Shown: in pieces, positions 1-64,000 of the stretch | Layout: each line of letters begins with the position of its first letter | Numbering within the stretch: the stretch's first letter is position 1 | Assembly (NCBI GenBank): GCA_041749335.1 | Contig: JBGTBM010000009.1 | Location: 179-64,178 of the forward strand | Origin: Patescibacteria group bacterium | GTDB lineage: Bacteria > Patescibacteriota > JABMPQ01 | Direction: 5' to 3' | Length of the DNA stretch: 64,000 nucleotides | Program-made: the position numbers and the translations under genes | Notes under the pieces: generated by a model | What the model was told of the DNA's origin: nothing | Database searches by the model: none | Seen by the model: the letters and a program-made list of their open reading frames with translations, nothing else

Positions 1-495
1 TCAAATGTTGCTATTTCATACATTGGAACTGGTTACGGCGTTGCACTCCCTGGTACCGTATCTGGTCCAAATTGGACATTTGGAACACCTTTCAGTTTTA
101 CAGATAGCACAACTACTGATATATCCATGGAAGCCTTAAGCAGTACTTTAGTTGCTTTTGCTTATAAAGATGGAGGAACAAGTAGTGGATTATTTAAATA
201 TGGAACACTATCTGGAGGTTTCTTCGGATATAGTTCTTCGTCGACTTATAATTCAGATTCTTCCACTTTAAATGATATAGTTGCTTTAAACAGTACAGAT
301 TTTACTATTGCATATTTTGATGGTGGAACAAATCCATCCACTGGTGGTGTTGCTATTTTTGGAGAACTTCAAGAAGAGGGTGAATCATCTATTCCCGAAC
401 TTCCCGGAAATACTTTATGGAAAGTACTGATCGCTGTTCTAGCTCTTGGCCTGGTGGTCGGTGTAGCAGCATTCTTGAAGAAGAAAAAAGCATAG
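1..495 (+). CDS. 3'-partial surface protein, Ser/Thr/Gly-rich, with C-terminal TM anchor plus KKKK tail (sorting-signal-like); 5' end lies outside the window
   Basis: The reading frame is open from base 1 with no stop until 495. It contains repeated motifs of the form (V/I)A(F/Y)AY(K/F)DGGT..S.GG. The C-terminus reads IPELPGNTLWKVLIAVLALGLVVGVAAFLKKKKA: a hydrophobic helix followed by a basic tail, as in sortase or exosortase substrates. Confidence 0.55.
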   Translation, partial: SNVAISYIGTGYGVALPGTVSGPNWTFGTPFSFTDSTTTDISMEALSSTLVAFAYKDGGTSSGLFKYGTLSGGFFGYSSSSTYNSDSSTLNDIVALNSTDFTIAYFDGGTNPSTGGVAIFGELQEEGESSIPELPGNTLWKVLIAVLALGLVVGVAAFLKKKKA

Positions 496-525
496 ATTAA
501 ACGAATTTAACGGATTTCGATACTA

Positions 526-558
526 AAACACCTCGTTATTAAGCGAGGTGTTTTTTTG
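526..558 (+). terminator. Rho-independent terminator of the surface-protein gene
   Basis: Hairpin acacctcg-ttattaag-cgaggtgt followed by T7. Confidence 0.7.
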
Positions 559-573
559 TTAATGATTTAAATT

Positions 574-601
574 GTAGGGGCAACTCGCGAGTTGCCCCTA
601 C
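574..601. repeat. Perfect 28-bp GC-rich palindrome gtaggggcaactcGCgagttgcccctac
   Basis: Exact inverted repeat of 13+13 nt with a 2-nt centre, in an otherwise AT-rich intergenic region. A second palindrome, ggcaggatCTTatcctgcc, lies at 654-672. Confidence 0.8.
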
Positions 602-1429
602 GCGAATAAAATATCCCTGCCGGTTGAATAAATAAATAATATAATAAAAGTAGGGCAGGATCTTATCCTGCCATTTTAGAAGAGATTAGCAACTTAAGAG
701 AACGTTATTGTGATCTCGCTTAGCTGGAGAAGCCTGCCCGCCGAAGGCGAGTAATCCCAGTAATAAATCCACGAGATTGCTTCACTCCCCTTGGTCGTTC
801 GCAATTACATTTTCTATTCACGTCATTGCGAGCCCCGACGTTACGTCGGGACGAAGCAATTTCTTGTGAATTTATAATTACATGAAAATATATTAATCCC
901 TGAGCTTGTCAAAGAGTTAAATTTAAATAGAATATAATTTTTAATAAGACATTTGAATATATTTGACACTTATTATTATATATTATGTAATATATGTTAG
1001 TTAGGGGAGTATATTGTGTTTAATTTATTTGATATTTATCTATTCGTCCATCTATAAAGCGGGGTAGTGACATATAAAATAAGTTTATAATTTAATAACA
1101 AATAGCGTGGAATTGAGTACAAATCCGGAAAAATAATTTTTTATATAATTTAACTTATTTATTATATATAGGTTCGCATAACATACATTGTGCGACGTGT
1201 ACTTATTCTACTGATAACCTCTTTCCTCTATTATTATGGCTTTAGTTTTAGGAATATTAAACACTTTCTAGGTCATAATATACCCATAAACTAATAAATT
1301 TTATTGATAATTTGTATATATCCCCCGAATTAACAAATTTCTATGACTTAATTGACATAATTTAATTATATTGCTAAATTATGATGTTCTTTGAAAATAA
1401 TTGTTTTCAGGCTCTTCAGGAGGCGGAAA

Positions 1430-2113
1430 ATGGCCAAACCGGAAAATCTATCATATTTAAATTATGTATTGTTGGTAAAATCAATGGGACATAAGGATAA
1501 TTATCGAGTTTGGAATTCATTTGCAAAAAAATTCTTGGCGACTCACAACGGCCATTATATTAAATTAACTTACATGAATTTCGAAGACTTTGATTTGCGC
1601 AATGCTGATTTAAGATGTGTTGATTTCACCGGCAGTCGACTAGTTAATTGTAACTTATCCGGCACCAGTTCAGCATTAAAAAATCTCACCGGTAGTATTT
1701 TTGATTACGGTGACCTCAGAAGCGCCAATCTTTCCCATGCGTTGCTGGCCGAAGCTTCATTCATTAGCGCCACTTTAATTGATGCAAACGGGTCTGACCC
1801 TGCTCAGCTTAAAAACGCCGTGATGAATAATTCCAATTGGGAACGAGCACGTGTGACTTCAGATCAGCTATCATTGACTCACATCCACGGAGTCAAGAAC
1901 ATTAATCCTGAAACTGCCAAAGAAATTGTTACGGCGCTTTATCAAAGCCTAATCAAAAAAGATAAGGCAAAAAAACCGGAACAGGCGGTTCACATCACTC
2001 AGGAGTCGCAGGGTAGCCCTAATGTTCTGGTATCAGGAGAAATTATTGGCCACGATACCCCCCTGCCGTCACCTTCCCCATTCGTACAACCCATCCCGAA
2101 AGAAAGCCAATAA
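1430..2113 (+). CDS. Pentapeptide-repeat protein (Qnr/MfpA-like fold) with a Pro/Ser-rich C-terminus
   Basis: Tandem A(D/N)LxxxxF(T/S)G pentapeptide repeats (DLRNADLRCVDFTGSRLVNCNLSGT..., ANLSHALLAEASF...). AGGAGG at 1418-1423 sits 6 nt before the ATG at 1430. The ORF-track start at 1391 is a TTG and is probably spurious. Confidence 0.75.
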   Translation: MAKPENLSYLNYVLLVKSMGHKDNYRVWNSFAKKFLATHNGHYIKLTYMNFEDFDLRNADLRCVDFTGSRLVNCNLSGTSSALKNLTGSIFDYGDLRSANLSHALLAEASFISATLIDANGSDPAQLKNAVMNNSNWERARVTSDQLSLTHIHGVKNINPETAKEIVTALYQSLIKKDKAKKPEQAVHITQESQGSPNVLVSGEIIGHDTPLPSPSPFVQPIPKESQ

Positions 2114-2140
2114 GTTTACGCGCGTTCTTTAATACATAAA

Positions 2141-2172
2141 TGACCAGTCTGATTTACTGGCCATTTTTTTTA
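2141..2172. terminator. Weak bidirectional terminator between convergent genes
   Basis: Hairpin ccagt-ctgattt-actgg followed by T9. Confidence 0.4.
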
Positions 2173-2191
2173 TTAAATTTATATAATTTTA

Positions 2192-2581
2192 CTATTTTTT
2201 ACTCTGATAATCATCAATAGCCGCTTTAATTGCTTCTTCGGCTAAATTTGAACAATGCTCTTTAATAGGAGGAAGTCCGCCCAGTTGATGTGAAACATCT
2301 TTATTGGTAATTTCCAGGGCTTCTTCTATAGTTTTACCTTTGGCTAAATCAGTGACCATTGATGATGTTGCAATGGCCGCGGCGCATCCCATAGTTTCAA
2401 ATTTTATATCCGCAATATATTCTTTGTTGCCTTTTTTATCAACTTTAATATAAAGCTTCATCATATCTCCGCATGTAGGATTTCCCACCTCTCCAATACC
2501 ATCAGCATCTTTAATTGATCCCATATTATGAGGATCCTGAAAATGTTTAATTACTTCTTTTGAATATAAACTATTTATCAT
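2192..2581 (-). CDS. iscU: Fe-S cluster assembly scaffold IscU/NifU
   Basis: Conserved Cys ligands (NPTCGD, ..GC..A..) and an LPP(I/V)K motif (GGLPPIKEHCS). Confidence 0.85.
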   Translation of the reverse strand: MINSLYSKEVIKHFQDPHNMGSIKDADGIGEVGNPTCGDMMKLYIKVDKKGNKEYIADIKFETMGCAAAIATSSMVTDLAKGKTIEEALEITNKDVSHQLGGLPPIKEHCSNLAEEAIKAAIDDYQSKK

Positions 2582-2624
2582 AATTTTTCATTATTTATTA
2601 TTTTTATTAAGCAAAACCTATTAA

Positions 2625-3806
2625 TTATTTTATCGGCGACATTTTGCGCAACTTCACAATAATATTAGGTAATACCTTCATTACTTTGTCAATATCTTTA
2701 TCCGTATTATTTTTACCAAAACTAAATCTAATGCTGCCGTGCGCTTTATCTTTGCTGATTCCCATCGCAATTAACACATGCGAAGGTTGAAGCGTTCCGG
2801 AAGTGCAGGCAGAGCCGGTTGATACCGCGATTCCGGCAAAATCCAAATTTAGCAAAATACTCTCCCCTTCAATTTTATCAAACCTGATGTTGGCTATATT
2901 GGGCAAGCTTTTTTCAATACTTCCATTCAAATAAGTATTTGGTATGGCGGAAAAGACACGATCAATTAAACTTTTTTTTAATTTTAAAGTATGTTGATAA
3001 AGCTTTTTCTGATCTTTCTTAATCAGTGAAATTGCCTCCCCCAGCCCGACAATTCCGGGTACATTTAATGTGCCGGCTCGCTTATTATACTCCTGATGTC
3101 CGCCTTGCTGCATCTTTTCAATTTTGGTTCCGGCCTTAACGTAAAGCGCCCCTACTCCTTTTGGTCCATAGAATTTATGCGCAGACAACGACATTAAGTC
3201 AACATTGTAAATTTCCGGACGGCAATCCAAATACTGGATAGCTTGAACAGCATCGGTATGAAATATAATTTTATTTTTTCGAGATTGATTGGCTTTTTCA
3301 ATAATTTTTCCGGCTTTTTTAATGGGCTGAATCGATCCCACTTCGTTATTGGCAAACATTATACTTACTAAAACCGTATTTTCTTTAATACTTTGCTCTA
3401 ATTCCTTTATATCAACTATTCCATCACGATTGACTTTCAAATAAGTAACATCCACCCCATTTCTTTCTAAATATTGGCATGTTTCAAGCACTGCCAAATG
3501 TTCAATCGCCGTGGTTATTATGTGAGGTTTTTTCAATCCGCATGCTTTAATAACGCCCTTGATAGATAAATTATTGCTTTCTGTTGCACCGGAAGTAAAA
3601 ACAATTTCGGAAGTCTTGCAATCTAAAAATTCAGCTAATTTTTCTCTGGCTTCATCTACCGCGATTATCCCCTCTTGCCCAATAGTATGGATAGAAGCCG
3701 GATTCCCAAATTTTTCGGTAAAATAAGGCAGCATTTTTTCTAAAACGGCTCGGTCCACCGGCGTGGTAGCGCTATGATCTAAATATATTTTTTTTTGATT
3801 ATTCAT
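2625..3806 (-). CDS. iscS: Cysteine desulfurase (NifS/IscS, class V aminotransferase)
   Basis: PLP-lysine motif SAHKFYGPKG, the active-site loop SACTSG, and an N-terminus IYLDHSATTPV. Confidence 0.85.
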   Translation of the reverse strand: MNNQKKIYLDHSATTPVDRAVLEKMLPYFTEKFGNPASIHTIGQEGIIAVDEAREKLAEFLDCKTSEIVFTSGATESNNLSIKGVIKACGLKKPHIITTAIEHLAVLETCQYLERNGVDVTYLKVNRDGIVDIKELEQSIKENTVLVSIMFANNEVGSIQPIKKAGKIIEKANQSRKNKIIFHTDAVQAIQYLDCRPEIYNVDLMSLSAHKFYGPKGVGALYVKAGTKIEKMQQGGHQEYNKRAGTLNVPGIVGLGEAISLIKKDQKKLYQHTLKLKKSLIDRVFSAIPNTYLNGSIEKSLPNIANIRFDKIEGESILLNLDFAGIAVSTGSACTSGTLQPSHVLIAMGISKDKAHGSIRFSFGKNNTDKDIDKVMKVLPNIIVKLRKMSPIK

Positions 3807-6180
3807 AATTTAATAATTTTTTTATTCTTACGGTATTTTTTATAAATTCTTTGTATTTTTTGTCGGGAAGTTCTTTTAGTACTATCCGATATTCGTTTAA
3901 CTCTTTTCCCATCGATAACTGTCGTTCCGATTTATATTTTCTTACCTCCGCTATCGCCGCAACGGCTTTCTCAAATTCATTTATAGTTTTATCGTCAAAA
4001 TTCCACTTCTTATTTATCTCAGGCCATTGAGATAAATGAATGCTTTTATCCCCTTCTGTTTTTTTGTAAAACATTTGATATATTTCTTCCGTTATGAATG
4101 GTAATATTGGAGCATATAGCTTTATTATTGTCAACATTAAATAATATAAGGAATGTCGAGCCGCGTTCTTTGATTCTTCCATCTTCGGATCTTCACTATA
4201 TAAACGATATTTAATAAATTCCAAATAATTATCGGTAAAATCTCCCCAAAAGAACTCATCAATTATATCTCTAGCTTTTGAATAACTATATTGTTCGTAA
4301 CTGTCAGTCGCTTCCTTGATTGTTTGATTTAACTTAAATAAAACCCATTTATCCGCATCCTCTAAATTAACTTTCGCTTTATTTAAATCAATCTCGCTTA
4401 AATGCGACCAGGTAAATTTAGAAGCGTTCCAAAGCTTTGTAACCGTACGTTTTCCCTTTTGGATTTCCTGCTCATTGTAGCGCATATTTTCGCCTAATTT
4501 TGCGCCGGTAGCCCAATATCTAAGCGCATCTGAACCATATTGTTTCAATATAATATTGGGATCCTTAAAATTTCCCAAACTCTTTGATATTTTTCTGCCT
4601 TTATCGTCCAAACCATGACCGGATATCATCACATCCTCAAACGGCAGTTGATTGTGGTGGTAATATGATTTTACTACGGTATAAAATAACCAAGTCCTGA
4701 TTATTTCAAAGGCTTGAGGCCGAAGCGTCGCCGGATATAGTTTCATTTGAACACTTTTCTTATTCACTAGCTTGGAAGCAATGAGAGGAGTTAAAGATGA
4801 TGTCATCCAGGTATCCATCACTTGCTTTTCCGGTATAAAATCATTGGATCCGCACTGGCACTTTTCTTTAGGTTTATCCACAGTCGGATCAACCGGCAAG
4901 TCTTTTTCTTCCGGCAGCATTTCTCTACCGCATTGTTTACAATACCATACCGGAAAAGGCACGCCGTAATATCTATCGCGTGAAATGCACCAATCCCATT
5001 TCAAAGCCTCTACCCAATCCCCATACCTTCTTTTCATGCTATCCGGAAACCAATTAAGCTTCTCTCCTTGCTTTAAAAATTTGGCTTTATTGCTTAAAAT
5101 ATCAATAAACCATTGCTTGGTAATAATAAACTCGGCCGGGGTGCCACAACGATCATGGGTATTCATGACATGGCTGATATCCACCTGTTTGATCAGTAGT
5201 TTTTGCTTCTGTAAGTCAGCTATAATCTGTTCCCGCGCCTTCATCAGCTCCAACCCGGCGTATTTTCCCGCCAGATCAGTTAATTTTCCTGCTTCGTTAA
5301 CTATTTTCCTGGTATCGAGCTTATATTCCTTCCACTTTCTGACATCTTCTGCATCTCCCCAAGTGCAAACCATCATTAATCCCGTGCCAAATTCCATATC
5401 CACGCTTTCCTCGCTTAAAATCGGCACCTGATGATTGAAAATCGGCACTGTTGCTTTCTTTCCTATTAATTCCTTATATCTTTTATCTTCGGGATTTACA
5501 AACAAAGCCACACAGGCAGGCAGCAGTTCAGGCCGTGTAGTCGCAATTACAAATTTGTTTTTATCCCCTCCTCCAAATTGAATATAGTTTAACTTGCTTT
5601 TTTCTTCTTTATCATCCAAATCGGCTTGGGCAAGCGCTGTCTGGCATTTTGGGCACCAATAAATCGGCTCTTCTTTTCTCTGCACTTTACTTTTTTTATA
5701 TAGATCTAAAAACGACCACTGGGATATTTTCCGGCTATGCTCATTGATTGTGCTATATGTTTTTGTCCAATCCACCGATATCCCCAGAGCAGTCCATAAA
5801 TCACGGTAGTTTTGAGCGCCAATTTTTGTTTCCTGCAAGCACAGCTTAATGAATTCATCTCTTTTTACCCGCGATTTATCAATATTATATTTTTTTTCCA
5901 CATATCTTTCGGTAGGCAGCCCATTATCATCAAAACCCATTGGATAATAAACATTAAATCCCTGCATTCTTTTATACCGAACGACAAATTCCGCCTGTGA
6001 ATAGCTCATAATATGCCCGGCGTGTAAATGAGCGGCGGATACATATGGCGGCGGCGTATCCACTGAAAATATTTCTTTCTCGGAATTCTCGTCGAATTTA
6101 TAAATATTCTCTTTTTCCCAATACTCCTGCCAATATTTCTCACGCTCCTGGAAGTTATAATTTTTTGCGATTGCTTGCAT
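3799..6180 (-). CDS. valS: Class I aminoacyl-tRNA synthetase, most likely valyl-tRNA synthetase (archaeal/CPR-type)
   Basis: HIGH-type motif (TPPPYVSAAHLHAGH), the KMSKS variant KISKSLGN, and WCISRDRYYGVPFPVW. The likely start is MQAIAKNYNF at 6180; the track start at 6234 is upstream. At about 793 aa the protein is too short for IleRS. I cannot fully exclude Ile/Leu specificity. Confidence 0.55.
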   Translation of the reverse strand: MQAIAKNYNFQEREKYWQEYWEKENIYKFDENSEKEIFSVDTPPPYVSAAHLHAGHIMSYSQAEFVVRYKRMQGFNVYYPMGFDDNGLPTERYVEKKYNIDKSRVKRDEFIKLCLQETKIGAQNYRDLWTALGISVDWTKTYSTINEHSRKISQWSFLDLYKKSKVQRKEEPIYWCPKCQTALAQADLDDKEEKSKLNYIQFGGGDKNKFVIATTRPELLPACVALFVNPEDKRYKELIGKKATVPIFNHQVPILSEESVDMEFGTGLMMVCTWGDAEDVRKWKEYKLDTRKIVNEAGKLTDLAGKYAGLELMKAREQIIADLQKQKLLIKQVDISHVMNTHDRCGTPAEFIITKQWFIDILSNKAKFLKQGEKLNWFPDSMKRRYGDWVEALKWDWCISRDRYYGVPFPVWYCKQCGREMLPEEKDLPVDPTVDKPKEKCQCGSNDFIPEKQVMDTWMTSSLTPLIASKLVNKKSVQMKLYPATLRPQAFEIIRTWLFYTVVKSYYHHNQLPFEDVMISGHGLDDKGRKISKSLGNFKDPNIILKQYGSDALRYWATGAKLGENMRYNEQEIQKGKRTVTKLWNASKFTWSHLSEIDLNKAKVNLEDADKWVLFKLNQTIKEATDSYEQYSYSKARDIIDEFFWGDFTDNYLEFIKYRLYSEDPKMEESKNAARHSLYYLMLTIIKLYAPILPFITEEIYQMFYKKTEGDKSIHLSQWPEINKKWNFDDKTINEFEKAVAAIAEVRKYKSERQLSMGKELNEYRIVLKELPDKKYKEFIKNTVRIKKLLNYE

Positions 6181-6209
6181 AATTATTAAAATTTTTATAA
6201 TTAATATTT

Positions 6210-6776
6210 TTATTCTACGTCCAGCCCCGGACAATTAGCCGCGGGCTCTAATCCTGCCGCTTGTGCTTCTTCAACGCTGTCAAAATATACTTTATTTTCC
6301 TCTTTTATTCTATTTGCACCGCTGCATGATGGTAAGTAATATTTTGTTCCGTTTTTGGATGCCACATATTTACCGGTTTCAGAATCAGTATTACTATCTT
6401 CATCCTCCACCGCTGCATCTTCTGTGGATTGATACTCTTGATAACCTTGTCCCTCTGCATCTTCCTTGGTATCAAACCAAATTAATTTACTTTCACCAAT
6501 TTCGGCGATCTTGGCTTGAGTGGCCAGATAATACACACTTCCTTGCAGACTGCCGACATATTTACCTAATATTTCAGCATCGATGGCCTGATCATTATTG
6601 GAAGCTTCAACTTTTTGCGATAAAATTTCATCGTTTTCATATATATTTATTGGCACTTCTCTCTCAATTTTTGAATATCTGCCCGCGCCAAAACTAACAA
6701 TTCCAACTAAAACCACAAATACCGCCTTAAACATTTTATCTTGGTGTTTTTGAAAAAAGGCTTTAATTTTATCCAA
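6210..6776 (-). CDS. Membrane-anchored protein with tandem Ada-like Zn-binding (Ada_Zn_binding-type) domains
   Basis: N-terminal TM helix. The second repeat, KYYLPSCSGANRIKEENKVYFDSVEEAQAAGLEPAANCPG, matches the Ada N-terminal pattern Y..xC....I..N..F.S.EA.AAG..PC..C. The first repeat is degenerate and lacks the Cys residues. Confidence 0.5.
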   Translation of the reverse strand: MDKIKAFFQKHQDKMFKAVFVVLVGIVSFGAGRYSKIEREVPINIYENDEILSQKVEASNNDQAIDAEILGKYVGSLQGSVYYLATQAKIAEIGESKLIWFDTKEDAEGQGYQEYQSTEDAAVEDEDSNTDSETGKYVASKNGTKYYLPSCSGANRIKEENKVYFDSVEEAQAAGLEPAANCPGLDVE

Positions 6777-6817
6777 AATATTAAAAATAAATTAATTTAT
6801 TTAATCTTATCACTGAT

Positions 6818-6846
6818 ATTGACAATATTCAATACTTGGCTTAAGA
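6818..6846 (+). promoter_or_regulatory. Sigma70-like promoter upstream of rpmA
   Basis: TTGACA at 6818-6823, a 17-nt spacer, then TAAGAT at 6841-6846, about 35 nt upstream of the rpmA ATG. Confidence 0.4.
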
Positions 6847-6881
6847 TAATTATATATTTATTTAACTGATAAATTAAACGT

Positions 6882-7166
6882 ATGGCGCATAGAAAAGCTG
6901 GTGGGTCTACTTCTCTAGGGCGAGATTCACAATCAAAAAGACTGGGAATTAAGTTATCCAGCGGACAATTTGCTAAAACCGGCTGTATTATAATTACCCA
7001 AAGAGGCACTAAATATCATCCTGGCATTAATGTTAAAAGAGGTAAAAACGATTCTTTATTTGCTATGACCGAAGGGCTAGTTGAATTCAAAAGAAAAAAG
7101 GTTAAGAAATTTAATGGTAATTTGGCAGAAACTTGTTTTGTTAATATAATTCCCAAGTCTAAATAA
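6882..7166 (+). CDS. rpmA: 50S ribosomal protein L27
   Basis: MAHRKAGGSTSLGRDSQSKRLGIK...GTKYHPGINVKRGKNDSLFA is a canonical L27 sequence. Confidence 0.9.
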   Translation: MAHRKAGGSTSLGRDSQSKRLGIKLSSGQFAKTGCIIITQRGTKYHPGINVKRGKNDSLFAMTEGLVEFKRKKVKKFNGNLAETCFVNIIPKSK

Positions 7167-7170
7167 TTTA

Positions 7171-7208
7171 AAAAAAGGACAATTTGTAAATATATTGTCT
7201 TTTTTTAT
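7171..7208. terminator. Bidirectional rho-independent terminator (rpmA / pyrG)
   Basis: A7 - aggacaat - loop - attgtcct - T7. Confidence 0.7.
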
Positions 7209-7223
7209 TTCTAAATTAATCAG

Positions 7224-8915
7224 TTATTTCACCGCCGCTTTAATAAATTCCATAAACAACGGATGAGGCTTCATTGGGCGTGATTTATATTCCGGATGCC
7301 CCTGCGTAGCAATAAAAAATGGATGAATTTTTTTTGGCAACTCAATCATTTCCACGAAGAAATCATCCGGCGAAGTTCCGGAAAATACCATTCCTTTTTC
7401 TTCCAAAGGCTTGCGATATTTATTATTAAATTCATAGCGATGTCGATGCCGCTCGGATATCTTTACATTTCCTTCGGCTTTTATGCCCAGTTTTTCTTTC
7501 TGCTCTTTGTTAAGCTTCTCTCCATATTTATATTTTAAGTAAATAGCTCCGGCCAAGGAATCTTGTTTCAAATAACAATCATACGCCCCTAATCTCATCG
7601 AAACCCCCTTCCCTTTTATTACTTGGTACTTTTCATTCATCGGAATATCGTGAATAATTGGATGTATGGTTTTTGGTTTATTTTCTACCGTATCGGCATC
7701 TTTAAACCCCACTACATTGCGGGCGTATTCAACGCAGGCTAGCTGCATTCCATAACAAAGCCCTAAATAGGGTATTTTTTTCTCACGAGCATATTTGATA
7801 GTAGCAATCTTTCCTTCCGCTCCTCTTTTTCCCCAGCCGATTGGAACAATAATCCCATCCGGATTGCCAATAATCTTTACCCCTTCATTTTCCACCGCTT
7901 CAGTGTTAACAAATCTTAAATTAAGATCAATGTTAAGCTGCCAGCAAGCGTGCTTGATCGCTTCAATTAATGAAGCATAAGAATCCAATAATTGATAATC
8001 GCCCGTGCTAATATATTTTCCCGCAATTACAACTTCCACCTTTTTACTTTTCTGTGACTTAATTCTTTTAACTAATTTTTGCCATTCCCCCAGCTTATTG
8101 GTTTTATAATTTAATTTTAAATATTTTAATATTTTTTTATCAAACTCCTGCTTGGCAAACTCCAAGGGCAGTTCATAGACGCTCTCTAGGTCTCGCGCCA
8201 TGATAACATTATCGCCTGGTACGGATGTTTTAAGGCCTAATAAATATCTCCTTCTTTTATCAAACGTGGCTTCGGATCTTAATACTAAAAATTCAGGCAT
8301 CAGTCCCATGCCCATCACGGTGCGCATAGAAAACTGTGTTGGCATTGTCTTGGGCTCTCCTATGTGTTTTGGCAAAGGGACATAGCTAACATGCACATTT
8401 AAAATCTGTCCCGGCATTTGAGCTTTCATAATTCTGCATGCTTCATAATAAAGCATGTTTTGGTATTCTCCGGCCGTACCTCCAAGTTCAATGATTAATA
8501 TCTCATTGCCCTCTCCGGCTTCTTTTATTCTTTTGATGATTTCGTCAGATACGTGGGGAATCGCCTCCACATCTTCTCCTTGATAGCCAAATGATCTTTC
8601 ACGATCAATTACGGTCTTATATATTTGGCCCATCGTGGTAAAATTTTTATATCCCATTTCTTGATTTAAAAATCTTTCATACGTCCCCAGATCCATATCG
8701 GCCTCTAGCCCGTCTTCACATAAAAAAGGATCGCCGTGTTCAATAGGATTAATAGTGCCAGAATCAATATTAAGATAATTCTCACATTTGATCACGCCAA
8801 CTTTATAACCGCGGTTTTGCAGCAAATGGCCGATGGAAGCCGCTACTACGCCCTTGCCCAAACCCGATAACACTCCGCCAGAAACGAATATAAACTTTGT
8901 TTTTTTATTTGCCAT
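7224..8915 (-). CDS. pyrG: CTP synthase
   Basis: N-terminus KFIFVSGGVLSGLGKGVVAASIG and a C-terminal glutamine amidotransferase domain (GLCYGMQ). Confidence 0.9.
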   Translation of the reverse strand: MANKKTKFIFVSGGVLSGLGKGVVAASIGHLLQNRGYKVGVIKCENYLNIDSGTINPIEHGDPFLCEDGLEADMDLGTYERFLNQEMGYKNFTTMGQIYKTVIDRERSFGYQGEDVEAIPHVSDEIIKRIKEAGEGNEILIIELGGTAGEYQNMLYYEACRIMKAQMPGQILNVHVSYVPLPKHIGEPKTMPTQFSMRTVMGMGLMPEFLVLRSEATFDKRRRYLLGLKTSVPGDNVIMARDLESVYELPLEFAKQEFDKKILKYLKLNYKTNKLGEWQKLVKRIKSQKSKKVEVVIAGKYISTGDYQLLDSYASLIEAIKHACWQLNIDLNLRFVNTEAVENEGVKIIGNPDGIIVPIGWGKRGAEGKIATIKYAREKKIPYLGLCYGMQLACVEYARNVVGFKDADTVENKPKTIHPIIHDIPMNEKYQVIKGKGVSMRLGAYDCYLKQDSLAGAIYLKYKYGEKLNKEQKEKLGIKAEGNVKISERHRHRYEFNNKYRKPLEEKGMVFSGTSPDDFFVEMIELPKKIHPFFIATQGHPEYKSRPMKPHPLFMEFIKAAVK

Positions 8916-8918
8916 TTT

Positions 8919-9368
8919 TTATTTTTCTTCTTTAACGATTAATTTAATTTCTGTTTCAATTTCTTTACTAATTCTAATTTTAATCGGATATTCTCCGATT
9001 TTTTTAATTGGTCCATCTAATTGTATCATGTCTTTAGAAAATTCCGCTTTAACTTGATTATTTAAAGCTTTTAATATCTTTTCCGCCTTGACTGATCCAA
9101 ATAAAATTCCGTCTTCTTTAACTTTTTCACTTAACTCAATTTTTATGCCTTTAATTCCGTCTGCCATCTTTTCAAGATTCTTAATTTTTTTCTGCTCTTC
9201 TTGCGCTCTTTGTTTTTTCAGTTTTTCAGCCATATTAATAGCGTGAGGAGTGGCAACCTCTACTAATTTTCTGGGCATTAAATAATTTCTTGCATAGCCA
9301 TCAGACACTTCTTTAATATCACCCTTCTTACCTAAATTTTCAACGTCTTCCTGTAAAACAATTTTCAT
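8919..9368 (-). CDS. rplI: 50S ribosomal protein L9
   Basis: MKIVLQEDVENLGKKGDIKEVSDGYARNYLMPRKLV is the L9 N-terminal domain. Confidence 0.85.
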   Translation of the reverse strand: MKIVLQEDVENLGKKGDIKEVSDGYARNYLMPRKLVEVATPHAINMAEKLKKQRAQEEQKKIKNLEKMADGIKGIKIELSEKVKEDGILFGSVKAEKILKALNNQVKAEFSKDMIQLDGPIKKIGEYPIKIRISKEIETEIKLIVKEEK

Positions 9369-9406
9369 ATTTTTATATTATTTTAATAAAATTTATTCTT
9401 TGCATA

Positions 9407-9682
9407 TTAATAAAGTATAACAAATCCTTCCAAGTCTCCAATATATTTTAATTGCTCCACGTCAACGGTTTTTACTTTAGCATAACGAGGCCCTTCTTGA
9501 CACCACTTGATGAAATTTAATAAATTATTTTCATCTCCTTCAGCCAATATGCCGACCGTGCCGTCTTTATTATTTTTTACCCAGCCGCAAATATTCAGTT
9601 TATCGGCTAAGCTCTTAGTCTTTATTCTAAAGGTAACGCCATGCACCCTGCCAGCAATTTTAAGCTGTAATCTTTTCTTCAT
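9407..9682 (-). CDS. acyP: Acylphosphatase
   Basis: About 90 aa with GRVHGVTFR...GWVKNNKDGTV, the acylphosphatase signature. Confidence 0.75.
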   Translation of the reverse strand: MKKRLQLKIAGRVHGVTFRIKTKSLADKLNICGWVKNNKDGTVGILAEGDENNLLNFIKWCQEGPRYAKVKTVDVEQLKYIGDLEGFVILY

Positions 9683-9927
9683 TTTTTTGCTTGGTATTTT
9701 TCCGCTAATTTTATAAAAATTCCCAATGCTCCGCCAATTATCGCCAAATCATCCAATTGGCCCAATCCGGGAATTATGTCAGCGATAAAATCAAAGGGAT
9801 AAATAATATAAAGCAGCCCGAAAACAGGAATTAATTTATAAGAAAAAGGAATGTCTCGATCAAATAGTAGTGCCATCCCCTTTTTAAACTTTAGATACGT
9901 ATTTTTTATTTGATCAATTATCTTCAT
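9679..9927 (-). CDS. DUF1232 (YkvA-like) small membrane protein
   Basis: DFIADIIPGLGQLDDLAII matches the DUF1232 core motif (DxIPxxGxxDDxxxx). Confidence 0.6.
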   Translation of the reverse strand: MKIIDQIKNTYLKFKKGMALLFDRDIPFSYKLIPVFGLLYIIYPFDFIADIIPGLGQLDDLAIIGGALGIFIKLAEKYQAKK

Positions 9928-11170
9928 TTATATTTTGTATTTCTTCAAGCGCTTTATCCAATTGCGGATCTTGGTCTTGATTATAATCTTCATCCGATAA
10001 ATCAATTTCCAAATCTGGAGCTAACCCCTCCCCGTTAATATTTTTTTGAGAAGGCGTCAGCCATTCAGCGATACTAACTCGCAATGAAGAGCCATTGTCC
10101 AACTTTTTCAACTCTTGCACCGAACCTTTGCCAAAGGTTTTCATGCCAATCAACTTAACATTTCTATTATCTCTTAATGCCCCCGCTAAAATTTCCGATG
10201 CGGAAGCGGTGCCTTCGTTTACTAATACCACAATTGGTATATTCTGCAGCCGAGATCCATTCTTAGCTTTAAATTCATTTTTATCGCCATCGGAGAATGA
10301 TTCATAGACAACAATATCACCCGCCGGTAAAAATTCAGAGGCAACTTCAATTGAGCTTTGTAAATACCCTCCGGTATTATTTCTCACATCAAGAATAATT
10401 CCGTCGACGCTCTTGGCTAGAATTTCGGTAACCGTATCTTTGAAATCCTTCGCGGTATCATCGCCAAAATATAAGATTTCCAAATGAACATAGTTTTTAT
10501 CATCTCGATCAATTATTTTATATTTCACGCTATCAATTTCAATTTCATCTCGAGTTATTTCTATTTCTTTTGGTTCATCAAATTTATCACGATAAATTGT
10601 TAATCTTACCTTAGTCCCTTTTTCTCCTCTAATTTTAGAAACCGCCTCAATCAAAGACATACCAGACGTATCTTCATCATCAATTTTCAAAATTGAGTCT
10701 CTGGCCTTGAGCCCGGCTTTTTCGGCCGGTGAAGACTGTAACGGAGCGATAATGGCCAACTGGTCATTCTTGATACCGATCTCGGCGCCAATACCATCAA
10801 ACGTTCCTTCAATCTCATCTTGAAACTGTTCAGAAAGTTCTGGATCCATAAAAACCGTATAGGGATCATCCAATGACTGCAGCATACCATTAATAGAGCC
10901 ATATAACATTTTTTGATAGTCTTTGTCTTTAATAAAATCCTTATCAATAATATCCCACACGTCCCAAAATAGCTCAAAATCAACCCGGCTGGATTTATCC
11001 GAATTTCTTGCGGTTAATTCTTGGTTATTGTTTAAGTATTTTTGGGAAACAAAATTACTCCGACCAATATATAAGCCAAAAATAAAAGCCCCGCCCAATA
11101 ATATTAATACCGCCAGGACACCAAGAATTTTCTTATTTTGCCTTTTCGTATTTTGATTGATATTCGCCAT
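9914..11170 (-). CDS. ctpA: Carboxy-terminal processing protease (S41, CtpA/Prc family), TM-anchored
   Basis: N-terminal TM helix, a PDZ segment, and the S41 catalytic block VNEGTASASEILAGALRD...TFGKGSVQ. Confidence 0.85.
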   Translation of the reverse strand: MANINQNTKRQNKKILGVLAVLILLGGAFIFGLYIGRSNFVSQKYLNNNQELTARNSDKSSRVDFELFWDVWDIIDKDFIKDKDYQKMLYGSINGMLQSLDDPYTVFMDPELSEQFQDEIEGTFDGIGAEIGIKNDQLAIIAPLQSSPAEKAGLKARDSILKIDDEDTSGMSLIEAVSKIRGEKGTKVRLTIYRDKFDEPKEIEITRDEIEIDSVKYKIIDRDDKNYVHLEILYFGDDTAKDFKDTVTEILAKSVDGIILDVRNNTGGYLQSSIEVASEFLPAGDIVVYESFSDGDKNEFKAKNGSRLQNIPIVVLVNEGTASASEILAGALRDNRNVKLIGMKTFGKGSVQELKKLDNGSSLRVSIAEWLTPSQKNINGEGLAPDLEIDLSDEDYNQDQDPQLDKALEEIQNINEDN

Positions 11171-11177
11171 TTATTGT

Positions 11178-13142
11178 TTAATTTAATTTGAAGATAAACG
11201 TCTTGTCTGTTAACAAATCAGAGGTTAATTCAACATTGCCATTTATTTTTTTTACCTCGCCTTCACCTTCAAAGCTTGTATAGTGATAATTCTCGGGCAA
11301 AGTGGCAATTATTTTTATTCCCGGCTTAATTGTTCCAATTTGTTTTTGAGCTAATATTTTGTACACATTATTTTTTAAATAATCCATGCTCTTTTGAGGC
11401 AATTCATATTCAAAAGTAACGGTTTTTGATTCTCCCGGCTCAACATTAAGAAAAGTGCCGAAAGCTTGTTTGCCAAATTCTTCCGTGACCTCATAATCCT
11501 TGTTTAAATTTGTATAATATTTAGGATTTTTTTCATTGCCGTCAACCCGAATTATTTTACTATTCAGAGGTGCGTAAACTCTTGTCCAGCTGCGATATCT
11601 GGTCGTCAGCCAAGAAAATCCTAAAGATGTGTTGGTATAATTTAGATACAGTTTTACTCGAGGATATTCGCCGGTAAAATCAATATTATAGTGCCATGCC
11701 CTTTCCATAAATTGATCAGTCTTGCGGCTAGCCATATTTGAATCAACTACCATTAAATAATCCGTATCATCGGTTACATTTTTAATATCTCCACCCCAGC
11801 CCTTATCGGCAACATAATCTTGTATTTCATCGTTTTTAAAATACATTAAGAAATGTTTTTCCTCCATTGACTCACCGATCGTCAGCAACAAATCATCCCA
11901 TTTTTCTCTTTCAAGCTTAAATAATTTATCAATTAAAATATCAGCGATTTCACCGATAATACTTTTACGGTATTCTTCGGATATCCCGATTTCAACGAAC
12001 CTGCGCTCTACGTAATATTGCAATAAAGTAGTAAAATTTTCGCTATTAAATTCTTTAGGCTGCCCGGGAACATTAATCGGGCCGGTAATCTCCATTAATT
12101 TTTCAATAAATTCCGGTGTCAATGCGATAATCCCATTAAATTCACCTTCACCGCCCTCAGTATGATAAAACCACTCAGCTTTTTCTGCGTTAGCGGGATA
12201 ATCAGGCGTCCAAGACGAATCTCTAAAATACCAAGTTCTAATGCCGGGACTAAGCAGGGTCTGAATCTGCCACGGCATTTCAACAGTACCTTCAAATTTA
12301 TCGTCTAAATTATAAGAATCATCAGTTTTAATATCAATCAGTTCAGCGTCTTTTATCTTAATTACGCCGTAGCTGCCGATAAATCCTCCTCCCGGCCTCA
12401 ATTCATCATTATTATAAAATAACATTAAATAATTTGTGGGATCGGGATAACCGGCGATTTCCGGCAAGAATCTGGTGAGAATTTGAGCTCCGCTCAAGAC
12501 TTCTTTTAGCGTCGGCAAATATTGATTTACGAGATCTTTCGCTTCTGTTATTTGAGATAAAACTAAATTATCCGGAATTTTGTCCATTTCAATTTGAGCT
12601 AGATCAACACTGCTAATTGCCATTTGAATTGCCGGCGTTGATTGCTGTAATTTCTTGAGTATTTGCTCTTTTTCCTTGGTATCCAAATCATTAAATGAAG
12701 TTTTTCCGGTAATAATCGGGCTAATAGCCTCCGTCAAAGCGCCTGAAACCGAAATTAAAGAATCATCCAATAAAATAGCTGCATTCAGCAAGCTTTCAGC
12801 GGCTTTATACTGTCTGCCCGCATAAGGCAGATATTTTATTAGAAATAATTTTTTTAAATTATCTCTGGCCTGTTCAAAATCGTTTTGCGATTGCTGCAAA
12901 GCTTCATTGGCAGCGGAGAAATCTTGTTTTTTAATTTCTTCTTGAGCTATTTCTAAATTACTTTTTCCGGAAAGAGCTCCCTGATAGGCGTTGACCGCCG
13001 GCTTATATTGGATTGCGGCCATTAAAATCAACACCGCCAAAATTACTCCCGTTGCAATTAAAACCTTTTTTGCTCTAGATAATTTTTTTCTTTTATTTCC
13101 AACTTTGGTTTCAGTGTTAGCAATAACCTTTTGGTTTTCCAT
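11178..13142 (-). CDS. Large TM-anchored extracytoplasmic protein, DUF4012-like (cell-envelope associated)
   Basis: N-terminal TM helix, then a coiled-coil or alpha-helical region, then the conserved block LRPGGGFIGSYG that I recall from the DUF4012 family. Family assignment is from memory and not verified. Confidence 0.45.
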   Translation of the reverse strand: MENQKVIANTETKVGNKRKKLSRAKKVLIATGVILAVLILMAAIQYKPAVNAYQGALSGKSNLEIAQEEIKKQDFSAANEALQQSQNDFEQARDNLKKLFLIKYLPYAGRQYKAAESLLNAAILLDDSLISVSGALTEAISPIITGKTSFNDLDTKEKEQILKKLQQSTPAIQMAISSVDLAQIEMDKIPDNLVLSQITEAKDLVNQYLPTLKEVLSGAQILTRFLPEIAGYPDPTNYLMLFYNNDELRPGGGFIGSYGVIKIKDAELIDIKTDDSYNLDDKFEGTVEMPWQIQTLLSPGIRTWYFRDSSWTPDYPANAEKAEWFYHTEGGEGEFNGIIALTPEFIEKLMEITGPINVPGQPKEFNSENFTTLLQYYVERRFVEIGISEEYRKSIIGEIADILIDKLFKLEREKWDDLLLTIGESMEEKHFLMYFKNDEIQDYVADKGWGGDIKNVTDDTDYLMVVDSNMASRKTDQFMERAWHYNIDFTGEYPRVKLYLNYTNTSLGFSWLTTRYRSWTRVYAPLNSKIIRVDGNEKNPKYYTNLNKDYEVTEEFGKQAFGTFLNVEPGESKTVTFEYELPQKSMDYLKNNVYKILAQKQIGTIKPGIKIIATLPENYHYTSFEGEGEVKKINGNVELTSDLLTDKTFIFKLN

Positions 13143-13170
13143 TTTTGTTTTTTAGTTATTTTTAATATAT

Positions 13171-14001
13171 TTATTCCTTGGGACCGCGGCCGTACACCTT
13201 GCCGCTATGCATGTATTTTAGAAAATATTTTACCGCGCTATTAATATGAATTCTTGTTTGTTTATTAAACATAGACAAAAATATGCTTGATTCTTTGGCG
13301 GAAGCCCGAGCATAATAATGCACCATTTGTACATGCGGATAATAATAGACCTTCCAGCCTTTCTGCCAGAAACGCCGACACCAATCAACATCTTCCATAT
13401 ACATAAAAAATCTTTCATCCATTAAGCCAACATGATCAATTGCTTTTCTTCTGACCATCATACAGGATCCCAATATCCACGCCACTTCCCGGCTTTCCCG
13501 ATGATCCCAGTCTTTCATTAAAAAATCGTCAATTAATTTTTGTTTTCCGGTTAATTTTCCGAAGGGCGTCCGACGATATAAAACCACTCGCGGAGAGGTA
13601 TACCATTTAAAGCATGAATATTGGATGCTGCCATTGGGGTTAATCAATTGCGCTCCGGAAGCGGCGATGCTCTCATTCTTATCCATATATTCCAACATCT
13701 GATTTAATGAATCTTTTAGAACAGTAATATCAGGATTCAACAATAGAATATAGTCGCTTTGAGATTTTCTAATGCCTTGATTCACCGCCTTGGGAAAACC
13801 AAGATTCTCATCGTTGGCGATTACAATCACTTGTGGAAATTCTTCTTCAATCATATCTATCGTTTCATCTTCGGAATTATTATCAACCACAATTATATCA
13901 TAATCATGACTGGGCGGATTTTTTTGAATAGACTTAATACACTGCCGCAATAAGCTGGGAGTTTTATAATTAACTATAATTACTGATAATTTTTTTAGCA
14001 T
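13171..14001 (-). CDS. Glycosyltransferase family 2
   Basis: LSVIIVNYKT...DIIVVDNNSEDET...NLGF are GT-A motifs. Confidence 0.8.
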   Translation of the reverse strand: MLKKLSVIIVNYKTPSLLRQCIKSIQKNPPSHDYDIIVVDNNSEDETIDMIEEEFPQVIVIANDENLGFPKAVNQGIRKSQSDYILLLNPDITVLKDSLNQMLEYMDKNESIAASGAQLINPNGSIQYSCFKWYTSPRVVLYRRTPFGKLTGKQKLIDDFLMKDWDHRESREVAWILGSCMMVRRKAIDHVGLMDERFFMYMEDVDWCRRFWQKGWKVYYYPHVQMVHYYARASAKESSIFLSMFNKQTRIHINSAVKYFLKYMHSGKVYGRGPKE

Positions 14002-14022
14002 AAAAATTAATATATAAATAAA

Positions 14023-15048
14023 TTAAAACCACCTTCTAATATCAGACGGCTTTAATTTACTTTTAGACAAAATAGCATTTCTTTTTTGCAAAGTCAATGA
14101 CAGCGACAAGATAAAATCAACCAAGCCTTTGATGGTTTTTCTCTCAAATAAAAGTAAATATATAAATTTTTTTAATTCATATAAAAATATTGCCGGGAAA
14201 AATATAATCAAATTCAACAAAAATTGATTTTTAAAAATTAATAAAAAGTGATTGCGGTATGAATAATAATTTACCAGTTCGGATTTCAATTTTCTATTTT
14301 TAATAACGCCAGTATCCACATCCGAACTGCCGGTCTCCCAGCGATGATGATAGGCAAGAGCGCCGGGTATATAATATATTTTCCAGCCTGCATGCCTAAG
14401 CCTCCAGGATAAATCAACATCCTCTTTATAAATAAAAAAATCGTCGTCCAAATAATTCTTATTATAAGATATCGCTTTCACATCATCCAATGCTTTCCGG
14501 CGATATATGGCAGCGGCCGCAGATATTCCAAAAACTTCCCTTTTTTCATCCGGTAAGATTAAGTCATCCTTTTTATTGGCATCGATTTCCACTACCCGAT
14601 GCGATCGAAATATTTTCAATCCCTTAGTGTCAATAATTTTGGTTTTGACAATATTTTTATCTTGCAGTCTGTATTTTAAAATTTTACCGGACACCGCGCC
14701 AATTTCACTGTCCGTGTCTAATATTTCAACAATCTTTAAAATATAATCCCGATCCAAAATAACATCTGGGTTGAGCATCATGATATAATCCCCGGCTGCT
14801 TTTTCAATTCCGATATTATTACCCCGAGCATATCCTAAATTATCCGAATTATTTATAAAAATATAATTATTTTCCCGCGCTAATTTTTCCAAAATCACTT
14901 CGCTGCCGTCTTGCGAGCCATTATTGATAATTATTATTTCTAAATTTGGGTATGTTTGATTTTTTAAAGTCCGCAAACAATCCGCAATGTATTTTTGGGC
15001 GTTATAGCATAAAACAATGACGCTAACTTTGAAATTTCTCTTTAACAT
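14023..15048 (-). CDS. Glycosyltransferase family 2
   Basis: VSVIVLCYNAQKYIADCL...EIIIINNGSQDGS. Confidence 0.8.
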   Translation of the reverse strand: MLKRNFKVSVIVLCYNAQKYIADCLRTLKNQTYPNLEIIIINNGSQDGSEVILEKLARENNYIFINNSDNLGYARGNNIGIEKAAGDYIMMLNPDVILDRDYILKIVEILDTDSEIGAVSGKILKYRLQDKNIVKTKIIDTKGLKIFRSHRVVEIDANKKDDLILPDEKREVFGISAAAAIYRRKALDDVKAISYNKNYLDDDFFIYKEDVDLSWRLRHAGWKIYYIPGALAYHHRWETGSSDVDTGVIKNRKLKSELVNYYSYRNHFLLIFKNQFLLNLIIFFPAIFLYELKKFIYLLLFERKTIKGLVDFILSLSLTLQKRNAILSKSKLKPSDIRRWF

Positions 15049-16600
15049 ATTCAGCTCTTAAAATATAAATAAACAGCATAATAACAATAATATAGCCAAT
15101 TCCCATCGGATGATTCAAATATGGAGTAGTAACGTTGGTAATTATAATGCCAAAAAGCCCCGATAGCATTCCGATTATTAATATTTTATCCTCTTGATGC
15201 AAATTGTTTTTTATTCCTTCCCTAAAAATTTTAAATAAAAACAGTAAATATGCTAGCAAGCCCAATAAGCCGATTTCGGTGATCGTATCAAGGTAGGACC
15301 ATTCAAAAGCAAATACTCTTAACGTTCCGTACTTTTCCGGCACTACACTCTCATACTCTATCGTCGCGCCAAATCCCGATCCCAAAATGGGATGTAATTT
15401 AATTTTCTGAAGCGCGGGACCGATTAAATTAAAACGATTTTGGCCGGCTCCCTCGCTCTGCGGGTGGACAATGCTGTCCAACCGATAAGCCACTAAATCG
15501 TAAAATGTCGGAAACAATGTTCCGCTTAAAATAATAATAATTAAGATCAGGCCGATAATATATAAAATAATTCTCAATGTTTTTTTCCAGGGAATATTAA
15601 AAAATATAAACGCAGTCAATCCGGCCAAGCCCAGCCACAAACTGCGCGAAAAGCCTAAAAATAATGCCGCCGCATTGATTGAAACAATCAAAATCGCTAA
15701 ATAATACTCTTTCTTTTTGAGTCCGCCTTTAAAAAGATAAATTAATAATATTCCCAGTCCGACCAATGAATATACTTGAGCGGCGCTAAAAAACCTGAAA
15801 AAGGGTCCGGCTAAATAAGCTATTTGTCCGATGCTGGTATCTGTAACCCAGCGATAGATGGGAGCTTTTTGATTCTCAAAATCTCGTATCGGCCCGTATT
15901 CCAAAAGTTCGTTTTTGGCAGTTGTTGAATGAGAAATGGTGGAGCCAATTTCCTCTTCATCATCAATTGCCAACTCTGAAGATATGGCCTCTGCCATATC
16001 AGGGCGCGACTCTTGATGGAAGATGGTAAATTCCGCAAAACAATACAGCGTAAACAAACTGACAGCCAGGGACCCGATAATAATTATCTGTAATATATTT
16101 TTAAGATTTTTCTTGCTGATAGCGGCAAAAAATACGAAAGCTAATCCCAAATAGATATATCCATTAAAATCAAAAAATGTATTAGCCAGATTATTTCCAT
16201 AGATAATGCCCAAAAGCAAACCGATTAAGATAAATATTAATAATAAAACATACCAGAAAAAGTATTTGGTTTTAACAAATTTAAACTTATGCGCGCGCTT
16301 TTTAAAAAACCAAATCAAAAATACGACCGCAAATAAAGCTATTCTCAAAGAAAGCGCAAAGCCAAAAACATTAAAAGTAAACAAATACCCTTTAACTCCT
16401 ATGATTAATTCCGTAAGCAAAATATAAACTCCATAATCCAATCTCTTATAGCTAAAATATCCGGCCAGCGCCACAACCGTTAAAAAAATTAAGTGGTTTA
16501 AAATGGGAAATACATATCCCAGGAAGGATAATAAATATATCCCTAAAAAAATTAGAGTATATTTGCAAATATTTTTTATATTTAAAATGTCTTTGATCAT
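15023..16600 (-). CDS. O-antigen ligase/polymerase-like (Wzy/WaaL family) polytopic membrane protein
   Basis: At least 10 predicted TM helices plus a large hydrophilic loop, embedded among GT genes. Confidence 0.45.
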   Translation of the reverse strand: MIKDILNIKNICKYTLIFLGIYLLSFLGYVFPILNHLIFLTVVALAGYFSYKRLDYGVYILLTELIIGVKGYLFTFNVFGFALSLRIALFAVVFLIWFFKKRAHKFKFVKTKYFFWYVLLLIFILIGLLLGIIYGNNLANTFFDFNGYIYLGLAFVFFAAISKKNLKNILQIIIIGSLAVSLFTLYCFAEFTIFHQESRPDMAEAISSELAIDDEEEIGSTISHSTTAKNELLEYGPIRDFENQKAPIYRWVTDTSIGQIAYLAGPFFRFFSAAQVYSLVGLGILLIYLFKGGLKKKEYYLAILIVSINAAALFLGFSRSLWLGLAGLTAFIFFNIPWKKTLRIILYIIGLILIIIILSGTLFPTFYDLVAYRLDSIVHPQSEGAGQNRFNLIGPALQKIKLHPILGSGFGATIEYESVVPEKYGTLRVFAFEWSYLDTITEIGLLGLLAYLLFLFKIFREGIKNNLHQEDKILIIGMLSGLFGIIITNVTTPYLNHPMGIGYIIVIMLFIYILRAEYVKEKFQS

Positions 16601-17475
16601 AGGCTTTTATTTTTTTTCACAGGCCGAAAAAACATTAAAATTTGAGTAAGTAGGGCTAAAAATAGGCTCAATGGATATAAAATAAGAATCACCAGATATT
16701 CCCAAAGAGGTTGATGCTTTTTAAAATATCGGAGCATGCTATTGTTCATCATCAGCTGTTTTTTTAAAGTCATAACTTGATTAAAGCTGGCCGCTTTTTC
16801 ATGCACCACTTCAGCCTCCTCCATAAAAAAAGTTTTATATCCAGCATTTTTGGCCCGCTTGCAATAATCCACTTCTTCAAACCAAATAAAATATTTATCA
16901 TCCAATAGGCCGATTGCCTCAATCACCTTTTTTCTTATCATAAAGCAAGCCCCCATTACTTGATCAACGCTTCTTGTCCGATTGTGTTTCCAATCCAGCA
17001 TATAATATTCCCGAACTGCTTTGAGGTTGGGAAAAATATTATGCAATTTGAGCAAAATAATGACTTGATCATTCAGCGTGGGAAACCTCCGGCAGGATGG
17101 CTGCAAAGAACCATCCGGGTTAAGCAGCCGGCAGCCTAAAATTCCACAATTTAAATTTTTCTTCATGTAATCCACCATCTTATTCAAGGCTTCATCTAAA
17201 ACTTTGGTGTCGGCATTCAATAATAACACGTATTTCCCCTTGGCTCTTTTAATCGCTTTATTATTAGCCGCTGCGAATCCCAAATTCCTGCAATTAACAA
17301 TTAATTTTACTTCGGGATAATTTACTTCTACCATCTTAACGCTACCATCCTCCGAGGCATTATCCACCACAAATATTTCATAATCCAAGTCTTTGGTTCT
17401 TTGATGAATATAATTCAGGCACCATTTAAGCTGCTTTTCAGTATTCCAATTTACGATAATTATGGAAAGCGTCAT
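16597..17475 (-). CDS. Glycosyltransferase family 2
   Basis: LSIIIVNWNTEKQL...EIFVVDNASEDGS. Confidence 0.8.
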   Translation of the reverse strand: MTLSIIIVNWNTEKQLKWCLNYIHQRTKDLDYEIFVVDNASEDGSVKMVEVNYPEVKLIVNCRNLGFAAANNKAIKRAKGKYVLLLNADTKVLDEALNKMVDYMKKNLNCGILGCRLLNPDGSLQPSCRRFPTLNDQVIILLKLHNIFPNLKAVREYYMLDWKHNRTRSVDQVMGACFMIRKKVIEAIGLLDDKYFIWFEEVDYCKRAKNAGYKTFFMEEAEVVHEKAASFNQVMTLKKQLMMNNSMLRYFKKHQPLWEYLVILILYPLSLFLALLTQILMFFRPVKKNKSL

Positions 17476-17479
17476 AACA

Positions 17480-18658
17480 TTAATTTAATTGATTGATAAT
17501 TCTAAGCATGGCATTAGCTCTTACACTCCAGGAATTTTCTTGAGCAATTTTTTTTCTCATTCCGACTTTATCGAGTGTTTCGACCGCTATCGCATCGTTT
17601 AATTTTTTATTAAATTCCTCGTAATCATCAGCGACACTCACCAAATCAGTAAATTTTTCAAGTCCGGCAACCCCGGTAGATATTATCGGCTTGCCGGCCG
17701 CCAGATATTCATACAGCTTCAGGGGATTCATTGACCTGGTAAATTTATTTATCTTGTGGGGAATAATAGCCGCGCTGAATTCTTTAAGATAAGCGGGAAT
17801 ATCTTGATATTTTTTTTGCCCCAATAAAAACAAATTGGAGTATTTTTTCAGCTTTTCAATCCTGGAATTTGGCCAGATCATACCGATAATGACAAAAGAT
17901 TTATCGGGATTTTTTTTCAATAAAGATTCCAATAAATCTACGTCAAAGCGATCCTGGACAATGCCGACATAGCCGATTATCGGACGACCGATATTTTTAA
18001 TATCCTCGAGTGCTATCCCCTCTTTCCGGAACGCAAAATGCCGCGCATCGACTCCATTAGGAATCCAATGAACATTCTGATTATTTTTAAATAATTTTTT
18101 AAGCGCCGAAGAAACCGTGAAAATAATGTCGGCCTTTTTATCGATAATTTCATAATTATTAATTATTTGCTGCTTGATCTTTTGATAGCCGCTGTGCTCG
18201 CTCCAATCATCCACTGCGTCAAATATTTTTAATTCGGCATCAACCTCGTCAAAATATTTAGTGAAGGTGGGAAGATATGACCACAAAATAATATTTTCAA
18301 AATTCAGACCTTCAGCTACCTTATTTATCTTAGCATATATTCTTTTTTCGCCGGATGCGCACATTGAGCAGACAGCGCTATAAACATATAATTTTTCATC
18401 TGCCTGATACAACCTACTTAAAAACCCCCGGTTAATCGCACGCCGCGCGCTTCTATCACAATTTAGAGTAATAAATTTTTTCAACGCCCGTTTATAATTA
18501 TGCGGCAGTAAATCCACTGCCAATACTTTGCCGATCGCTTGGCTTTTTAGCAATTCGCGCAAAATAAAATAATTGCGATTAACAATCCCACGATCCTGCC
18601 AATCGCCATAATCACTCATATTAAAAATGATTAAGTCGCGCCTTTTGTGATTATCCAT
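17480..18658 (-). CDS. Glycosyltransferase, GT4/GT-B type
   Basis: C-terminal GT-B block (PNGVD..., LKLYEYLAAGKPIISTGVAG). Confidence 0.65.
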   Translation of the reverse strand: MDNHKRRDLIIFNMSDYGDWQDRGIVNRNYFILRELLKSQAIGKVLAVDLLPHNYKRALKKFITLNCDRSARRAINRGFLSRLYQADEKLYVYSAVCSMCASGEKRIYAKINKVAEGLNFENIILWSYLPTFTKYFDEVDAELKIFDAVDDWSEHSGYQKIKQQIINNYEIIDKKADIIFTVSSALKKLFKNNQNVHWIPNGVDARHFAFRKEGIALEDIKNIGRPIIGYVGIVQDRFDVDLLESLLKKNPDKSFVIIGMIWPNSRIEKLKKYSNLFLLGQKKYQDIPAYLKEFSAAIIPHKINKFTRSMNPLKLYEYLAAGKPIISTGVAGLEKFTDLVSVADDYEEFNKKLNDAIAVETLDKVGMRKKIAQENSWSVRANAMLRIINQLN

Positions 18659-18783
18659 TTAAGCTAATTTTCTTTATTTTATAAGTTTTTTTAGATAATA
18701 TCAATGAAGATAACATAGTACTTGATTTTTCCACGCATAATTGTTAATTTAAGCATAATATCGCTGACAATAATAATATAATA

Positions 18784-19725
18784 ATGAAAAAATTAATAGT
18801 TACAATTCCGGCCTACAATGAAGAAAAATACATTACTGATGTCATTAAGGAAATTCCGCGTGAAATTCCCGGAATTGACAAAGTTGAAGTATTGGTACTT
18901 GATGACGGCTCTATAGATAATACGGTTAATGTCGCCAAGGCCGCGGGCGCTGATTACGTGATTTCACACAATACCAATAAAGGGCTGGCCAAAACCTTCA
19001 AAGATGCTGTAGAAGAAGCCTTAAATCGCAATGCTGATATTATTGTTAATACTGATGCCGATAATCACTACGATCAATCTAAGATCCCGCTTTTGATCGA
19101 ACCGATTCTTAACAATCGAGCCGATATCGTGATCGGATCGCGCGAGATAAAAAATTTAGACCACATGCCCACGACCAATAAATATGGGAATCTGATGGGC
19201 AGCTGGTTTGTCTGTAAACTGGCTAATTTGCCTCACGTTGACGTGTCTTCCGGTTTTAGGGCTTATTCTAAGGAAGCGGCTCTCAAAATGAATGTGCTTT
19301 CCCCCCATACTTATACCCACGAAACATTGATTCAAGCGAATGACCACAAATTAACGATTGTCGAAGTGCCGATTTTGGCTCGTGAAGTAAAGAGAAAATC
19401 CAAGCTGATAAAAAGCATCCCCAAGCATATTGTTAAATCATTGTCAGTAATATTCAGAACATTTACGCTTTATAAACCGATGAGAGTATTTTTGGTAATT
19501 GGAGGTATTCTTTTCGTTCTGGGAATGGTGCCCGTTATTCGCTTTGCGTATTTTTATTTTAACGGCTCCGGAGCCGGCCACATCCAGTCATTGATCATCG
19601 GCACCATGATTGTTTTGATTGGCTTTATTACCACGGTCATGGCGATGTTGGCGTCGGCTATCGGTTGGAATAGAAAAATTATCGAAGAAATATTATTTAG
19701 AGTAAAAAAAATTGAAAAAAGATAA
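18784..19725 (+). CDS. Polyprenyl-phosphate glycosyltransferase (GT2, DPM1/GtrB-like) with C-terminal TM helices
   Basis: IPAYNEE...VLDDGSIDNT...DADNHYD, then two C-terminal TM helices. Confidence 0.75.
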   Translation: MKKLIVTIPAYNEEKYITDVIKEIPREIPGIDKVEVLVLDDGSIDNTVNVAKAAGADYVISHNTNKGLAKTFKDAVEEALNRNADIIVNTDADNHYDQSKIPLLIEPILNNRADIVIGSREIKNLDHMPTTNKYGNLMGSWFVCKLANLPHVDVSSGFRAYSKEAALKMNVLSPHTYTHETLIQANDHKLTIVEVPILAREVKRKSKLIKSIPKHIVKSLSVIFRTFTLYKPMRVFLVIGGILFVLGMVPVIRFAYFYFNGSGAGHIQSLIIGTMIVLIGFITTVMAMLASAIGWNRKIIEEILFRVKKIEKR

Positions 19726-20789
19726 TGAAAGTATTATTTATAACTCGCAAATATCCTCCGCAGGTTGGTGGAATGGAAAAATATAGTTATGATTTAATTA
19801 AACATTTTCCAGCAGAAAAAAAAGTTATTTCACTTAATAAATCTCAAATTCATTTAATTTGGTTTCTTCCTTATGCGCTTATTAAGGCAATTTATTTATC
19901 TAGAAAAGTTGATTTAATATTTTTATGCGATGGTTTACTAGCACCTATAGGATTTATAATCAAAATTATTACTAAAAAACCTGTTATATCTGCCGTTATG
20001 GGACTAGATGTCACTTACAACAATAAAATATATCAAAATATAAATGTAAGATCTTTAAAACACCTCGACGGCATCATTTCAATTAGCATTGCAACTATAA
20101 ATGAATGTCTAAAAAGAAATATTGCTAAAGAAAAAATAATTTTTATTCCTATCGGAGTTAATTATAAAATTAGTAATAACAATAAATCTAAAAATGAGCT
20201 CTCGAAATTTATTAAAAAAGATATATCAAACAAAAAAATATTTATTACGGTCGGCCGTTTGGTAGAAAGAAAGGGAGTTGAATGGTTTGTTACAAACGTT
20301 ATACCAAAATTAAGCAATGATATAGTTTATTTAATAATTGGAGATGGACCCAACAAAGATAATATTAATAATGCTGTTATTAACAATAAAGCTAAGAATA
20401 AAGTATTTTTACTTGGAAGAATTTCAGATACAGAATTAGATCTTATATATTCAACAGCTGATATATTTATAATGCCCAATATAAAAGTAAATAATGATTT
20501 AGAGGGATTTGGGATTGTAGCTATAGAAGCATCTTCTCATGGTTTACCCGTTATCGCTTCACGCTTAGAAGGAATTCAAGATGCTATTATTAATAATAAA
20601 ACTGGCTTTTTCGCAGAACCAGAAAATGCCTCTTCTTTTATTAATAAAATCAATGAAATTTTAACTATGCAGGAGTATAATAAATCAAATTTAAGGTCTG
20701 AAATTCATCAAAATACAATAAAGTATTATTCCTGGAATAATATAATGAATCAATACAATAAATTTTTTAAATATGTCATCAATAAATAA
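19725..20789 (+). CDS. Glycosyltransferase family 4
   Basis: EGFGIVAIEASSHGLPVIASRLEGIQDAI is the GT4 EX7E region. Confidence 0.8.
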   Translation: MKVLFITRKYPPQVGGMEKYSYDLIKHFPAEKKVISLNKSQIHLIWFLPYALIKAIYLSRKVDLIFLCDGLLAPIGFIIKIITKKPVISAVMGLDVTYNNKIYQNINVRSLKHLDGIISISIATINECLKRNIAKEKIIFIPIGVNYKISNNNKSKNELSKFIKKDISNKKIFITVGRLVERKGVEWFVTNVIPKLSNDIVYLIIGDGPNKDNINNAVINNKAKNKVFLLGRISDTELDLIYSTADIFIMPNIKVNNDLEGFGIVAIEASSHGLPVIASRLEGIQDAIINNKTGFFAEPENASSFINKINEILTMQEYNKSNLRSEIHQNTIKYYSWNNIMNQYNKFFKYVINK

Positions 20790-21675
20790 AATAAAAGTTA
20801 GTATAATTATCCCAACATATAATGAAAAAGAGAAATTAATTAATTGCATAAATTCAATATATAATCAAAGCTACCCAAATAATTTAATTGAAGTTATTGT
20901 AATTGATGATGGTAGCACGGATGGAACAAAAAATTATCTAAAATATAATTTTAAAAAAGTATTATTAATTGAAAAGCAAAATACCGGAGCCTATGATTCA
21001 AGAAATAGGGGTATAAATATTGCCACCGGAGATATTTTAGCGTTTACAGATTCTGATTGTGTCGCAGATAAAAATTGGATAAACAATATTGTCAAAAATA
21101 TTAAAGATAGCAAAAATATAATCGCGGGAGGAAAAATAGTTCACAAAAATAATTTTATTCAAAAAGTCATTGGCATTTCCGATTTTGGCGAATATCAAGA
21201 TGACAAAATTAAAAACATTAATGCAATACCAACCGCGAATCTAGCCGCAAGTAAAATTATTTTTGATAAATATCGTTTTGATCAAAGCTTAAAATCCTCT
21301 GGAGACCGCCTATTTAGCTGGAAACTTTTCAAAGATGGATTCAAACTTATATATTTCCCCGACATAATCATATTTCATGATCCATCCATCAAATTATCCA
21401 GATTTTTTGAAAGAAAATATCGTTATGGCAAATCCTTTATAGAAATAAGAAAAAACCATCCCGATTTACCAGGCTCAAAAATAGTTAAGTATCATATATT
21501 AGGCGCTTATTTAATTTCCATCCTAAGAACCATTCTGGATATATTCAGATTATTTAAAACATTGAAAAATAATAATATTAAGATATATGAAATAGTACCA
21601 GCTATCGTACTTATTGGCCTAGGGAGAATTACTTTCTTATGTGGAAATATTGTACAATTGATTAAAAATGATTAA
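20773..21675 (+). CDS. Glycosyltransferase family 2
   Basis: VSIIIPTYNEKEKL...VIVIDDGSTDGT. Confidence 0.8.
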   Translation: MSSINKIKVSIIIPTYNEKEKLINCINSIYNQSYPNNLIEVIVIDDGSTDGTKNYLKYNFKKVLLIEKQNTGAYDSRNRGINIATGDILAFTDSDCVADKNWINNIVKNIKDSKNIIAGGKIVHKNNFIQKVIGISDFGEYQDDKIKNINAIPTANLAASKIIFDKYRFDQSLKSSGDRLFSWKLFKDGFKLIYFPDIIIFHDPSIKLSRFFERKYRYGKSFIEIRKNHPDLPGSKIVKYHILGAYLISILRTILDIFRLFKTLKNNNIKIYEIVPAIVLIGLGRITFLCGNIVQLIKND

Positions 21676-23320
21676 TTTTCTTAAAAAAAATATATACCAC
21701 CTAGTTTTTTTTATTTTAATAATATTTTTTACTATTTTTTATTTTTCAAATTTTTCATATGGCGCGCTTGGCAACGACTCTCCCGGTTATATTTTTACCG
21801 CTTCTAAATACTATCACAACGAAAGCCCAACTTACCGAGACGAATTAGTTTCTGACCTATTGTTAAAATATAATAAAGACGAAATTGGATTCGCCTTACC
21901 TCATTTTAATTATAAATTAATTTCAGAAGATGGTAAAATTACCCCAAAAAATTCTACCGGCGGGCCATATTTAATGGCATTAATGGCAAAACTGTTTGGC
22001 GAAGAAGGTTTTTATTATTTAAACCCCCTATGTGGAATAATTATTCTTATTAGTTTATACCTGCTTATTATAGATTTATTTAAAAAGTTTAAGTATAAGT
22101 ATATCTTAGGACTTAGTTCTGTATTTATTTTAGGAATAATGCCGCATTTCTGGTCTTATATTATGTGTGAACCATTACGTGAAATCTCGTCGCTGGCGTT
22201 TATTTTATTATCATTTTGGTTATTTTCTTTAGCAATAAAAAAACCAAACTATATACTAATATCTCTATCGGCATTTATATTTGGCTGGAGCATAAATATT
22301 AGAGAGAACGCCATTTTATTTATTATTTGCTTTCCAATTTTATACTTTATTTATAAAAAGAAATTTAATTTAAAGATAATTATTGCTATCTCAATTATCT
22401 TTTTTATTTTTACATCCTTGGCCTACTCTTTCACATTACGGAATAATTATAAAGCACAAAATGAAATAGAATCAACAACTGGAGAATCCTTGACGGCAAA
22501 TGCCGATCATATAAAAAATATCAAAATTAAAAATTGGTGGGATAATCAGGGTAAATTTAGAACCGGACAGGGAGGTTTATCAATTTATTATAATCACATT
22601 AAAGAAATATTTTTTTTACCTTTTGTAATATTTTTTATAATATTGGGATTAATAATAAATTTATTTCAAAATTGGAAGTTGGGTATATTGTTTTTATCCG
22701 CAACGGTACCGACTTATCTTTTATTTTCAGCATGGATTAATCCCTATACCCGCTATATTTATGCGGTAATCCCCCTTTTAACGTGCCTGCTAGTCTATGG
22801 ATTAATATTTATTATTGAAAACATTAATCAACTTTTAAAACCTAAAATGCAAATTTTTTATAAATCATTAATAATAATTATATTAACAATATTTTTGTTG
22901 CCACAAATAACATCTGCCTTTTCGATATTTTCCGGTGAAAAAATGCCTAGCACTAGATCAATTTCAAAAAATGATTTTAACACTATAAATAATTTATCTA
23001 TTTCTGATGATAAAACGGTATTAATATGCCTTGGAAATTCAATATATATGTCGGCCTTTATCGAAGCGCATACCAGGATTCGTACTATAAAAGCGCCGCC
23101 AAATGAAAAAATAAATGAAATAATTAATTATTTAATAGATAAAAACTATTCAGTTTATATTTGGGATGATGGAACCAATATTGAACAAAAAGACATTTTA
23201 AAAACATATTTTAGTCATAGTCTATACGTGTCATTAATTTTCGATTTTATAGATAACTATATATCAAATTTAAAAATACCAGGCAACAAAGTAAATGTTT
23301 ATAAAATAATCAATAATTAA
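21668..23320 (+). CDS. Polytopic membrane protein, GT-C-like (candidate lipid-linked-sugar-dependent glycosyltransferase)
   Basis: 550 aa with many TM helices and an extracytoplasmic C-terminal domain. It sits downstream of the DPM1-like GT2. There is no motif-level confirmation. Confidence 0.35.
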   Translation: MINFLKKNIYHLVFFILIIFFTIFYFSNFSYGALGNDSPGYIFTASKYYHNESPTYRDELVSDLLLKYNKDEIGFALPHFNYKLISEDGKITPKNSTGGPYLMALMAKLFGEEGFYYLNPLCGIIILISLYLLIIDLFKKFKYKYILGLSSVFILGIMPHFWSYIMCEPLREISSLAFILLSFWLFSLAIKKPNYILISLSAFIFGWSINIRENAILFIICFPILYFIYKKKFNLKIIIAISIIFFIFTSLAYSFTLRNNYKAQNEIESTTGESLTANADHIKNIKIKNWWDNQGKFRTGQGGLSIYYNHIKEIFFLPFVIFFIILGLIINLFQNWKLGILFLSATVPTYLLFSAWINPYTRYIYAVIPLLTCLLVYGLIFIIENINQLLKPKMQIFYKSLIIIILTIFLLPQITSAFSIFSGEKMPSTRSISKNDFNTINNLSISDDKTVLICLGNSIYMSAFIEAHTRIRTIKAPPNEKINEIINYLIDKNYSVYIWDDGTNIEQKDILKTYFSHSLYVSLIFDFIDNYISNLKIPGNKVNVYKIINN

Positions 23321-23326
23321 ATTTTA

Positions 23327-24187
23327 TTATTTATTTTTTGTTTTAATTTTTAAATAACCCCACAATAAAAATATTTTTAAAATATTAAAAGTATAAATAT
23401 ATTTTAATTTATATTTTAAACTTGGAATTTTTTCCTTAAATATTTCAAGTGGAATAAATAATTTAACAATTTTATTTTGTTTAAAATTATTATTTTTTCT
23501 TTTTAATAATATATGTCCTTCCTTAATTCTTATATATTTTTTATATAATTGCTTAAAGGAACTATTAGCAGGATGCTGCACTATTAAATTATCAGCGTAT
23601 TTAATTTTATATCCGTTTTTGTAAACTCTTCGACCCCATTCATAATCACCGCCAGATTTAAGTTTATCATTAAAGGTTCCAACCTTATTAAACAATTCTT
23701 TCCAAGTAAAAAGATTTGCTGTTACTCCAAAATTTTCGTGTTTTACGTAGTATTCTTGTGGAAATGCATGGACAGAATCATAGACTTCAACTGAGTTTAG
23801 TTTATTTTTATTTTTATAATACAATTCAACTCGACCCGCTATAACTTTATATTTCGGATTATTTTTAATTTCCCTTACGCCTATTTCTATCCAATCTTTT
23901 TGAGGAATACAATCAGAATCCGTAAATCCAATAATCTCTCCCCTGGACTTATTTATCCCTAAATTTCTTGCAGCATATGATCCTATTTTTTTTTCAAAAC
24001 AATATTTTACATTTTTATATTGATTAACTACATCTTTAATATTTTCTGTTGAATTATTATCAACAACAATAATCTCATAATTATTTTCATTATATGTTTG
24101 ATTTATTAATGCATACAAGCACTTTTTTAATCTTTCGGAATCATTATATATAGGAATAATGATACTCGTATCTATATAATTATTCAT
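23327..24187 (-). CDS. Glycosyltransferase family 2
   Basis: TSIIIPIYNDSERL...EIIVVDNNSTEN. Confidence 0.8.
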   Translation of the reverse strand: MNNYIDTSIIIPIYNDSERLKKCLYALINQTYNENNYEIIVVDNNSTENIKDVVNQYKNVKYCFEKKIGSYAARNLGINKSRGEIIGFTDSDCIPQKDWIEIGVREIKNNPKYKVIAGRVELYYKNKNKLNSVEVYDSVHAFPQEYYVKHENFGVTANLFTWKELFNKVGTFNDKLKSGGDYEWGRRVYKNGYKIKYADNLIVQHPANSSFKQLYKKYIRIKEGHILLKRKNNNFKQNKIVKLFIPLEIFKEKIPSLKYKLKYIYTFNILKIFLLWGYLKIKTKNK

Positions 24188-24226
24188 TTACAATACATAT
24201 TATTTAATCTTTCTAAACAAAATATT

Positions 24227-26743
24227 TTAACCATTGATCATTTTTTCGCTATTAAATAAATCACTAAATATTGATTTACTTTTAATGTTATTGGTCATAT
24301 TAGATATTTTTTTTTCGCTCTCATCTCTTTTTTTAATAATATTATTAATAAGATGTAATATTTTATCGTTGTTTAAACCATTTCTGCAATCATAATAATA
24401 TTCTATTTGATTATAGCTTTTCAATAGCTCATAATATTTATTTGCCCACCCTATCACCACGGCCGGAATTGAATTTTTATAAGCATGAATCACAGAATGG
24501 AATCTGGAAGCAATTATGAATTTTAACTGTTTTATAACATATTCCATTTCAATAGTGTTAAAATCATTGGGAATAATTGTAACATTCTCTGATTTATAAT
24601 TGCTCTTAATTTTTCTATTTATCTGATCATCTTCATTAGAATACCCGATTAAATAAATATAATATTTCCTCTTAATTAACTCATTAATTATTTGATTATA
24701 TAATGAAAAATATTTATTTTTATTAACTCGTTCCGCCACTCTAATATTTGGCACAATGCCTACAGAATTGCCGGATAATTTTAAAAATCTTAACTTATCA
24801 GGTTCTTTAAATAATTTTTTAATATTTTCCTCGTAATTACATCGCAACACTATGTCAAAACTTTTTTCCACATTGTTTTTAGTAAATTTCATTATCGCTT
24901 TATAGCTCTTATCCTCGCGTGCATAAATTTTTACTGGATATTTTAATAATATTTTCATTAATGGGAAAAGAATGATTTTTTGATAAATTTTATATTTGAA
25001 TGGACCAAAAGATTGCGGCAATAAATAATATTTTATTAAATATTTTCTCATCAATAATATATCGTGCATGCACATTAATGAACGATTGAATCCCCTTTGG
25101 GAAGATAAGGCATAACCGCTAACGTCGAAAGCATATTCGGTATTCTTTAATATATTGTTTATTTCATTCTGCTGTTTAATATTTTCTGTTTTATTTAATA
25201 TACCAGATTTTATACTTGAAATTTCCATTATCGCAAAGTTGTATGTATCTTTATAATCCAAGGTTTTTTTGTCGCGCGTTAATAAATATATATTATGTTT
25301 GGGATATTTTTTTTTCATTTCGCTAACCACAGAAAGAGTCATTGCTTCAGCTCCTCTGTTGCTAGTTCCTCCGCCCAAAATAATAATATTATTTTTTACA
25401 CCTATGGTTTTTTTGTTTAATTTATTTTTAATCAACAGTTCTCCTAAAATGAGAAGACCACCTTTAAATATTTTTAATATTTTTTTAATCCGTTGCTTAA
25501 TTTTATTTATTTTAATAAATAAACGTATTTTATAATATTGATTATCTCTTCCAAAATTTATATATTTTTCTTTTTTAATTAAATCTCTAATAATATTTTT
25601 ATCAAGCACGCTGTTATATGTAAAATTAGATAATTTGTTTTTTAGACTAAAATATTTAGCCTGTTTAAAATTTATAAGTTTCTCCTTTAATTTTTGTGAG
25701 GCTAATATTTTTTCAACATCTACTTTCTGTGAAATAAATTTATTTTTATATTGATCGTAAATCGTCCTACCCTTTTCTGTTCTAATAATAATATTTGATT
25801 TACCCAATTTACTTTCCTCTCCGGGAATATAGCAATCACCAAACGAAATATCAGCTTGTCGATTTAATTTATCATTGCAATATAGGCAGCGAGATAATTG
25901 ATAATATTGCTTTATAGAAATTCTTTCTTTCCGATCGATAAATATTTTTTGACCATCATTGAGTTCAATTTTTGTATTTCCCGGCCAACCGCCACATTCC
26001 TTTGTTCTAAAATCTAATATATTGATTTTATTGTTTTCTTTTATATATTTTTTCTTAAAATACTTATAAATATTAAGATTTAATGTGTTATCGCAAAAAA
26101 GCCCGAGAAAGAGAATATTTTCTTCTTTAATATTTAATTTTGAAAGAATGTTTTTTATAGCTGTAAATTGGCAGCCAGTGCCTACAATAATATATTTTCC
26201 AAAAGGATTGCGTTTAATTTCTTCAATTACGGGATAAATTGAAACCGGAATATATTTGGATTTTGCGGAATTTATAACTTCAGAAATTTGGTTAGTGGGT
26301 TTCAATTTGGGAATGTTATTTTTATCAAAATAATCATATTGCAGCGTAAAAGCTTTATCATAAATATTATCTCTTATTAGCTCTATAATAAGAGTAGTTA
26401 TTATTCCTCCACTAGCCGAATTTTTTCTAATTTTTATATCTTTAGTGTATGTAATGTATGAATCAAGGCAAGAACCGGCCAATTCAATTTCAGAAATATT
26501 ATTTTTAATAAATAAATTAAAAGGATCAAGATTATATCCCGGACAAATATTTTTACATAATCCACATTCTGTGCAAATTTTATTATCTATAACGGGTATA
26601 AATTGCCCCTTATTAAATATCATTGATATAGCGCCAACCGGACAGATAGCACGACATCCTTCGCATGATGTGCATAAATTCAGTTCAATAGTTTTTTTAA
26701 TCGTATTATTATTTCTCATTGTATTACTCTTTTCAAGTTTCAT
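24227..26743 (-). CDS. Fusion protein: 2x[4Fe-4S] ferredoxin + FrhB/FdhB-like (coenzyme F420 hydrogenase beta-like) domain + polysaccharide pyruvyl transferase (CsaB/WcaK family)
   Basis: The N-terminus carries CTSCEGCRAICP and CTECGLCKNICP, two CxxCxxCxxxCP motifs. The middle domain is FrhB-like. The C-terminal half has GGGTSNRGAEAM (GxxNxGDxA-like) and ASRFHSVIHAYKNSIPAVVIGWANKY, which are typical of pyruvyl transferases. Confidence 0.65.
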   Translation of the reverse strand: MKLEKSNTMRNNNTIKKTIELNLCTSCEGCRAICPVGAISMIFNKGQFIPVIDNKICTECGLCKNICPGYNLDPFNLFIKNNISEIELAGSCLDSYITYTKDIKIRKNSASGGIITTLIIELIRDNIYDKAFTLQYDYFDKNNIPKLKPTNQISEVINSAKSKYIPVSIYPVIEEIKRNPFGKYIIVGTGCQFTAIKNILSKLNIKEENILFLGLFCDNTLNLNIYKYFKKKYIKENNKINILDFRTKECGGWPGNTKIELNDGQKIFIDRKERISIKQYYQLSRCLYCNDKLNRQADISFGDCYIPGEESKLGKSNIIIRTEKGRTIYDQYKNKFISQKVDVEKILASQKLKEKLINFKQAKYFSLKNKLSNFTYNSVLDKNIIRDLIKKEKYINFGRDNQYYKIRLFIKINKIKQRIKKILKIFKGGLLILGELLIKNKLNKKTIGVKNNIIILGGGTSNRGAEAMTLSVVSEMKKKYPKHNIYLLTRDKKTLDYKDTYNFAIMEISSIKSGILNKTENIKQQNEINNILKNTEYAFDVSGYALSSQRGFNRSLMCMHDILLMRKYLIKYYLLPQSFGPFKYKIYQKIILFPLMKILLKYPVKIYAREDKSYKAIMKFTKNNVEKSFDIVLRCNYEENIKKLFKEPDKLRFLKLSGNSVGIVPNIRVAERVNKNKYFSLYNQIINELIKRKYYIYLIGYSNEDDQINRKIKSNYKSENVTIIPNDFNTIEMEYVIKQLKFIIASRFHSVIHAYKNSIPAVVIGWANKYYELLKSYNQIEYYYDCRNGLNNDKILHLINNIIKKRDESEKKISNMTNNIKSKSIFSDLFNSEKMING

Positions 26744-28240
26744 TTAATTAGCATTTTTAAAGATTTTTGTTCGAATATTTTTTAAACTTTCTCTAATGTA
26801 ATATTTAATTTTTTCTATTTCTCTCGCTTCAAAAAATTTTATTAAATACAAAAGTGCAAAAAATAACAATATTAATATAATTTTAATAATAAACAACCAA
26901 ATTATATTAAACTCTGGTATGAATCTATCGACTATTAATATAAATATAATTACCAATATTATTTTTATAATCCTATTCCATTGATAATTTATTTGATAAA
27001 AATAATTACTAACAAAATAGGTTAATATTATTAACAATGAATAAGAAATAATTGTCGAAATGGCCGCTCCTAGCATAGAATATTTAGGAATTAATATAAT
27101 ATTTGAAAAAATATTAATTGCTCCGCATATAATTAATATTAAGGCGGAAATTTCAGTTCTCCTTTTTAAATTTATTCCAATATTAATCATAAAATAAATT
27201 CCATAAAATAAATACGATAAAGCAATATATGGAACTATTATAGCCGCTTGATAATATGCTTCGGTGGAAATTATTTTAATTATTTCTTCTGAAAATACCG
27301 TTATTCCGGTAAAAAGAAAACCTCCTAATAAAACATAGTATATTATAATATAAGAAAAGATATTTTTAGCTTTTTCTTCTTTCTTTAATATTGACCACAT
27401 TATTTGCGCCCAAGCTAACTGAACAGGAGCAACAAATAAAAAATTAATCATCATGCCAATGTTGTAGCCCAAGGTATAGATACCGACGATGGAAGATCCG
27501 ATCATTCGCTCCAGCAAAAATCGATCTATCATAGTCATCACCCATGATGCCAGCGCAGCGGGAACTAAAGGAATGCTAAATCTTAATATTTTTTTCAATT
27601 TTACAAATGAAAATCTAAAATCAATATTTTTAATAATTATTGGCAGGCTCATGATGAAAAATATCATAAAGGCATACATCATTCCCCTCAATGCACCTAT
27701 AACTCCTTGATCCAAATATACCATAAAATATAATATCAATCCGATCTGAATAATTAAACGTGCGATAATATACAAACTATATATTTTTGATTTTGCCTTT
27801 GATCTCAATATCGATAGTGAAATCAATGATCCGACATCAAAAAAAGATGTAATAAATATTATTCTTAAATATTGACCATAATCTGCAGTCGCAAAAAATA
27901 ATTCGGAAATATTATCAGCATAAATATATAAAACTGCTACTACGAGTAACGAAAACAAAAATAAGAATATTACGATAGTGCTCACTAGGTTTCTTCTATC
28001 TTTCTCTTTTGTATAATCGTATATGTAAAAACGAAATAATGTGGTTTGCAGGCCCAAGGATAACATTATTATTACGATATTTAGAGTAACAGTCATAAGA
28101 GATAAAACTCCGTATTCATCAGTTGATAAGACCCTGGTATATACTGGAATTAGAATAAAAGCGATAATCTTGCTAATTAAGCTACCAAAACCATATATTA
28201 TTGAATGTTTCCCTGTTTGTTTAAGATATTTCGCGATCAT
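26744..28240 (-). CDS. wzx: Wzx-type oligosaccharide flippase (MOP superfamily)
   Basis: About 14 TM helices and an N-terminus typical of polysaccharide biosynthesis proteins (SIIYGFGSLISKIIAFILIPVYTRVL). Confidence 0.7.
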   Translation of the reverse strand: MIAKYLKQTGKHSIIYGFGSLISKIIAFILIPVYTRVLSTDEYGVLSLMTVTLNIVIIMLSLGLQTTLFRFYIYDYTKEKDRRNLVSTIVIFLFLFSLLVVAVLYIYADNISELFFATADYGQYLRIIFITSFFDVGSLISLSILRSKAKSKIYSLYIIARLIIQIGLILYFMVYLDQGVIGALRGMMYAFMIFFIMSLPIIIKNIDFRFSFVKLKKILRFSIPLVPAALASWVMTMIDRFLLERMIGSSIVGIYTLGYNIGMMINFLFVAPVQLAWAQIMWSILKKEEKAKNIFSYIIIYYVLLGGFLFTGITVFSEEIIKIISTEAYYQAAIIVPYIALSYLFYGIYFMINIGINLKRRTEISALILIICGAINIFSNIILIPKYSMLGAAISTIISYSLLIILTYFVSNYFYQINYQWNRIIKIILVIIFILIVDRFIPEFNIIWLFIIKIILILLFFALLYLIKFFEAREIEKIKYYIRESLKNIRTKIFKNAN

Positions 28241-28303
28241 TGCAATATATATTTAAATTTTTATTAATATTAATTATAATTACTATAATATTTAAAACAA
28301 TAT

Positions 28304-29947
28304 ATGTTAACCAAGATATTAAGTTTTTGGAAATATCATAACCTTTATATAATTATATTATTATCAATAATATTTTTTTTCATATATTCTTATATTTCGT
28401 TTCAATTTCCCGAATATTTTAATTCTCCAGATGAAGCCGCAAATTATTATTTTATCAATCATTTCATTGAAAATTTTAACTTTAGTTTTTACGAACCTTT
28501 AAACTCAGAATTTGCTAATTTATTACATCCCAGAAATTCAATTGTGATAGAAAACAATATAGTCCCGCTTTGTTTTCTAGGATTCCCCTTGCTCATTGGA
28601 TTTTTGGGAAAATTAATAGATGTCTCAATTATTTTATTTATCGTTCCGTTTTTTTCATCTACGGCGGCAATATTTTTTTATTTATTGCTAAGAGAAATTT
28701 TTTCGGAACGAATAGCTATTCTATCAAGTATTATTCTATTATTTCATCCTGCTTTTTGGTATTTTTCTTCACTATCAATGCATCATAATGCCCTATTCTC
28801 CTCGTTTTTTATAATTTCTTTATATTTTTTTATTAAATTATTAAAAAATCCCACTATTCTACGCTATTATATTCTGTTTTCAATCTTTATTGGCTTAACT
28901 ATAACCATAAGAGCTAATGAATTGGTATGGCTTGCCATATTGTTTTTTTCGCTTTTAGTATTCTATCGTAAAAGTATAAATATTAAATATTTATTTATAA
29001 GTTTATTGTGTTTATTGTTTATTTTAGCTCCATTTTTTTATTTTAATAATGCCACTTATTCCAGTCCATTTTCAACTGGTTATTCTCATAAAGTTGATAT
29101 TGATCTAGAGATATCGGGTGTCGAAAATAGTTCAAATGGAATATCTAAAATTTTTAAAATAATCGCTCCTTCCGGCATACGCCCAGAAAAAGTTCTGGAT
29201 TCATTTTTAGAATATTTTATTATTATTTATCCAATTTTTTCAATTTTAGTTTTTAGCGGTATCATTCTAGCAGTTAAAAATAGAGCCAAATTTAATCAAA
29301 AGCAAAAATTATATTTTAAATATTTATTAATATTATCTTCTTATTTGATAATTTATTATGGCGGCGGATATTATTTTGGTGCCAGCGGTTTGGATACTGA
29401 CTTTAATATCAGTTCTTCGCTAATAAGATACTGGCTTCCGATATTTATATTTAGCATTCCCCTGATAAGTATCATAATAATTAAAATATTGGGAAAATTT
29501 CAGCATAATTATTTAAAGATGTTCTCCTATTCATTAATAACGTTGCTATTAATGATCTTTTCATTTAATTTAGTCTATAATGATAAAAATTTTGGTTTAA
29601 TAAAAATTGCCAATAATACAATATTATATAAGCAAATATCAGATGGATTGCATAATTCCATTAATAAAGATGCAATCATTATTAGCAATAATGCTGATAA
29701 ATTTGTTTTCCCCAAATTTAGAGTAATCGGAACAAATTTAGAACTTGATAATTTTTTTCAAAATGAGAATGTAATTAAAACAATAAATGAACAAACAAAT
29801 AATTTTGAAATATATTATTTTACTATGTTTGGCCTTAATGATTTTGATAATATAAGTGCTAGATTAAGAAGCAAAGGTATTGAACTTATTCCCGATGTAA
29901 CAATAAAAGACATAAGCAGTTTGTATATAATCACAAAAGCTTTTTAG
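28304..29947 (+). CDS. Polytopic membrane protein with extracytoplasmic C-terminal domain (possible GT-C-like)
   Basis: 547 aa, at least 10 TM helices, extremely AT-rich. SPDEAANYY follows the first TM helix. Confidence 0.3.
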   Translation: MLTKILSFWKYHNLYIIILLSIIFFFIYSYISFQFPEYFNSPDEAANYYFINHFIENFNFSFYEPLNSEFANLLHPRNSIVIENNIVPLCFLGFPLLIGFLGKLIDVSIILFIVPFFSSTAAIFFYLLLREIFSERIAILSSIILLFHPAFWYFSSLSMHHNALFSSFFIISLYFFIKLLKNPTILRYYILFSIFIGLTITIRANELVWLAILFFSLLVFYRKSINIKYLFISLLCLLFILAPFFYFNNATYSSPFSTGYSHKVDIDLEISGVENSSNGISKIFKIIAPSGIRPEKVLDSFLEYFIIIYPIFSILVFSGIILAVKNRAKFNQKQKLYFKYLLILSSYLIIYYGGGYYFGASGLDTDFNISSSLIRYWLPIFIFSIPLISIIIIKILGKFQHNYLKMFSYSLITLLLMIFSFNLVYNDKNFGLIKIANNTILYKQISDGLHNSINKDAIIISNNADKFVFPKFRVIGTNLELDNFFQNENVIKTINEQTNNFEIYYFTMFGLNDFDNISARLRSKGIELIPDVTIKDISSLYIITKAF

Positions 29948-29999
29948 AACCATTGAATTAATTAATGTTATTGATATGATTTCTTTAAATATTTAATTT

Positions 30000-31523
30000 A
30001 TGAATAATAATAATAATAATAATAATAAAACTAAATTCATTAAATTTTTTATATATTTAATACCGATATTAATTTGTTTATGGTTATTAAATAAATATTT
30101 CGTTTTTACGGGAAATTTAGATTCTTCCTACGTTTTTGACAATCAACCTTCAATATTTAATGAACTACAACCCGAAACTCGCGTGCATAGCCCAGAAATA
30201 AATTTAAAAACCGGTGAAAAATATCAAAGGATTCAGAGTGAACTGGTTTATTTTTCATTAAATATACCCCGATCTTTTCAAAAAGCTAATTTTACTTTTA
30301 CTTTCGACGCTCCCTCACAGCCAATAATTAATGTCGGAATAAAAAGAGCTTATGAAGATACTAGTTATGAATTTAAAACTTTAAAAAATGACTATTTTGA
30401 TAAATTAAATAAATATTGGACCAAAACTTATGACAAAAATAATAAAATAGTCTTAATGCAAAATTTAAATAAAGAGAATGAAAATTATGATACGGTACAA
30501 GGTTTTATTAATAATCCGCCTCAAAATAAAAAGATTGGAACATATTATATCGATTTAACTGATAATAAAAAATTAGAAAATTATAAACCCTCCAATAAAA
30601 TTAACAATATTGAAACTCCCTTAAGGGGCAAACACGAAATATACACATATATTAAAGATGAAACTCTAGATTATAATTTCTCTTACTATGATTTAAATAA
30701 CGAAGAAGGCCTAGATCAATTTAATATTAATGTATATAAAGGTCTTAAACTCGTTTATTCAAATTTATCTGAAGATGATGGAAATAATAAAGCAAATAAT
30801 TTAGTTTCTGAGTTTAAACAATTCCAACTTAAAATTCCTGATTTGGCTGAAGGTAAATATTTAATAAAACTCGCTTTACCAGAAGATATTATAATAAATA
30901 AAATTACTACCAGGCAGAAATACACTGTATTTGCAAGCAGAATACGCACTGTTGGCAATCGATTAGAATTTAATAATGATTATTCTTTTTCAGAAGTTCC
31001 TGTTAAAATATTTTCGCCTAATTCAAATTTTCAATTAAGAACATTCGGCCCTGTCAGCGAACAAGAAATATTAATAGACAATCAAAGCATTACTTTATCT
31101 TCAAATAACTCATCGCTTATAAATCATTCGACGGGCAAAGAAAATAACGAATTAATAGAAATTAATGCTCCCCTTGGCAATATTTTATTATTGGCACCTA
31201 TCTTTGTTTTTAATAAAGAGCAATATTTTGATCCATATTTTAATATAAACCAAATAGCATTAAATACTGCAATATCAGATGAATTTGATTATATTATTGG
31301 TACCATTGACGATTATTTAACCCCACAAAAATATCGCAATTGGTATAAAAACGAAATATCATTTGAAACCGCTAACGCCTACACGGAAAATGGTGAATTG
31401 AAATTTGCAATTCAAATTCCCGGATTTAACAACATTGATGATGTAATTATAAAAGATATTAAAGTCAACTTGCAGACCGATAATATATTTAAAAGATTAT
31501 TTAATAAAATAAATATTTATTAA
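30000..31523 (+). CDS. Hypothetical TM-anchored extracytoplasmic protein with N-terminal poly-Asn tract
   Basis: MNNNNNNNNNKTK, then one TM helix, then a roughly 470-aa hydrophilic domain with no recognisable motifs. Confidence 0.4.
   Translation: MNNNNNNNNKTKFIKFFIYLIPILICLWLLNKYFVFTGNLDSSYVFDNQPSIFNELQPETRVHSPEINLKTGEKYQRIQSELVYFSLNIPRSFQKANFTFTFDAPSQPIINVGIKRAYEDTSYEFKTLKNDYFDKLNKYWTKTYDKNNKIVLMQNLNKENENYDTVQGFINNPPQNKKIGTYYIDLTDNKKLENYKPSNKINNIETPLRGKHEIYTYIKDETLDYNFSYYDLNNEEGLDQFNINVYKGLKLVYSNLSEDDGNNKANNLVSEFKQFQLKIPDLAEGKYLIKLALPEDIIINKITTRQKYTVFASRIRTVGNRLEFNNDYSFSEVPVKIFSPNSNFQLRTFGPVSEQEILIDNQSITLSSNNSSLINHSTGKENNELIEINAPLGNILLLAPIFVFNKEQYFDPYFNINQIALNTAISDEFDYIIGTIDDYLTPQKYRNWYKNEISFETANAYTENGELKFAIQIPGFNNIDDVIIKDIKVNLQTDNIFKRLFNKINIY
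30003..30029 (+). repeat. (AAT)9 trinucleotide microsatellite inside the start of a CDS
   Basis: aat repeated 9 times immediately after the ATG. Confidence 0.9.
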
Positions 31524-31526
31524 AAT

Positions 31527-31910
31527 ATGAAATACCTATTTAAAACATTTATTCATATTAAAAATTCAACGCTGCTTATTATAAATACAATATTTATCAC
31601 ATCTCTTTTTTCTTATCTTTTATTGTTTTTGTTTAATATATTCCTAGGGGATTTTATCACTAATTTTATAAATTTAAATTATTTATTATATCCACTTGGA
31701 ATATCTTTAATTATTTTAATTTTTAATAATAACAATACTTATATAAACCAAGAATCTAACACTTTAACCCGTTTATTTATTTCTATTATTGGAAGCTTTA
31801 TAATATTCTTTTTAGCTAAAGAGCTGGGAGTATTTAAGTGGTTATTGACTCTATCGATTTTTTTTATACTATTTTATTCTACAAAGAACTTCAATAACGA
31901 TTCGCAATAA
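31527..31910 (+). CDS. Small 4-TM membrane protein, GtrA-like candidate (lipid-linked sugar flippase)
   Basis: 127 aa with about 4 TM helices, immediately upstream of a GT-C-like gene and near a GtrB-like GT2. Confidence 0.35.
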   Translation: MKYLFKTFIHIKNSTLLIINTIFITSLFSYLLLFLFNIFLGDFITNFINLNYLLYPLGISLIILIFNNNNTYINQESNTLTRLFISIIGSFIIFFLAKELGVFKWLLTLSIFFILFYSTKNFNNDSQ

Positions 31911-31968
31911 TTTTTTCGATAATTAACTTATATTATTTTATAAAATTGCGAATTTTTAATATAAATCG

Positions 31969-33888
31969 ATGAATAAAGTATTTAATTTTAATAAAATTAT
32001 TTTATTAATCAAATATATTAATATTATTTTAATATCTACTACTTTTATATTTTTACTTTATATAATTTTTTATTTGTTTTTATCCTTTAATTATTTAAAT
32101 TTATTATTTACCCATTCTGACATTTTTCTTTTTTCTTTAATATTATTTGATTTATTTATTATTTTTATATTTATTAAAAATAATAAATCATTAAATATAA
32201 ATATTCTTTATTTATATATTGCATTATTTATTTTATTAGAAGTGCCCTTATTAATTAACGGCTTTAATAATTCTATCATCCTTTTTCAAGATTTAGATTA
32301 TAATCAGTGTTTTATTGTAATATTTCTCGGAATGATAATATATTTTTTTACTAACAAGGGTAAATATTTATCTAGCAAAATTTTTAATAATAATTTACTT
32401 ATTATTAATTCTAAAATTAATAATAAGTCTAAATATTCCATATTATTAATATTTTTATTATTTTTACTTATAAAACTTTTAATTCCTTATTTTTATCAAG
32501 GATCATATATTGATGAATATTTTCATATTTTACATGGTATAAATATTTTTAATAACCTTGAAACAAATTATATCCGGGGCCTGCCCATCACCTTTTTATG
32601 CGGCCTACTTATTAATTTATTTGGAAATGAACTTTTTATTTTAAAATTAATTCCGGCAGTTATCGGAATCATAAACTTTTTGTTGCTTTATAAAATATCA
32701 AAATATTTTTTTAATAATTACAAATATACTTCATTATTATTAGCAATTTACACAATTTCTCCTTGGATAATTTTTAATCATTTTTATATAAGGTTTTATG
32801 TTTTGTACGAATTATTATTATTATTATCAATTTATATTTATTTTATAGTCAATAATTCTATAGCGAAAAAAAGATTAGTTTTGTCGCTATTATCCATAAT
32901 CATTTTCATTGTATTTAATGTTTTATTGTTCTTTATAATTAATGATTCCGGCTTTTATATGATAATTATTTTTAATTGTTTTTTAATATTCTTTTTAGTT
33001 ATTAAAAGTATATTAATTTTATCAAATGCAATTATAAAAAATATTTTTAAATATTTTTTTTATATACTTATAACTTTTTTCTTTTTTTATTTATTATTTA
33101 ATAATAAATTTAATTATTTAATAAAAGTAAATCTTGCTAACACCAACTATGAAATAAATAAATATGAATATTTCTTTTTTTATAAAAATATCGGCTTTAC
33201 AATATTATTTATTTTATCAATTTTTATCGCTTTAAAACATTTAAATAAAAAAGGTGAAATCAAATCTCAAAATATTATATTTATAGCTTCCTTTTTAATT
33301 CTGATAATACATTTAATATCTTCAAGTGACTTGCAACTAATTCGAAGTATAGTATACTTTATCCCCTTGTTTTATTTAGTTGCAATTTATTCTCTTAAAC
33401 ATTTAAATATTAAATCTATCTATAAATACCCAATAATGCTATTTTTATTTTTAACTATATTCAACAACTACCCAAGTAAATTTTTTAGCGATGGGCCTTA
33501 TATACCTTCAGAAGTTTTTTACCGAAGATTTAAAGAATCTTTTGACTTTATTAAAAATAATTGTGACGATTATTTCATAATTAATTTGACAAAAAATCAT
33601 TATGTTTCTTCTTTCTATGATATTAACGAATATTATCTTATTAATTCAATTTATTATAACAATCCATTGAGTGTTAATTATGATAATAAATTTATTAATT
33701 ATGAAAAATATAAAAATAAAATAAGAAAAAATGAGAATATATGTTATTTATATTCTCATTTGTGGTCAGTTAATAATAAAAATAAAACCTATCAATCTAT
33801 CCGTAGATACCTTAAAAATAATTATGATGATAAAATATCCTTTGGTAATTTTGAAGTGTTCATTTTTTTAAATAAAAATAATAATTAA
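31969..33888 (+). CDS. GT-C family membrane glycosyltransferase-like protein (ArnT/PMT/YfhO-like)
   Basis: 639 aa with many TM helices. YIDEYFHILHGINIF is DE-motif-like in an early loop. It converges on the GtrB-like GT2. Confidence 0.4.
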   Translation: MNKVFNFNKIILLIKYINIILISTTFIFLLYIIFYLFLSFNYLNLLFTHSDIFLFSLILFDLFIIFIFIKNNKSLNINILYLYIALFILLEVPLLINGFNNSIILFQDLDYNQCFIVIFLGMIIYFFTNKGKYLSSKIFNNNLLIINSKINNKSKYSILLIFLLFLLIKLLIPYFYQGSYIDEYFHILHGINIFNNLETNYIRGLPITFLCGLLINLFGNELFILKLIPAVIGIINFLLLYKISKYFFNNYKYTSLLLAIYTISPWIIFNHFYIRFYVLYELLLLLSIYIYFIVNNSIAKKRLVLSLLSIIIFIVFNVLLFFIINDSGFYMIIIFNCFLIFFLVIKSILILSNAIIKNIFKYFFYILITFFFFYLLFNNKFNYLIKVNLANTNYEINKYEYFFFYKNIGFTILFILSIFIALKHLNKKGEIKSQNIIFIASFLILIIHLISSSDLQLIRSIVYFIPLFYLVAIYSLKHLNIKSIYKYPIMLFLFLTIFNNYPSKFFSDGPYIPSEVFYRRFKESFDFIKNNCDDYFIINLTKNHYVSSFYDINEYYLINSIYYNNPLSVNYDNKFINYEKYKNKIRKNENICYLYSHLWSVNNKNKTYQSIRRYLKNNYDDKISFGNFEVFIFLNKNNN

Positions 33889-34817
33889 TTTTCAATTACT
33901 TCCTTGACAGAGTAATTTGCTCTATTTTTATTATAATATGTCTTTATGGCAATATCAGCTAAAATTCCTGAAATAAATAGCTGTAGACCAACTAAAACTA
34001 AAAATATTGCTACTAACGGCCAGATACTATTTTGCAAAGAGATTTTTCCTAAAATTCTGGTAATGGCTAGATAAATACCAAGGATAAATCCCCCCCCGCC
34101 TATTAATATTCCAAAACTGCCAAATAAATGCAGCGGCCGGGCAGAAAATTTTCTCCAAAACCAAACCATCCACATATCAAGAAAACCTTTTACAATCCTC
34201 CTTAAATTATATTTGGTTTTGCCAAATTTTCTTTCACGATGTTCCACTTTTACTTCACCCACTTTAAAGCCTTTCCACTTCAATATTGCGGGAATAAACC
34301 GGTGCATTTCTCCATACAGATCAAGATCATCAAAACATTCTTTCCGATAGGCCTTTAACGTACAGCCTGAATCGTGAATTTTATCTTTGATTAATAATCC
34401 CCTTAGTATATCAGCTCCGCGTGAAATAATTTTTTTTATAAAAGGATCTCGTCTTTTATAGCGCCACCCTGATACCAAATCATACCCTTCATTCAATTTA
34501 CTGATTAATTTACTGATTTCCGAGGGCGGATTTTGTCCATCACCATCAAGCGTAATTATTATCTCTCCTCTAGCTCTCTTGATGCCGGCATCTAGCGCGG
34601 CCGTTTGCCCAAAATTTTTCCTAAAATTTATTATTTTTATCGAATATAATTTTTTTAATTTTTCTAGGGTATTATCAATTGATCCGTCATTAACAAATAT
34701 TACTTCAAAATCCAAAGCGATCTTTTTCATTTCGTAAATAATTTCCCGATGCAATGAAATAACATTTTCTTCCTCATTAAAAACTGGCACAATAATTGAA
34801 TATTTTGGTTTGTTCAT
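33885..34817 (-). CDS. Polyprenyl-phosphate glycosyltransferase (GT2, GtrB/CsbB/ArnC-like) with 2 C-terminal TM helices
   Basis: YSIIVPVFNEEENV...VIFVNDGSIDNT...TLDGDGQNPP plus two C-terminal TM helices. Confidence 0.8.
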   Translation of the reverse strand: MNKPKYSIIVPVFNEEENVISLHREIIYEMKKIALDFEVIFVNDGSIDNTLEKLKKLYSIKIINFRKNFGQTAALDAGIKRARGEIIITLDGDGQNPPSEISKLISKLNEGYDLVSGWRYKRRDPFIKKIISRGADILRGLLIKDKIHDSGCTLKAYRKECFDDLDLYGEMHRFIPAILKWKGFKVGEVKVEHRERKFGKTKYNLRRIVKGFLDMWMVWFWRKFSARPLHLFGSFGILIGGGGFILGIYLAITRILGKISLQNSIWPLVAIFLVLVGLQLFISGILADIAIKTYYNKNRANYSVKEVIEN

Positions 34818-34818
34818 A

Positions 34819-36150
34819 TTATTTTATTAATTCACTCTTAATAATACCGATAATATATTTTATATTTAAATTTATTTTTAATTTTAATCCCAATTTTTTT
34901 CTTAAATAATATATCTCAAATATCGCAACTACCAGCTGTGCAAATACTGTTACGATTACTGCACCCAATGCTCCATAAAATGGTATAAATATTAAATCTA
35001 GTATTACATTAACTGCTGCACCAAATAATACAATGCGTGTTGTGTATTTAGCGTACTTTGTAGCTATTAAAAAAGTTCGACAGACACTAAATATTTTTAT
35101 TAATAAAAGTGGTAGTAATACTTTAAGTAATATAATTGATGCTTGATATTGAGGAAATAATTTTTCAATTAATGAATCTGATAATACAAATAAAAGTAAG
35201 GTGGTTGGAAAAACAAATATAATCGACAAGGATAATATTTTTGTAAATAATTCCTGGAGTTTTTCTTTCCTTCCATCAATAAAATAAGTAGTAATCACCG
35301 GTGCGAATACAGCACTAATAAAAGTAAATATTACTACAAATGGCATCTGAAATATTTTGTCAGCTACATTAAAATAAGCAACTTCGGCATTATCACAATA
35401 TTTTCCAATTATTATAATATCTATTCTAGTATATAAAAAATATGTCACGCTCGTTATACTAATCGGAATTGCATATTTTATAATTCTTTTTCCTGTATTA
35501 ATAATATAAATCTTTTGTTCTTTTATATATCTTAAATATTTATAATCGATTATTATAAACCCAAATATTACAGAAATTAATATTCCAAATATTGTTATTA
35601 ACAAAACATTAAGAATTTCTAATTTTTGATATTTGATCAATGCCAGCAATAATGATATTTGAATAATTCTAGATATAAAAAAAGTTAGAGTAGAATATTT
35701 CAAATTTTGGTAACCTTTAATAATACTTTCAACTATTGCACTTGAACAAGATATAATTATAAAAGCAGGTGCGATTTTTAATAAAATTGTAAGTTCCTCT
35801 CTATTAAATATTTTTGAAATATAATCTTTTAATATAAATAAAACAATTCCCAATATTAAAGAAATTATAATTGAATAAATTATACTAGTTATGATTAAAG
35901 ATCTTGTTTCTTTTTTTTCAATTTCCTTGTTTGATAAAGATTCAGCGATATATTTTGATGTAGACTCACTTAATCCGTTTACTACAAAGTACATAAAAAA
36001 GAAGGTGATTGAATAAAATAATAAATATAACCCATATTTATCAGGGTCCCAAGTATTAGATAAAATAAAAAAAACTACAAATATTGAAATATTTGATATT
36101 ATTATTTGAATAATTTTCCAGAAACTATTCCTCGCTATCTTTGATATCAT
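34819..36150 (-). CDS. wzx: Wzx-type flippase (MOP superfamily), second copy
   Basis: 443 aa with about 12 TM helices. Confidence 0.65.
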   Translation of the reverse strand: MISKIARNSFWKIIQIIISNISIFVVFFILSNTWDPDKYGLYLLFYSITFFFMYFVVNGLSESTSKYIAESLSNKEIEKKETRSLIITSIIYSIIISLILGIVLFILKDYISKIFNREELTILLKIAPAFIIISCSSAIVESIIKGYQNLKYSTLTFFISRIIQISLLLALIKYQKLEILNVLLITIFGILISVIFGFIIIDYKYLRYIKEQKIYIINTGKRIIKYAIPISITSVTYFLYTRIDIIIIGKYCDNAEVAYFNVADKIFQMPFVVIFTFISAVFAPVITTYFIDGRKEKLQELFTKILSLSIIFVFPTTLLLFVLSDSLIEKLFPQYQASIILLKVLLPLLLIKIFSVCRTFLIATKYAKYTTRIVLFGAAVNVILDLIFIPFYGALGAVIVTVFAQLVVAIFEIYYLRKKLGLKLKINLNIKYIIGIIKSELIK

Positions 36151-36153
36151 CCT

Positions 36154-37023
36154 TTACCTCTTCCATTTAGATAAATCCTTTTTAAATAATATTTCCAACT
36201 GTTCAATATCCTTAATAAATTTTTTTATAAGGTATTTTCTAGTACAATTTTCCATATTTCTATAAACAATTTTTCTTGTCGATAAGTTAATAATCTTTTC
36301 TTTAAAACCGCTTTCTTTTATTTTTTTGATAACGTTTGATAAATTAAATAATATCATTGCTTGAGATAAATATTTCATTAATGATAATATTAATACGTTA
36401 TTAATCTCCCTTGAAGAATTTACTTTTTCATTTATTTTATTTGGAATAAACTCATCATCAACTTCTAAAAATTTATATAATTTTTTTATTTCTATTAAAG
36501 GATTTTGTTTAATATCTTCTATAAATAAAAATATAATTTGTTTTTTATCAAAATATTTTAACCATCTATTAATGTGAAAACTATATAATCCTTTATCAAT
36601 ATACTCCTCTTCTAATCTTACGACATCTTCAAAATCTCTTTTTTCTTTCTTAAAATAATTTTTATACATCAAATACTGTGAATAAGCCCTATCTATCGGA
36701 TTTCTTAAACACACAATTATTTTTATATCAGGAAATTTTATTTTTATTCTTTTTGGTGCTTCTTTATCAATCAAATATTGAGTTGAGAACTCTCCCTTTA
36801 CGCAATTATTTTTACAATGCTTAAAATGTTTTGAATACCACTTAAAAGTTTTATTGAAATTTCTATTTTTAAAATTAAAAATATATGATGATTTTTTATT
36901 AAAATATTGAACTTCTTTTGGTTCAGATAATTCAATCTCGGGATGTTGATCTAGCATTTTTGATAACCATGTCGTGCCTGCTTTTTCTGCTCCTATGCCA
37001 ATAAAGTTAATTTTTAAATCCAT
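36154..37023 (-). CDS. Sulfotransferase (PAPS-dependent family)
   Basis: 5'-PSB motif IGIGAEKAGTTWL and 3'-PB motif CLRNPIDRAYSQY. Confidence 0.75.
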   Translation of the reverse strand: MDLKINFIGIGAEKAGTTWLSKMLDQHPEIELSEPKEVQYFNKKSSYIFNFKNRNFNKTFKWYSKHFKHCKNNCVKGEFSTQYLIDKEAPKRIKIKFPDIKIIVCLRNPIDRAYSQYLMYKNYFKKEKRDFEDVVRLEEEYIDKGLYSFHINRWLKYFDKKQIIFLFIEDIKQNPLIEIKKLYKFLEVDDEFIPNKINEKVNSSREINNVLILSLMKYLSQAMILFNLSNVIKKIKESGFKEKIINLSTRKIVYRNMENCTRKYLIKKFIKDIEQLEILFKKDLSKWKR

Positions 37024-37051
37024 AATTTTAATTAATAATCCGTCAAAACAT

Positions 37052-37756
37052 CTAACTATATAATTTTTTTCCTACAATAATAAATCTTCTAAGAAATGTT
37101 AATCTCAATTTATATATTTTTGAATTAATAGAATTGCCCTTGTAAAACAATGTTAAAACTTTAATTAATTTACTAATTATTATTCCAATTACCCCCTCAA
37201 GGAATGAATAAAAATATTTATATTCAAATGTATTAAGATTATTATTATAAAATATTTGAATAATTCGCCTAACAGTCGTTATATTATTATGAGTATAATC
37301 GCAATTAAAAAAATCATTTCTCCAATCTAAATAATCTGGACTAAGTATTATTATCATCCCTCTTTTTTTTAATACTCTTTCTGATTCTGAAATAAATGTT
37401 TCTGCCTCATTAGAATTATTTAAGTGCTCATATACATCAAAACATAAAATTATATCATACGATTCATCTATTTCATTCAATGTTGGTATTTTATAATTAC
37501 TTACCTTTCGGACACCAATATTCTTCATTAATTTATTCATATTAATATTTGGCTCAACAACATCGTAATTTTTATATCCATTTTTGAGAAATACTTTTGC
37601 CAAATCTCCCTTCCCTGGTCCAATTTCTAAAATATCACAATTCTTACTTCTTAAATATTTACAAATATATCTAAAATCTCTCTTAGTTTTTCTATTATGT
37701 AATAATTTACCAATTTTAGTAGATTTGCTTTCTGCAAAGTGGTCAAAATATGGCAT
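37052..37756 (-). CDS. Class I SAM-dependent methyltransferase
   Basis: Motif I ILEIGPGKGDL and post-I ILCFDVYEHL. Confidence 0.7.
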   Translation of the reverse strand: MPYFDHFAESKSTKIGKLLHNRKTKRDFRYICKYLRSKNCDILEIGPGKGDLAKVFLKNGYKNYDVVEPNINMNKLMKNIGVRKVSNYKIPTLNEIDESYDIILCFDVYEHLNNSNEAETFISESERVLKKRGMIIILSPDYLDWRNDFFNCDYTHNNITTVRRIIQIFYNNNLNTFEYKYFYSFLEGVIGIIISKLIKVLTLFYKGNSINSKIYKLRLTFLRRFIIVGKKLYS

Positions 37757-38813
37757 TGTATATCTTTTTAAGTTTTATTAAATAATTATTTAATGAATAT
37801 TTTATTGCAGTTTTATAACCTTCTTCAATAATGTTTTTTCTATAAATATTATTTGTAGAAATATTAATAATCTTTTTAGCCAAATCTTGTGAATTATTAA
37901 CTTCAAAAAGCAATCCATTTTTTGTATTTATTATTTCATTGAGCCCATATGTGTTACTTGCAATTACAGGTGTTCCGCAAGATAACGATTCTAATTGAGT
38001 CATCCCCAGTGCTTCCCATAAAGATGGAATCACAAAACAGTCTATTGAGTTATAGAAACTAGGCATATCATATATCATACCAATCAAGAAAACATTATTT
38101 TGTAGATTATAATTATTAATTATATTTTTAATTTTATTTCTGTCTGGACCATCACCAGCTATTAGAAATTTAAATCTTTTATCATCACATGCTATTTTTT
38201 TTGCAGCGTTTAATAAAATCTTCCAACCCTTTCTTTTATTAAGTCTTGCTGCAAAGCCTATTAAAATATCTTTTTTGCTTATATTATATTTTGTTAAACT
38301 AAATTTTTTTAAAGAAAATTTTTTAAATTTATCTGTATCAACAAAATTATATAATACCTCAATTTTATTTTTTTTAACTTTGGCATTTTTAATTAATAAT
38401 TTCTTAATATGATCAGACACTGAAATAAATTTATTAACTCTATCTTGTGCAAAATTAATAAACAAATTATATAATTTTTGATTTTTTACTATTTTCCCGT
38501 GTTCATGGAAAATTAATTTTATATCTTTATTAATAAAAGCTTTATATAAATATCCAATCAGAAATGACTTAAATAAATGGCAGTGTAATATATTAAAATC
38601 CTTTTTTTTAACTATCTTTTTTAAAATTAATAAACAACCAATATTGATTTTTCGGTAAGATTTATTATATATAATATTGCCATAATTATATTTTCTTACA
38701 GAATTTCTAAGAGAAAAACAATAATTAGATTTATCCTTCCTGATTATTCCTAATACAACAGTTTGAGCTCCTCCCAAACCTAGATGATCAATTAAGTGTA
38801 GTATTTTTTTCAT
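37743..38813 (-). CDS. Glycosyltransferase family 4
   Basis: HLIDHLGLGGAQ at the N-terminus and EALGMTQLESLSCGTPVIASNTYGLNEII. Confidence 0.8.
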   Translation of the reverse strand: MKKILHLIDHLGLGGAQTVVLGIIRKDKSNYCFSLRNSVRKYNYGNIIYNKSYRKINIGCLLILKKIVKKKDFNILHCHLFKSFLIGYLYKAFINKDIKLIFHEHGKIVKNQKLYNLFINFAQDRVNKFISVSDHIKKLLIKNAKVKKNKIEVLYNFVDTDKFKKFSLKKFSLTKYNISKKDILIGFAARLNKRKGWKILLNAAKKIACDDKRFKFLIAGDGPDRNKIKNIINNYNLQNNVFLIGMIYDMPSFYNSIDCFVIPSLWEALGMTQLESLSCGTPVIASNTYGLNEIINTKNGLLFEVNNSQDLAKKIINISTNNIYRKNIIEEGYKTAIKYSLNNYLIKLKKIYNAIF

Positions 38814-38994
38814 ATCTAAATTTTACATATCGTATATATATTCCACTTCTTGAAGGTGTTAATTTTTTTACAAATTCAAATTTAACTTTACATCTACTGC
38901 CCATTTAAATTATTAATTTATTATATATATCTTTTAAATCTTTTTCTTAAATCATAGATCTTTTTCCAATTTTAATGGTTATTTTATTAATATC

Positions 38995-39420
38995 CTATTG
39001 GATTATCTGAAATATTTTATCAGCTGCATTAAAATAAGCAACTTCGGCATTATCACAATATTTACTAATTATTATTATATCAATTCTAGTATATAAAAAA
39101 AATATGTGATACTAGTGATGCTTATGAGTATGGCATATTCTAATATTTTCTTTCCCACTCCACTAATAAAAATTCTTTGCGCCTGAAGATTATTCAAATA
39201 TTAATGCCTTCATTTTTTGACAATGATTGTGCGATATATTTGGCAATTGATTCACTTAAACCATTAACAATAAAATACATAAAAAAGAAAGTGATTAAGT
39301 AAAAAGAGTAAATAAAGCCCATATTTATCCGGACTCCATGCGTTAGATAAAATATAATAAATTAGCAAATAATGCTAAATTGTATATTATTATTTGTATT
39401 ATTTTCCAAATACTGTTTTT
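38995..39420 (-). pseudogene. Degenerate remnant of a Wzx flippase gene (internally deleted paralog of 34819-36150)
   Basis: 39001-39140 aligns to 35340-35470 and 39225-39420 aligns to 35935-36130 at roughly 80-85% identity. No ORF survives. Confidence 0.75.
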
Positions 39421-40573
39421 AAGAATTATTGTCGACATTATTAATTAATTTTTTATAATTTATTTCTAGATCCTTACAAATTTTCGAAATATTAAAATTG
39501 TTTATAGTGTGTTTTTGTCCATTTAATCCTATACAATCTCTTAATTCCGTATTTTTTAATAATTCTATTGTTTTTTTTGCGTATTTTATTGGATCATTTT
39601 CAATAATAATATCCTGATTGTTTTTAGCGTCAATTCCATATGCACCTATGCTCGTAGTTATTACCGGCATCCCCGCAGCCATAGCTTCAAGAATTTTAAC
39701 TTTGATTCCACTTCCCCATGTTATTGGTGCCACAAAAACCTTATAAAAAGTAAAATGATCTTTAACATCACTAACTTCTCCACAAAGTATTATATTTTTA
39801 CTTTTCATCATTGATATTTTTTCATAATATTTTCCAATAATATAGAATTTTGCCCGTGGTATTTTTAATAAGATTTCAGGAAATATATTCTTAATGAAAT
39901 AATTTACAGCATCAATATTCGCATAATGTTTAAAATTTCCGATAAATAATAATGAATCTTCTTTAATAATATTTCTTTTTTTATTATACTCATTGACCTT
40001 TAGGCCTATTGGGCAAACTTGGATGTTTAAATTATTATTTTCCTTTTTTATTAATAGTTTATCGTCTTTACTTCTCGTTAATATTAACTCCGCATGCTTT
40101 AATATCTGCATTTCTACTTTTTTAACAATCCAATATTTTATTAAATTTAATATTTTAGATGTACCCTTGCTATATTGATATCGAGTCTGCCTACTGCCAA
40201 ATAATACATCTACCTCACTTATTACTATTTTTTTGTGTTTTATAAAAGGAGAATATAACCCACATAATGTATATTCTATATGGACTATTTGAATATCGTA
40301 AATTTTAATAATATTATTTATTTCTAATAAAAATTCAGTAAAATAATTTTTAATGAATTTTATAGGATTTTTATGAAATTTTAATTTATTAAAAACTTTT
40401 AAATAGGCACAATACTTCATTAGATTATCCATTTCTTCCTTTTCATAGCCCTCTATCCGTGAAATAAAATAGATATCATTTTTTTTTGATAATTCTTTTA
40501 TTAAATTAAGCATATACACCCCCCCTCCATGAAATCTTGAAGGAAAATGAGTTGAAACAATTAATATTCGCAT
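39419..40573 (-). CDS. Glycosyltransferase family 4
   Basis: MRILIVSTHFPSRFHGGGVYM at the N-terminus and a C-terminal GT-B domain. Confidence 0.75.
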   Translation of the reverse strand: MRILIVSTHFPSRFHGGGVYMLNLIKELSKKNDIYFISRIEGYEKEEMDNLMKYCAYLKVFNKLKFHKNPIKFIKNYFTEFLLEINNIIKIYDIQIVHIEYTLCGLYSPFIKHKKIVISEVDVLFGSRQTRYQYSKGTSKILNLIKYWIVKKVEMQILKHAELILTRSKDDKLLIKKENNNLNIQVCPIGLKVNEYNKKRNIIKEDSLLFIGNFKHYANIDAVNYFIKNIFPEILLKIPRAKFYIIGKYYEKISMMKSKNIILCGEVSDVKDHFTFYKVFVAPITWGSGIKVKILEAMAAGMPVITTSIGAYGIDAKNNQDIIIENDPIKYAKKTIELLKNTELRDCIGLNGQKHTINNFNISKICKDLEINYKKLINNVDNNS

Positions 40574-40616
40574 ATATTTCCTATTTCTTTTATAATTTTA
40601 TATTATTTTAATTAAT

Positions 40617-41400
40617 TTACTTTAATTTACATACAAATATTGTCCCCGCACAACATATCCATGGAGATATTGACTTTAATATTCCTTCTAATTTATTTCC
40701 GATTCCATTTAATTCATATTTTTTATTTTTTGCTCGTAGAAATGGGAAGTCCATATAAAAACCCATACTTTTAGGTTTTTTAAAATCATCGGCTGCAATT
40801 TCAACAATTTGAAAACCATTCCTAAGTAAAATCTTTTTAAATTTATTTTTTGTAAAACGATATTCGCCAAAAACCATTTTACATCCATTGATTTTATTTA
40901 ATAAAACAAATATATTTTTTATATGATTTATAAATAATCTTCTGATAAAATTTTGAGTTGGAATTGTTATAATCAGATAACCATTTTTTCTTAAAACCCT
41001 TCTCATTTCATCCAAGGCCCCTTGGGGACCCTCCTTAAAATGTTCCACCACTCCTAATGAAATTATTACATCAAAATAATTATTTGGATATTTTATATCT
41101 AATATATTTCCTTTTTCAATTTTAATATTACTTCCAGATAATTTTATTTTTTTTATATATAGCATCATCACTTAACTCTATCCCTTGAATATCATATCCT
41201 TGACTATTTAAATAGAATACCCACCTTCCTAATCCGCATCCCGCCTCTAATATTTTATGAGTTTTTTTTAAATACTTATTAAATATATCATCTACATTTT
41301 GGTATTTACACAATGCAATTCCTTCATTTATTGATTGACCCAACCAACATTGGCCTAAAGTATCTCTATTATTTTCTTTTTGATAATGTATATAAGTCAT
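40617..41400 (-). pseudogene. SAM-dependent methyltransferase disrupted by a frameshift at an A8 (plus-strand T8) homopolymer
   Basis: ORF 41128-41400 carries motif I ILEAGCGLGRW. ORF 40617-41171 carries FDVIISLGVVEHF and LRKNGYLII. The frame switches within the T8 run at 41147-41154. Confidence 0.65.
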
Positions 41401-42374
41401 TTTCTCACTACCTTTCTTCGTTTAATAATATATTTAGGTATCAAACAAAATGCGTTAAAATTTGCTTTTACTAAAATTATAGTCATTTTCCATATTCCGA
41501 TATTTTCTTTTAATTTTTCAACCGATTCATTTTTATTAAAAAAATAAGAAATTTTTAATTTAATATTTCGTAAAGGAAATAATAAAAGATCGAATAATGC
41601 TAGATTTTTAATAGCTGTCAAAATTGAATTCCGCTCACAATAAAAAGATTTGAAGGGAGATGCTACTCCTCCTGTTTTAGAATGAAGGTGGATTAACTTT
41701 GCATTCGCAGATAGATATGATATATAACCCATACTTCGCATCCTAAAACCAATGTCATAATCTTCTGTATATGCAAAAAAATCTTCATCAAAAAATTCTT
41801 TATCTCTGGCAATTATTTTTTTCACCATCTCCCTTTTAAAAAGCGCTGCAACTCCACCAGCAGCAAAAACCTCAGAATCTGTGTTAAGTTCTGGAATTTG
41901 TTCATCGGTCATTCCATATCCCATTGATACCCCCCCCTTTTTATTAATATGTATGCTTTTACTAAACTCTAATCCTGCGTTTTGAATCGTCTTCCCATCA
42001 CTAAAATATGCCTTACTTGTTACAGAGCCAATTAAATTATTTTTTTGAGCAGTTTTAATTAAATTATTTAACCAATTTTTCTCAACAATAGTATCATTAT
42101 TTAAGCAAATTATATATTTTATGTTTTTATCAGTAAGGGCATTCTTAATTCCTTCATTATTACCTTTGGCATATCCATAATTTTTATTAAGTTTAATTAT
42201 TTTTACTTTATTAAAAAATTTTTTTACAAAATTTACGCTATCATCTACAGAACCATTATCAACCAGATATATTACAAAATTTTTATATGTTTGATTGTAC
42301 AAAGAATTCAAACAATCATTTAAATATTCTTTACCATTCCAATTAACAATTATTATTGCTACGTTATCTCTCAT
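41397..42374 (-). CDS. Glycosyltransferase family 2
   Basis: VAIIIVNWNGKEYL...VIYLVDNGSVDDS. Confidence 0.8.
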   Translation of the reverse strand: MRDNVAIIIVNWNGKEYLNDCLNSLYNQTYKNFVIYLVDNGSVDDSVNFVKKFFNKVKIIKLNKNYGYAKGNNEGIKNALTDKNIKYIICLNNDTIVEKNWLNNLIKTAQKNNLIGSVTSKAYFSDGKTIQNAGLEFSKSIHINKKGGVSMGYGMTDEQIPELNTDSEVFAAGGVAALFKREMVKKIIARDKEFFDEDFFAYTEDYDIGFRMRSMGYISYLSANAKLIHLHSKTGGVASPFKSFYCERNSILTAIKNLALFDLLLFPLRNIKLKISYFFNKNESVEKLKENIGIWKMTIILVKANFNAFCLIPKYIIKRRKVVRK

Positions 42375-42439
42375 TATTTTAATTTCATCTACTATTATTT
42401 CAAATTTATTTATAAATATTAATTATTTATAATTTAAGT

Positions 42440-43738
42440 TTATATTTCATTAATAGTATATAAATATTTTCCGTTTTTTAAACAATTAATATTTTTTACA
42501 AATTCCCAATCTATTTTACAGCTTTGTCCCATCACTTTTTTAATTGATTTTTCGATTCTATTTCTGTTCTCTTCAAATAATGTCTTCCTTTCTAAAACAA
42601 CCTTAATAAGTATTTTATTATAATTCTTTTGAATTACTTGAAATTTTTTAATATAGCCTTGATTATAAATTACCCCTATGAAATGTATAAAATATTCCGC
42701 GGGTATAATTTTACCCTCTTTCGTCGTAAATATACTTATTTCCCTACCCTCAACTTTTTCTAAATAACTCCAATTTTCACCTCTAATACCAATATCACCT
42801 ATTTCATATCTAATAAAAGGCATTGAGTAATTATTTAAATTAGTGATATAAATCTTATTATTTTCTAATACTTCTAAATAATTATTCCAAAAACTCAATT
42901 TCAATCCTTGATTAGTATTATCATCACACGCCATATCCCCAACTTCCCTTGATCCATATCGATTAAAAACTTTTGTTTTAAAAACTTCTTCGATCTTCTG
43001 TTTTATTTCTGGATATAGCGTACCAGCGGAAGTTAAAATTCCTTTAGGACTATACATTTTAAAATTATTTCTTTGAATAAATTTAGCGAATTCAGACATT
43101 GACTGAACATATGCCTCTACCCAAACCGGCTTAAACTTATTCCAATCTTTTACAAATTTTCTCATATTCTTTTCTGACATTTTAAAACTATTTAATTCTT
43201 TTCTATTATATAAAAAGTTTTTTAAACGCGTTGAGAACATTTCCTTGTCCAGTAATAAATCCCTCTCTGATCCCCATAAGCGCAATTCTCTATACCCCAT
43301 ATCTTGCTTAGCAAAAGTCTTAAAATATATTTTGTTAGCAATATTCCAATCACTATAATTTTTATCTTAAAGAAATCTTACCGGCTCACCTGTGCTTCCA
43401 CCAGAAGTATTTTCGTAGAATCCTCTTTTTTTGTAATCTTTAGAATATAAATTACTCCCTTCGCTTCTAATTATTTCTTTTGTAAGAATGGGAATTTTAT
43501 TGAAATTTTCCAAATATACTTTATTATTTTTAACAACTCCGGCCACTGCTAAAATCTTATGATAATATAGAACATTCTCGTAGGCATGCTTTAGTATTTT
43601 TTTAAGCTTTTCCTTTTGATATTTCTCCTTTTCCGATAAAGAAAAATTATTAATTTTTTTTATTTCTTTTATGTTTCCAGAAATTTTACTGCCAGCTAGA
43701 TAAAGGAAGAAATATATTATTGGTTTACGCCAGTTCAT
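42440..43738 (-). pseudogene. CapK/PaaK-like adenylate-forming enzyme (phenylacetate-CoA ligase family) interrupted by an in-frame TAA
   Basis: The upstream ORF ends ...TSGGSTGEPVRFL* (AMP-binding motif). The same reading frame continues after the TAA at 43367-43369 (minus strand) as DKNYSDW... into ORF 42440-43300. Confidence 0.65.
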
Positions 43739-44864
43739 CTTTTTTAATTATATCCCTATATATAAGAAAATACTTATTGGCCATATTATCCCAGCTCATT
43801 TTTTCAGCCTTATTTCTACTTTCCCACTTCATTTTTTTAAGTCTTTGCCTATCTGTATATAGATTTTCCAGACTTTTATATATGTCATTTATATTTTTTT
43901 TATTTATAATAATGCCGTTTCTCTTATCGATTAATTCTCTTGTGCCTCCGGTATCAGTTGAGATTATTGCCAACCCAGATGACATTGCCTCTAATAATGA
44001 ATTACTCATCCCTTCATTAAGAGAAGGAAGCACAAATACATCAGATTTTTTATAATAATCATTTATATTATTATGATCAATTGTACCTAATATATTAATT
44101 TTATCTTTGAGGCCAGATTTAATTACTTTTTCTTCTATTTTTTCCCTTAAATTGCCATCTCCTATTATAATCAAGTCACTTTCTTTATATTTCTTATTGA
44201 ATTTAATAAACGCATCAATTAAGTAATTTATTCCTTTTCTTTTAATAAGACGCGATGTTGAAATTATAGTAAATTTATTATTTTCCCTTTTTTGAGGTTT
44301 AAATTTTTCAAAATCAATCCCATTATAAATTACTTCGAAATTTTGTTCTGCGCAGCTCCTTTCCGCTAATATTTTTAATCCTTCAGAATTAGTTACTACT
44401 CGTTTTGATCTTTCCCAAATATTTTTACTTAATCTCTGAAAAATTATTTTATCCAACCAATAAAATCTTTTGTTATAAAAAGGAACATCGCTTCCGCGTA
44501 AACTGACAATATAAGGTAAGTCAAGTTTCATTGCAATATAGCCACATGGAATTCCAAAAAAAGCATGGACTAAATCAAAATTATTTTTTTTATTTAATTT
44601 TTTACAAAATAAATAAGCCCTAAGGGTATAATTTAATATATCTTTATTGCTCTGATAGTGTAAATTTCCCTTTTTACCGATATTTAAAAAGTATATTTTG
44701 ACATTGTCGCTAATATTTTTCTCTTGATATTTGCCTATTGATGAAGTGACTAAAGTAATATTAATATTTTTTTCTTTGGCCAATTCTTTTAATAAATAAT
44801 AAGTCGCATTGCCCGCGCCTCCTCCGAGTGGTGGATATTCATAGTTCAACATTAAAATATTCAT
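43725..44864 (-). CDS. Glycosyltransferase family 4
   Basis: MNILMLNYEYPPLGGGAGNAT at the N-terminus and a C-terminal GT-B domain. Confidence 0.8.
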   Translation of the reverse strand: MNILMLNYEYPPLGGGAGNATYYLLKELAKEKNINITLVTSSIGKYQEKNISDNVKIYFLNIGKKGNLHYQSNKDILNYTLRAYLFCKKLNKKNNFDLVHAFFGIPCGYIAMKLDLPYIVSLRGSDVPFYNKRFYWLDKIIFQRLSKNIWERSKRVVTNSEGLKILAERSCAEQNFEVIYNGIDFEKFKPQKRENNKFTIISTSRLIKRKGINYLIDAFIKFNKKYKESDLIIIGDGNLREKIEEKVIKSGLKDKINILGTIDHNNINDYYKKSDVFVLPSLNEGMSNSLLEAMSSGLAIISTDTGGTRELIDKRNGIIINKKNINDIYKSLENLYTDRQRLKKMKWESRNKAEKMSWDNMANKYFLIYRDIIKKDELA

Positions 44865-44895
44865 AAAATAAATTTATTAATATCTAAACATTATT

Positions 44896-44930
44896 AAAAA
44901 AAGCCGAATTTGTCTATAATTCGGCTTATT
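44896..44930 (-). terminator. Rho-independent terminator downstream of the GC-rich lipoprotein gene
   Basis: agccgaatt-tgtctat-aattcggct hairpin with a T-run on the minus strand (A7 on plus). Confidence 0.6.
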
Positions 44931-44938
44931 AACATTTT

Positions 44939-46081
44939 TTATGGTTGAAATTTTGAAAAGTAATTATAAATTTTACTTTCCGACCAGGCTTCATTATACA
45001 CAACAATTTCATCAATTAAACCCTGGTAATACCTTAAGGTATTACCATCAGTTCCAATTTTGATTATTCCCCCGGGTACAAAAGAAGCTATAGTCTTGCT
45101 GTTTTCCAACATTCCATTAATAATAATGCGTAGATTAGATCCATCGAAAGTAAAGGCCAGATGGGTCCAATCATTATTAATCACATCGGAAGTTGAAAGC
45201 AACCCTGATTGCATTGTAGCAACCCATTTAATAGAAACGCCATCATTCCACATCATTAATCCAGGCAAGTCATCATTCTTCCAAAAAACATATTTCTTAT
45301 CATTAACAGTAGATGGCTTAACCCATGCCATTATAGTATAACCACTGCTGATCGAATCCAAGCTCGCCGAATCCGCCACCTCAATATAACCATCAACTCC
45401 GTTAAATTGAGCCGAACAGCTATCTTGATCTTCACCCGGAACAAAATCCCCGGCATTGCAAGCCAAACTCGCTCCGCCGTATGCCACGCCATTATTGCCA
45501 TTTCCGGAAAGATCGGCCACGTACGTAGGCCAGGTGGTCCAGGCATCGCCGAACTGAAACAGCAGCTTTAGGCTGCCGCAATCCTCGTCAATCTGCCCGT
45601 CGCAGTTATTATCCAAGCCGTCACACACCTCATGACCGCCCATTGAAACACTGCACTGGTATTCACAGCCATCGGCCGGATCATCGTTTTGATCCCACCA
45701 AGTATGCGAAGTTCCTGATACCAAACATTCTGCGACCTGACATTGCCCCAAGATACATTCCGCAGTTGCATTCGGCAGATTGCAGACATTGCCGCAATAA
45801 CCGCAGTTATTGGGATTATTCTGCAAATCAAAGACCTCATCAATCTGGCCGTTGCAGTTATTGTCCGCCCCATCGCAGATTTCCACACCGCCGTTGGTCG
45901 GTACGCACGCGTCATTGTTATTATTGACGTTGGTATCCGGCTGAACTTCTGCGTCCGTCATCCCCGAATCATTATTATGATTCGGCGGCAAAAGTCCGGT
46001 AGCATCAAAAACACATCCCGACAGCGTAATCGCCATTGCAAGCAGATATACGAGATTCAATTCAAATCTTTTCAAAACCAT
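44939..46081 (-). CDS. Secreted lipoprotein with MopE-like Cys-rich metal-binding repeats and a C-terminal LamG/concanavalin-like domain
   Basis: Lipobox LSGC. Repeats CDGADNNCNGQIDE and CDGLDNNCDGQIDEDC. LamG-like C-terminus. GC content is visibly higher than the surrounding DNA, producing many spurious overlapping ORFs in the track. Confidence 0.6.
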   Translation of the reverse strand: MVLKRFELNLVYLLAMAITLSGCVFDATGLLPPNHNNDSGMTDAEVQPDTNVNNNNDACVPTNGGVEICDGADNNCNGQIDEVFDLQNNPNNCGYCGNVCNLPNATAECILGQCQVAECLVSGTSHTWWDQNDDPADGCEYQCSVSMGGHEVCDGLDNNCDGQIDEDCGSLKLLFQFGDAWTTWPTYVADLSGNGNNGVAYGGASLACNAGDFVPGEDQDSCSAQFNGVDGYIEVADSASLDSISSGYTIMAWVKPSTVNDKKYVFWKNDDLPGLMMWNDGVSIKWVATMQSGLLSTSDVINNDWTHLAFTFDGSNLRIIINGMLENSKTIASFVPGGIIKIGTDGNTLRYYQGLIDEIVVYNEAWSESKIYNYFSKFQP

Positions 46082-46086
46082 AATTT

Positions 46087-46158
46087 CCTCCTTTTTCTCT
46101 TGTTTTCAAAGAACATTTTTTCTGTTTACACCATATAACTTTTAATCTATTTTGTCAA
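46087..46158 (-). promoter_or_regulatory. Promoter plus strong RBS of the lipoprotein gene
   Basis: On the minus strand: TTGACA (plus 46153-46158), a 17-nt spacer, then TATGGT (plus 46130-46135). AGGAGG (plus 46087-46092) sits 5 nt before the ATG. Confidence 0.45.
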
Positions 46159-46210
46159 TATTTTTTACATAATAAAAAACTTAACAAAAATGCTAAGTTT
46201 TTTATAAAAT

Positions 46211-47500
46211 TTATCTTCCTATTCCAACATAATGATATCCCATTTTTTCCATATCGGCTCCCGCCAAAAGATTCCTTCCGTCGATTAAAATATGGGGCTC
46301 TTTAATTAAATTTTTTATTTTATCATAGTCCAATTCTTTAAATTCCGGCCATTCGGTAGCGATAATTACCGCCTTAGCGTCTTTTACCGCAGCATAAGGA
46401 TTATCATGAAATTTTACCGTACCGTTTAACGCGTTATGAGCGTTTTTAGCGGCTTTTGGATCATAAGTAGATACATTCGCACCTAATCCCGTCAAAATGC
46501 GAATAATATCAATTGCGGCCGATTCTCTAATATCATCGGTATTGGCTTTAAATGCCAACCCCAATACCGCGATATTTTGTCCATTTAAATTGCCCAACAG
46601 TTCTTCCAACTTATCTATAACAATTAATCTTTGTTTATTATTTACCTCAATTACCGCTTTTAATAGCTTAAAATCATATCCTTTGGTTCCCGCGATCTGG
46701 TTAAGCGCGTTAACATCTTTGGGAAAGCACGAACCGCCATAACCGATTCCCGCCTGAAGGAATTTGGGACCGATTCTCTTATCAAAACCCATGCCTCTGG
46801 CTACATCTTCCACATCAGCGCCCACCCGCTCACAAATATTTGCAATTTCATTTATAAAAGAAATTTTTGTCGCTAAAAAAGCGTTGCTAGCATATTTAAT
46901 CATTTCCGCGCTTTCTACCGAGACGGTAATTTTAGGATAATCCAAGGGTTCATAAATCTTTAGCATTATATCCCTGGCCCGATTACTATTGGCACCAATT
47001 ACGATGCGATCCGGCTCCATAAAATCCTGGACTGCTGATCCCTCCCTTAAAAATTCAGGGTTGGAAACCACATCAAAATCTCCCTTATATTGTTCCCTAA
47101 TGATATCCGTAACCAACTTGCCTGTTCCAACAGGTACCGTGCTTTTATCAACTATTACCTTGTAATCCTTAATATTCTCGGCAATTTCTCCAGCCACCGC
47201 TTCCACATATTGCAAATCCGCCTTGCCATCCTTTCGAGAAGGCGTGCCCACCGCAATAAAAACAACTTCGACATTATCTAAAACATCCTTGAGTGAATTG
47301 GAAAAATTTAACCTGCCGCTTTTTACTTCGTCTAAAACAACTTTTTCTAATCCCGGTTCATAGATTGGGATCTCGCCTTGCTTTATTCTATTGATTTTTT
47401 CTTGGTCGACATCAACGCAGGTGGTATTATTGCCCAATTTTGCTAAACATGCTCCGGCTACCAAACCCACATATCCGGTACCAACTACAGCAATATTCAT
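46211..47500 (-). CDS. ugd: UDP-glucose 6-dehydrogenase
   Basis: N-terminal Rossmann fold VVGTGYVGLV and the catalytic-Cys motif GGSCFPKD. Confidence 0.85.
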   Translation of the reverse strand: MNIAVVGTGYVGLVAGACLAKLGNNTTCVDVDQEKINRIKQGEIPIYEPGLEKVVLDEVKSGRLNFSNSLKDVLDNVEVVFIAVGTPSRKDGKADLQYVEAVAGEIAENIKDYKVIVDKSTVPVGTGKLVTDIIREQYKGDFDVVSNPEFLREGSAVQDFMEPDRIVIGANSNRARDIMLKIYEPLDYPKITVSVESAEMIKYASNAFLATKISFINEIANICERVGADVEDVARGMGFDKRIGPKFLQAGIGYGGSCFPKDVNALNQIAGTKGYDFKLLKAVIEVNNKQRLIVIDKLEELLGNLNGQNIAVLGLAFKANTDDIRESAAIDIIRILTGLGANVSTYDPKAAKNAHNALNGTVKFHDNPYAAVKDAKAVIIATEWPEFKELDYDKIKNLIKEPHILIDGRNLLAGADMEKMGYHYVGIGR

Positions 47501-47511
47501 ATTTTTATATT

Positions 47512-48678
47512 TTATAATTCTAATACTTTTTTTAAATCATCCGCTTTATCCGTTTTTTCCCAAGAGAAACCTTCTTCATTGCGTCCAAAATGCCCATACG
47601 CCGCGGTTCGAAGATAAATTGGCCTTTGTAAATCCAGTGTTTCAATAATTCCCGATGGTGTTAAATCAAAATTATCTCTAATTAGCTGAACTAATTTTTC
47701 CTCGCTTATTTTTCCGGTTCCCTTGGTATCCGCCATTATAGAAACCGGCTCAGGATAGCCAATCGCGTAAGATATTTGCACTTCACAGACATCGGCCAAA
47801 TCGGCTGCAACAATATTTTTGGCGATATATCTTGCCATATAGGCTCCCGATCGATCTTGTTTGTTAGGTCCTTTGCCACTGAAGCATCCACCACCATGCG
47901 TCCCGCGCCCACCATAGGTATCTACAATTATCTTTCGTCCGGTTAGTCCGGTATCTCCGTGCGGCCCGCCAATTACAAATCTACCCGTCTCATTAACATA
48001 ATACTTGGTATTTTCATCAAGATATTCACCGCACATTGGCTTAATAACCTGCTTTATTATGTCTTCTCTCAATTTTGTCAATTCAATATCTTCATCGTGC
48101 TGCGCCGCGATTACCACCGCCTCAACTCTTTTCGGTTGGCCGTTTTCATATTCCACCGATACTTGCGACTTTCCGTCCGGGCGAAGATAGGAAAGAATTT
48201 TTTCTTTTCTCACGCGAGCTAATTCTCGAGTTAATTTATGAGCCAGCATAATCGGTAGCGGCATTAATTCTTCGGTTTCCTTGCAGGCATAGCCAAACAT
48301 CATCCCCTGGTCGCCGGCACCCATTGACCTTTGTTCATCTTCCACTTCTCCCATCGCTATATCAGCGCTCTGTTCATCTATCACATTCATAACAGCGCAG
48401 CTTTTATAATCAATGCCATAATCGGCATTAGTATAACCAATATTTTTTAAAACCCCGCGAACAATTTTCGGAATATCGACATAATGTTTGGTAGTGATCT
48501 CTCCGCCCACCAATACCATGCCGGTAGTGGTAAATGCTTCACAACAACATTTTCCTTTTGAATCATGGGCAATAATTTCATCTAAAACCGCGTCGGATAT
48601 CTGATCACAAATTTTGTCCGGATGTCCTTCGGTCACTGACTCTGATGTAAAAATATAATTGCTTTTTTTATCTTTCAT
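47512..48678 (-). CDS. metK: S-adenosylmethionine synthetase
   Basis: [16 protein letters not shown] and a C-terminal GGGAFSGKD-like block. Confidence 0.9.
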
Positions 48679-48695
48679 AATATCTCTATTATTTA

Positions 48696-49691
48696 TTAAA
48701 AATTACACGATAAATGTTTGCTTTTTTGTTTTATGATATCGGATTTTACCATTAGCTCCACCAGCTGATTAAAAGTCGTTTTGGGCTTCCAACCCAGCTG
48801 TTTTTTCGCCTTGGAATAATCTCCCAATAATACGTCCACTTCGGCCGGACGGAAAAATCTTTTATCTATTTTAATGTATTTTTGCCAATCTTTGATGCCG
48901 GCGGCGGAAAATGCTTCACGCACAAAATCTTTAACCGAATGCGTTTCTCCCGACGCAATAACATAATCATCCGGCTTATTTTGCTGCAGCATCATCCACA
49001 TCGCTTCCACGTAATCTTTGGCATATCCCCAGTCTCTTTTCGCTTCTAAATTTCCTAAATATAAATATTTTTGCTTGCCTAAAGATATTTTTGCCACCGC
49101 GTCCGTTATTTTTCTGGTAACGAACTCCAATCCTCTTCTTTCCGATTCGTGATTAAAAAGTATGCCCGAACAAGCAAACATATTATAACTTTCCCGATAA
49201 TTTATCGTCAGCCAATGTCCATATAACTTTGCTACCGCATAGGGACTGCGCGGATGAAATCGAGTTTCTTCGGTTTGCGGCATCTCGTGAATCTTGCCAT
49301 ACATCTCGCTGGATGATGCTTGATAAAACTTTATTTTGGGATTGATATATCGTATTGCTTCTAACATATTGGTTACTCCCAGCCCCGTTACCATGCCGGT
49401 AACATATGGCTGTTCAAAGGACGTTGAGACAAAACTTTGCGCGGCTAAATTATAAACTTCATCGGGCTTGGATTTTCTCAGCGCCAGCATGATTGATCCC
49501 ATATCGGTTAAATCGGCATAAATTAATTCAATTTTATCCAAAAGATGGATAATATTTCCCATATGATTGCTGCTCGTTCTTCTAAACGTGCCAAAAACCC
49601 GGTAGCCTTTTTCTAGAAGTAATTCAGCTAAATATGAACCGTCTTGGCCGCTGATGCCGGTAATCAATGCTCTCTTTTTTGTTTTCGCCAT
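48696..49691 (-). CDS. gmd: GDP-mannose 4,6-dehydratase
   Basis: [25 protein letters not shown] is the Gmd signature N-terminus. Confidence 0.85.
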
Positions 49692-49736
49692 GTTTTTTTG
49701 TTAAATAAAAAATACTCTTTAAAAAATTAAACTATA

Positions 49737-50681
49737 TTAAATTTTACTGCGCCAATAATCTAATGTCAACTTCAATGTGTCCTTAAAATCTATCTTAGGA
49801 CTCCATTCTAGCTCTTTCTTTATTTTACTGAAGCTTCCGACCGAACAAGCGATGTCAGATGGACGCATTCGGCTTGAATCTTTTTTTATTTTTATCTTGA
49901 TTCCCGAAAAAGATAAAAGCAATTCCAAAATTTCGGCAATGCTATAATGTGTGCCGGAGGCAATATTATAAATTTCACCGCTTTTCCCTTCGGTTGCAAG
50001 AAGATTATAAGCTCGAATAACATCGCGCACGTCCGAAAAATCTCTTATGGCATTTAAATTACCGACCTGAATCACTGGCTGATTTATGCCCTTTTCAATT
50101 TCAGCGATTTGTTTAGCAAAAGCCGGCACCACAAAATTTTCTGTCTGTCCCGGCCCAGTATGATTAAACGCCCGAGATATAATAATTTCCACCTGATCCG
50201 TTATATATTTCTTGGCCATTCTTTCCATTTCCAGCTTGCTTTCCGCGTATATTCCGATCGGATTTTCCATATCACTTTCAGTAAAAGGCCGGCAGTTTGC
50301 GCCAGATCCATAGATATAACTAGTGCTCGCCAACATGATCCTCATTTTTTTCGATATAGTTTGGCAAGACCGTAATATATTAACAGTACCATCTACATTG
50401 ACCTTAAAAACTTTTTCCCGATCGCTTTCATTCCCGGAAGACATAGCGGCCAAATGATAAACATAATCCGGCGTTGATTTTTTTATCACGTTATCAACTT
50501 CAAGCTTATCGGCAATATCACATTTCAGAAATTCCACTTCCGGAAATTTTCCGTGCGAGTCGGTGTAATCCCTATCATCAAGATAGGTGCCGAATATTTT
50601 TACATCCTGATCCCGCCCCAATAAATATTCAGTTAAATATTTTCCAACAAAGCCGGTAATGCCGGTAATTAATATATTCAT
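49737..50681 (-). CDS. rmd: GDP-4-dehydro-6-deoxy-D-mannose reductase (GDP-D-rhamnose synthase, Rmd-like)
   Basis: Blocks ITGITGFVGKYL, RAFNHTGPGQ...FAKQIAEIEKG, GNLNAIRDFSDVRDV and IYNIASG match Pseudomonas Rmd closely. This comparison is from memory. Confidence 0.7.
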   Translation of the reverse strand: MNILITGITGFVGKYLTEYLLGRDQDVKIFGTYLDDRDYTDSHGKFPEVEFLKCDIADKLEVDNVIKKSTPDYVYHLAAMSSGNESDREKVFKVNVDGTVNILRSCQTISKKMRIMLASTSYIYGSGANCRPFTESDMENPIGIYAESKLEMERMAKKYITDQVEIIISRAFNHTGPGQTENFVVPAFAKQIAEIEKGINQPVIQVGNLNAIRDFSDVRDVIRAYNLLATEGKSGEIYNIASGTHYSIAEILELLLSFSGIKIKIKKDSSRMRPSDIACSVGSFSKIKKELEWSPKIDFKDTLKLTLDYWRSKI

Positions 50682-50682
50682 G

Positions 50683-51624
50683 TTATTTTTGATAAGCCTT
50701 TATAGTGCTTACAATCATATCCCGCAGCGTTTCTTTTGGCTCCCAATTTAATAATTTTTTCGCTTTTTCGTACGAGGCAGTTAATTTTGCCACATCCCCC
50801 TCTCTTCTTTCCCCAATTTCATATACAACATCTTTTCCATAAGCCGCGCTAAATTCTTTAATTAATTCTAATACCGATACTCCTCGAGAGGTACCAAGAT
50901 TTATCACATCTGATTGATTAATGCCCAGAGCTTTTATATGTGCTTCAACCAAATCATTAATCCCGACATAATCTCGAATGCAAGTTCCATCGATGGTTTC
51001 ATAATCATCGCCAAATACGGTAAATTTTTCCCTTTTCCCCGTTAATACTTCCATAATTATCGGAAATACATTCTGCGCTTCCGGATCAATATAGTTTAAG
51101 CCCGCATCCCCGGCGACATTAAAATAGCGCAAAGATATGCCGTTTAAGCCTGTTAATTCGGAGTGCCATTTGATTAAATTTTCACAAACCAACTTAGTAT
51201 ACCCATAAAAATTTTGCGGACTGGTCGGATGCTCTTCATCAATGGAGATGTATTTGGGTTCGCCATAAACGGCAGCCGTACTGGAAAATATTAATTTTTT
51301 TATTCCTTTTTCTTGAATGGCATTAATTAGATTAATAAAACCCGTAATATTGTCAGAATATTTAACCGGCTGCTCCATAGATTCTCCCGCTGCTTTATAA
51401 GCCGCAAAATGCATTACCGCGTCAATTTTATTTTCTTTAAAAACTTGACCGACAAACTGTTTATCAATAAGATCTCCAACAAATAATTTTGCCTTGGGAT
51501 TTACCAGCTCTTTTTTTCCTTTTAATAAATTATCTATCACCAGAACGTCGTGATTTTTTTCTATCAAAGCTTTAACTGCCGCACTGCCGATATAGCCCGC
51601 TCCGCCCGTTACCAATATCTTCAT
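50683..51624 (-). CDS. galE: UDP-glucose 4-epimerase (GalE family)
   Basis: MKILVTGGAGYIGS and FSSTAAVYGEP. Confidence 0.75.
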   Translation of the reverse strand: MKILVTGGAGYIGSAAVKALIEKNHDVLVIDNLLKGKKELVNPKAKLFVGDLIDKQFVGQVFKENKIDAVMHFAAYKAAGESMEQPVKYSDNITGFINLINAIQEKGIKKLIFSSTAAVYGEPKYISIDEEHPTSPQNFYGYTKLVCENLIKWHSELTGLNGISLRYFNVAGDAGLNYIDPEAQNVFPIIMEVLTGKREKFTVFGDDYETIDGTCIRDYVGINDLVEAHIKALGINQSDVINLGTSRGVSVLELIKEFSAAYGKDVVYEIGERREGDVAKLTASYEKAKKLLNWEPKETLRDMIVSTIKAYQK

Positions 51625-51625
51625 T

Positions 51626-52423
51626 TTATTTTAATAATTTTTTAGATAAGTATTTTAACTCTTCATTAAATTCCGCTATTGATTTTTCAATAATCGGATC
51701 AAAATTCTGATATATCTTTTTTTCCTTAACCACATTTCCCGCCGTAAGCAGCGAATCAAATGTTCCGGCATCCAACCAAGCTCCCTCAAATTTTTTAACC
51801 TCCAACTCTTCTTGATTTAAATAAAAATTATGCAGATCGACTATTTCAATTTCTCCCCTCTCTGATGGCTTAAGATTTTTAGCGGCATTAACCACTCGAT
51901 TATCATAAACATATAGTCCGGTTATGGCATAATCACTGATCCACTCTTGAGGTTTTTCGACAATTTTTTCCGCTTTACCTTTTTCGTCGAATTTTACCAC
52001 TCCAAATCTTTCCGGATCGCTGACTTTAGTGGCAAATACCATCCCGCCGCGCCTAAAATTTTTAATGTCGTGAGAAAAATCGTCTTCAAAAATATTATCG
52101 CCTAATATTAAAGTGGCATCATCTTCGTCAAGAAATTTTTCTCCTAGAACAAAGGCTTCTGGCAATCCTTTGGGCACTTTTTGTACTTCAAAAACCAGGC
52201 GGATTCCATAATTTTTAAAAAGTGAACCCAATAAATTTAAAAATTGTCCACTATGTTCGGGAGCCACGATAACTAATATTTCTTTAATCCCCGCTTTAAT
52301 TAAGGTATTTAGCGGATAAAAAATCATCTGCCTATCATAAACTGGTAATAATTGTTTAGAAGTAGTGGCGGTCAAAGGATATAATCTGGTGGCGCTGCCT
52401 CCTGCTAAAATAATACCTTTCAT
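51626..52423 (-). CDS. rmlA: Sugar-1-phosphate nucleotidyltransferase, RmlA-like (glucose-1-phosphate thymidylyltransferase family)
   Basis: MKGIILAGGSATRLYPLTATTSKQLLPVYD. At 265 aa it is somewhat short for RmlA. Confidence 0.65.
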   Translation of the reverse strand: MKGIILAGGSATRLYPLTATTSKQLLPVYDRQMIFYPLNTLIKAGIKEILVIVAPEHSGQFLNLLGSLFKNYGIRLVFEVQKVPKGLPEAFVLGEKFLDEDDATLILGDNIFEDDFSHDIKNFRRGGMVFATKVSDPERFGVVKFDEKGKAEKIVEKPQEWISDYAITGLYVYDNRVVNAAKNLKPSERGEIEIVDLHNFYLNQEELEVKKFEGAWLDAGTFDSLLTAGNVVKEKKIYQNFDPIIEKSIAEFNEELKYLSKKLLK

Positions 52424-52433
52424 ATTTTTTGAC

Positions 52434-53273
52434 TTATTTACTTAAATATTCTTTCAAGGCCTCTCGCCACGATCTGAGCTTGGGAAGCTTTGAATTAATT
52501 AAAATTGAATATTGCGGTCTCTTAGCGGGACGAGGAAATTCTTCGCTAGTGCAAGGATTTACATTTATATCCTTGCCTACGTTTTTAAATATTTCCATCG
52601 CGAAATCATACCAAGTGGTTTGTCCCTCATTGGGTAAATGATATACACCGTATGCCGGCTTGGTTTCGATTAAAATTTTTAATGCCTTGGCTAAATCTAC
52701 GGTATAGGTTGGCTTTCCATGCTGGTCGTTCACTACTTTTAATTCCTTGTGATCTTTAGCTAAATTTAACATGGTTTCAACAAAATTCTTTCCATTTTTA
52801 CCAAAAAGCCATGATATCCGAACAATATAATGCTTTTCCATATTCTCTCTCACCATTTTTTCACCCAATGCTTTAGATGCCCCATATTGATTAACCGGAT
52901 CGATTCGATCTTCTTCTTTATATCCTTCCGCTTTCAATCCATCAAATACATAATCAGTGCTAATATGAACTAAAATTGCATTTTCATCCCGGCATGCTTT
53001 GGCAATATATTGTAAAGCTTGGCCATTAACTTTATTGCAGATATCTTTATCCTCTTCACATTTATCCACATCGGTATAAGCGGCAGCATTAATCACGTAA
53101 TCCGGCTTATTTTTTTTAATAAAATCCCGAACCTGATTTTCTTTAGTAATATCAAAATCGGAAATATCCGTACCCACTACTGAATAATTACTATCGGCCT
53201 CAAATTCCCGCATTAAATCCGTACCCAGCATTCCTTTGGCGCCGATTAATAAAATTTTTTCATAAGCTTGCAT
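52434..53273 (-). CDS. rmlD: dTDP-4-dehydrorhamnose reductase
   Basis: ILLIGAKGMLG...VINAAAYTDVDKCE...HISTDYVFDG. Confidence 0.75.
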   Translation of the reverse strand: MQAYEKILLIGAKGMLGTDLMREFEADSNYSVVGTDISDFDITKENQVRDFIKKNKPDYVINAAAYTDVDKCEEDKDICNKVNGQALQYIAKACRDENAILVHISTDYVFDGLKAEGYKEEDRIDPVNQYGASKALGEKMVRENMEKHYIVRISWLFGKNGKNFVETMLNLAKDHKELKVVNDQHGKPTYTVDLAKALKILIETKPAYGVYHLPNEGQTTWYDFAMEIFKNVGKDINVNPCTSEEFPRPAKRPQYSILINSKLPKLRSWREALKEYLSK

Positions 53274-53282
53274 GTTTATTCA

Positions 53283-53777
53283 TTATTTTTTTGAAATATT
53301 CACTTCAATTGGTTTTTCAAATTTTTTATATTGAGCGGGTGTTATTTCCAGAGAGTCTATAAAGCTCCCTGCGTTTAAATTAATTTTCTTTAATCGCATC
53401 ATGGCTTTATCGCAAAAAGTAACCGCTTTGAATAAACTGCCAAAAGGGGGCAATGCTCCAATTTTTTTGGTTATATTGTTTTTAATCTGGCCCTCCGAAG
53501 CAATTTTAATTGACTTAACCTTTTTTTCTTTCATCTGCTCCAAATATTTGTTCAAGGCTTTTTTAAACTTTACCATATCCAACCTTTTATTGCCCGGAAT
53601 AACCGCAAAGACAAATTTATTATCTGTTTTTAAAAGCAACGTTTTTCCGACACTTTTTATGTCAATTTTTTGAGTTTGTGCAGAATCAAAAGTAGTATAA
53701 ACTTTTTTATGCTGTAATATCTTATATTTAATCCCCTCTTTATCTAATTTATTAATTAATTTCTTTAAAGGAGGCAT
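53283..53777 (-). CDS. YbaK/ProX-family aminoacyl-tRNA deacylase-like protein
   Basis: About 160 aa with IGALPPFG, positioned next to aspS. Confidence 0.5.
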   Translation of the reverse strand: MPPLKKLINKLDKEGIKYKILQHKKVYTTFDSAQTQKIDIKSVGKTLLLKTDNKFVFAVIPGNKRLDMVKFKKALNKYLEQMKEKKVKSIKIASEGQIKNNITKKIGALPPFGSLFKAVTFCDKAMMRLKKINLNAGSFIDSLEITPAQYKKFEKPIEVNISKK

Positions 53778-53781
53778 GTTC

Positions 53782-55554
53782 TTATTTTTTATTTATTTTT
53801 ATTCCCAGTTCTTTTAATTGGGCTTCGGAAACTTCGCTGGGCGACCCGGTCATCATATCTTGGGCATTGCCGGCCTTGGGAAAAGCGTATATATCTCTAA
53901 TACTATTGGTGCCAAAAATAAGCATTAACATTCGATCTATTCCCGGAGCAGCGCCGCCATGAGGAGGAGCGCCAAATTTCATCGCTTCAACCATATGTTT
54001 AAATTTTTTATCTACCTCGCTTCTTTTATATCCGGCTAATTCAAATGCTTGATATAATAATTCAGGCCTATGGTTTCGGATTGAACCGCTGCCGATTTCA
54101 TAGCCGTTAGCCACAATGTCAAATTGCGTAGAGCGAATTTTGGTTGCATCTTTTTCTTCAAAAGCTTTTTCTTCGCCTACAGGCATGCTAAAAGGATTAT
54201 GCTCAAAATCAAGCTTCCCGGTAATATCGCTTATAGAATACATTGGAAAATCATAAATCCAAGCCCAGGCAATTAATTTATTATCGATTAATTTATTATT
54301 AACAGCAACTTGGGTGCGAACTTTACCGAGAGCTTTAACTACCTTTAGCCAGTTATCAGCGCCAAAAAACACAATATCGCCTTTTTTAGCTTTAGTTTCA
54401 TTTTTTATTCCTTCAACTTCACGATCTGATAAAAATTTTAAAATAGGAGATGCTGGGCTATCCTTATAAATAATATAGGCTAATCCACCCAATCCTTCGC
54501 TTTTTGCAATTTCCGTCAAATCATCGATTTGTTTGCGAGAAAAATTACTTCCCCCTGTTACTTTTAAAGCCTTAACGCATCCACCTTGTGAAATGGCATT
54601 TGCAAAAACTTTAAAATTGGTATTTTTAAATAATTCCGTAAGCTCAATTAACGGCAAATCATACCGCAAATCCGGCTTATCTGAACCGTATGTATTCATT
54701 GCCTCATCCCAGGAAATTCTCGGAAAAGGATTATGCATTATCTTTTTATCGGAAAATTTTTCTGTAAGCTCTATAATTAATTTTTCGATTATATTATACA
54801 AATCCTCTCTCTCCACAAAACTCATTTCAAAATCAAGTTGATAAAAATCCCCCGGATGTCTATCAGCCCTAGGATCTTCATCTCTAAAACAGGGTGCGAT
54901 TTGAAAATATTTATCCATCCCCGCCACCATTAAAAGCTGCTTAAATTGCTGCGGAGCTTGAGGTAAAGCATAGAATTTACCAGGATATAATCTGGAGGGA
55001 ACCAAATAATCTCTGGCTCCTTCCGGACTGGAATTAGCCAAAAGTGGAGTTTGAATTTCAATAAAATCGCGCTTATTAAAATAATCTCTAATATATCTAA
55101 TAAATTCATTTCTTTTCATTAAGATATCTTGATAATATTTATGGCGCAAATCAAGAAAACGATATTTAAGCCTTAATTCTTCATTGGCCATGGTCCTTTT
55201 CTTATCATTAATTTCAAAGGGCGGCGTTTTTGATTCACTCAAAACATCAATTTTTTCAACCTCTATTTCTATTTTCCCCGTATTGAGCTCTTCATTAATC
55301 ATATTTTCCGGCCGCAATCTAACTTCACCTTCTATTCTAATTACATATTCAGAGCGGCATTTATCGGCGACATTAAACGATTCCCTTTTTTGCGGATTAA
55401 ACACAATCTGTGTAATGCCAAATCTATCTCTTAAATCAATAAAAATAAGATCGCCATGATCTCTGCGCGAATTCACCCAGCCGGACAATATTACCTTCTC
55501 CCCATTATTTTTATCAGATAATTGTCCGCAATTGTGCGTGCGATAATATTTCAT
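53782..55554 (-). CDS. aspS: Aspartyl-tRNA synthetase (bacterial type)
   Basis: N-terminal OB domain, class II motifs (FRDEDPRADRHP) and a GAD insertion. Length is 590 aa. Confidence 0.9.
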   Translation of the reverse strand: MKYYRTHNCGQLSDKNNGEKVILSGWVNSRRDHGDLIFIDLRDRFGITQIVFNPQKRESFNVADKCRSEYVIRIEGEVRLRPENMINEELNTGKIEIEVEKIDVLSESKTPPFEINDKKRTMANEELRLKYRFLDLRHKYYQDILMKRNEFIRYIRDYFNKRDFIEIQTPLLANSSPEGARDYLVPSRLYPGKFYALPQAPQQFKQLLMVAGMDKYFQIAPCFRDEDPRADRHPGDFYQLDFEMSFVEREDLYNIIEKLIIELTEKFSDKKIMHNPFPRISWDEAMNTYGSDKPDLRYDLPLIELTELFKNTNFKVFANAISQGGCVKALKVTGGSNFSRKQIDDLTEIAKSEGLGGLAYIIYKDSPASPILKFLSDREVEGIKNETKAKKGDIVFFGADNWLKVVKALGKVRTQVAVNNKLIDNKLIAWAWIYDFPMYSISDITGKLDFEHNPFSMPVGEEKAFEEKDATKIRSTQFDIVANGYEIGSGSIRNHRPELLYQAFELAGYKRSEVDKKFKHMVEAMKFGAPPHGGAAPGIDRMLMLIFGTNSIRDIYAFPKAGNAQDMMTGSPSEVSEAQLKELGIKINKK

Positions 55555-55557
55555 AAA

Positions 55558-56478
55558 TTATTTTTTTGTTTTTTCCCAAGCAGCCAAAATAGTGCTCGCA
55601 ATAAAAATTGAAGAATAAGTACCGGCGATTATACCTACGATTAAAGCCAATACGAACCATTGAATTGTCGCTCCTCCGAATAAATAAAGAGCGACTAATA
55701 CTAATAAGGTGGTAATAGAGGTATTTAACGATCTGGTTAAGGTTTGATTAATGCTAAGATCAATCACCTGGTCCAATCTTTTATTTTCTAATCTTAGAAG
55801 ATTAAATCTGATGCGATCAAAAACTACGATAGTATCATTTATTGAATATCCTAAAACTGTCAGTAGCGCAATTACAAATAAACTATCCAATTGAACATTA
55901 AAAAATTTCCCTAAAATAACAAATACTCCCACTAAAATAACTATATCGTGAATAAGCGCAATAATAGCGCAGATGCCGAATTTCCAAGATGGAATTTTAG
56001 TTGATACTTTTCTAAAAGTATAAGCAATATAAAGCACTATACAAATTAATACCAATGCGATCGCATACAAAGCCTTGCTTTTTAATTCCTGTCCGATGGT
56101 TGGCCCGATGGATTCAAATCTTAATTCTTCAAAATTTCCTGCTATATTTGAATATTTTTTTTCAAATTCATCAATTAGTTTCTGATGTTTTTCTTCATCT
56201 AAAGTCTCCATGCGAATAATAAAGCTGCCGTCTTGCGCAGGCTGCACTTTATAATCCGATATTCCCGTTTTTCCTATTAAATTATCTATTTCAGGTTTAT
56301 TAGGAGATTGCTGATTAAATTTGATTTCCATTAATGATCCGCCCTTAAAATCAATTCCTAAATTCAAACCAAATATAATCAGTAATACAACGCTGGAAAC
56401 CACCAATATTCCAGAAAAAATAAACCAAATTTTACTTTTTTTAATAATTCTTATCATTAATTTCTTTTTTCTTAACAT
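55558..56478 (-). CDS. secF: Protein translocase subunit SecF
   Basis: GIDFKGGSLMEIKF and six TM helices. Confidence 0.85.
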   Translation of the reverse strand: MLRKKKLMIRIIKKSKIWFIFSGILVVSSVVLLIIFGLNLGIDFKGGSLMEIKFNQQSPNKPEIDNLIGKTGISDYKVQPAQDGSFIIRMETLDEEKHQKLIDEFEKKYSNIAGNFEELRFESIGPTIGQELKSKALYAIALVLICIVLYIAYTFRKVSTKIPSWKFGICAIIALIHDIVILVGVFVILGKFFNVQLDSLFVIALLTVLGYSINDTIVVFDRIRFNLLRLENKRLDQVIDLSINQTLTRSLNTSITTLLVLVALYLFGGATIQWFVLALIVGIIAGTYSSIFIASTILAAWEKTKK

Positions 56479-57985
56479 TAAATAAATATAATCTTTTTCC
56501 CAGCCATTTATTTGAAATAATTTGTAAAAATATTTTAGTAATAAAAATGGTGGAAAACATGCTTAATATGACGCCAACCCCCAAAGTAACAGCAAAACCC
56601 CTGATAATGCCTACGCCAAACCAGCCTAAAACTCCACAAGTAATGATTGTAGATAAATTAGAATCTCTAATGGAGGGCCAAGCATGTTGGAAACCCGAAT
56701 CAACAGCGGAACCTAATGTTTTTCCCAATCTTAATTCTTCTCTAATTCTTTCGAATATCAATACATTGGCATCGACTGCCATTCCAATAGAAAGGATAAA
56801 TCCCGCGATGCCGGCCAAGGTTAATGTCACCGGAATCAATTTAAATAAAGCCAGAGTAACCAAAACGTAAATTATCAAAGCAAAAACCGATAGCAAGCCG
56901 GGTAAGCGATAGAAAATAATCATAAATAAGCACACCATCAATAAACCGATTAAGCCTGCCAAAAAACTTTTTTCTATTGATATTTTACCCAGGGTAGCGC
57001 CCACAGTATTTTGCGAAATTAAATTTATCGGAACAGGCAATGCACCGGCGTTTAACCTCATTGCTAAATCTTTCGCCTCTTCCAAGGTAAATTGGCCGGA
57101 AATTACCGCTTGTCCGTCTCTAATTGGTTCGTTGACATTGGGAGCGGATATTAATGCATTATCAAGAAAAATTGCCAAGGGCTTTCCTACATTCCGTTCG
57201 GTTATCTCGGCAAATAATTTTTTACCTTCATCATTAAATGATAATCCAATCATGGGTTGATTGGTTTGCTGATCAAATTGTAATTGCGCGTTTACAAGAT
57301 GCTGCCCCGAAAGCGCCGTCAGCTTAAATCCGGGATATTGCTGCTGTTGTATCATTTGCGATAAAGCCTCGTAATCAATTTCCTGCCCATCTTCAGTAAC
57401 GAATTTAGTATCTTCTCCTTCACCCTCTATTTTAATATTTTCTAAAATGTTATTTTCAATATTTTCAGCCTGATCGCCCTCAGCATTGCCCCCTTCGCTT
57501 CCTTCTTCAGTATTGGTTTCGGCCGGTGTCTCGATTTCCTGCACCTCTGGCTCCGCTGGAATTTGGCTTTCATCTTGTTCCCTGAAATCCAAAGAAGGAG
57601 TTTGTCCGATCAATTCAATTGCCTCGTTGACATCCTGTATGCCCGCCAGTTCAACAATAAGTCGACGTCTATCTCCCACAATAACCGTCTGAACTACCGG
57701 CTCTGACACACCCAACGCGTTTACTCTTCTTTCAATTACATCCCTGACTCCCGCCATTGATGAATCATAATTTTCCGGATCAACCTTGGATAAATCAGCT
57801 TCATATACCAAATGAGAGCCCCCCTGCAAATCTAATCCCAAATGGACTTTTAACTCTTTTTCATAGGGTATTTTAATTGGATATAAATCTAAATCAGGAC
57901 CCTTGGGCCAATCAATAATACCCGCCAAGAGAGTTAGTATCAAAATTCCTACAAACGTTAATCTAATTTTATTTCTTTTTGTCAT
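56441..57985 (-). CDS. secD: Protein translocase subunit SecD
   Basis: LGLDLQGGSHLVYEAD and a C-terminal TM bundle. Confidence 0.85.
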   Translation of the reverse strand: MTKRNKIRLTFVGILILTLLAGIIDWPKGPDLDLYPIKIPYEKELKVHLGLDLQGGSHLVYEADLSKVDPENYDSSMAGVRDVIERRVNALGVSEPVVQTVIVGDRRRLIVELAGIQDVNEAIELIGQTPSLDFREQDESQIPAEPEVQEIETPAETNTEEGSEGGNAEGDQAENIENNILENIKIEGEGEDTKFVTEDGQEIDYEALSQMIQQQQYPGFKLTALSGQHLVNAQLQFDQQTNQPMIGLSFNDEGKKLFAEITERNVGKPLAIFLDNALISAPNVNEPIRDGQAVISGQFTLEEAKDLAMRLNAGALPVPINLISQNTVGATLGKISIEKSFLAGLIGLLMVCLFMIIFYRLPGLLSVFALIIYVLVTLALFKLIPVTLTLAGIAGFILSIGMAVDANVLIFERIREELRLGKTLGSAVDSGFQHAWPSIRDSNLSTIITCGVLGWFGVGIIRGFAVTLGVGVILSMFSTIFITKIFLQIISNKWLGKRLYLFNVKKKEINDKNY

Positions 57986-58011
57986 TATTTAATAAAAATT
58001 TTTATTTATAT

Positions 58012-59427
58012 CTATGGTCGTACAAAAACTTTATCCCCAACCATTGTCCAATTATATAACCAAGCTGCATTTTGTACAGATACATTAATACATCCATGGC
58101 TCATTGGATGGCCGAAATTATTATGCCAAAAAGCTCCATGCAAAGAATAGGGACCGTTAAAATACATTACGTAAGGAACATTTGGAATATCATAATTATC
58201 CGGATGATTTTCGCCATAATCCCCCGTCATGCGATCCTCGGCTAAACGAAGCCAGATACTAAAATCTCCCACGGGCGAAGGATATTTACTGATGCCCGAT
58301 GATATTAAAAATTCATTTACTTTTCTACCGCCCTTATAGGCTTGTAGTTTCTGTTCGGATAAGTCAACTTCAATATATTTATAGATATCCCGGCCTTCCC
58401 AAATTCTTCGTCCCGGCACGGTAACAATTTCGGTAGCGCTGCTTTGATCGACATTGCCAATAGCCACTTTTACACCACCCCTAAAATCATCTTCGTATGG
58501 CCGTAAATCCAAAGCTTTAACCGCCCCATAAGCCTCAAATGTCCGTACATGCGGCGCGTAGCCATTGCTGCCAACTATTACCTCGGCTTCTCCATCGCGA
58601 TCAATATCACCAGAAGCAACATTAACCCCTTCCCGGTATGATTCAGAAAAAGCTAAAAAATCACCCAAAATTCTTTTACTGGCATCGCCCTTATAGACCT
58701 TGACTTGCGCGGTGCCAAAGTAATTTTTCGCCGCAATTATCTCTGATTCACGCCCGCCGTCAACATTTCCGCACGCGACATCTACGCCTCCCCGATGACC
58801 CTCTTCAAATGGGAACAGGCTCAATCCCATAAATTCGCCTTTGCCGTTAAAGCCTCTGACATGGGCTGTAGAATTCATGCCTGATCCGGTTATAATTTCT
58901 GCCTTGCCGTCTCCATTAATATCGCAAGCAGCTACTCTGGCTCCGCCTTCAAAATTTGAATCATAGGCGATAAATTCCGCTAAAACTTTCTTTTCCGCAT
59001 TTACCTGATACGCCTTTACCCATGCTTGACCGTCTCCAAACTGGGAAATAATTAATTCATCTTTCTTATCACCATTGATATCGCCGCAAGCCACATCAAC
59101 TCCGCCGCGGAAATCCGGATGAAACGGAAAGAAGCTAAACCCGGTAAAATTGCCTAAATTATCAAACATCCTGACATGCGGTCCGCCGCCGGCTCCCGCA
59201 CCCACAAAAATTTCATCCACGCCATCATTGTTGGTATCGCAAACGGCAATATTGCCTCCGCCCTTAAACGCTTCGTCATAAGCTAAAAAGCTTTTATCTA
59301 AATGTTTATTATCGGTATTAAAAATCTTTACTTCCGGCGCTCGGTATTCCGCGGCGTCCGCAATATTTAATAGCAAAAAAGCTGCCATAAAAATTACGCC
59401 AAAAACTAGGATATTTTTTATCTTCAT
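58012..59427 (-). CDS. Secreted FG-GAP/VCBS-repeat beta-propeller fused to a C-terminal L,D-transpeptidase (YkuD) domain
   Basis: Signal peptide, then about 6 (C/S)GD(I/V)(N/D)GDG...E(I/V)(I/V) repeats, then a C-terminus ending ...SLHGAFWHNNFGHPMSHGCINV. Confidence 0.7.
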   Translation of the reverse strand: MKIKNILVFGVIFMAAFLLLNIADAAEYRAPEVKIFNTDNKHLDKSFLAYDEAFKGGGNIAVCDTNNDGVDEIFVGAGAGGGPHVRMFDNLGNFTGFSFFPFHPDFRGGVDVACGDINGDKKDELIISQFGDGQAWVKAYQVNAEKKVLAEFIAYDSNFEGGARVAACDINGDGKAEIITGSGMNSTAHVRGFNGKGEFMGLSLFPFEEGHRGGVDVACGNVDGGRESEIIAAKNYFGTAQVKVYKGDASKRILGDFLAFSESYREGVNVASGDIDRDGEAEVIVGSNGYAPHVRTFEAYGAVKALDLRPYEDDFRGGVKVAIGNVDQSSATEIVTVPGRRIWEGRDIYKYIEVDLSEQKLQAYKGGRKVNEFLISSGISKYPSPVGDFSIWLRLAEDRMTGDYGENHPDNYDIPNVPYVMYFNGPYSLHGAFWHNNFGHPMSHGCINVSVQNAAWLYNWTMVGDKVFVRP

Positions 59428-59617
59428 ACTTTTATTTAATTTTTCGTTACTTTTAATATAACAACTTTTTTAGGTTGTAACAAGAATAAATTTAATTTTT
59501 AATTTTATAATTATTTGATTTTTAAGAACGTGTTTGATAAATTTAAACTGAATATCTAATTATTCATCAAAACAATTATCTTTATAATATTTAATAATAT
59601 AATAAATAACTAAAAAC

Positions 59618-60094
59618 ATGAAAAAGGCTGTAACAATTACTATGTTTATTGGATTAGTATTATTATTTACCGGTTGCTCCTTCCTAAATGAAGAGACAAC
59701 CAATCAAAATATTAATGACAATACGGCAACAAATCAAACAATAGATCAAGAAGTAAAAAATAATAATTTTATATCAAGTAGTAATAATTTTACTTTCTCA
59801 TATAAAAATGACTGGACTTGTAAGGAAGTTGTTAATAATAAAAGAGTAGATTGCTATCCTAGTTCCAGACAAAACGAAGAATATGATGCTGGGTTAGATC
59901 AACGCACTGTTTATTATCCCAATATTAGTATTTGGATAAATAACTGTTCAGCAACTTCACAAGATTTATTTGAAGAGAATCCCGATATGCCCATATTACA
60001 ATTTATTAAGAGCTATTCTAACTGTACGGTTTTAGTAACATCTACTGACGAAACCATTAAAGATGAAGATGATATAAATAAGATTATTTTTTAA
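59618..60094 (+). CDS. Small lipoprotein, unknown function
   Basis: Signal peptide with lipobox LFTGCS, then an Asn/Thr-rich region. Confidence 0.5.
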   Translation: MKKAVTITMFIGLVLLFTGCSFLNEETTNQNINDNTATNQTIDQEVKNNNFISSSNNFTFSYKNDWTCKEVVNNKRVDCYPSSRQNEEYDAGLDQRTVYYPNISIWINNCSATSQDLFEENPDMPILQFIKSYSNCTVLVTSTDETIKDEDDINKIIF

Positions 60095-60202
60095 GTTTTT
60101 CTGTAATATTAAATTATATTATTGAATATAATTTTCTAATAATAATCTCCGGTCTTAGGCTATATAAATTATGGATATATTTTATCTAAATTTATTGTAA
60201 AT

Positions 60203-60238
60203 AAAACTAAAACCAGCAAATAATGCTGTTTTTTTTAT
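60203..60238. terminator. Bidirectional terminator
   Basis: cagca-aataa-tgctg hairpin with a T9 run and an upstream A-run. Confidence 0.5.
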
Positions 60239-60255
60239 TAATATTATATTTCATT

Positions 60256-61989
60256 TTAATACCTAATCGCCTCAATCATCGCCGAAAGATTCTTTTCCCA
60301 GTCATTTGAGACTCCATCAGACAATTCAACTGTCAAAGCCGGAATGCGAAAATACTGACTGGCCCAAGAAGATAGATCACCTGATATCGGATAATGCGTC
60401 CAGACATAGCTCTCCTCTGCATCATTATAATGAGAAAATTGATTATAAAATTTGGCGAATTCAAACGACGGCGGATATAAAGCGCCTGGCACTATTTCAG
60501 AAGCAAAAATTTGATCCGCAGCAGAATGATAAGATATTAATTTTTCTACTCTTTCCTTCTCCAAATATTTTTTTAAAGCTTGATTCTCTACTTCACTAAA
60601 AGGATAAGGGCCGCCTGAAACTTGTCTGCTCCAAAGATATCCGATACTGCTCCAATTATTGGTGGCAAAATTTCTATTTAAATCCACGCCATTGGCATTA
60701 TATCTGCTATTACCGCAATATCCGTCCGGATTGTGCATGGGAATAATAATTACTTGATAGCCAAAAGGTATTTTGTCCAAATTATTCTCAATATAAAATT
60801 TCCATCTATTCATTAAAGTAACGGCATTGGCTTCGCTTCCGGCATGCGTTCCCCCAACATAAATAATTTTTTTATAGCCATCGCCGTAAATATAAGATTC
60901 AATGGGCCGATTTTGTACCGAATAACCAATTACTTCCCTAAATTTCAATCGGCGCGACAAAGGCGCGGCAATGATTTCTACTTGATTATCTTTATCAACA
61001 TTGCCCAATATTACAGTAAAGCCCCCGCGAAATTCTTGATCATAGATTTGATAGCTATTAATAATCGGATTGCCGTTTTTATCCAAAATCCGAATAAAGG
61101 GGCTGCCATTGCAATTAGGAACGGTAATTATTTCACTAAACCCGTCATGGTTATAATCCCCGGCTGATATATTTACTCCTCCCTGATAAGCTTCAGCGTA
61201 GGCAATAAAATCACTGATAATTTCATTATTATCCCGATAGATTTTTATTCGGGAAGTAGCAAATTTATTCGCCGCCAGAATGATTTCTTCTTTTTTATCT
61301 CCGATAACATTAGCGACTGTGACATCCACCCCGCCCCGATAATCCGCCGGAAACGGAAAAAAATTTATTCCCATGGAGTTGCCAGCTTTATCAAATGACA
61401 AAACATGGGGACCCCCGCCAACGCCCGCTCCGGTCAAAATTTCACCAATCTCGTCTCCATTAATATCACCGATTGCTACATGAGCTCCGCCTTCAAAATT
61501 TTCATTGTAGGCTAGAAACTGGGAAATTAAATATTCCCGGTTATTTTTTATTTTATATACTTTGATCCAAGCCTGCCCCAATGATTTTTGACTGACCGCA
61601 ATCTCTTGATACTGGTCTTGATCTAAATTTCCGCAAGCGATATCAATCCCGCCATGAAAGTCGGGATGAAAAGCAAAAAATTCATATTTAACTTCTCCGC
61701 TTTGGTCAAAGATTCGGATATGCGGACCGCCGCCAACCCCCGCTCCGGTAATTATTTCATCAACGCCATCCTGATTAAAATCGCAGGCGGCAATATTTAC
61801 TCCTCCGCGAAAATCTTGGCCATAAGCTAAAAAACCGGATTGCTTTTGTAAATTTTCAGAATCAATAATTTGAACATCAGGCGAAGTTTCGTAATAAATC
61901 TGGGCGCTAGTCTGATGAAAGAAAAAACTAAAAGTAAATATAAAAAAAATACCGATTATTAATTTTAAATATTTATAATACTGAATCAT
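60256..61989 (-). CDS. Secreted FG-GAP-repeat beta-propeller fused to an M14 zinc carboxypeptidase domain
   Basis: FG-GAP repeats paralogous to those of 58012-59427. The C-terminus carries HAGSEA (HxxE) and ...PMHNPDGY... and YHSAADQ, which are M14 zinc-ligand motifs. Confidence 0.65.
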   Translation of the reverse strand: MIQYYKYLKLIIGIFFIFTFSFFFHQTSAQIYYETSPDVQIIDSENLQKQSGFLAYGQDFRGGVNIAACDFNQDGVDEIITGAGVGGGPHIRIFDQSGEVKYEFFAFHPDFHGGIDIACGNLDQDQYQEIAVSQKSLGQAWIKVYKIKNNREYLISQFLAYNENFEGGAHVAIGDINGDEIGEILTGAGVGGGPHVLSFDKAGNSMGINFFPFPADYRGGVDVTVANVIGDKKEEIILAANKFATSRIKIYRDNNEIISDFIAYAEAYQGGVNISAGDYNHDGFSEIITVPNCNGSPFIRILDKNGNPIINSYQIYDQEFRGGFTVILGNVDKDNQVEIIAAPLSRRLKFREVIGYSVQNRPIESYIYGDGYKKIIYVGGTHAGSEANAVTLMNRWKFYIENNLDKIPFGYQVIIIPMHNPDGYCGNSRYNANGVDLNRNFATNNWSSIGYLWSRQVSGGPYPFSEVENQALKKYLEKERVEKLISYHSAADQIFASEIVPGALYPPSFEFAKFYNQFSHYNDAEESYVWTHYPISGDLSSWASQYFRIPALTVELSDGVSNDWEKNLSAMIEAIRY

Positions 61990-62026
61990 TTGTTTTTATA
62001 ATCTTGTGTTTTGATGTTTTTATGAT

Positions 62027-64000
62027 TTACTTCCCACAGCACTTCTTATATTTTTTGCCTGAACCGCACGGACACGGATCATTACGATTAATTTTATTAG
62101 TGATAATTTTATCCGAACCTGATGATTTGCCTGAAATATTAGTTTGCATTTTTTCTCTTGATTGTTCTATTTCCGTTTTGGCCGGCTGGCTTAATGCGAC
62201 TTTATAAATTGTATAAACAATCTGCTTTTGAATTGAATCAAGCAGTCCCTGAAACATAAAAAAACTTTCTTTTTTATATTCAACCAAGGGATCTTTTTGC
62301 CCATAACCTCTCAAGCCAATACTGGTACGTAAATGAGACATTCCATCCAGATGCCTCATCCATAAGGAATCAATCGCTTTCAGCATCACAATCCGCTCAA
62401 CTTGCCTCATATTATTAGCATTAATTTCCTGCTCTTTGAGCTGATAATATTTTTGCGCTTGGCTGAATAAATATTTTATAATCTTGGTTTTCATTTCAGG
62501 ATCCTTGCCATCATCTAACCCTTCCTTAACTATTCTTCTTAATTCACCGCTAATATCTTCGGCGGGTGAAAATATTGAAGACGTGGATTCGACTATTTCT
62601 TCAATATTCCAATCATTTTTATTTTCTGAAGCGGTATGATTAGATACAATTTTTTCAATTTCATTTTCAATTAACTCATAAATCATATTTGTAAGGCTCT
62701 TAACCTTATATTTTTCTTTTTGACCCAGCGCTCTTAACAATTCATTCTCCCAAGACTTGAGAATATTATTGCGGCGCTTATAAATCACTTCACGATGTTT
62801 ATTCATAACATCGTCATATTCCAGTACATGCTTGCGGATATCAAAATTGTTGCCCTCGACTTTTTTCTGAGCGGATTCAATCGATCGAGAAATCATGCGA
62901 TGCTGGATTGGCTGATCTTCCGGAATTCTGAGCGCTTCCATCATCATTTTCATTTTATCGGAACCGAACAGCCTCATTAAATCGTCTTCCATGGAAACAT
63001 AAAATTGTGTAGTGCCCGGATCTCCCTGCCGGCCTGATCTGCCACGCAGCTGATTATCAATCCGCCTCGCTTCATGTCGTTCGGTTCCAATAACCAGCAA
63101 GCCTCCGGCCTTTTTCACTTCTTCCGCTTCAGCCTGATTGCAAGGATTACCCCCCAAAATAATATCCACTCCGCGGCCAGCCATGTTGGTGGCTACAGTT
63201 ACCGCTCCCTTCTTTCCGGCCTGCGCAATGATTTCACCTTCTTTTTCATGATTTTTAGCATTTAAAACATTGTGTTTAATTCCTGCTCGAGCGAACATAC
63301 CGCTTAAAAGCTCATTCTTTTCAATTGATACCGTTCCAATTAATATCGGCTGACCGGCCGCAGTTCTTTCTTTCACAATATTAACGATAGCATTGTATTT
63401 TCCAATTTCATTCTTGTATATATTATCATTCAAATCCTGCCTAACCATATTTTTATTGGTAGGAACAATCACCACATCCAATTTATATACTTTAGAAAAT
63501 TCTTCGGCAGAAGTTGCGGCAGTTCCCGTCATGCCGCCCAATTTGCCATACATGCGAAAATAATTTTGAAAAGTTATTGTAGCCAATGTCTTACTTTCTC
63601 TTTGTATTTCTACTCCTTCTTTTGCCTCTATCGCCTGATGTAAACCTTCTGAATATCGCCTACCCGGCATCAATCTTCCGGTAAATTCATCAACAATTAT
63701 TACTTCATCGCCCTTGACCACATAATCACGATCGCGCAGAAATAAAGTATGAGCTTTCAAAGCCTGTTCAATATGATGCACTGTCTCTATTCCCCGCTCT
63801 TCATAAATATTTTTAACTCCCAGGATTTTTTCCAAATTGGCTATACCCTTTTCGGTTAATGTCGTCGCTTTTAATTTCTCGTCCACATTAAAATCCACAT
63901 TCTCTTTAAGTTTAGGAACTATTTGCGCGAATGATTTATATTTATCAGTCGATTCCTCGGCCGGTGCAGAAATAATCAGCGGAGTCCTAGCTTCATCGAT
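62027..64000 (-). CDS. secA: Preprotein translocase ATPase SecA (5'-partial; N-terminus beyond window end)
   Basis: IDEARTPLIIS, ATNMAGRGVDIILGGN and the C-terminal zinc finger CPCGSGKKYKKCCG. The frame is open to position 64000. Confidence 0.9.
   Translation of the reverse strand: MDEARTPLIISAPAEESTDKYKSFAQIVPKLKENVDFNVDEKLKATTLTEKGIANLEKILGVKNIYEERGIETVHHIEQALKAHTLFLRDRDYVVKGDEVIIVDEFTGRLMPGRRYSEGLHQAIEAKEGVEIQRESKTLATITFQNYFRMYGKLGGMTGTAATSAEEFSKVYKLDVVIVPTNKNMVRQDLNDNIYKNEIGKYNAIVNIVKERTAAGQPILIGTVSIEKNELLSGMFARAGIKHNVLNAKNHEKEGEIIAQAGKKGAVTVATNMAGRGVDIILGGNPCNQAEAEEVKKAGGLLVIGTERHEARRIDNQLRGRSGRQGDPGTTQFYVSMEDDLMRLFGSDKMKMMMEALRIPEDQPIQHRMISRSIESAQKKVEGNNFDIRKHVLEYDDVMNKHREVIYKRRNNILKSWENELLRALGQKEKYKVKSLTNMIYELIENEIEKIVSNHTASENKNDWNIEEIVESTSSIFSPAEDISGELRRIVKEGLDDGKDPEMKTKIIKYLFSQAQKYYQLKEQEINANNMRQVERIVMLKAIDSLWMRHLDGMSHLRTSIGLRGYGQKDPLVEYKKESFFMFQGLLDSIQKQIVYTIYKVALSQPAKTEIEQSREKMQTNISGKSSGSDKIITNKINRNDPCPCGSGKKYKKCCGK

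Follow-up and report, generated by a model that had tools for sequence, protein, structure and literature searches.

A core, co-directional nucleotide-sugar array, quite probably combining a Gmd/Rmd route to GDP-D-rhamnose with a split rml pathway, is carried by the Patescibacterium (CPR bacterium) studied here. All of its genes are read from the minus strand of the window, namely the whole 64-kb stretch of DNA analysed, and they are packed closely behind SecDF, AspRS and a YbaK-like tRNA-editing domain protein (53283-53777; PF04073, 60.9 bits). They encode RmlD (dTDP-4-dehydrorhamnose reductase, 279 aa, 52434-53273), a short-form RmlA (glucose-1-phosphate thymidylyltransferase, 265 aa, 51626-52423), GalE (UDP-glucose 4-epimerase, 313 aa, 50683-51624), an Rmd-type GDP-4-keto-6-deoxy-D-mannose 4-reductase (314 aa, 49737-50681), Gmd (GDP-mannose 4,6-dehydratase, 331 aa, 48696-49691), MetK (S-adenosylmethionine synthetase, 388 aa, 47512-48678) and Ugd (UDP-glucose 6-dehydrogenase, 429 aa, 46211-47500). 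Every open reading frame was found at the position given in the preliminary description, and, at E-values ranging from 1e-63 to 1e-181, the homologies are far outside chance. The intergenic gaps of 1-45 nt on a single strand and the lack of any excess of terminator-like sites are compatible with co-transcription.

Gmd scores 443 bits on TIGR01472 (cutoff 415) and 452 bits on PF16363, with its catalytic blocks SSSEMYG and YAVAK present. The reductase beside it is an extended SDR that reaches none of the NCBIfam equivalog cutoffs; judged from its sequence, it is a member of the Rmd-type family. Its top two PDB matches are both solved Rmds with proven D-rhamnose formation, that of Aneurinibacillus thermoaerophilus (2pk3; 217.6 bits, E 2.7e-63, 38% identity over 307 aa) and that of Pseudomonas aeruginosa (6x3b; 152.5 bits, 33% identity within the 248 C-terminal residues). 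Matches to Gmd, GalE and RmlB structures reach about 94-96 bits, and pairwise identities fall to 31% for Gmd, 29% for RmlB, 25% for GalE and 19% for Fcl. A neighbour-joining tree places the protein within the Rmd clade, separate from Gmd, RmlB, GalE, Fcl and RmlD. The GxxGxxG, S/T and YxxxK elements are present together with RMRPSD, and the blocks GFVGKYL, FNHTGPGQ and RDFSDVRDV, on which the first assignment was based, align with GFVGKYL, FNHIGPGQ and RDFTDVRDI of 2pk3. The ending GPGQ is common to the reductase and both solved Rmds, whereas dehydratases have PRR or ERR there.

By NAD(P)H-dependent reduction of the C4 keto group of the Gmd product, the reductase would yield GDP-D-rhamnose, the stereochemistry of this step being a prediction. 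The GDP-D-rhamnose pathway proposed in the preliminary description is thus upheld as regards the Gmd and Rmd-type families, but the C4 configuration (D-rhamnose or 6-deoxy-D-talose) is not readable from sequence. It is unlikely, though conceivable, that the enzyme reduces GDP-4-keto-6-deoxy-D-mannose from the opposite face to GDP-6-deoxy-D-talose, or uses a different GDP-4-keto sugar, for instance a heptose. The former is the reaction of the GDP-6-deoxy-D-talose synthetase (GTS) of Aggregatibacter actinomycetemcomitans, which reduces the Gmd product at C4; compared by description, it shares the substrate inferred for the window reductase, with opposite C4 stereochemistry. One argument in this direction comes from a loop, which reads STSYIYG in the reductase and SSEEYG in 2pk3, Tyr replacing Glu. 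The Tyr version, ST[SG]Y[IVA]YG, characterises a subclade of 31 of the best 120 reductase homologues; the position is occupied by Glu in the A. thermoaerophilus Rmd and in Gmd, and by Asp in 6x3b. Since this subclade has no characterised member, the substrate and C4 stereochemistry of the reductase are only inferred. Its identity to proven Rmds is also just 33-38%, the PDB matches following the Rmds are 7us5 (GDP-heptose) and 4lw8 (uncharacterised), and the routes to several sugars are known to branch at GDP-4-keto-6-deoxy-D-mannose (PMC9415975, PMC3584063). However, the loop position already differs between the two proven Rmds and is therefore not a known determinant of stereochemistry. Both best solved-structure matches form D-rhamnose, and the reductase gene always lies beside a bona fide gmd (5/5 related loci), never beside heptose-pathway genes.

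The dTDP-sugar part of the array is represented by two enzymes. RmlD scores 322 bits on TIGR01214 (cutoff 224); among PDB entries it matches 1vl0 best (262 bits), the catalytic blocks STDYVFDG and YGxSK being aligned. RmlA stays under the TIGR01207 cutoff (286 bits against 361), residues 1-250 being aligned and the C-terminus divergent; its best PDB match is the RmlA 4ho0 (248.5 bits over residues 1-237). On the basis of 57-70% sequence identity, both are orthologous to their counterparts in complete Patescibacterial rml clusters. For RmlA the identity is 67-70%, measured against the 264-275-aa proteins from complete rmlC-B-x-D-A clusters (L050 and L053; GCA_037443825.1 and GCA_964526325.1); for RmlD it is 57-60%, measured against the L046 and L048 enzymes, which are encoded alongside RmlB and RmlC.

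As remarked at the outset, the window encodes neither RmlB nor RmlC, and this holds in every frame. It was verified by Pfam scans of all 48 open reading frames of at least 150 aa, by inspection of every remaining one of at least 50 aa, and by searching the six-frame translation with HMMs derived from true members of the RmlB and RmlC families. The best RmlB match in the 64-kb window was the Rmd-like paralogue, at 108.7 bits versus 487-639 for true RmlB; for RmlC it reached 5.5 bits (E 0.88) versus 288-325. Patescibacterial RmlB and RmlC queries had no match in the window either.

Comparison with relatives gives clues about this gap. The array RmlD-RmlA-SDR-Rmd-Gmd-MetK-Ugd is kept in L005 (on a 551-kb contig; Rmd 70% identical) and in L006 (Rmd 56%). 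The order AspRS-YbaK-RmlD is common to the window and these two relatives, neither of which has rmlB or rmlC in its 20-kb neighbourhood; within 10 kb of rmlD, both genes are absent from three genomes of the lineage. L046/47 and L048/49 (Rmd 52-53% identical) have the order RmlC-HIT-RmlB(-NUDIX)-RmlD-...-Rmd-Gmd-MetK-Ugd, and their RmlB proteins score 513 and 487 bits on the RmlB HMM. The YbaK-like gene is thus the upstream synteny boundary, located where these relatives have RmlB. A rearrangement in the lineage probably placed SecDF-AspRS-YbaK where the sister lineages carry RmlC-HIT-RmlB, as synteny and orthology suggest. Because RmlA and RmlD are orthologous to those of complete clusters and the sisters have RmlC-HIT-RmlB upstream of RmlD, rmlB and rmlC most likely lie elsewhere in the genome. 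Of the two options initially considered, this one is preferred, and the use of a different nucleotide sugar by RmlA and RmlD is disfavoured. Missing partners are not peculiar to the rml genes, since ManB and ManC, which would supply GDP-mannose, are absent from the 64-kb window too.

A true loss of rmlB and rmlC in the lineage looks quite improbable. RmlA would then supply GalE and Ugd by acting as a pyrophosphorylase for (d)TDP/UDP-glucose, and RmlD would be a relic or reduce another 4-keto sugar. Besides the lack of both genes here and around rmlD in the two array-sharing relatives, this reading could draw on GalU, which was not seen in the 64-kb window by model and Pfam scans although GalE and Ugd require UDP-glucose, and on the ability of RmlA enzymes to bind UDP-glucose, seen in PDB entries 1mp3-1mp5. 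Among the 120 top matches to Patescibacterial RmlC and RmlB queries, none comes from the 551,465-bp or the 135,588-bp contig, but both lists were filled by matches of at least 70% identity and so carry no weight here. Nevertheless, RmlD is an intact protein that retains its catalytic blocks and is 57-71% identical across the lineage and in genomes possessing RmlB and RmlC, which fits an unchanged function. Scattered pathway genes are also common in CPR genomes. Moreover, dTDP-L-rhamnose synthesis is reported to be conserved across Patescibacterial classes (PMC9166423, PMC11809585).

That the 314-aa SDR could be a GDP-L-fucose synthase of the Fcl type (epimerase/reductase), or could replace RmlB as an additional dehydratase or epimerase, is hardly credible and already refuted by its sequence. 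The protein is generic among extended SDRs, and NCBI pipelines do name its homologues 'GDP-mannose 4,6-dehydratase', but it gives 42 bits on the Fcl model NF047922 (cutoff 500), shares its 19% identity with E. coli Fcl (sequence confirmed identical to PDB 1bsv) over 217 aa at E 0.045, and is itself the protein scoring 108.7 bits on the RmlB HMM. Furthermore, it has neither the Glu of the loops of Gmd (SSSEMYG) and of the GDP-D-glycero-D-manno-heptose 4,6-dehydratase 7us5 (SSSEVYG) nor the Asp-Glu of the RmlB loop (STDEVFG in L046), and is thus not a hidden 4,6-dehydratase. The original preference for Rmd over Fcl agrees with this and with the tree.

The other members of the array are ordinary. 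GalE scores 334 bits on TIGR01179 (cutoff 262), and its loop SSTAAVYG has no dehydratase Asp/Glu pair; it is 74% identical to its L005 orthologue, and L006 and L048 have a different SDR in this slot. Ugd reaches 481 bits on TIGR03026 (cutoff 190) with all three UDPG_MGDP_dh Pfam domains, and 603 bits on the TuaD model, under its cutoff of 700. MetK scores 578 bits on TIGR01034 (cutoff 309). Its gene is indeed embedded in the array between gmd and ugd, but just outside the 48696-53273 range to which it had been assigned. The same position in L005, L006, L046/47 and L048/49 is conserved synteny over five related loci, whichever island follows, so that it gives no particular indication that MetK feeds the methyltransferases, as had been proposed. 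MetK would rather be a housekeeping gene travelling with the array.

Among known systems, the A. thermoaerophilus S-layer glycan enzymes are similar in the adjacency of gmd and rmd and in the blocks GFVGKYL, FNH[TI]GPGQ, RDF[ST]DVRD and RPS[DE]. They differ in host, in the loop mentioned above and in that the product is here a predicted one; the window genes also belong to a core array with housekeeping genes on its flanks, not to a cluster for S-layer glycosylation. The gmd-rmd pair of the P. aeruginosa common polysaccharide antigen (A-band) follows the same two-step logic, with the GPGQ block, but the N-terminal half of the window reductase aligns poorly with 6x3b, and the window has Wzx-type flippases instead of any identified wbpX/Y/Z or wzm/wzt ABC-transporter context. 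Like the window organism, P. aeruginosa also has rml genes, there for L-rhamnose (bioRxiv 10.1101/854612). The heptose dehydratase 7us5, third-best structural match (142 bits), belongs to the same SDR subfamily, yet its ending is GPRR. The Patescibacterial layout RmlC-(HIT)-RmlB-x-RmlD-RmlA shares the orthologous short-form RmlA and RmlD in the same RmlD-RmlA order, but in the window AspRS-YbaK abuts RmlD where RmlC, HIT and RmlB would lie. The description of GDP-D-rhamnose as a rare precursor fitting surface-protein glycosylation is speculative: metagenomes contain Rmd-like proteins in abundance (6116 matches at E<=1e-20) and nothing at the locus identifies an acceptor.

The best reading is therefore one of known chemistry, with an rml pathway split after a synteny break, rather than new chemistry. 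RmlA would form dTDP-glucose and RmlD would carry out the closing reduction that gives dTDP-L-rhamnose, while RmlB and RmlC, which catalyse the steps in between, would be encoded elsewhere in the genome, as synteny and orthology suggest; GalE and Ugd would interconvert and oxidise UDP-hexoses. The array is a conserved, ordinary block for making activated sugars, probably GDP-D-rhamnose and UDP-sugars together with part of the route to dTDP-L-rhamnose. It probably serves as the donor supply for the adjoining variable, low-GC glycosyltransferase island, and its products would be destined for the surface of this Patescibacterium with its small genome.

Between 63.9 and 46.2 kb of the window, the genes all lie on the minus strand, apart from one small, unassigned plus-strand ORF (59618-60094) located between two FG-GAP genes. 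They follow each other in the order SecA (truncated by the window end), the two FG-GAP proteins, SecD, SecF, AspRS, a YbaK-like editing protein, RmlD (52434-53273), RmlA (51626-52423), GalE (50683-51624), an Rmd-type SDR (49737-50681), Gmd (48696-49691), MetK (47512-48678) and Ugd (46211-47500), and from SecD to Ugd they overlap or stand 1-45 nt apart. The G+C content is 35-42% for the nucleotide-sugar genes and 35-39% for the core of the window, which gives way to an island of about 25% G+C at roughly 20-44 kb. No Rfam family and no tRNA was found by scanning the window. Promoter- and terminator-like sites between 44.8 and 58.2 kb are only as frequent as in shuffled controls, so that operon structure is read from spacing alone, by which the sugar-precursor genes would be co-transcribed. 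The best sigma-70-like match of the region, TTGACA-17-TAAAAT (11/12) at 49769-49741 (-), falls in the final codons of the Rmd-like gene, a short way ahead of gmd, and may serve as an internal promoter of gmd-metK-ugd, such sites being regionally no commoner than in shuffled sequence. Directly after ugd, both the window (44939-46081 (-)) and L005, a relative's locus with the same array (14686-16068), encode a Laminin_G_3 (concanavalin-like lectin) protein with MopE-type Cys-rich metal-binding repeats. A clean terminator-like hairpin (44927-44901) follows this gene in the window.

The equivalog thresholds are passed by Gmd (TIGR01472, 443.2 bits for a cutoff of 415) and by GalE (TIGR01179, 334.1 bits for a cutoff of 262.3). 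MetK scores 578 bits on its curated model (cutoff 309), Ugd 481 bits on the nucleotide-sugar dehydrogenase subfamily model (cutoff 190), and RmlD 322 bits on TIGR01214 (cutoff 224). The catalytic S/T-x-E loop and the YxxxK motif of Gmd are present in the aligned columns, and the catalytic blocks STDYVFDG and YGASK of RmlD align with those of 1vl0. RmlA misses its equivalog threshold (TIGR01207, 285.7 bits for a cutoff of 360.65) because of a shorter and divergent C-terminus: the protein has 265 residues, of which only residues 2-250 align, the last 28 or so being divergent. Its core nevertheless scores 248.5 bits against the solved RmlA 4ho0, with the blocks GGSGTRLYPLT, VQ..P.GL, EKP and WLD.GT aligned. 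The same short form of RmlA (264-275 aa, 67-70% identical) is found next to RmlC, RmlB and RmlD in two complete Patescibacterial rml loci, L050 (GCA_037443825.1) and L053 (GCA_964526325.1), which are compact RmlC-(HIT)-RmlB-x-RmlD-RmlA clusters. RmlD is 57-60% identical to its counterparts in L046 and L048, two more distant loci that also carry rmlB and rmlC. These identities to rml-cluster orthologues indicate that RmlA and RmlD of the window are ordinary members of the rml pathway.

The 314-aa Rmd-type reductase reaches no NCBIfam equivalog cutoff. Its top two matches among all PDB sequences are both solved GDP-4-keto-6-deoxy-D-mannose reductases, those of A. thermoaerophilus (2pk3, E 2.7e-63, 217.6 bits) and of P. 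aeruginosa (6x3b, 152.5 bits). They are followed by the GDP-heptose 4,6-dehydratase 7us5 (142 bits) and then by 4lw8, an uncharacterised Burkholderia SDR, the Gmd, GalE and RmlB structures yielding about 94-96 bits. Sequence identity decreases from 38% with the A. thermoaerophilus Rmd and 33% with the P. aeruginosa Rmd to 31% with the Gmd of the window, 29% with RmlB and 25% with GalE. In a neighbour-joining tree (100 bootstraps), the reductase groups with its four syntenic relatives within the Rmd clade, which stands apart from Gmd, RmlB, GalE, Fcl and RmlD; this being a simple distance tree in which one reference sequence is partial, its topology is relied on and its support values are not. 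The Rmd blocks GFVGKYL, FNHTGPGQ and RDFSDVRDV quoted in the preliminary description are indeed present and align with those of Rmd. By homology, the identities of Gmd, GalE, RmlD, MetK and Ugd can be taken as established, together with the membership of the reductase in the Rmd family and the core of RmlA.

The following residue arguments are based on alignments made in the present analysis. The reductase has the cofactor motif ITGFVGKYL, the loop STSYIYG and the block IYAESK, and lacks the dehydratase Glu or Asp-Glu pair, to be compared with the dehydratase loops SSSEMYG in Gmd, SSSEVYG in 7us5 and STDEVFG in the RmlB of L046. The loop reads ST[SG]Y[IVA]YG, with a Tyr instead of the Glu, in the reductase and its 30 nearest homologues (31 of the best 120). 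This position is already variable among proven Rmds, as seen from SSEEYG in A. thermoaerophilus and SSGDVYG in P. aeruginosa; to our knowledge, no member of this Tyr-loop subclade has been characterised. The FNH block ends with GPGQ in the reductase and in both proven Rmds, with ERR in Gmd, and with PRR in 7us5 and in 44 of the best 120 homologues. The GPGQ ending favours a reductase over a dehydratase, a correlation of our own that includes few characterised points. The blocks FNHTGPGQ, IRDFSDVRDV and RMRPSD align with their Gmd counterparts (including FFRPAE) at the Asn of FNH, the Arg of RD[FW] and RPx[ED], positions that would correspond to the GDP-contact residues listed in PMC9415975. 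GDP-D-rhamnose would be the product of the reductase, D-rhamnose and its C4 epimer not being distinguishable from sequence. The names given to the Rmd-like family in databases are unreliable: NCBI uses ‘GDP-mannose 4,6-dehydratase’ where JGI uses ‘GDP-4-dehydro-6-deoxy-D-mannose reductase’, and the family mixes a dehydratase-like signature (SxE with the PRR ending, in the 44 homologues already mentioned) with a reductase-like one (ending in GQ).

The absence of rmlB and rmlC, pointed out in the preliminary description, holds for the whole 64 kb. Neither a PF00908 match nor RmlB-like behaviour was found among the 48 window ORFs of at least 150 aa, nor any cupin-epimerase-like protein among the remaining ORFs with 50 aa or more. 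RmlB and RmlC HMMs were derived from 11 and 12 genuine genes, respectively, lying beside rmlD in unrelated genomes; these loci came from a scan of genome contigs with RmlD, which yielded no close relative, and belong to other phyla, the best match being 45% identical. Run on all six frames of the window, the RmlB model gave as best match the Rmd-like paralogue, with 108.7 bits versus 487-639 for true RmlB, and the RmlC model gave 5.5 bits (E 0.88) versus 288-325 for true RmlC. With 61-64 bits on this model, even the short RmlC of the CPR type would have been detected. Queries with Patescibacterial RmlB and RmlC likewise found none in the window, where ManB and ManC (GDP-mannose supply) and GalU are not found either.

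The source is a Patescibacterium; an identical protein stands on an NCBI contig of 135,588 bp, and those relatives that bear names are Patescibacteria, Falkowbacteria and Kuenenbacteria. Comparison with related loci sheds light on the gap. The order SecD-SecF-AspRS-YbaK-RmlD-RmlA-SDR-Rmd-Gmd-MetK-Ugd is identical in L005 (551-kb contig, Rmd 70% identical) and in another relative's locus, L006/L007 (Rmd 56%), with neither rmlB nor rmlC near the array. The more distant L046/47 (Rmd 53% identical) reads RmlC-HIT-RmlB-RmlD-x-Rmd-Gmd-MetK-Ugd, and L048/49 (52%) reads RmlC-SDR-HIT-RmlB-NUDIX-RmlD-RmlA(long)-x-SDR-Rmd-Gmd-MetK-Ugd. On the RmlB HMM, the RmlB proteins of these two loci reach 513 and 487 bits; both have the motif STDEV[FY]G. 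The genes for D- and L-rhamnose make up a single array in sister lineages, from which an upstream RmlC-HIT-RmlB segment would have been separated off in the lineage of the window. The reductase adjoins gmd in all five loci. MetK also keeps its place in five out of five, whatever island adjoins, so that its position is uninformative on the methyltransferases of the island specifically, and the earlier proposal that metK could feed them is not borne out. In L006 (7827-9821), and also in L007, Gmd has 664 residues. An insert of about 330 aa with a LAGLIDADG_3 homing-endonuclease domain interrupts the Gmd match after residue 245 or so, and is probably an intein within the GDP-mannose dehydratase. 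The slot occupied by the rml cluster differs among Patescibacteria. In L050 (8549-17931), the complete rmlC-B-x-D-A cluster is flanked by a DUF4012 protein on one side and L9-CTP synthase on the other. These flanks recur in the window at 7224-13142 (DUF4012 33% identical, L9 32%, PyrG 47%), where they enclose an S41 peptidase, an acylphosphatase and a small ORF instead.

In published surveys, the synthesis of dTDP-L-rhamnose is described as a conserved trait of the Patescibacterial classes (PMC9166423, PMC11809585, PMC4736985), and it is very probable that rmlB and rmlC are located elsewhere in the genome of the window, where the unlinked RmlB and RmlC would complete this pathway. The pathway gap is most likely a synteny break, which opens no new mechanism; the preliminary description was right in its observation, and its interpretation was reasonable and is supported in part. 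Alternatively, the lineage of the window, L005 and L006 could truly have lost rmlB and rmlC, RmlA and RmlD being kept under selection beside Gmd. In that case, RmlA would be the (d)TDP/UDP-glucose pyrophosphorylase of the cell, serving GalE and Ugd, the substrate of the RmlD-type reductase would be the Gmd product, and the Rmds of the Tyr-loop subclade would represent a new class of specificity. One dehydratase would feed two reductases of opposite C4 stereochemistry, yielding D-rhamnose and 6-deoxy-D-talose. We consider this scenario highly improbable. GalE or the Rmd-like SDR as a disguised RmlB is rejected on the curated scores and the missing Asp/Glu loop. An Fcl (GDP-L-fucose synthase) identity of the reductase is rejected as well, with 42.4 bits on NF047922 for a cutoff of 500, 19% identity (E 0.045) to the E. 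coli Fcl reference (identical to PDB 1bsv), and no clustering with Fcl in the tree, in keeping with its preliminary assignment.

The low-GC island (20000-44000) has about 25% G+C, and as little as 17.8% at 32-34 kb, versus 35-39% in its flanks. It encodes GT2 and GT4 glycosyltransferases, two Wzx-type flippases, methyltransferases, a sulfotransferase (36154-37023) and a PMT_2-like GT-C protein (28304-29947). A ferredoxin and FrhB/FdhB-like (F420 hydrogenase beta) module is fused to a polysaccharide pyruvyl transferase domain in an 838-aa protein (24227-26743 (-)). Several large island ORFs (21668-23320, 30000-31523 and 31969-33888) have no Pfam match. A class I methyltransferase is split at 40617-41421 (-) into two overlapping frames, the N-terminal SAM-binding part (41131-41421) and the remainder (40617-41171, with an artificial GTG start), which is probably a frameshift due to pseudogenisation or to an assembly error in AT-rich sequence. 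Two consecutive same-strand ORFs of 126 and 286 aa at 42440-43747 (-), with no Pfam match, may be another split gene; the upstream one ends with ...NTSGGSTGEPVRFL, which we take to resemble the phosphate-binding loop of PaaK/CapK-like adenylate-forming enzymes. Beyond the Laminin_G protein, L005 and the window carry different genes, so that the island looks variable. Conserved precursor genes adjoining a variable transferase island are a usual arrangement. The sugar donors would be used by the neighbouring GT4/GT2 glycosyltransferases, methyltransferases, sulfotransferase, pyruvyl transferase and Wzx flippases of the island.

The value of these results is chiefly one of annotation. What remains novel is the Tyr-loop Rmd subclade, uncharacterised and labelled ‘GDP-mannose 4,6-dehydratase’ by NCBI pipelines, which is now flagged, together with the small chance that rmlB and rmlC are truly absent from the lineage. 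A conserved Patescibacterial core array, RmlD-RmlA-SDR-Rmd-Gmd-MetK-Ugd, is documented. Its presence in Patescibacteria runs counter to a stringent survey in which the GDP-D-rhamnose route was restricted to Pseudomonas and Aneurinibacillus (bioRxiv 10.1101/854612), and it predicts both D- and L-rhamnose donors in very small genomes.
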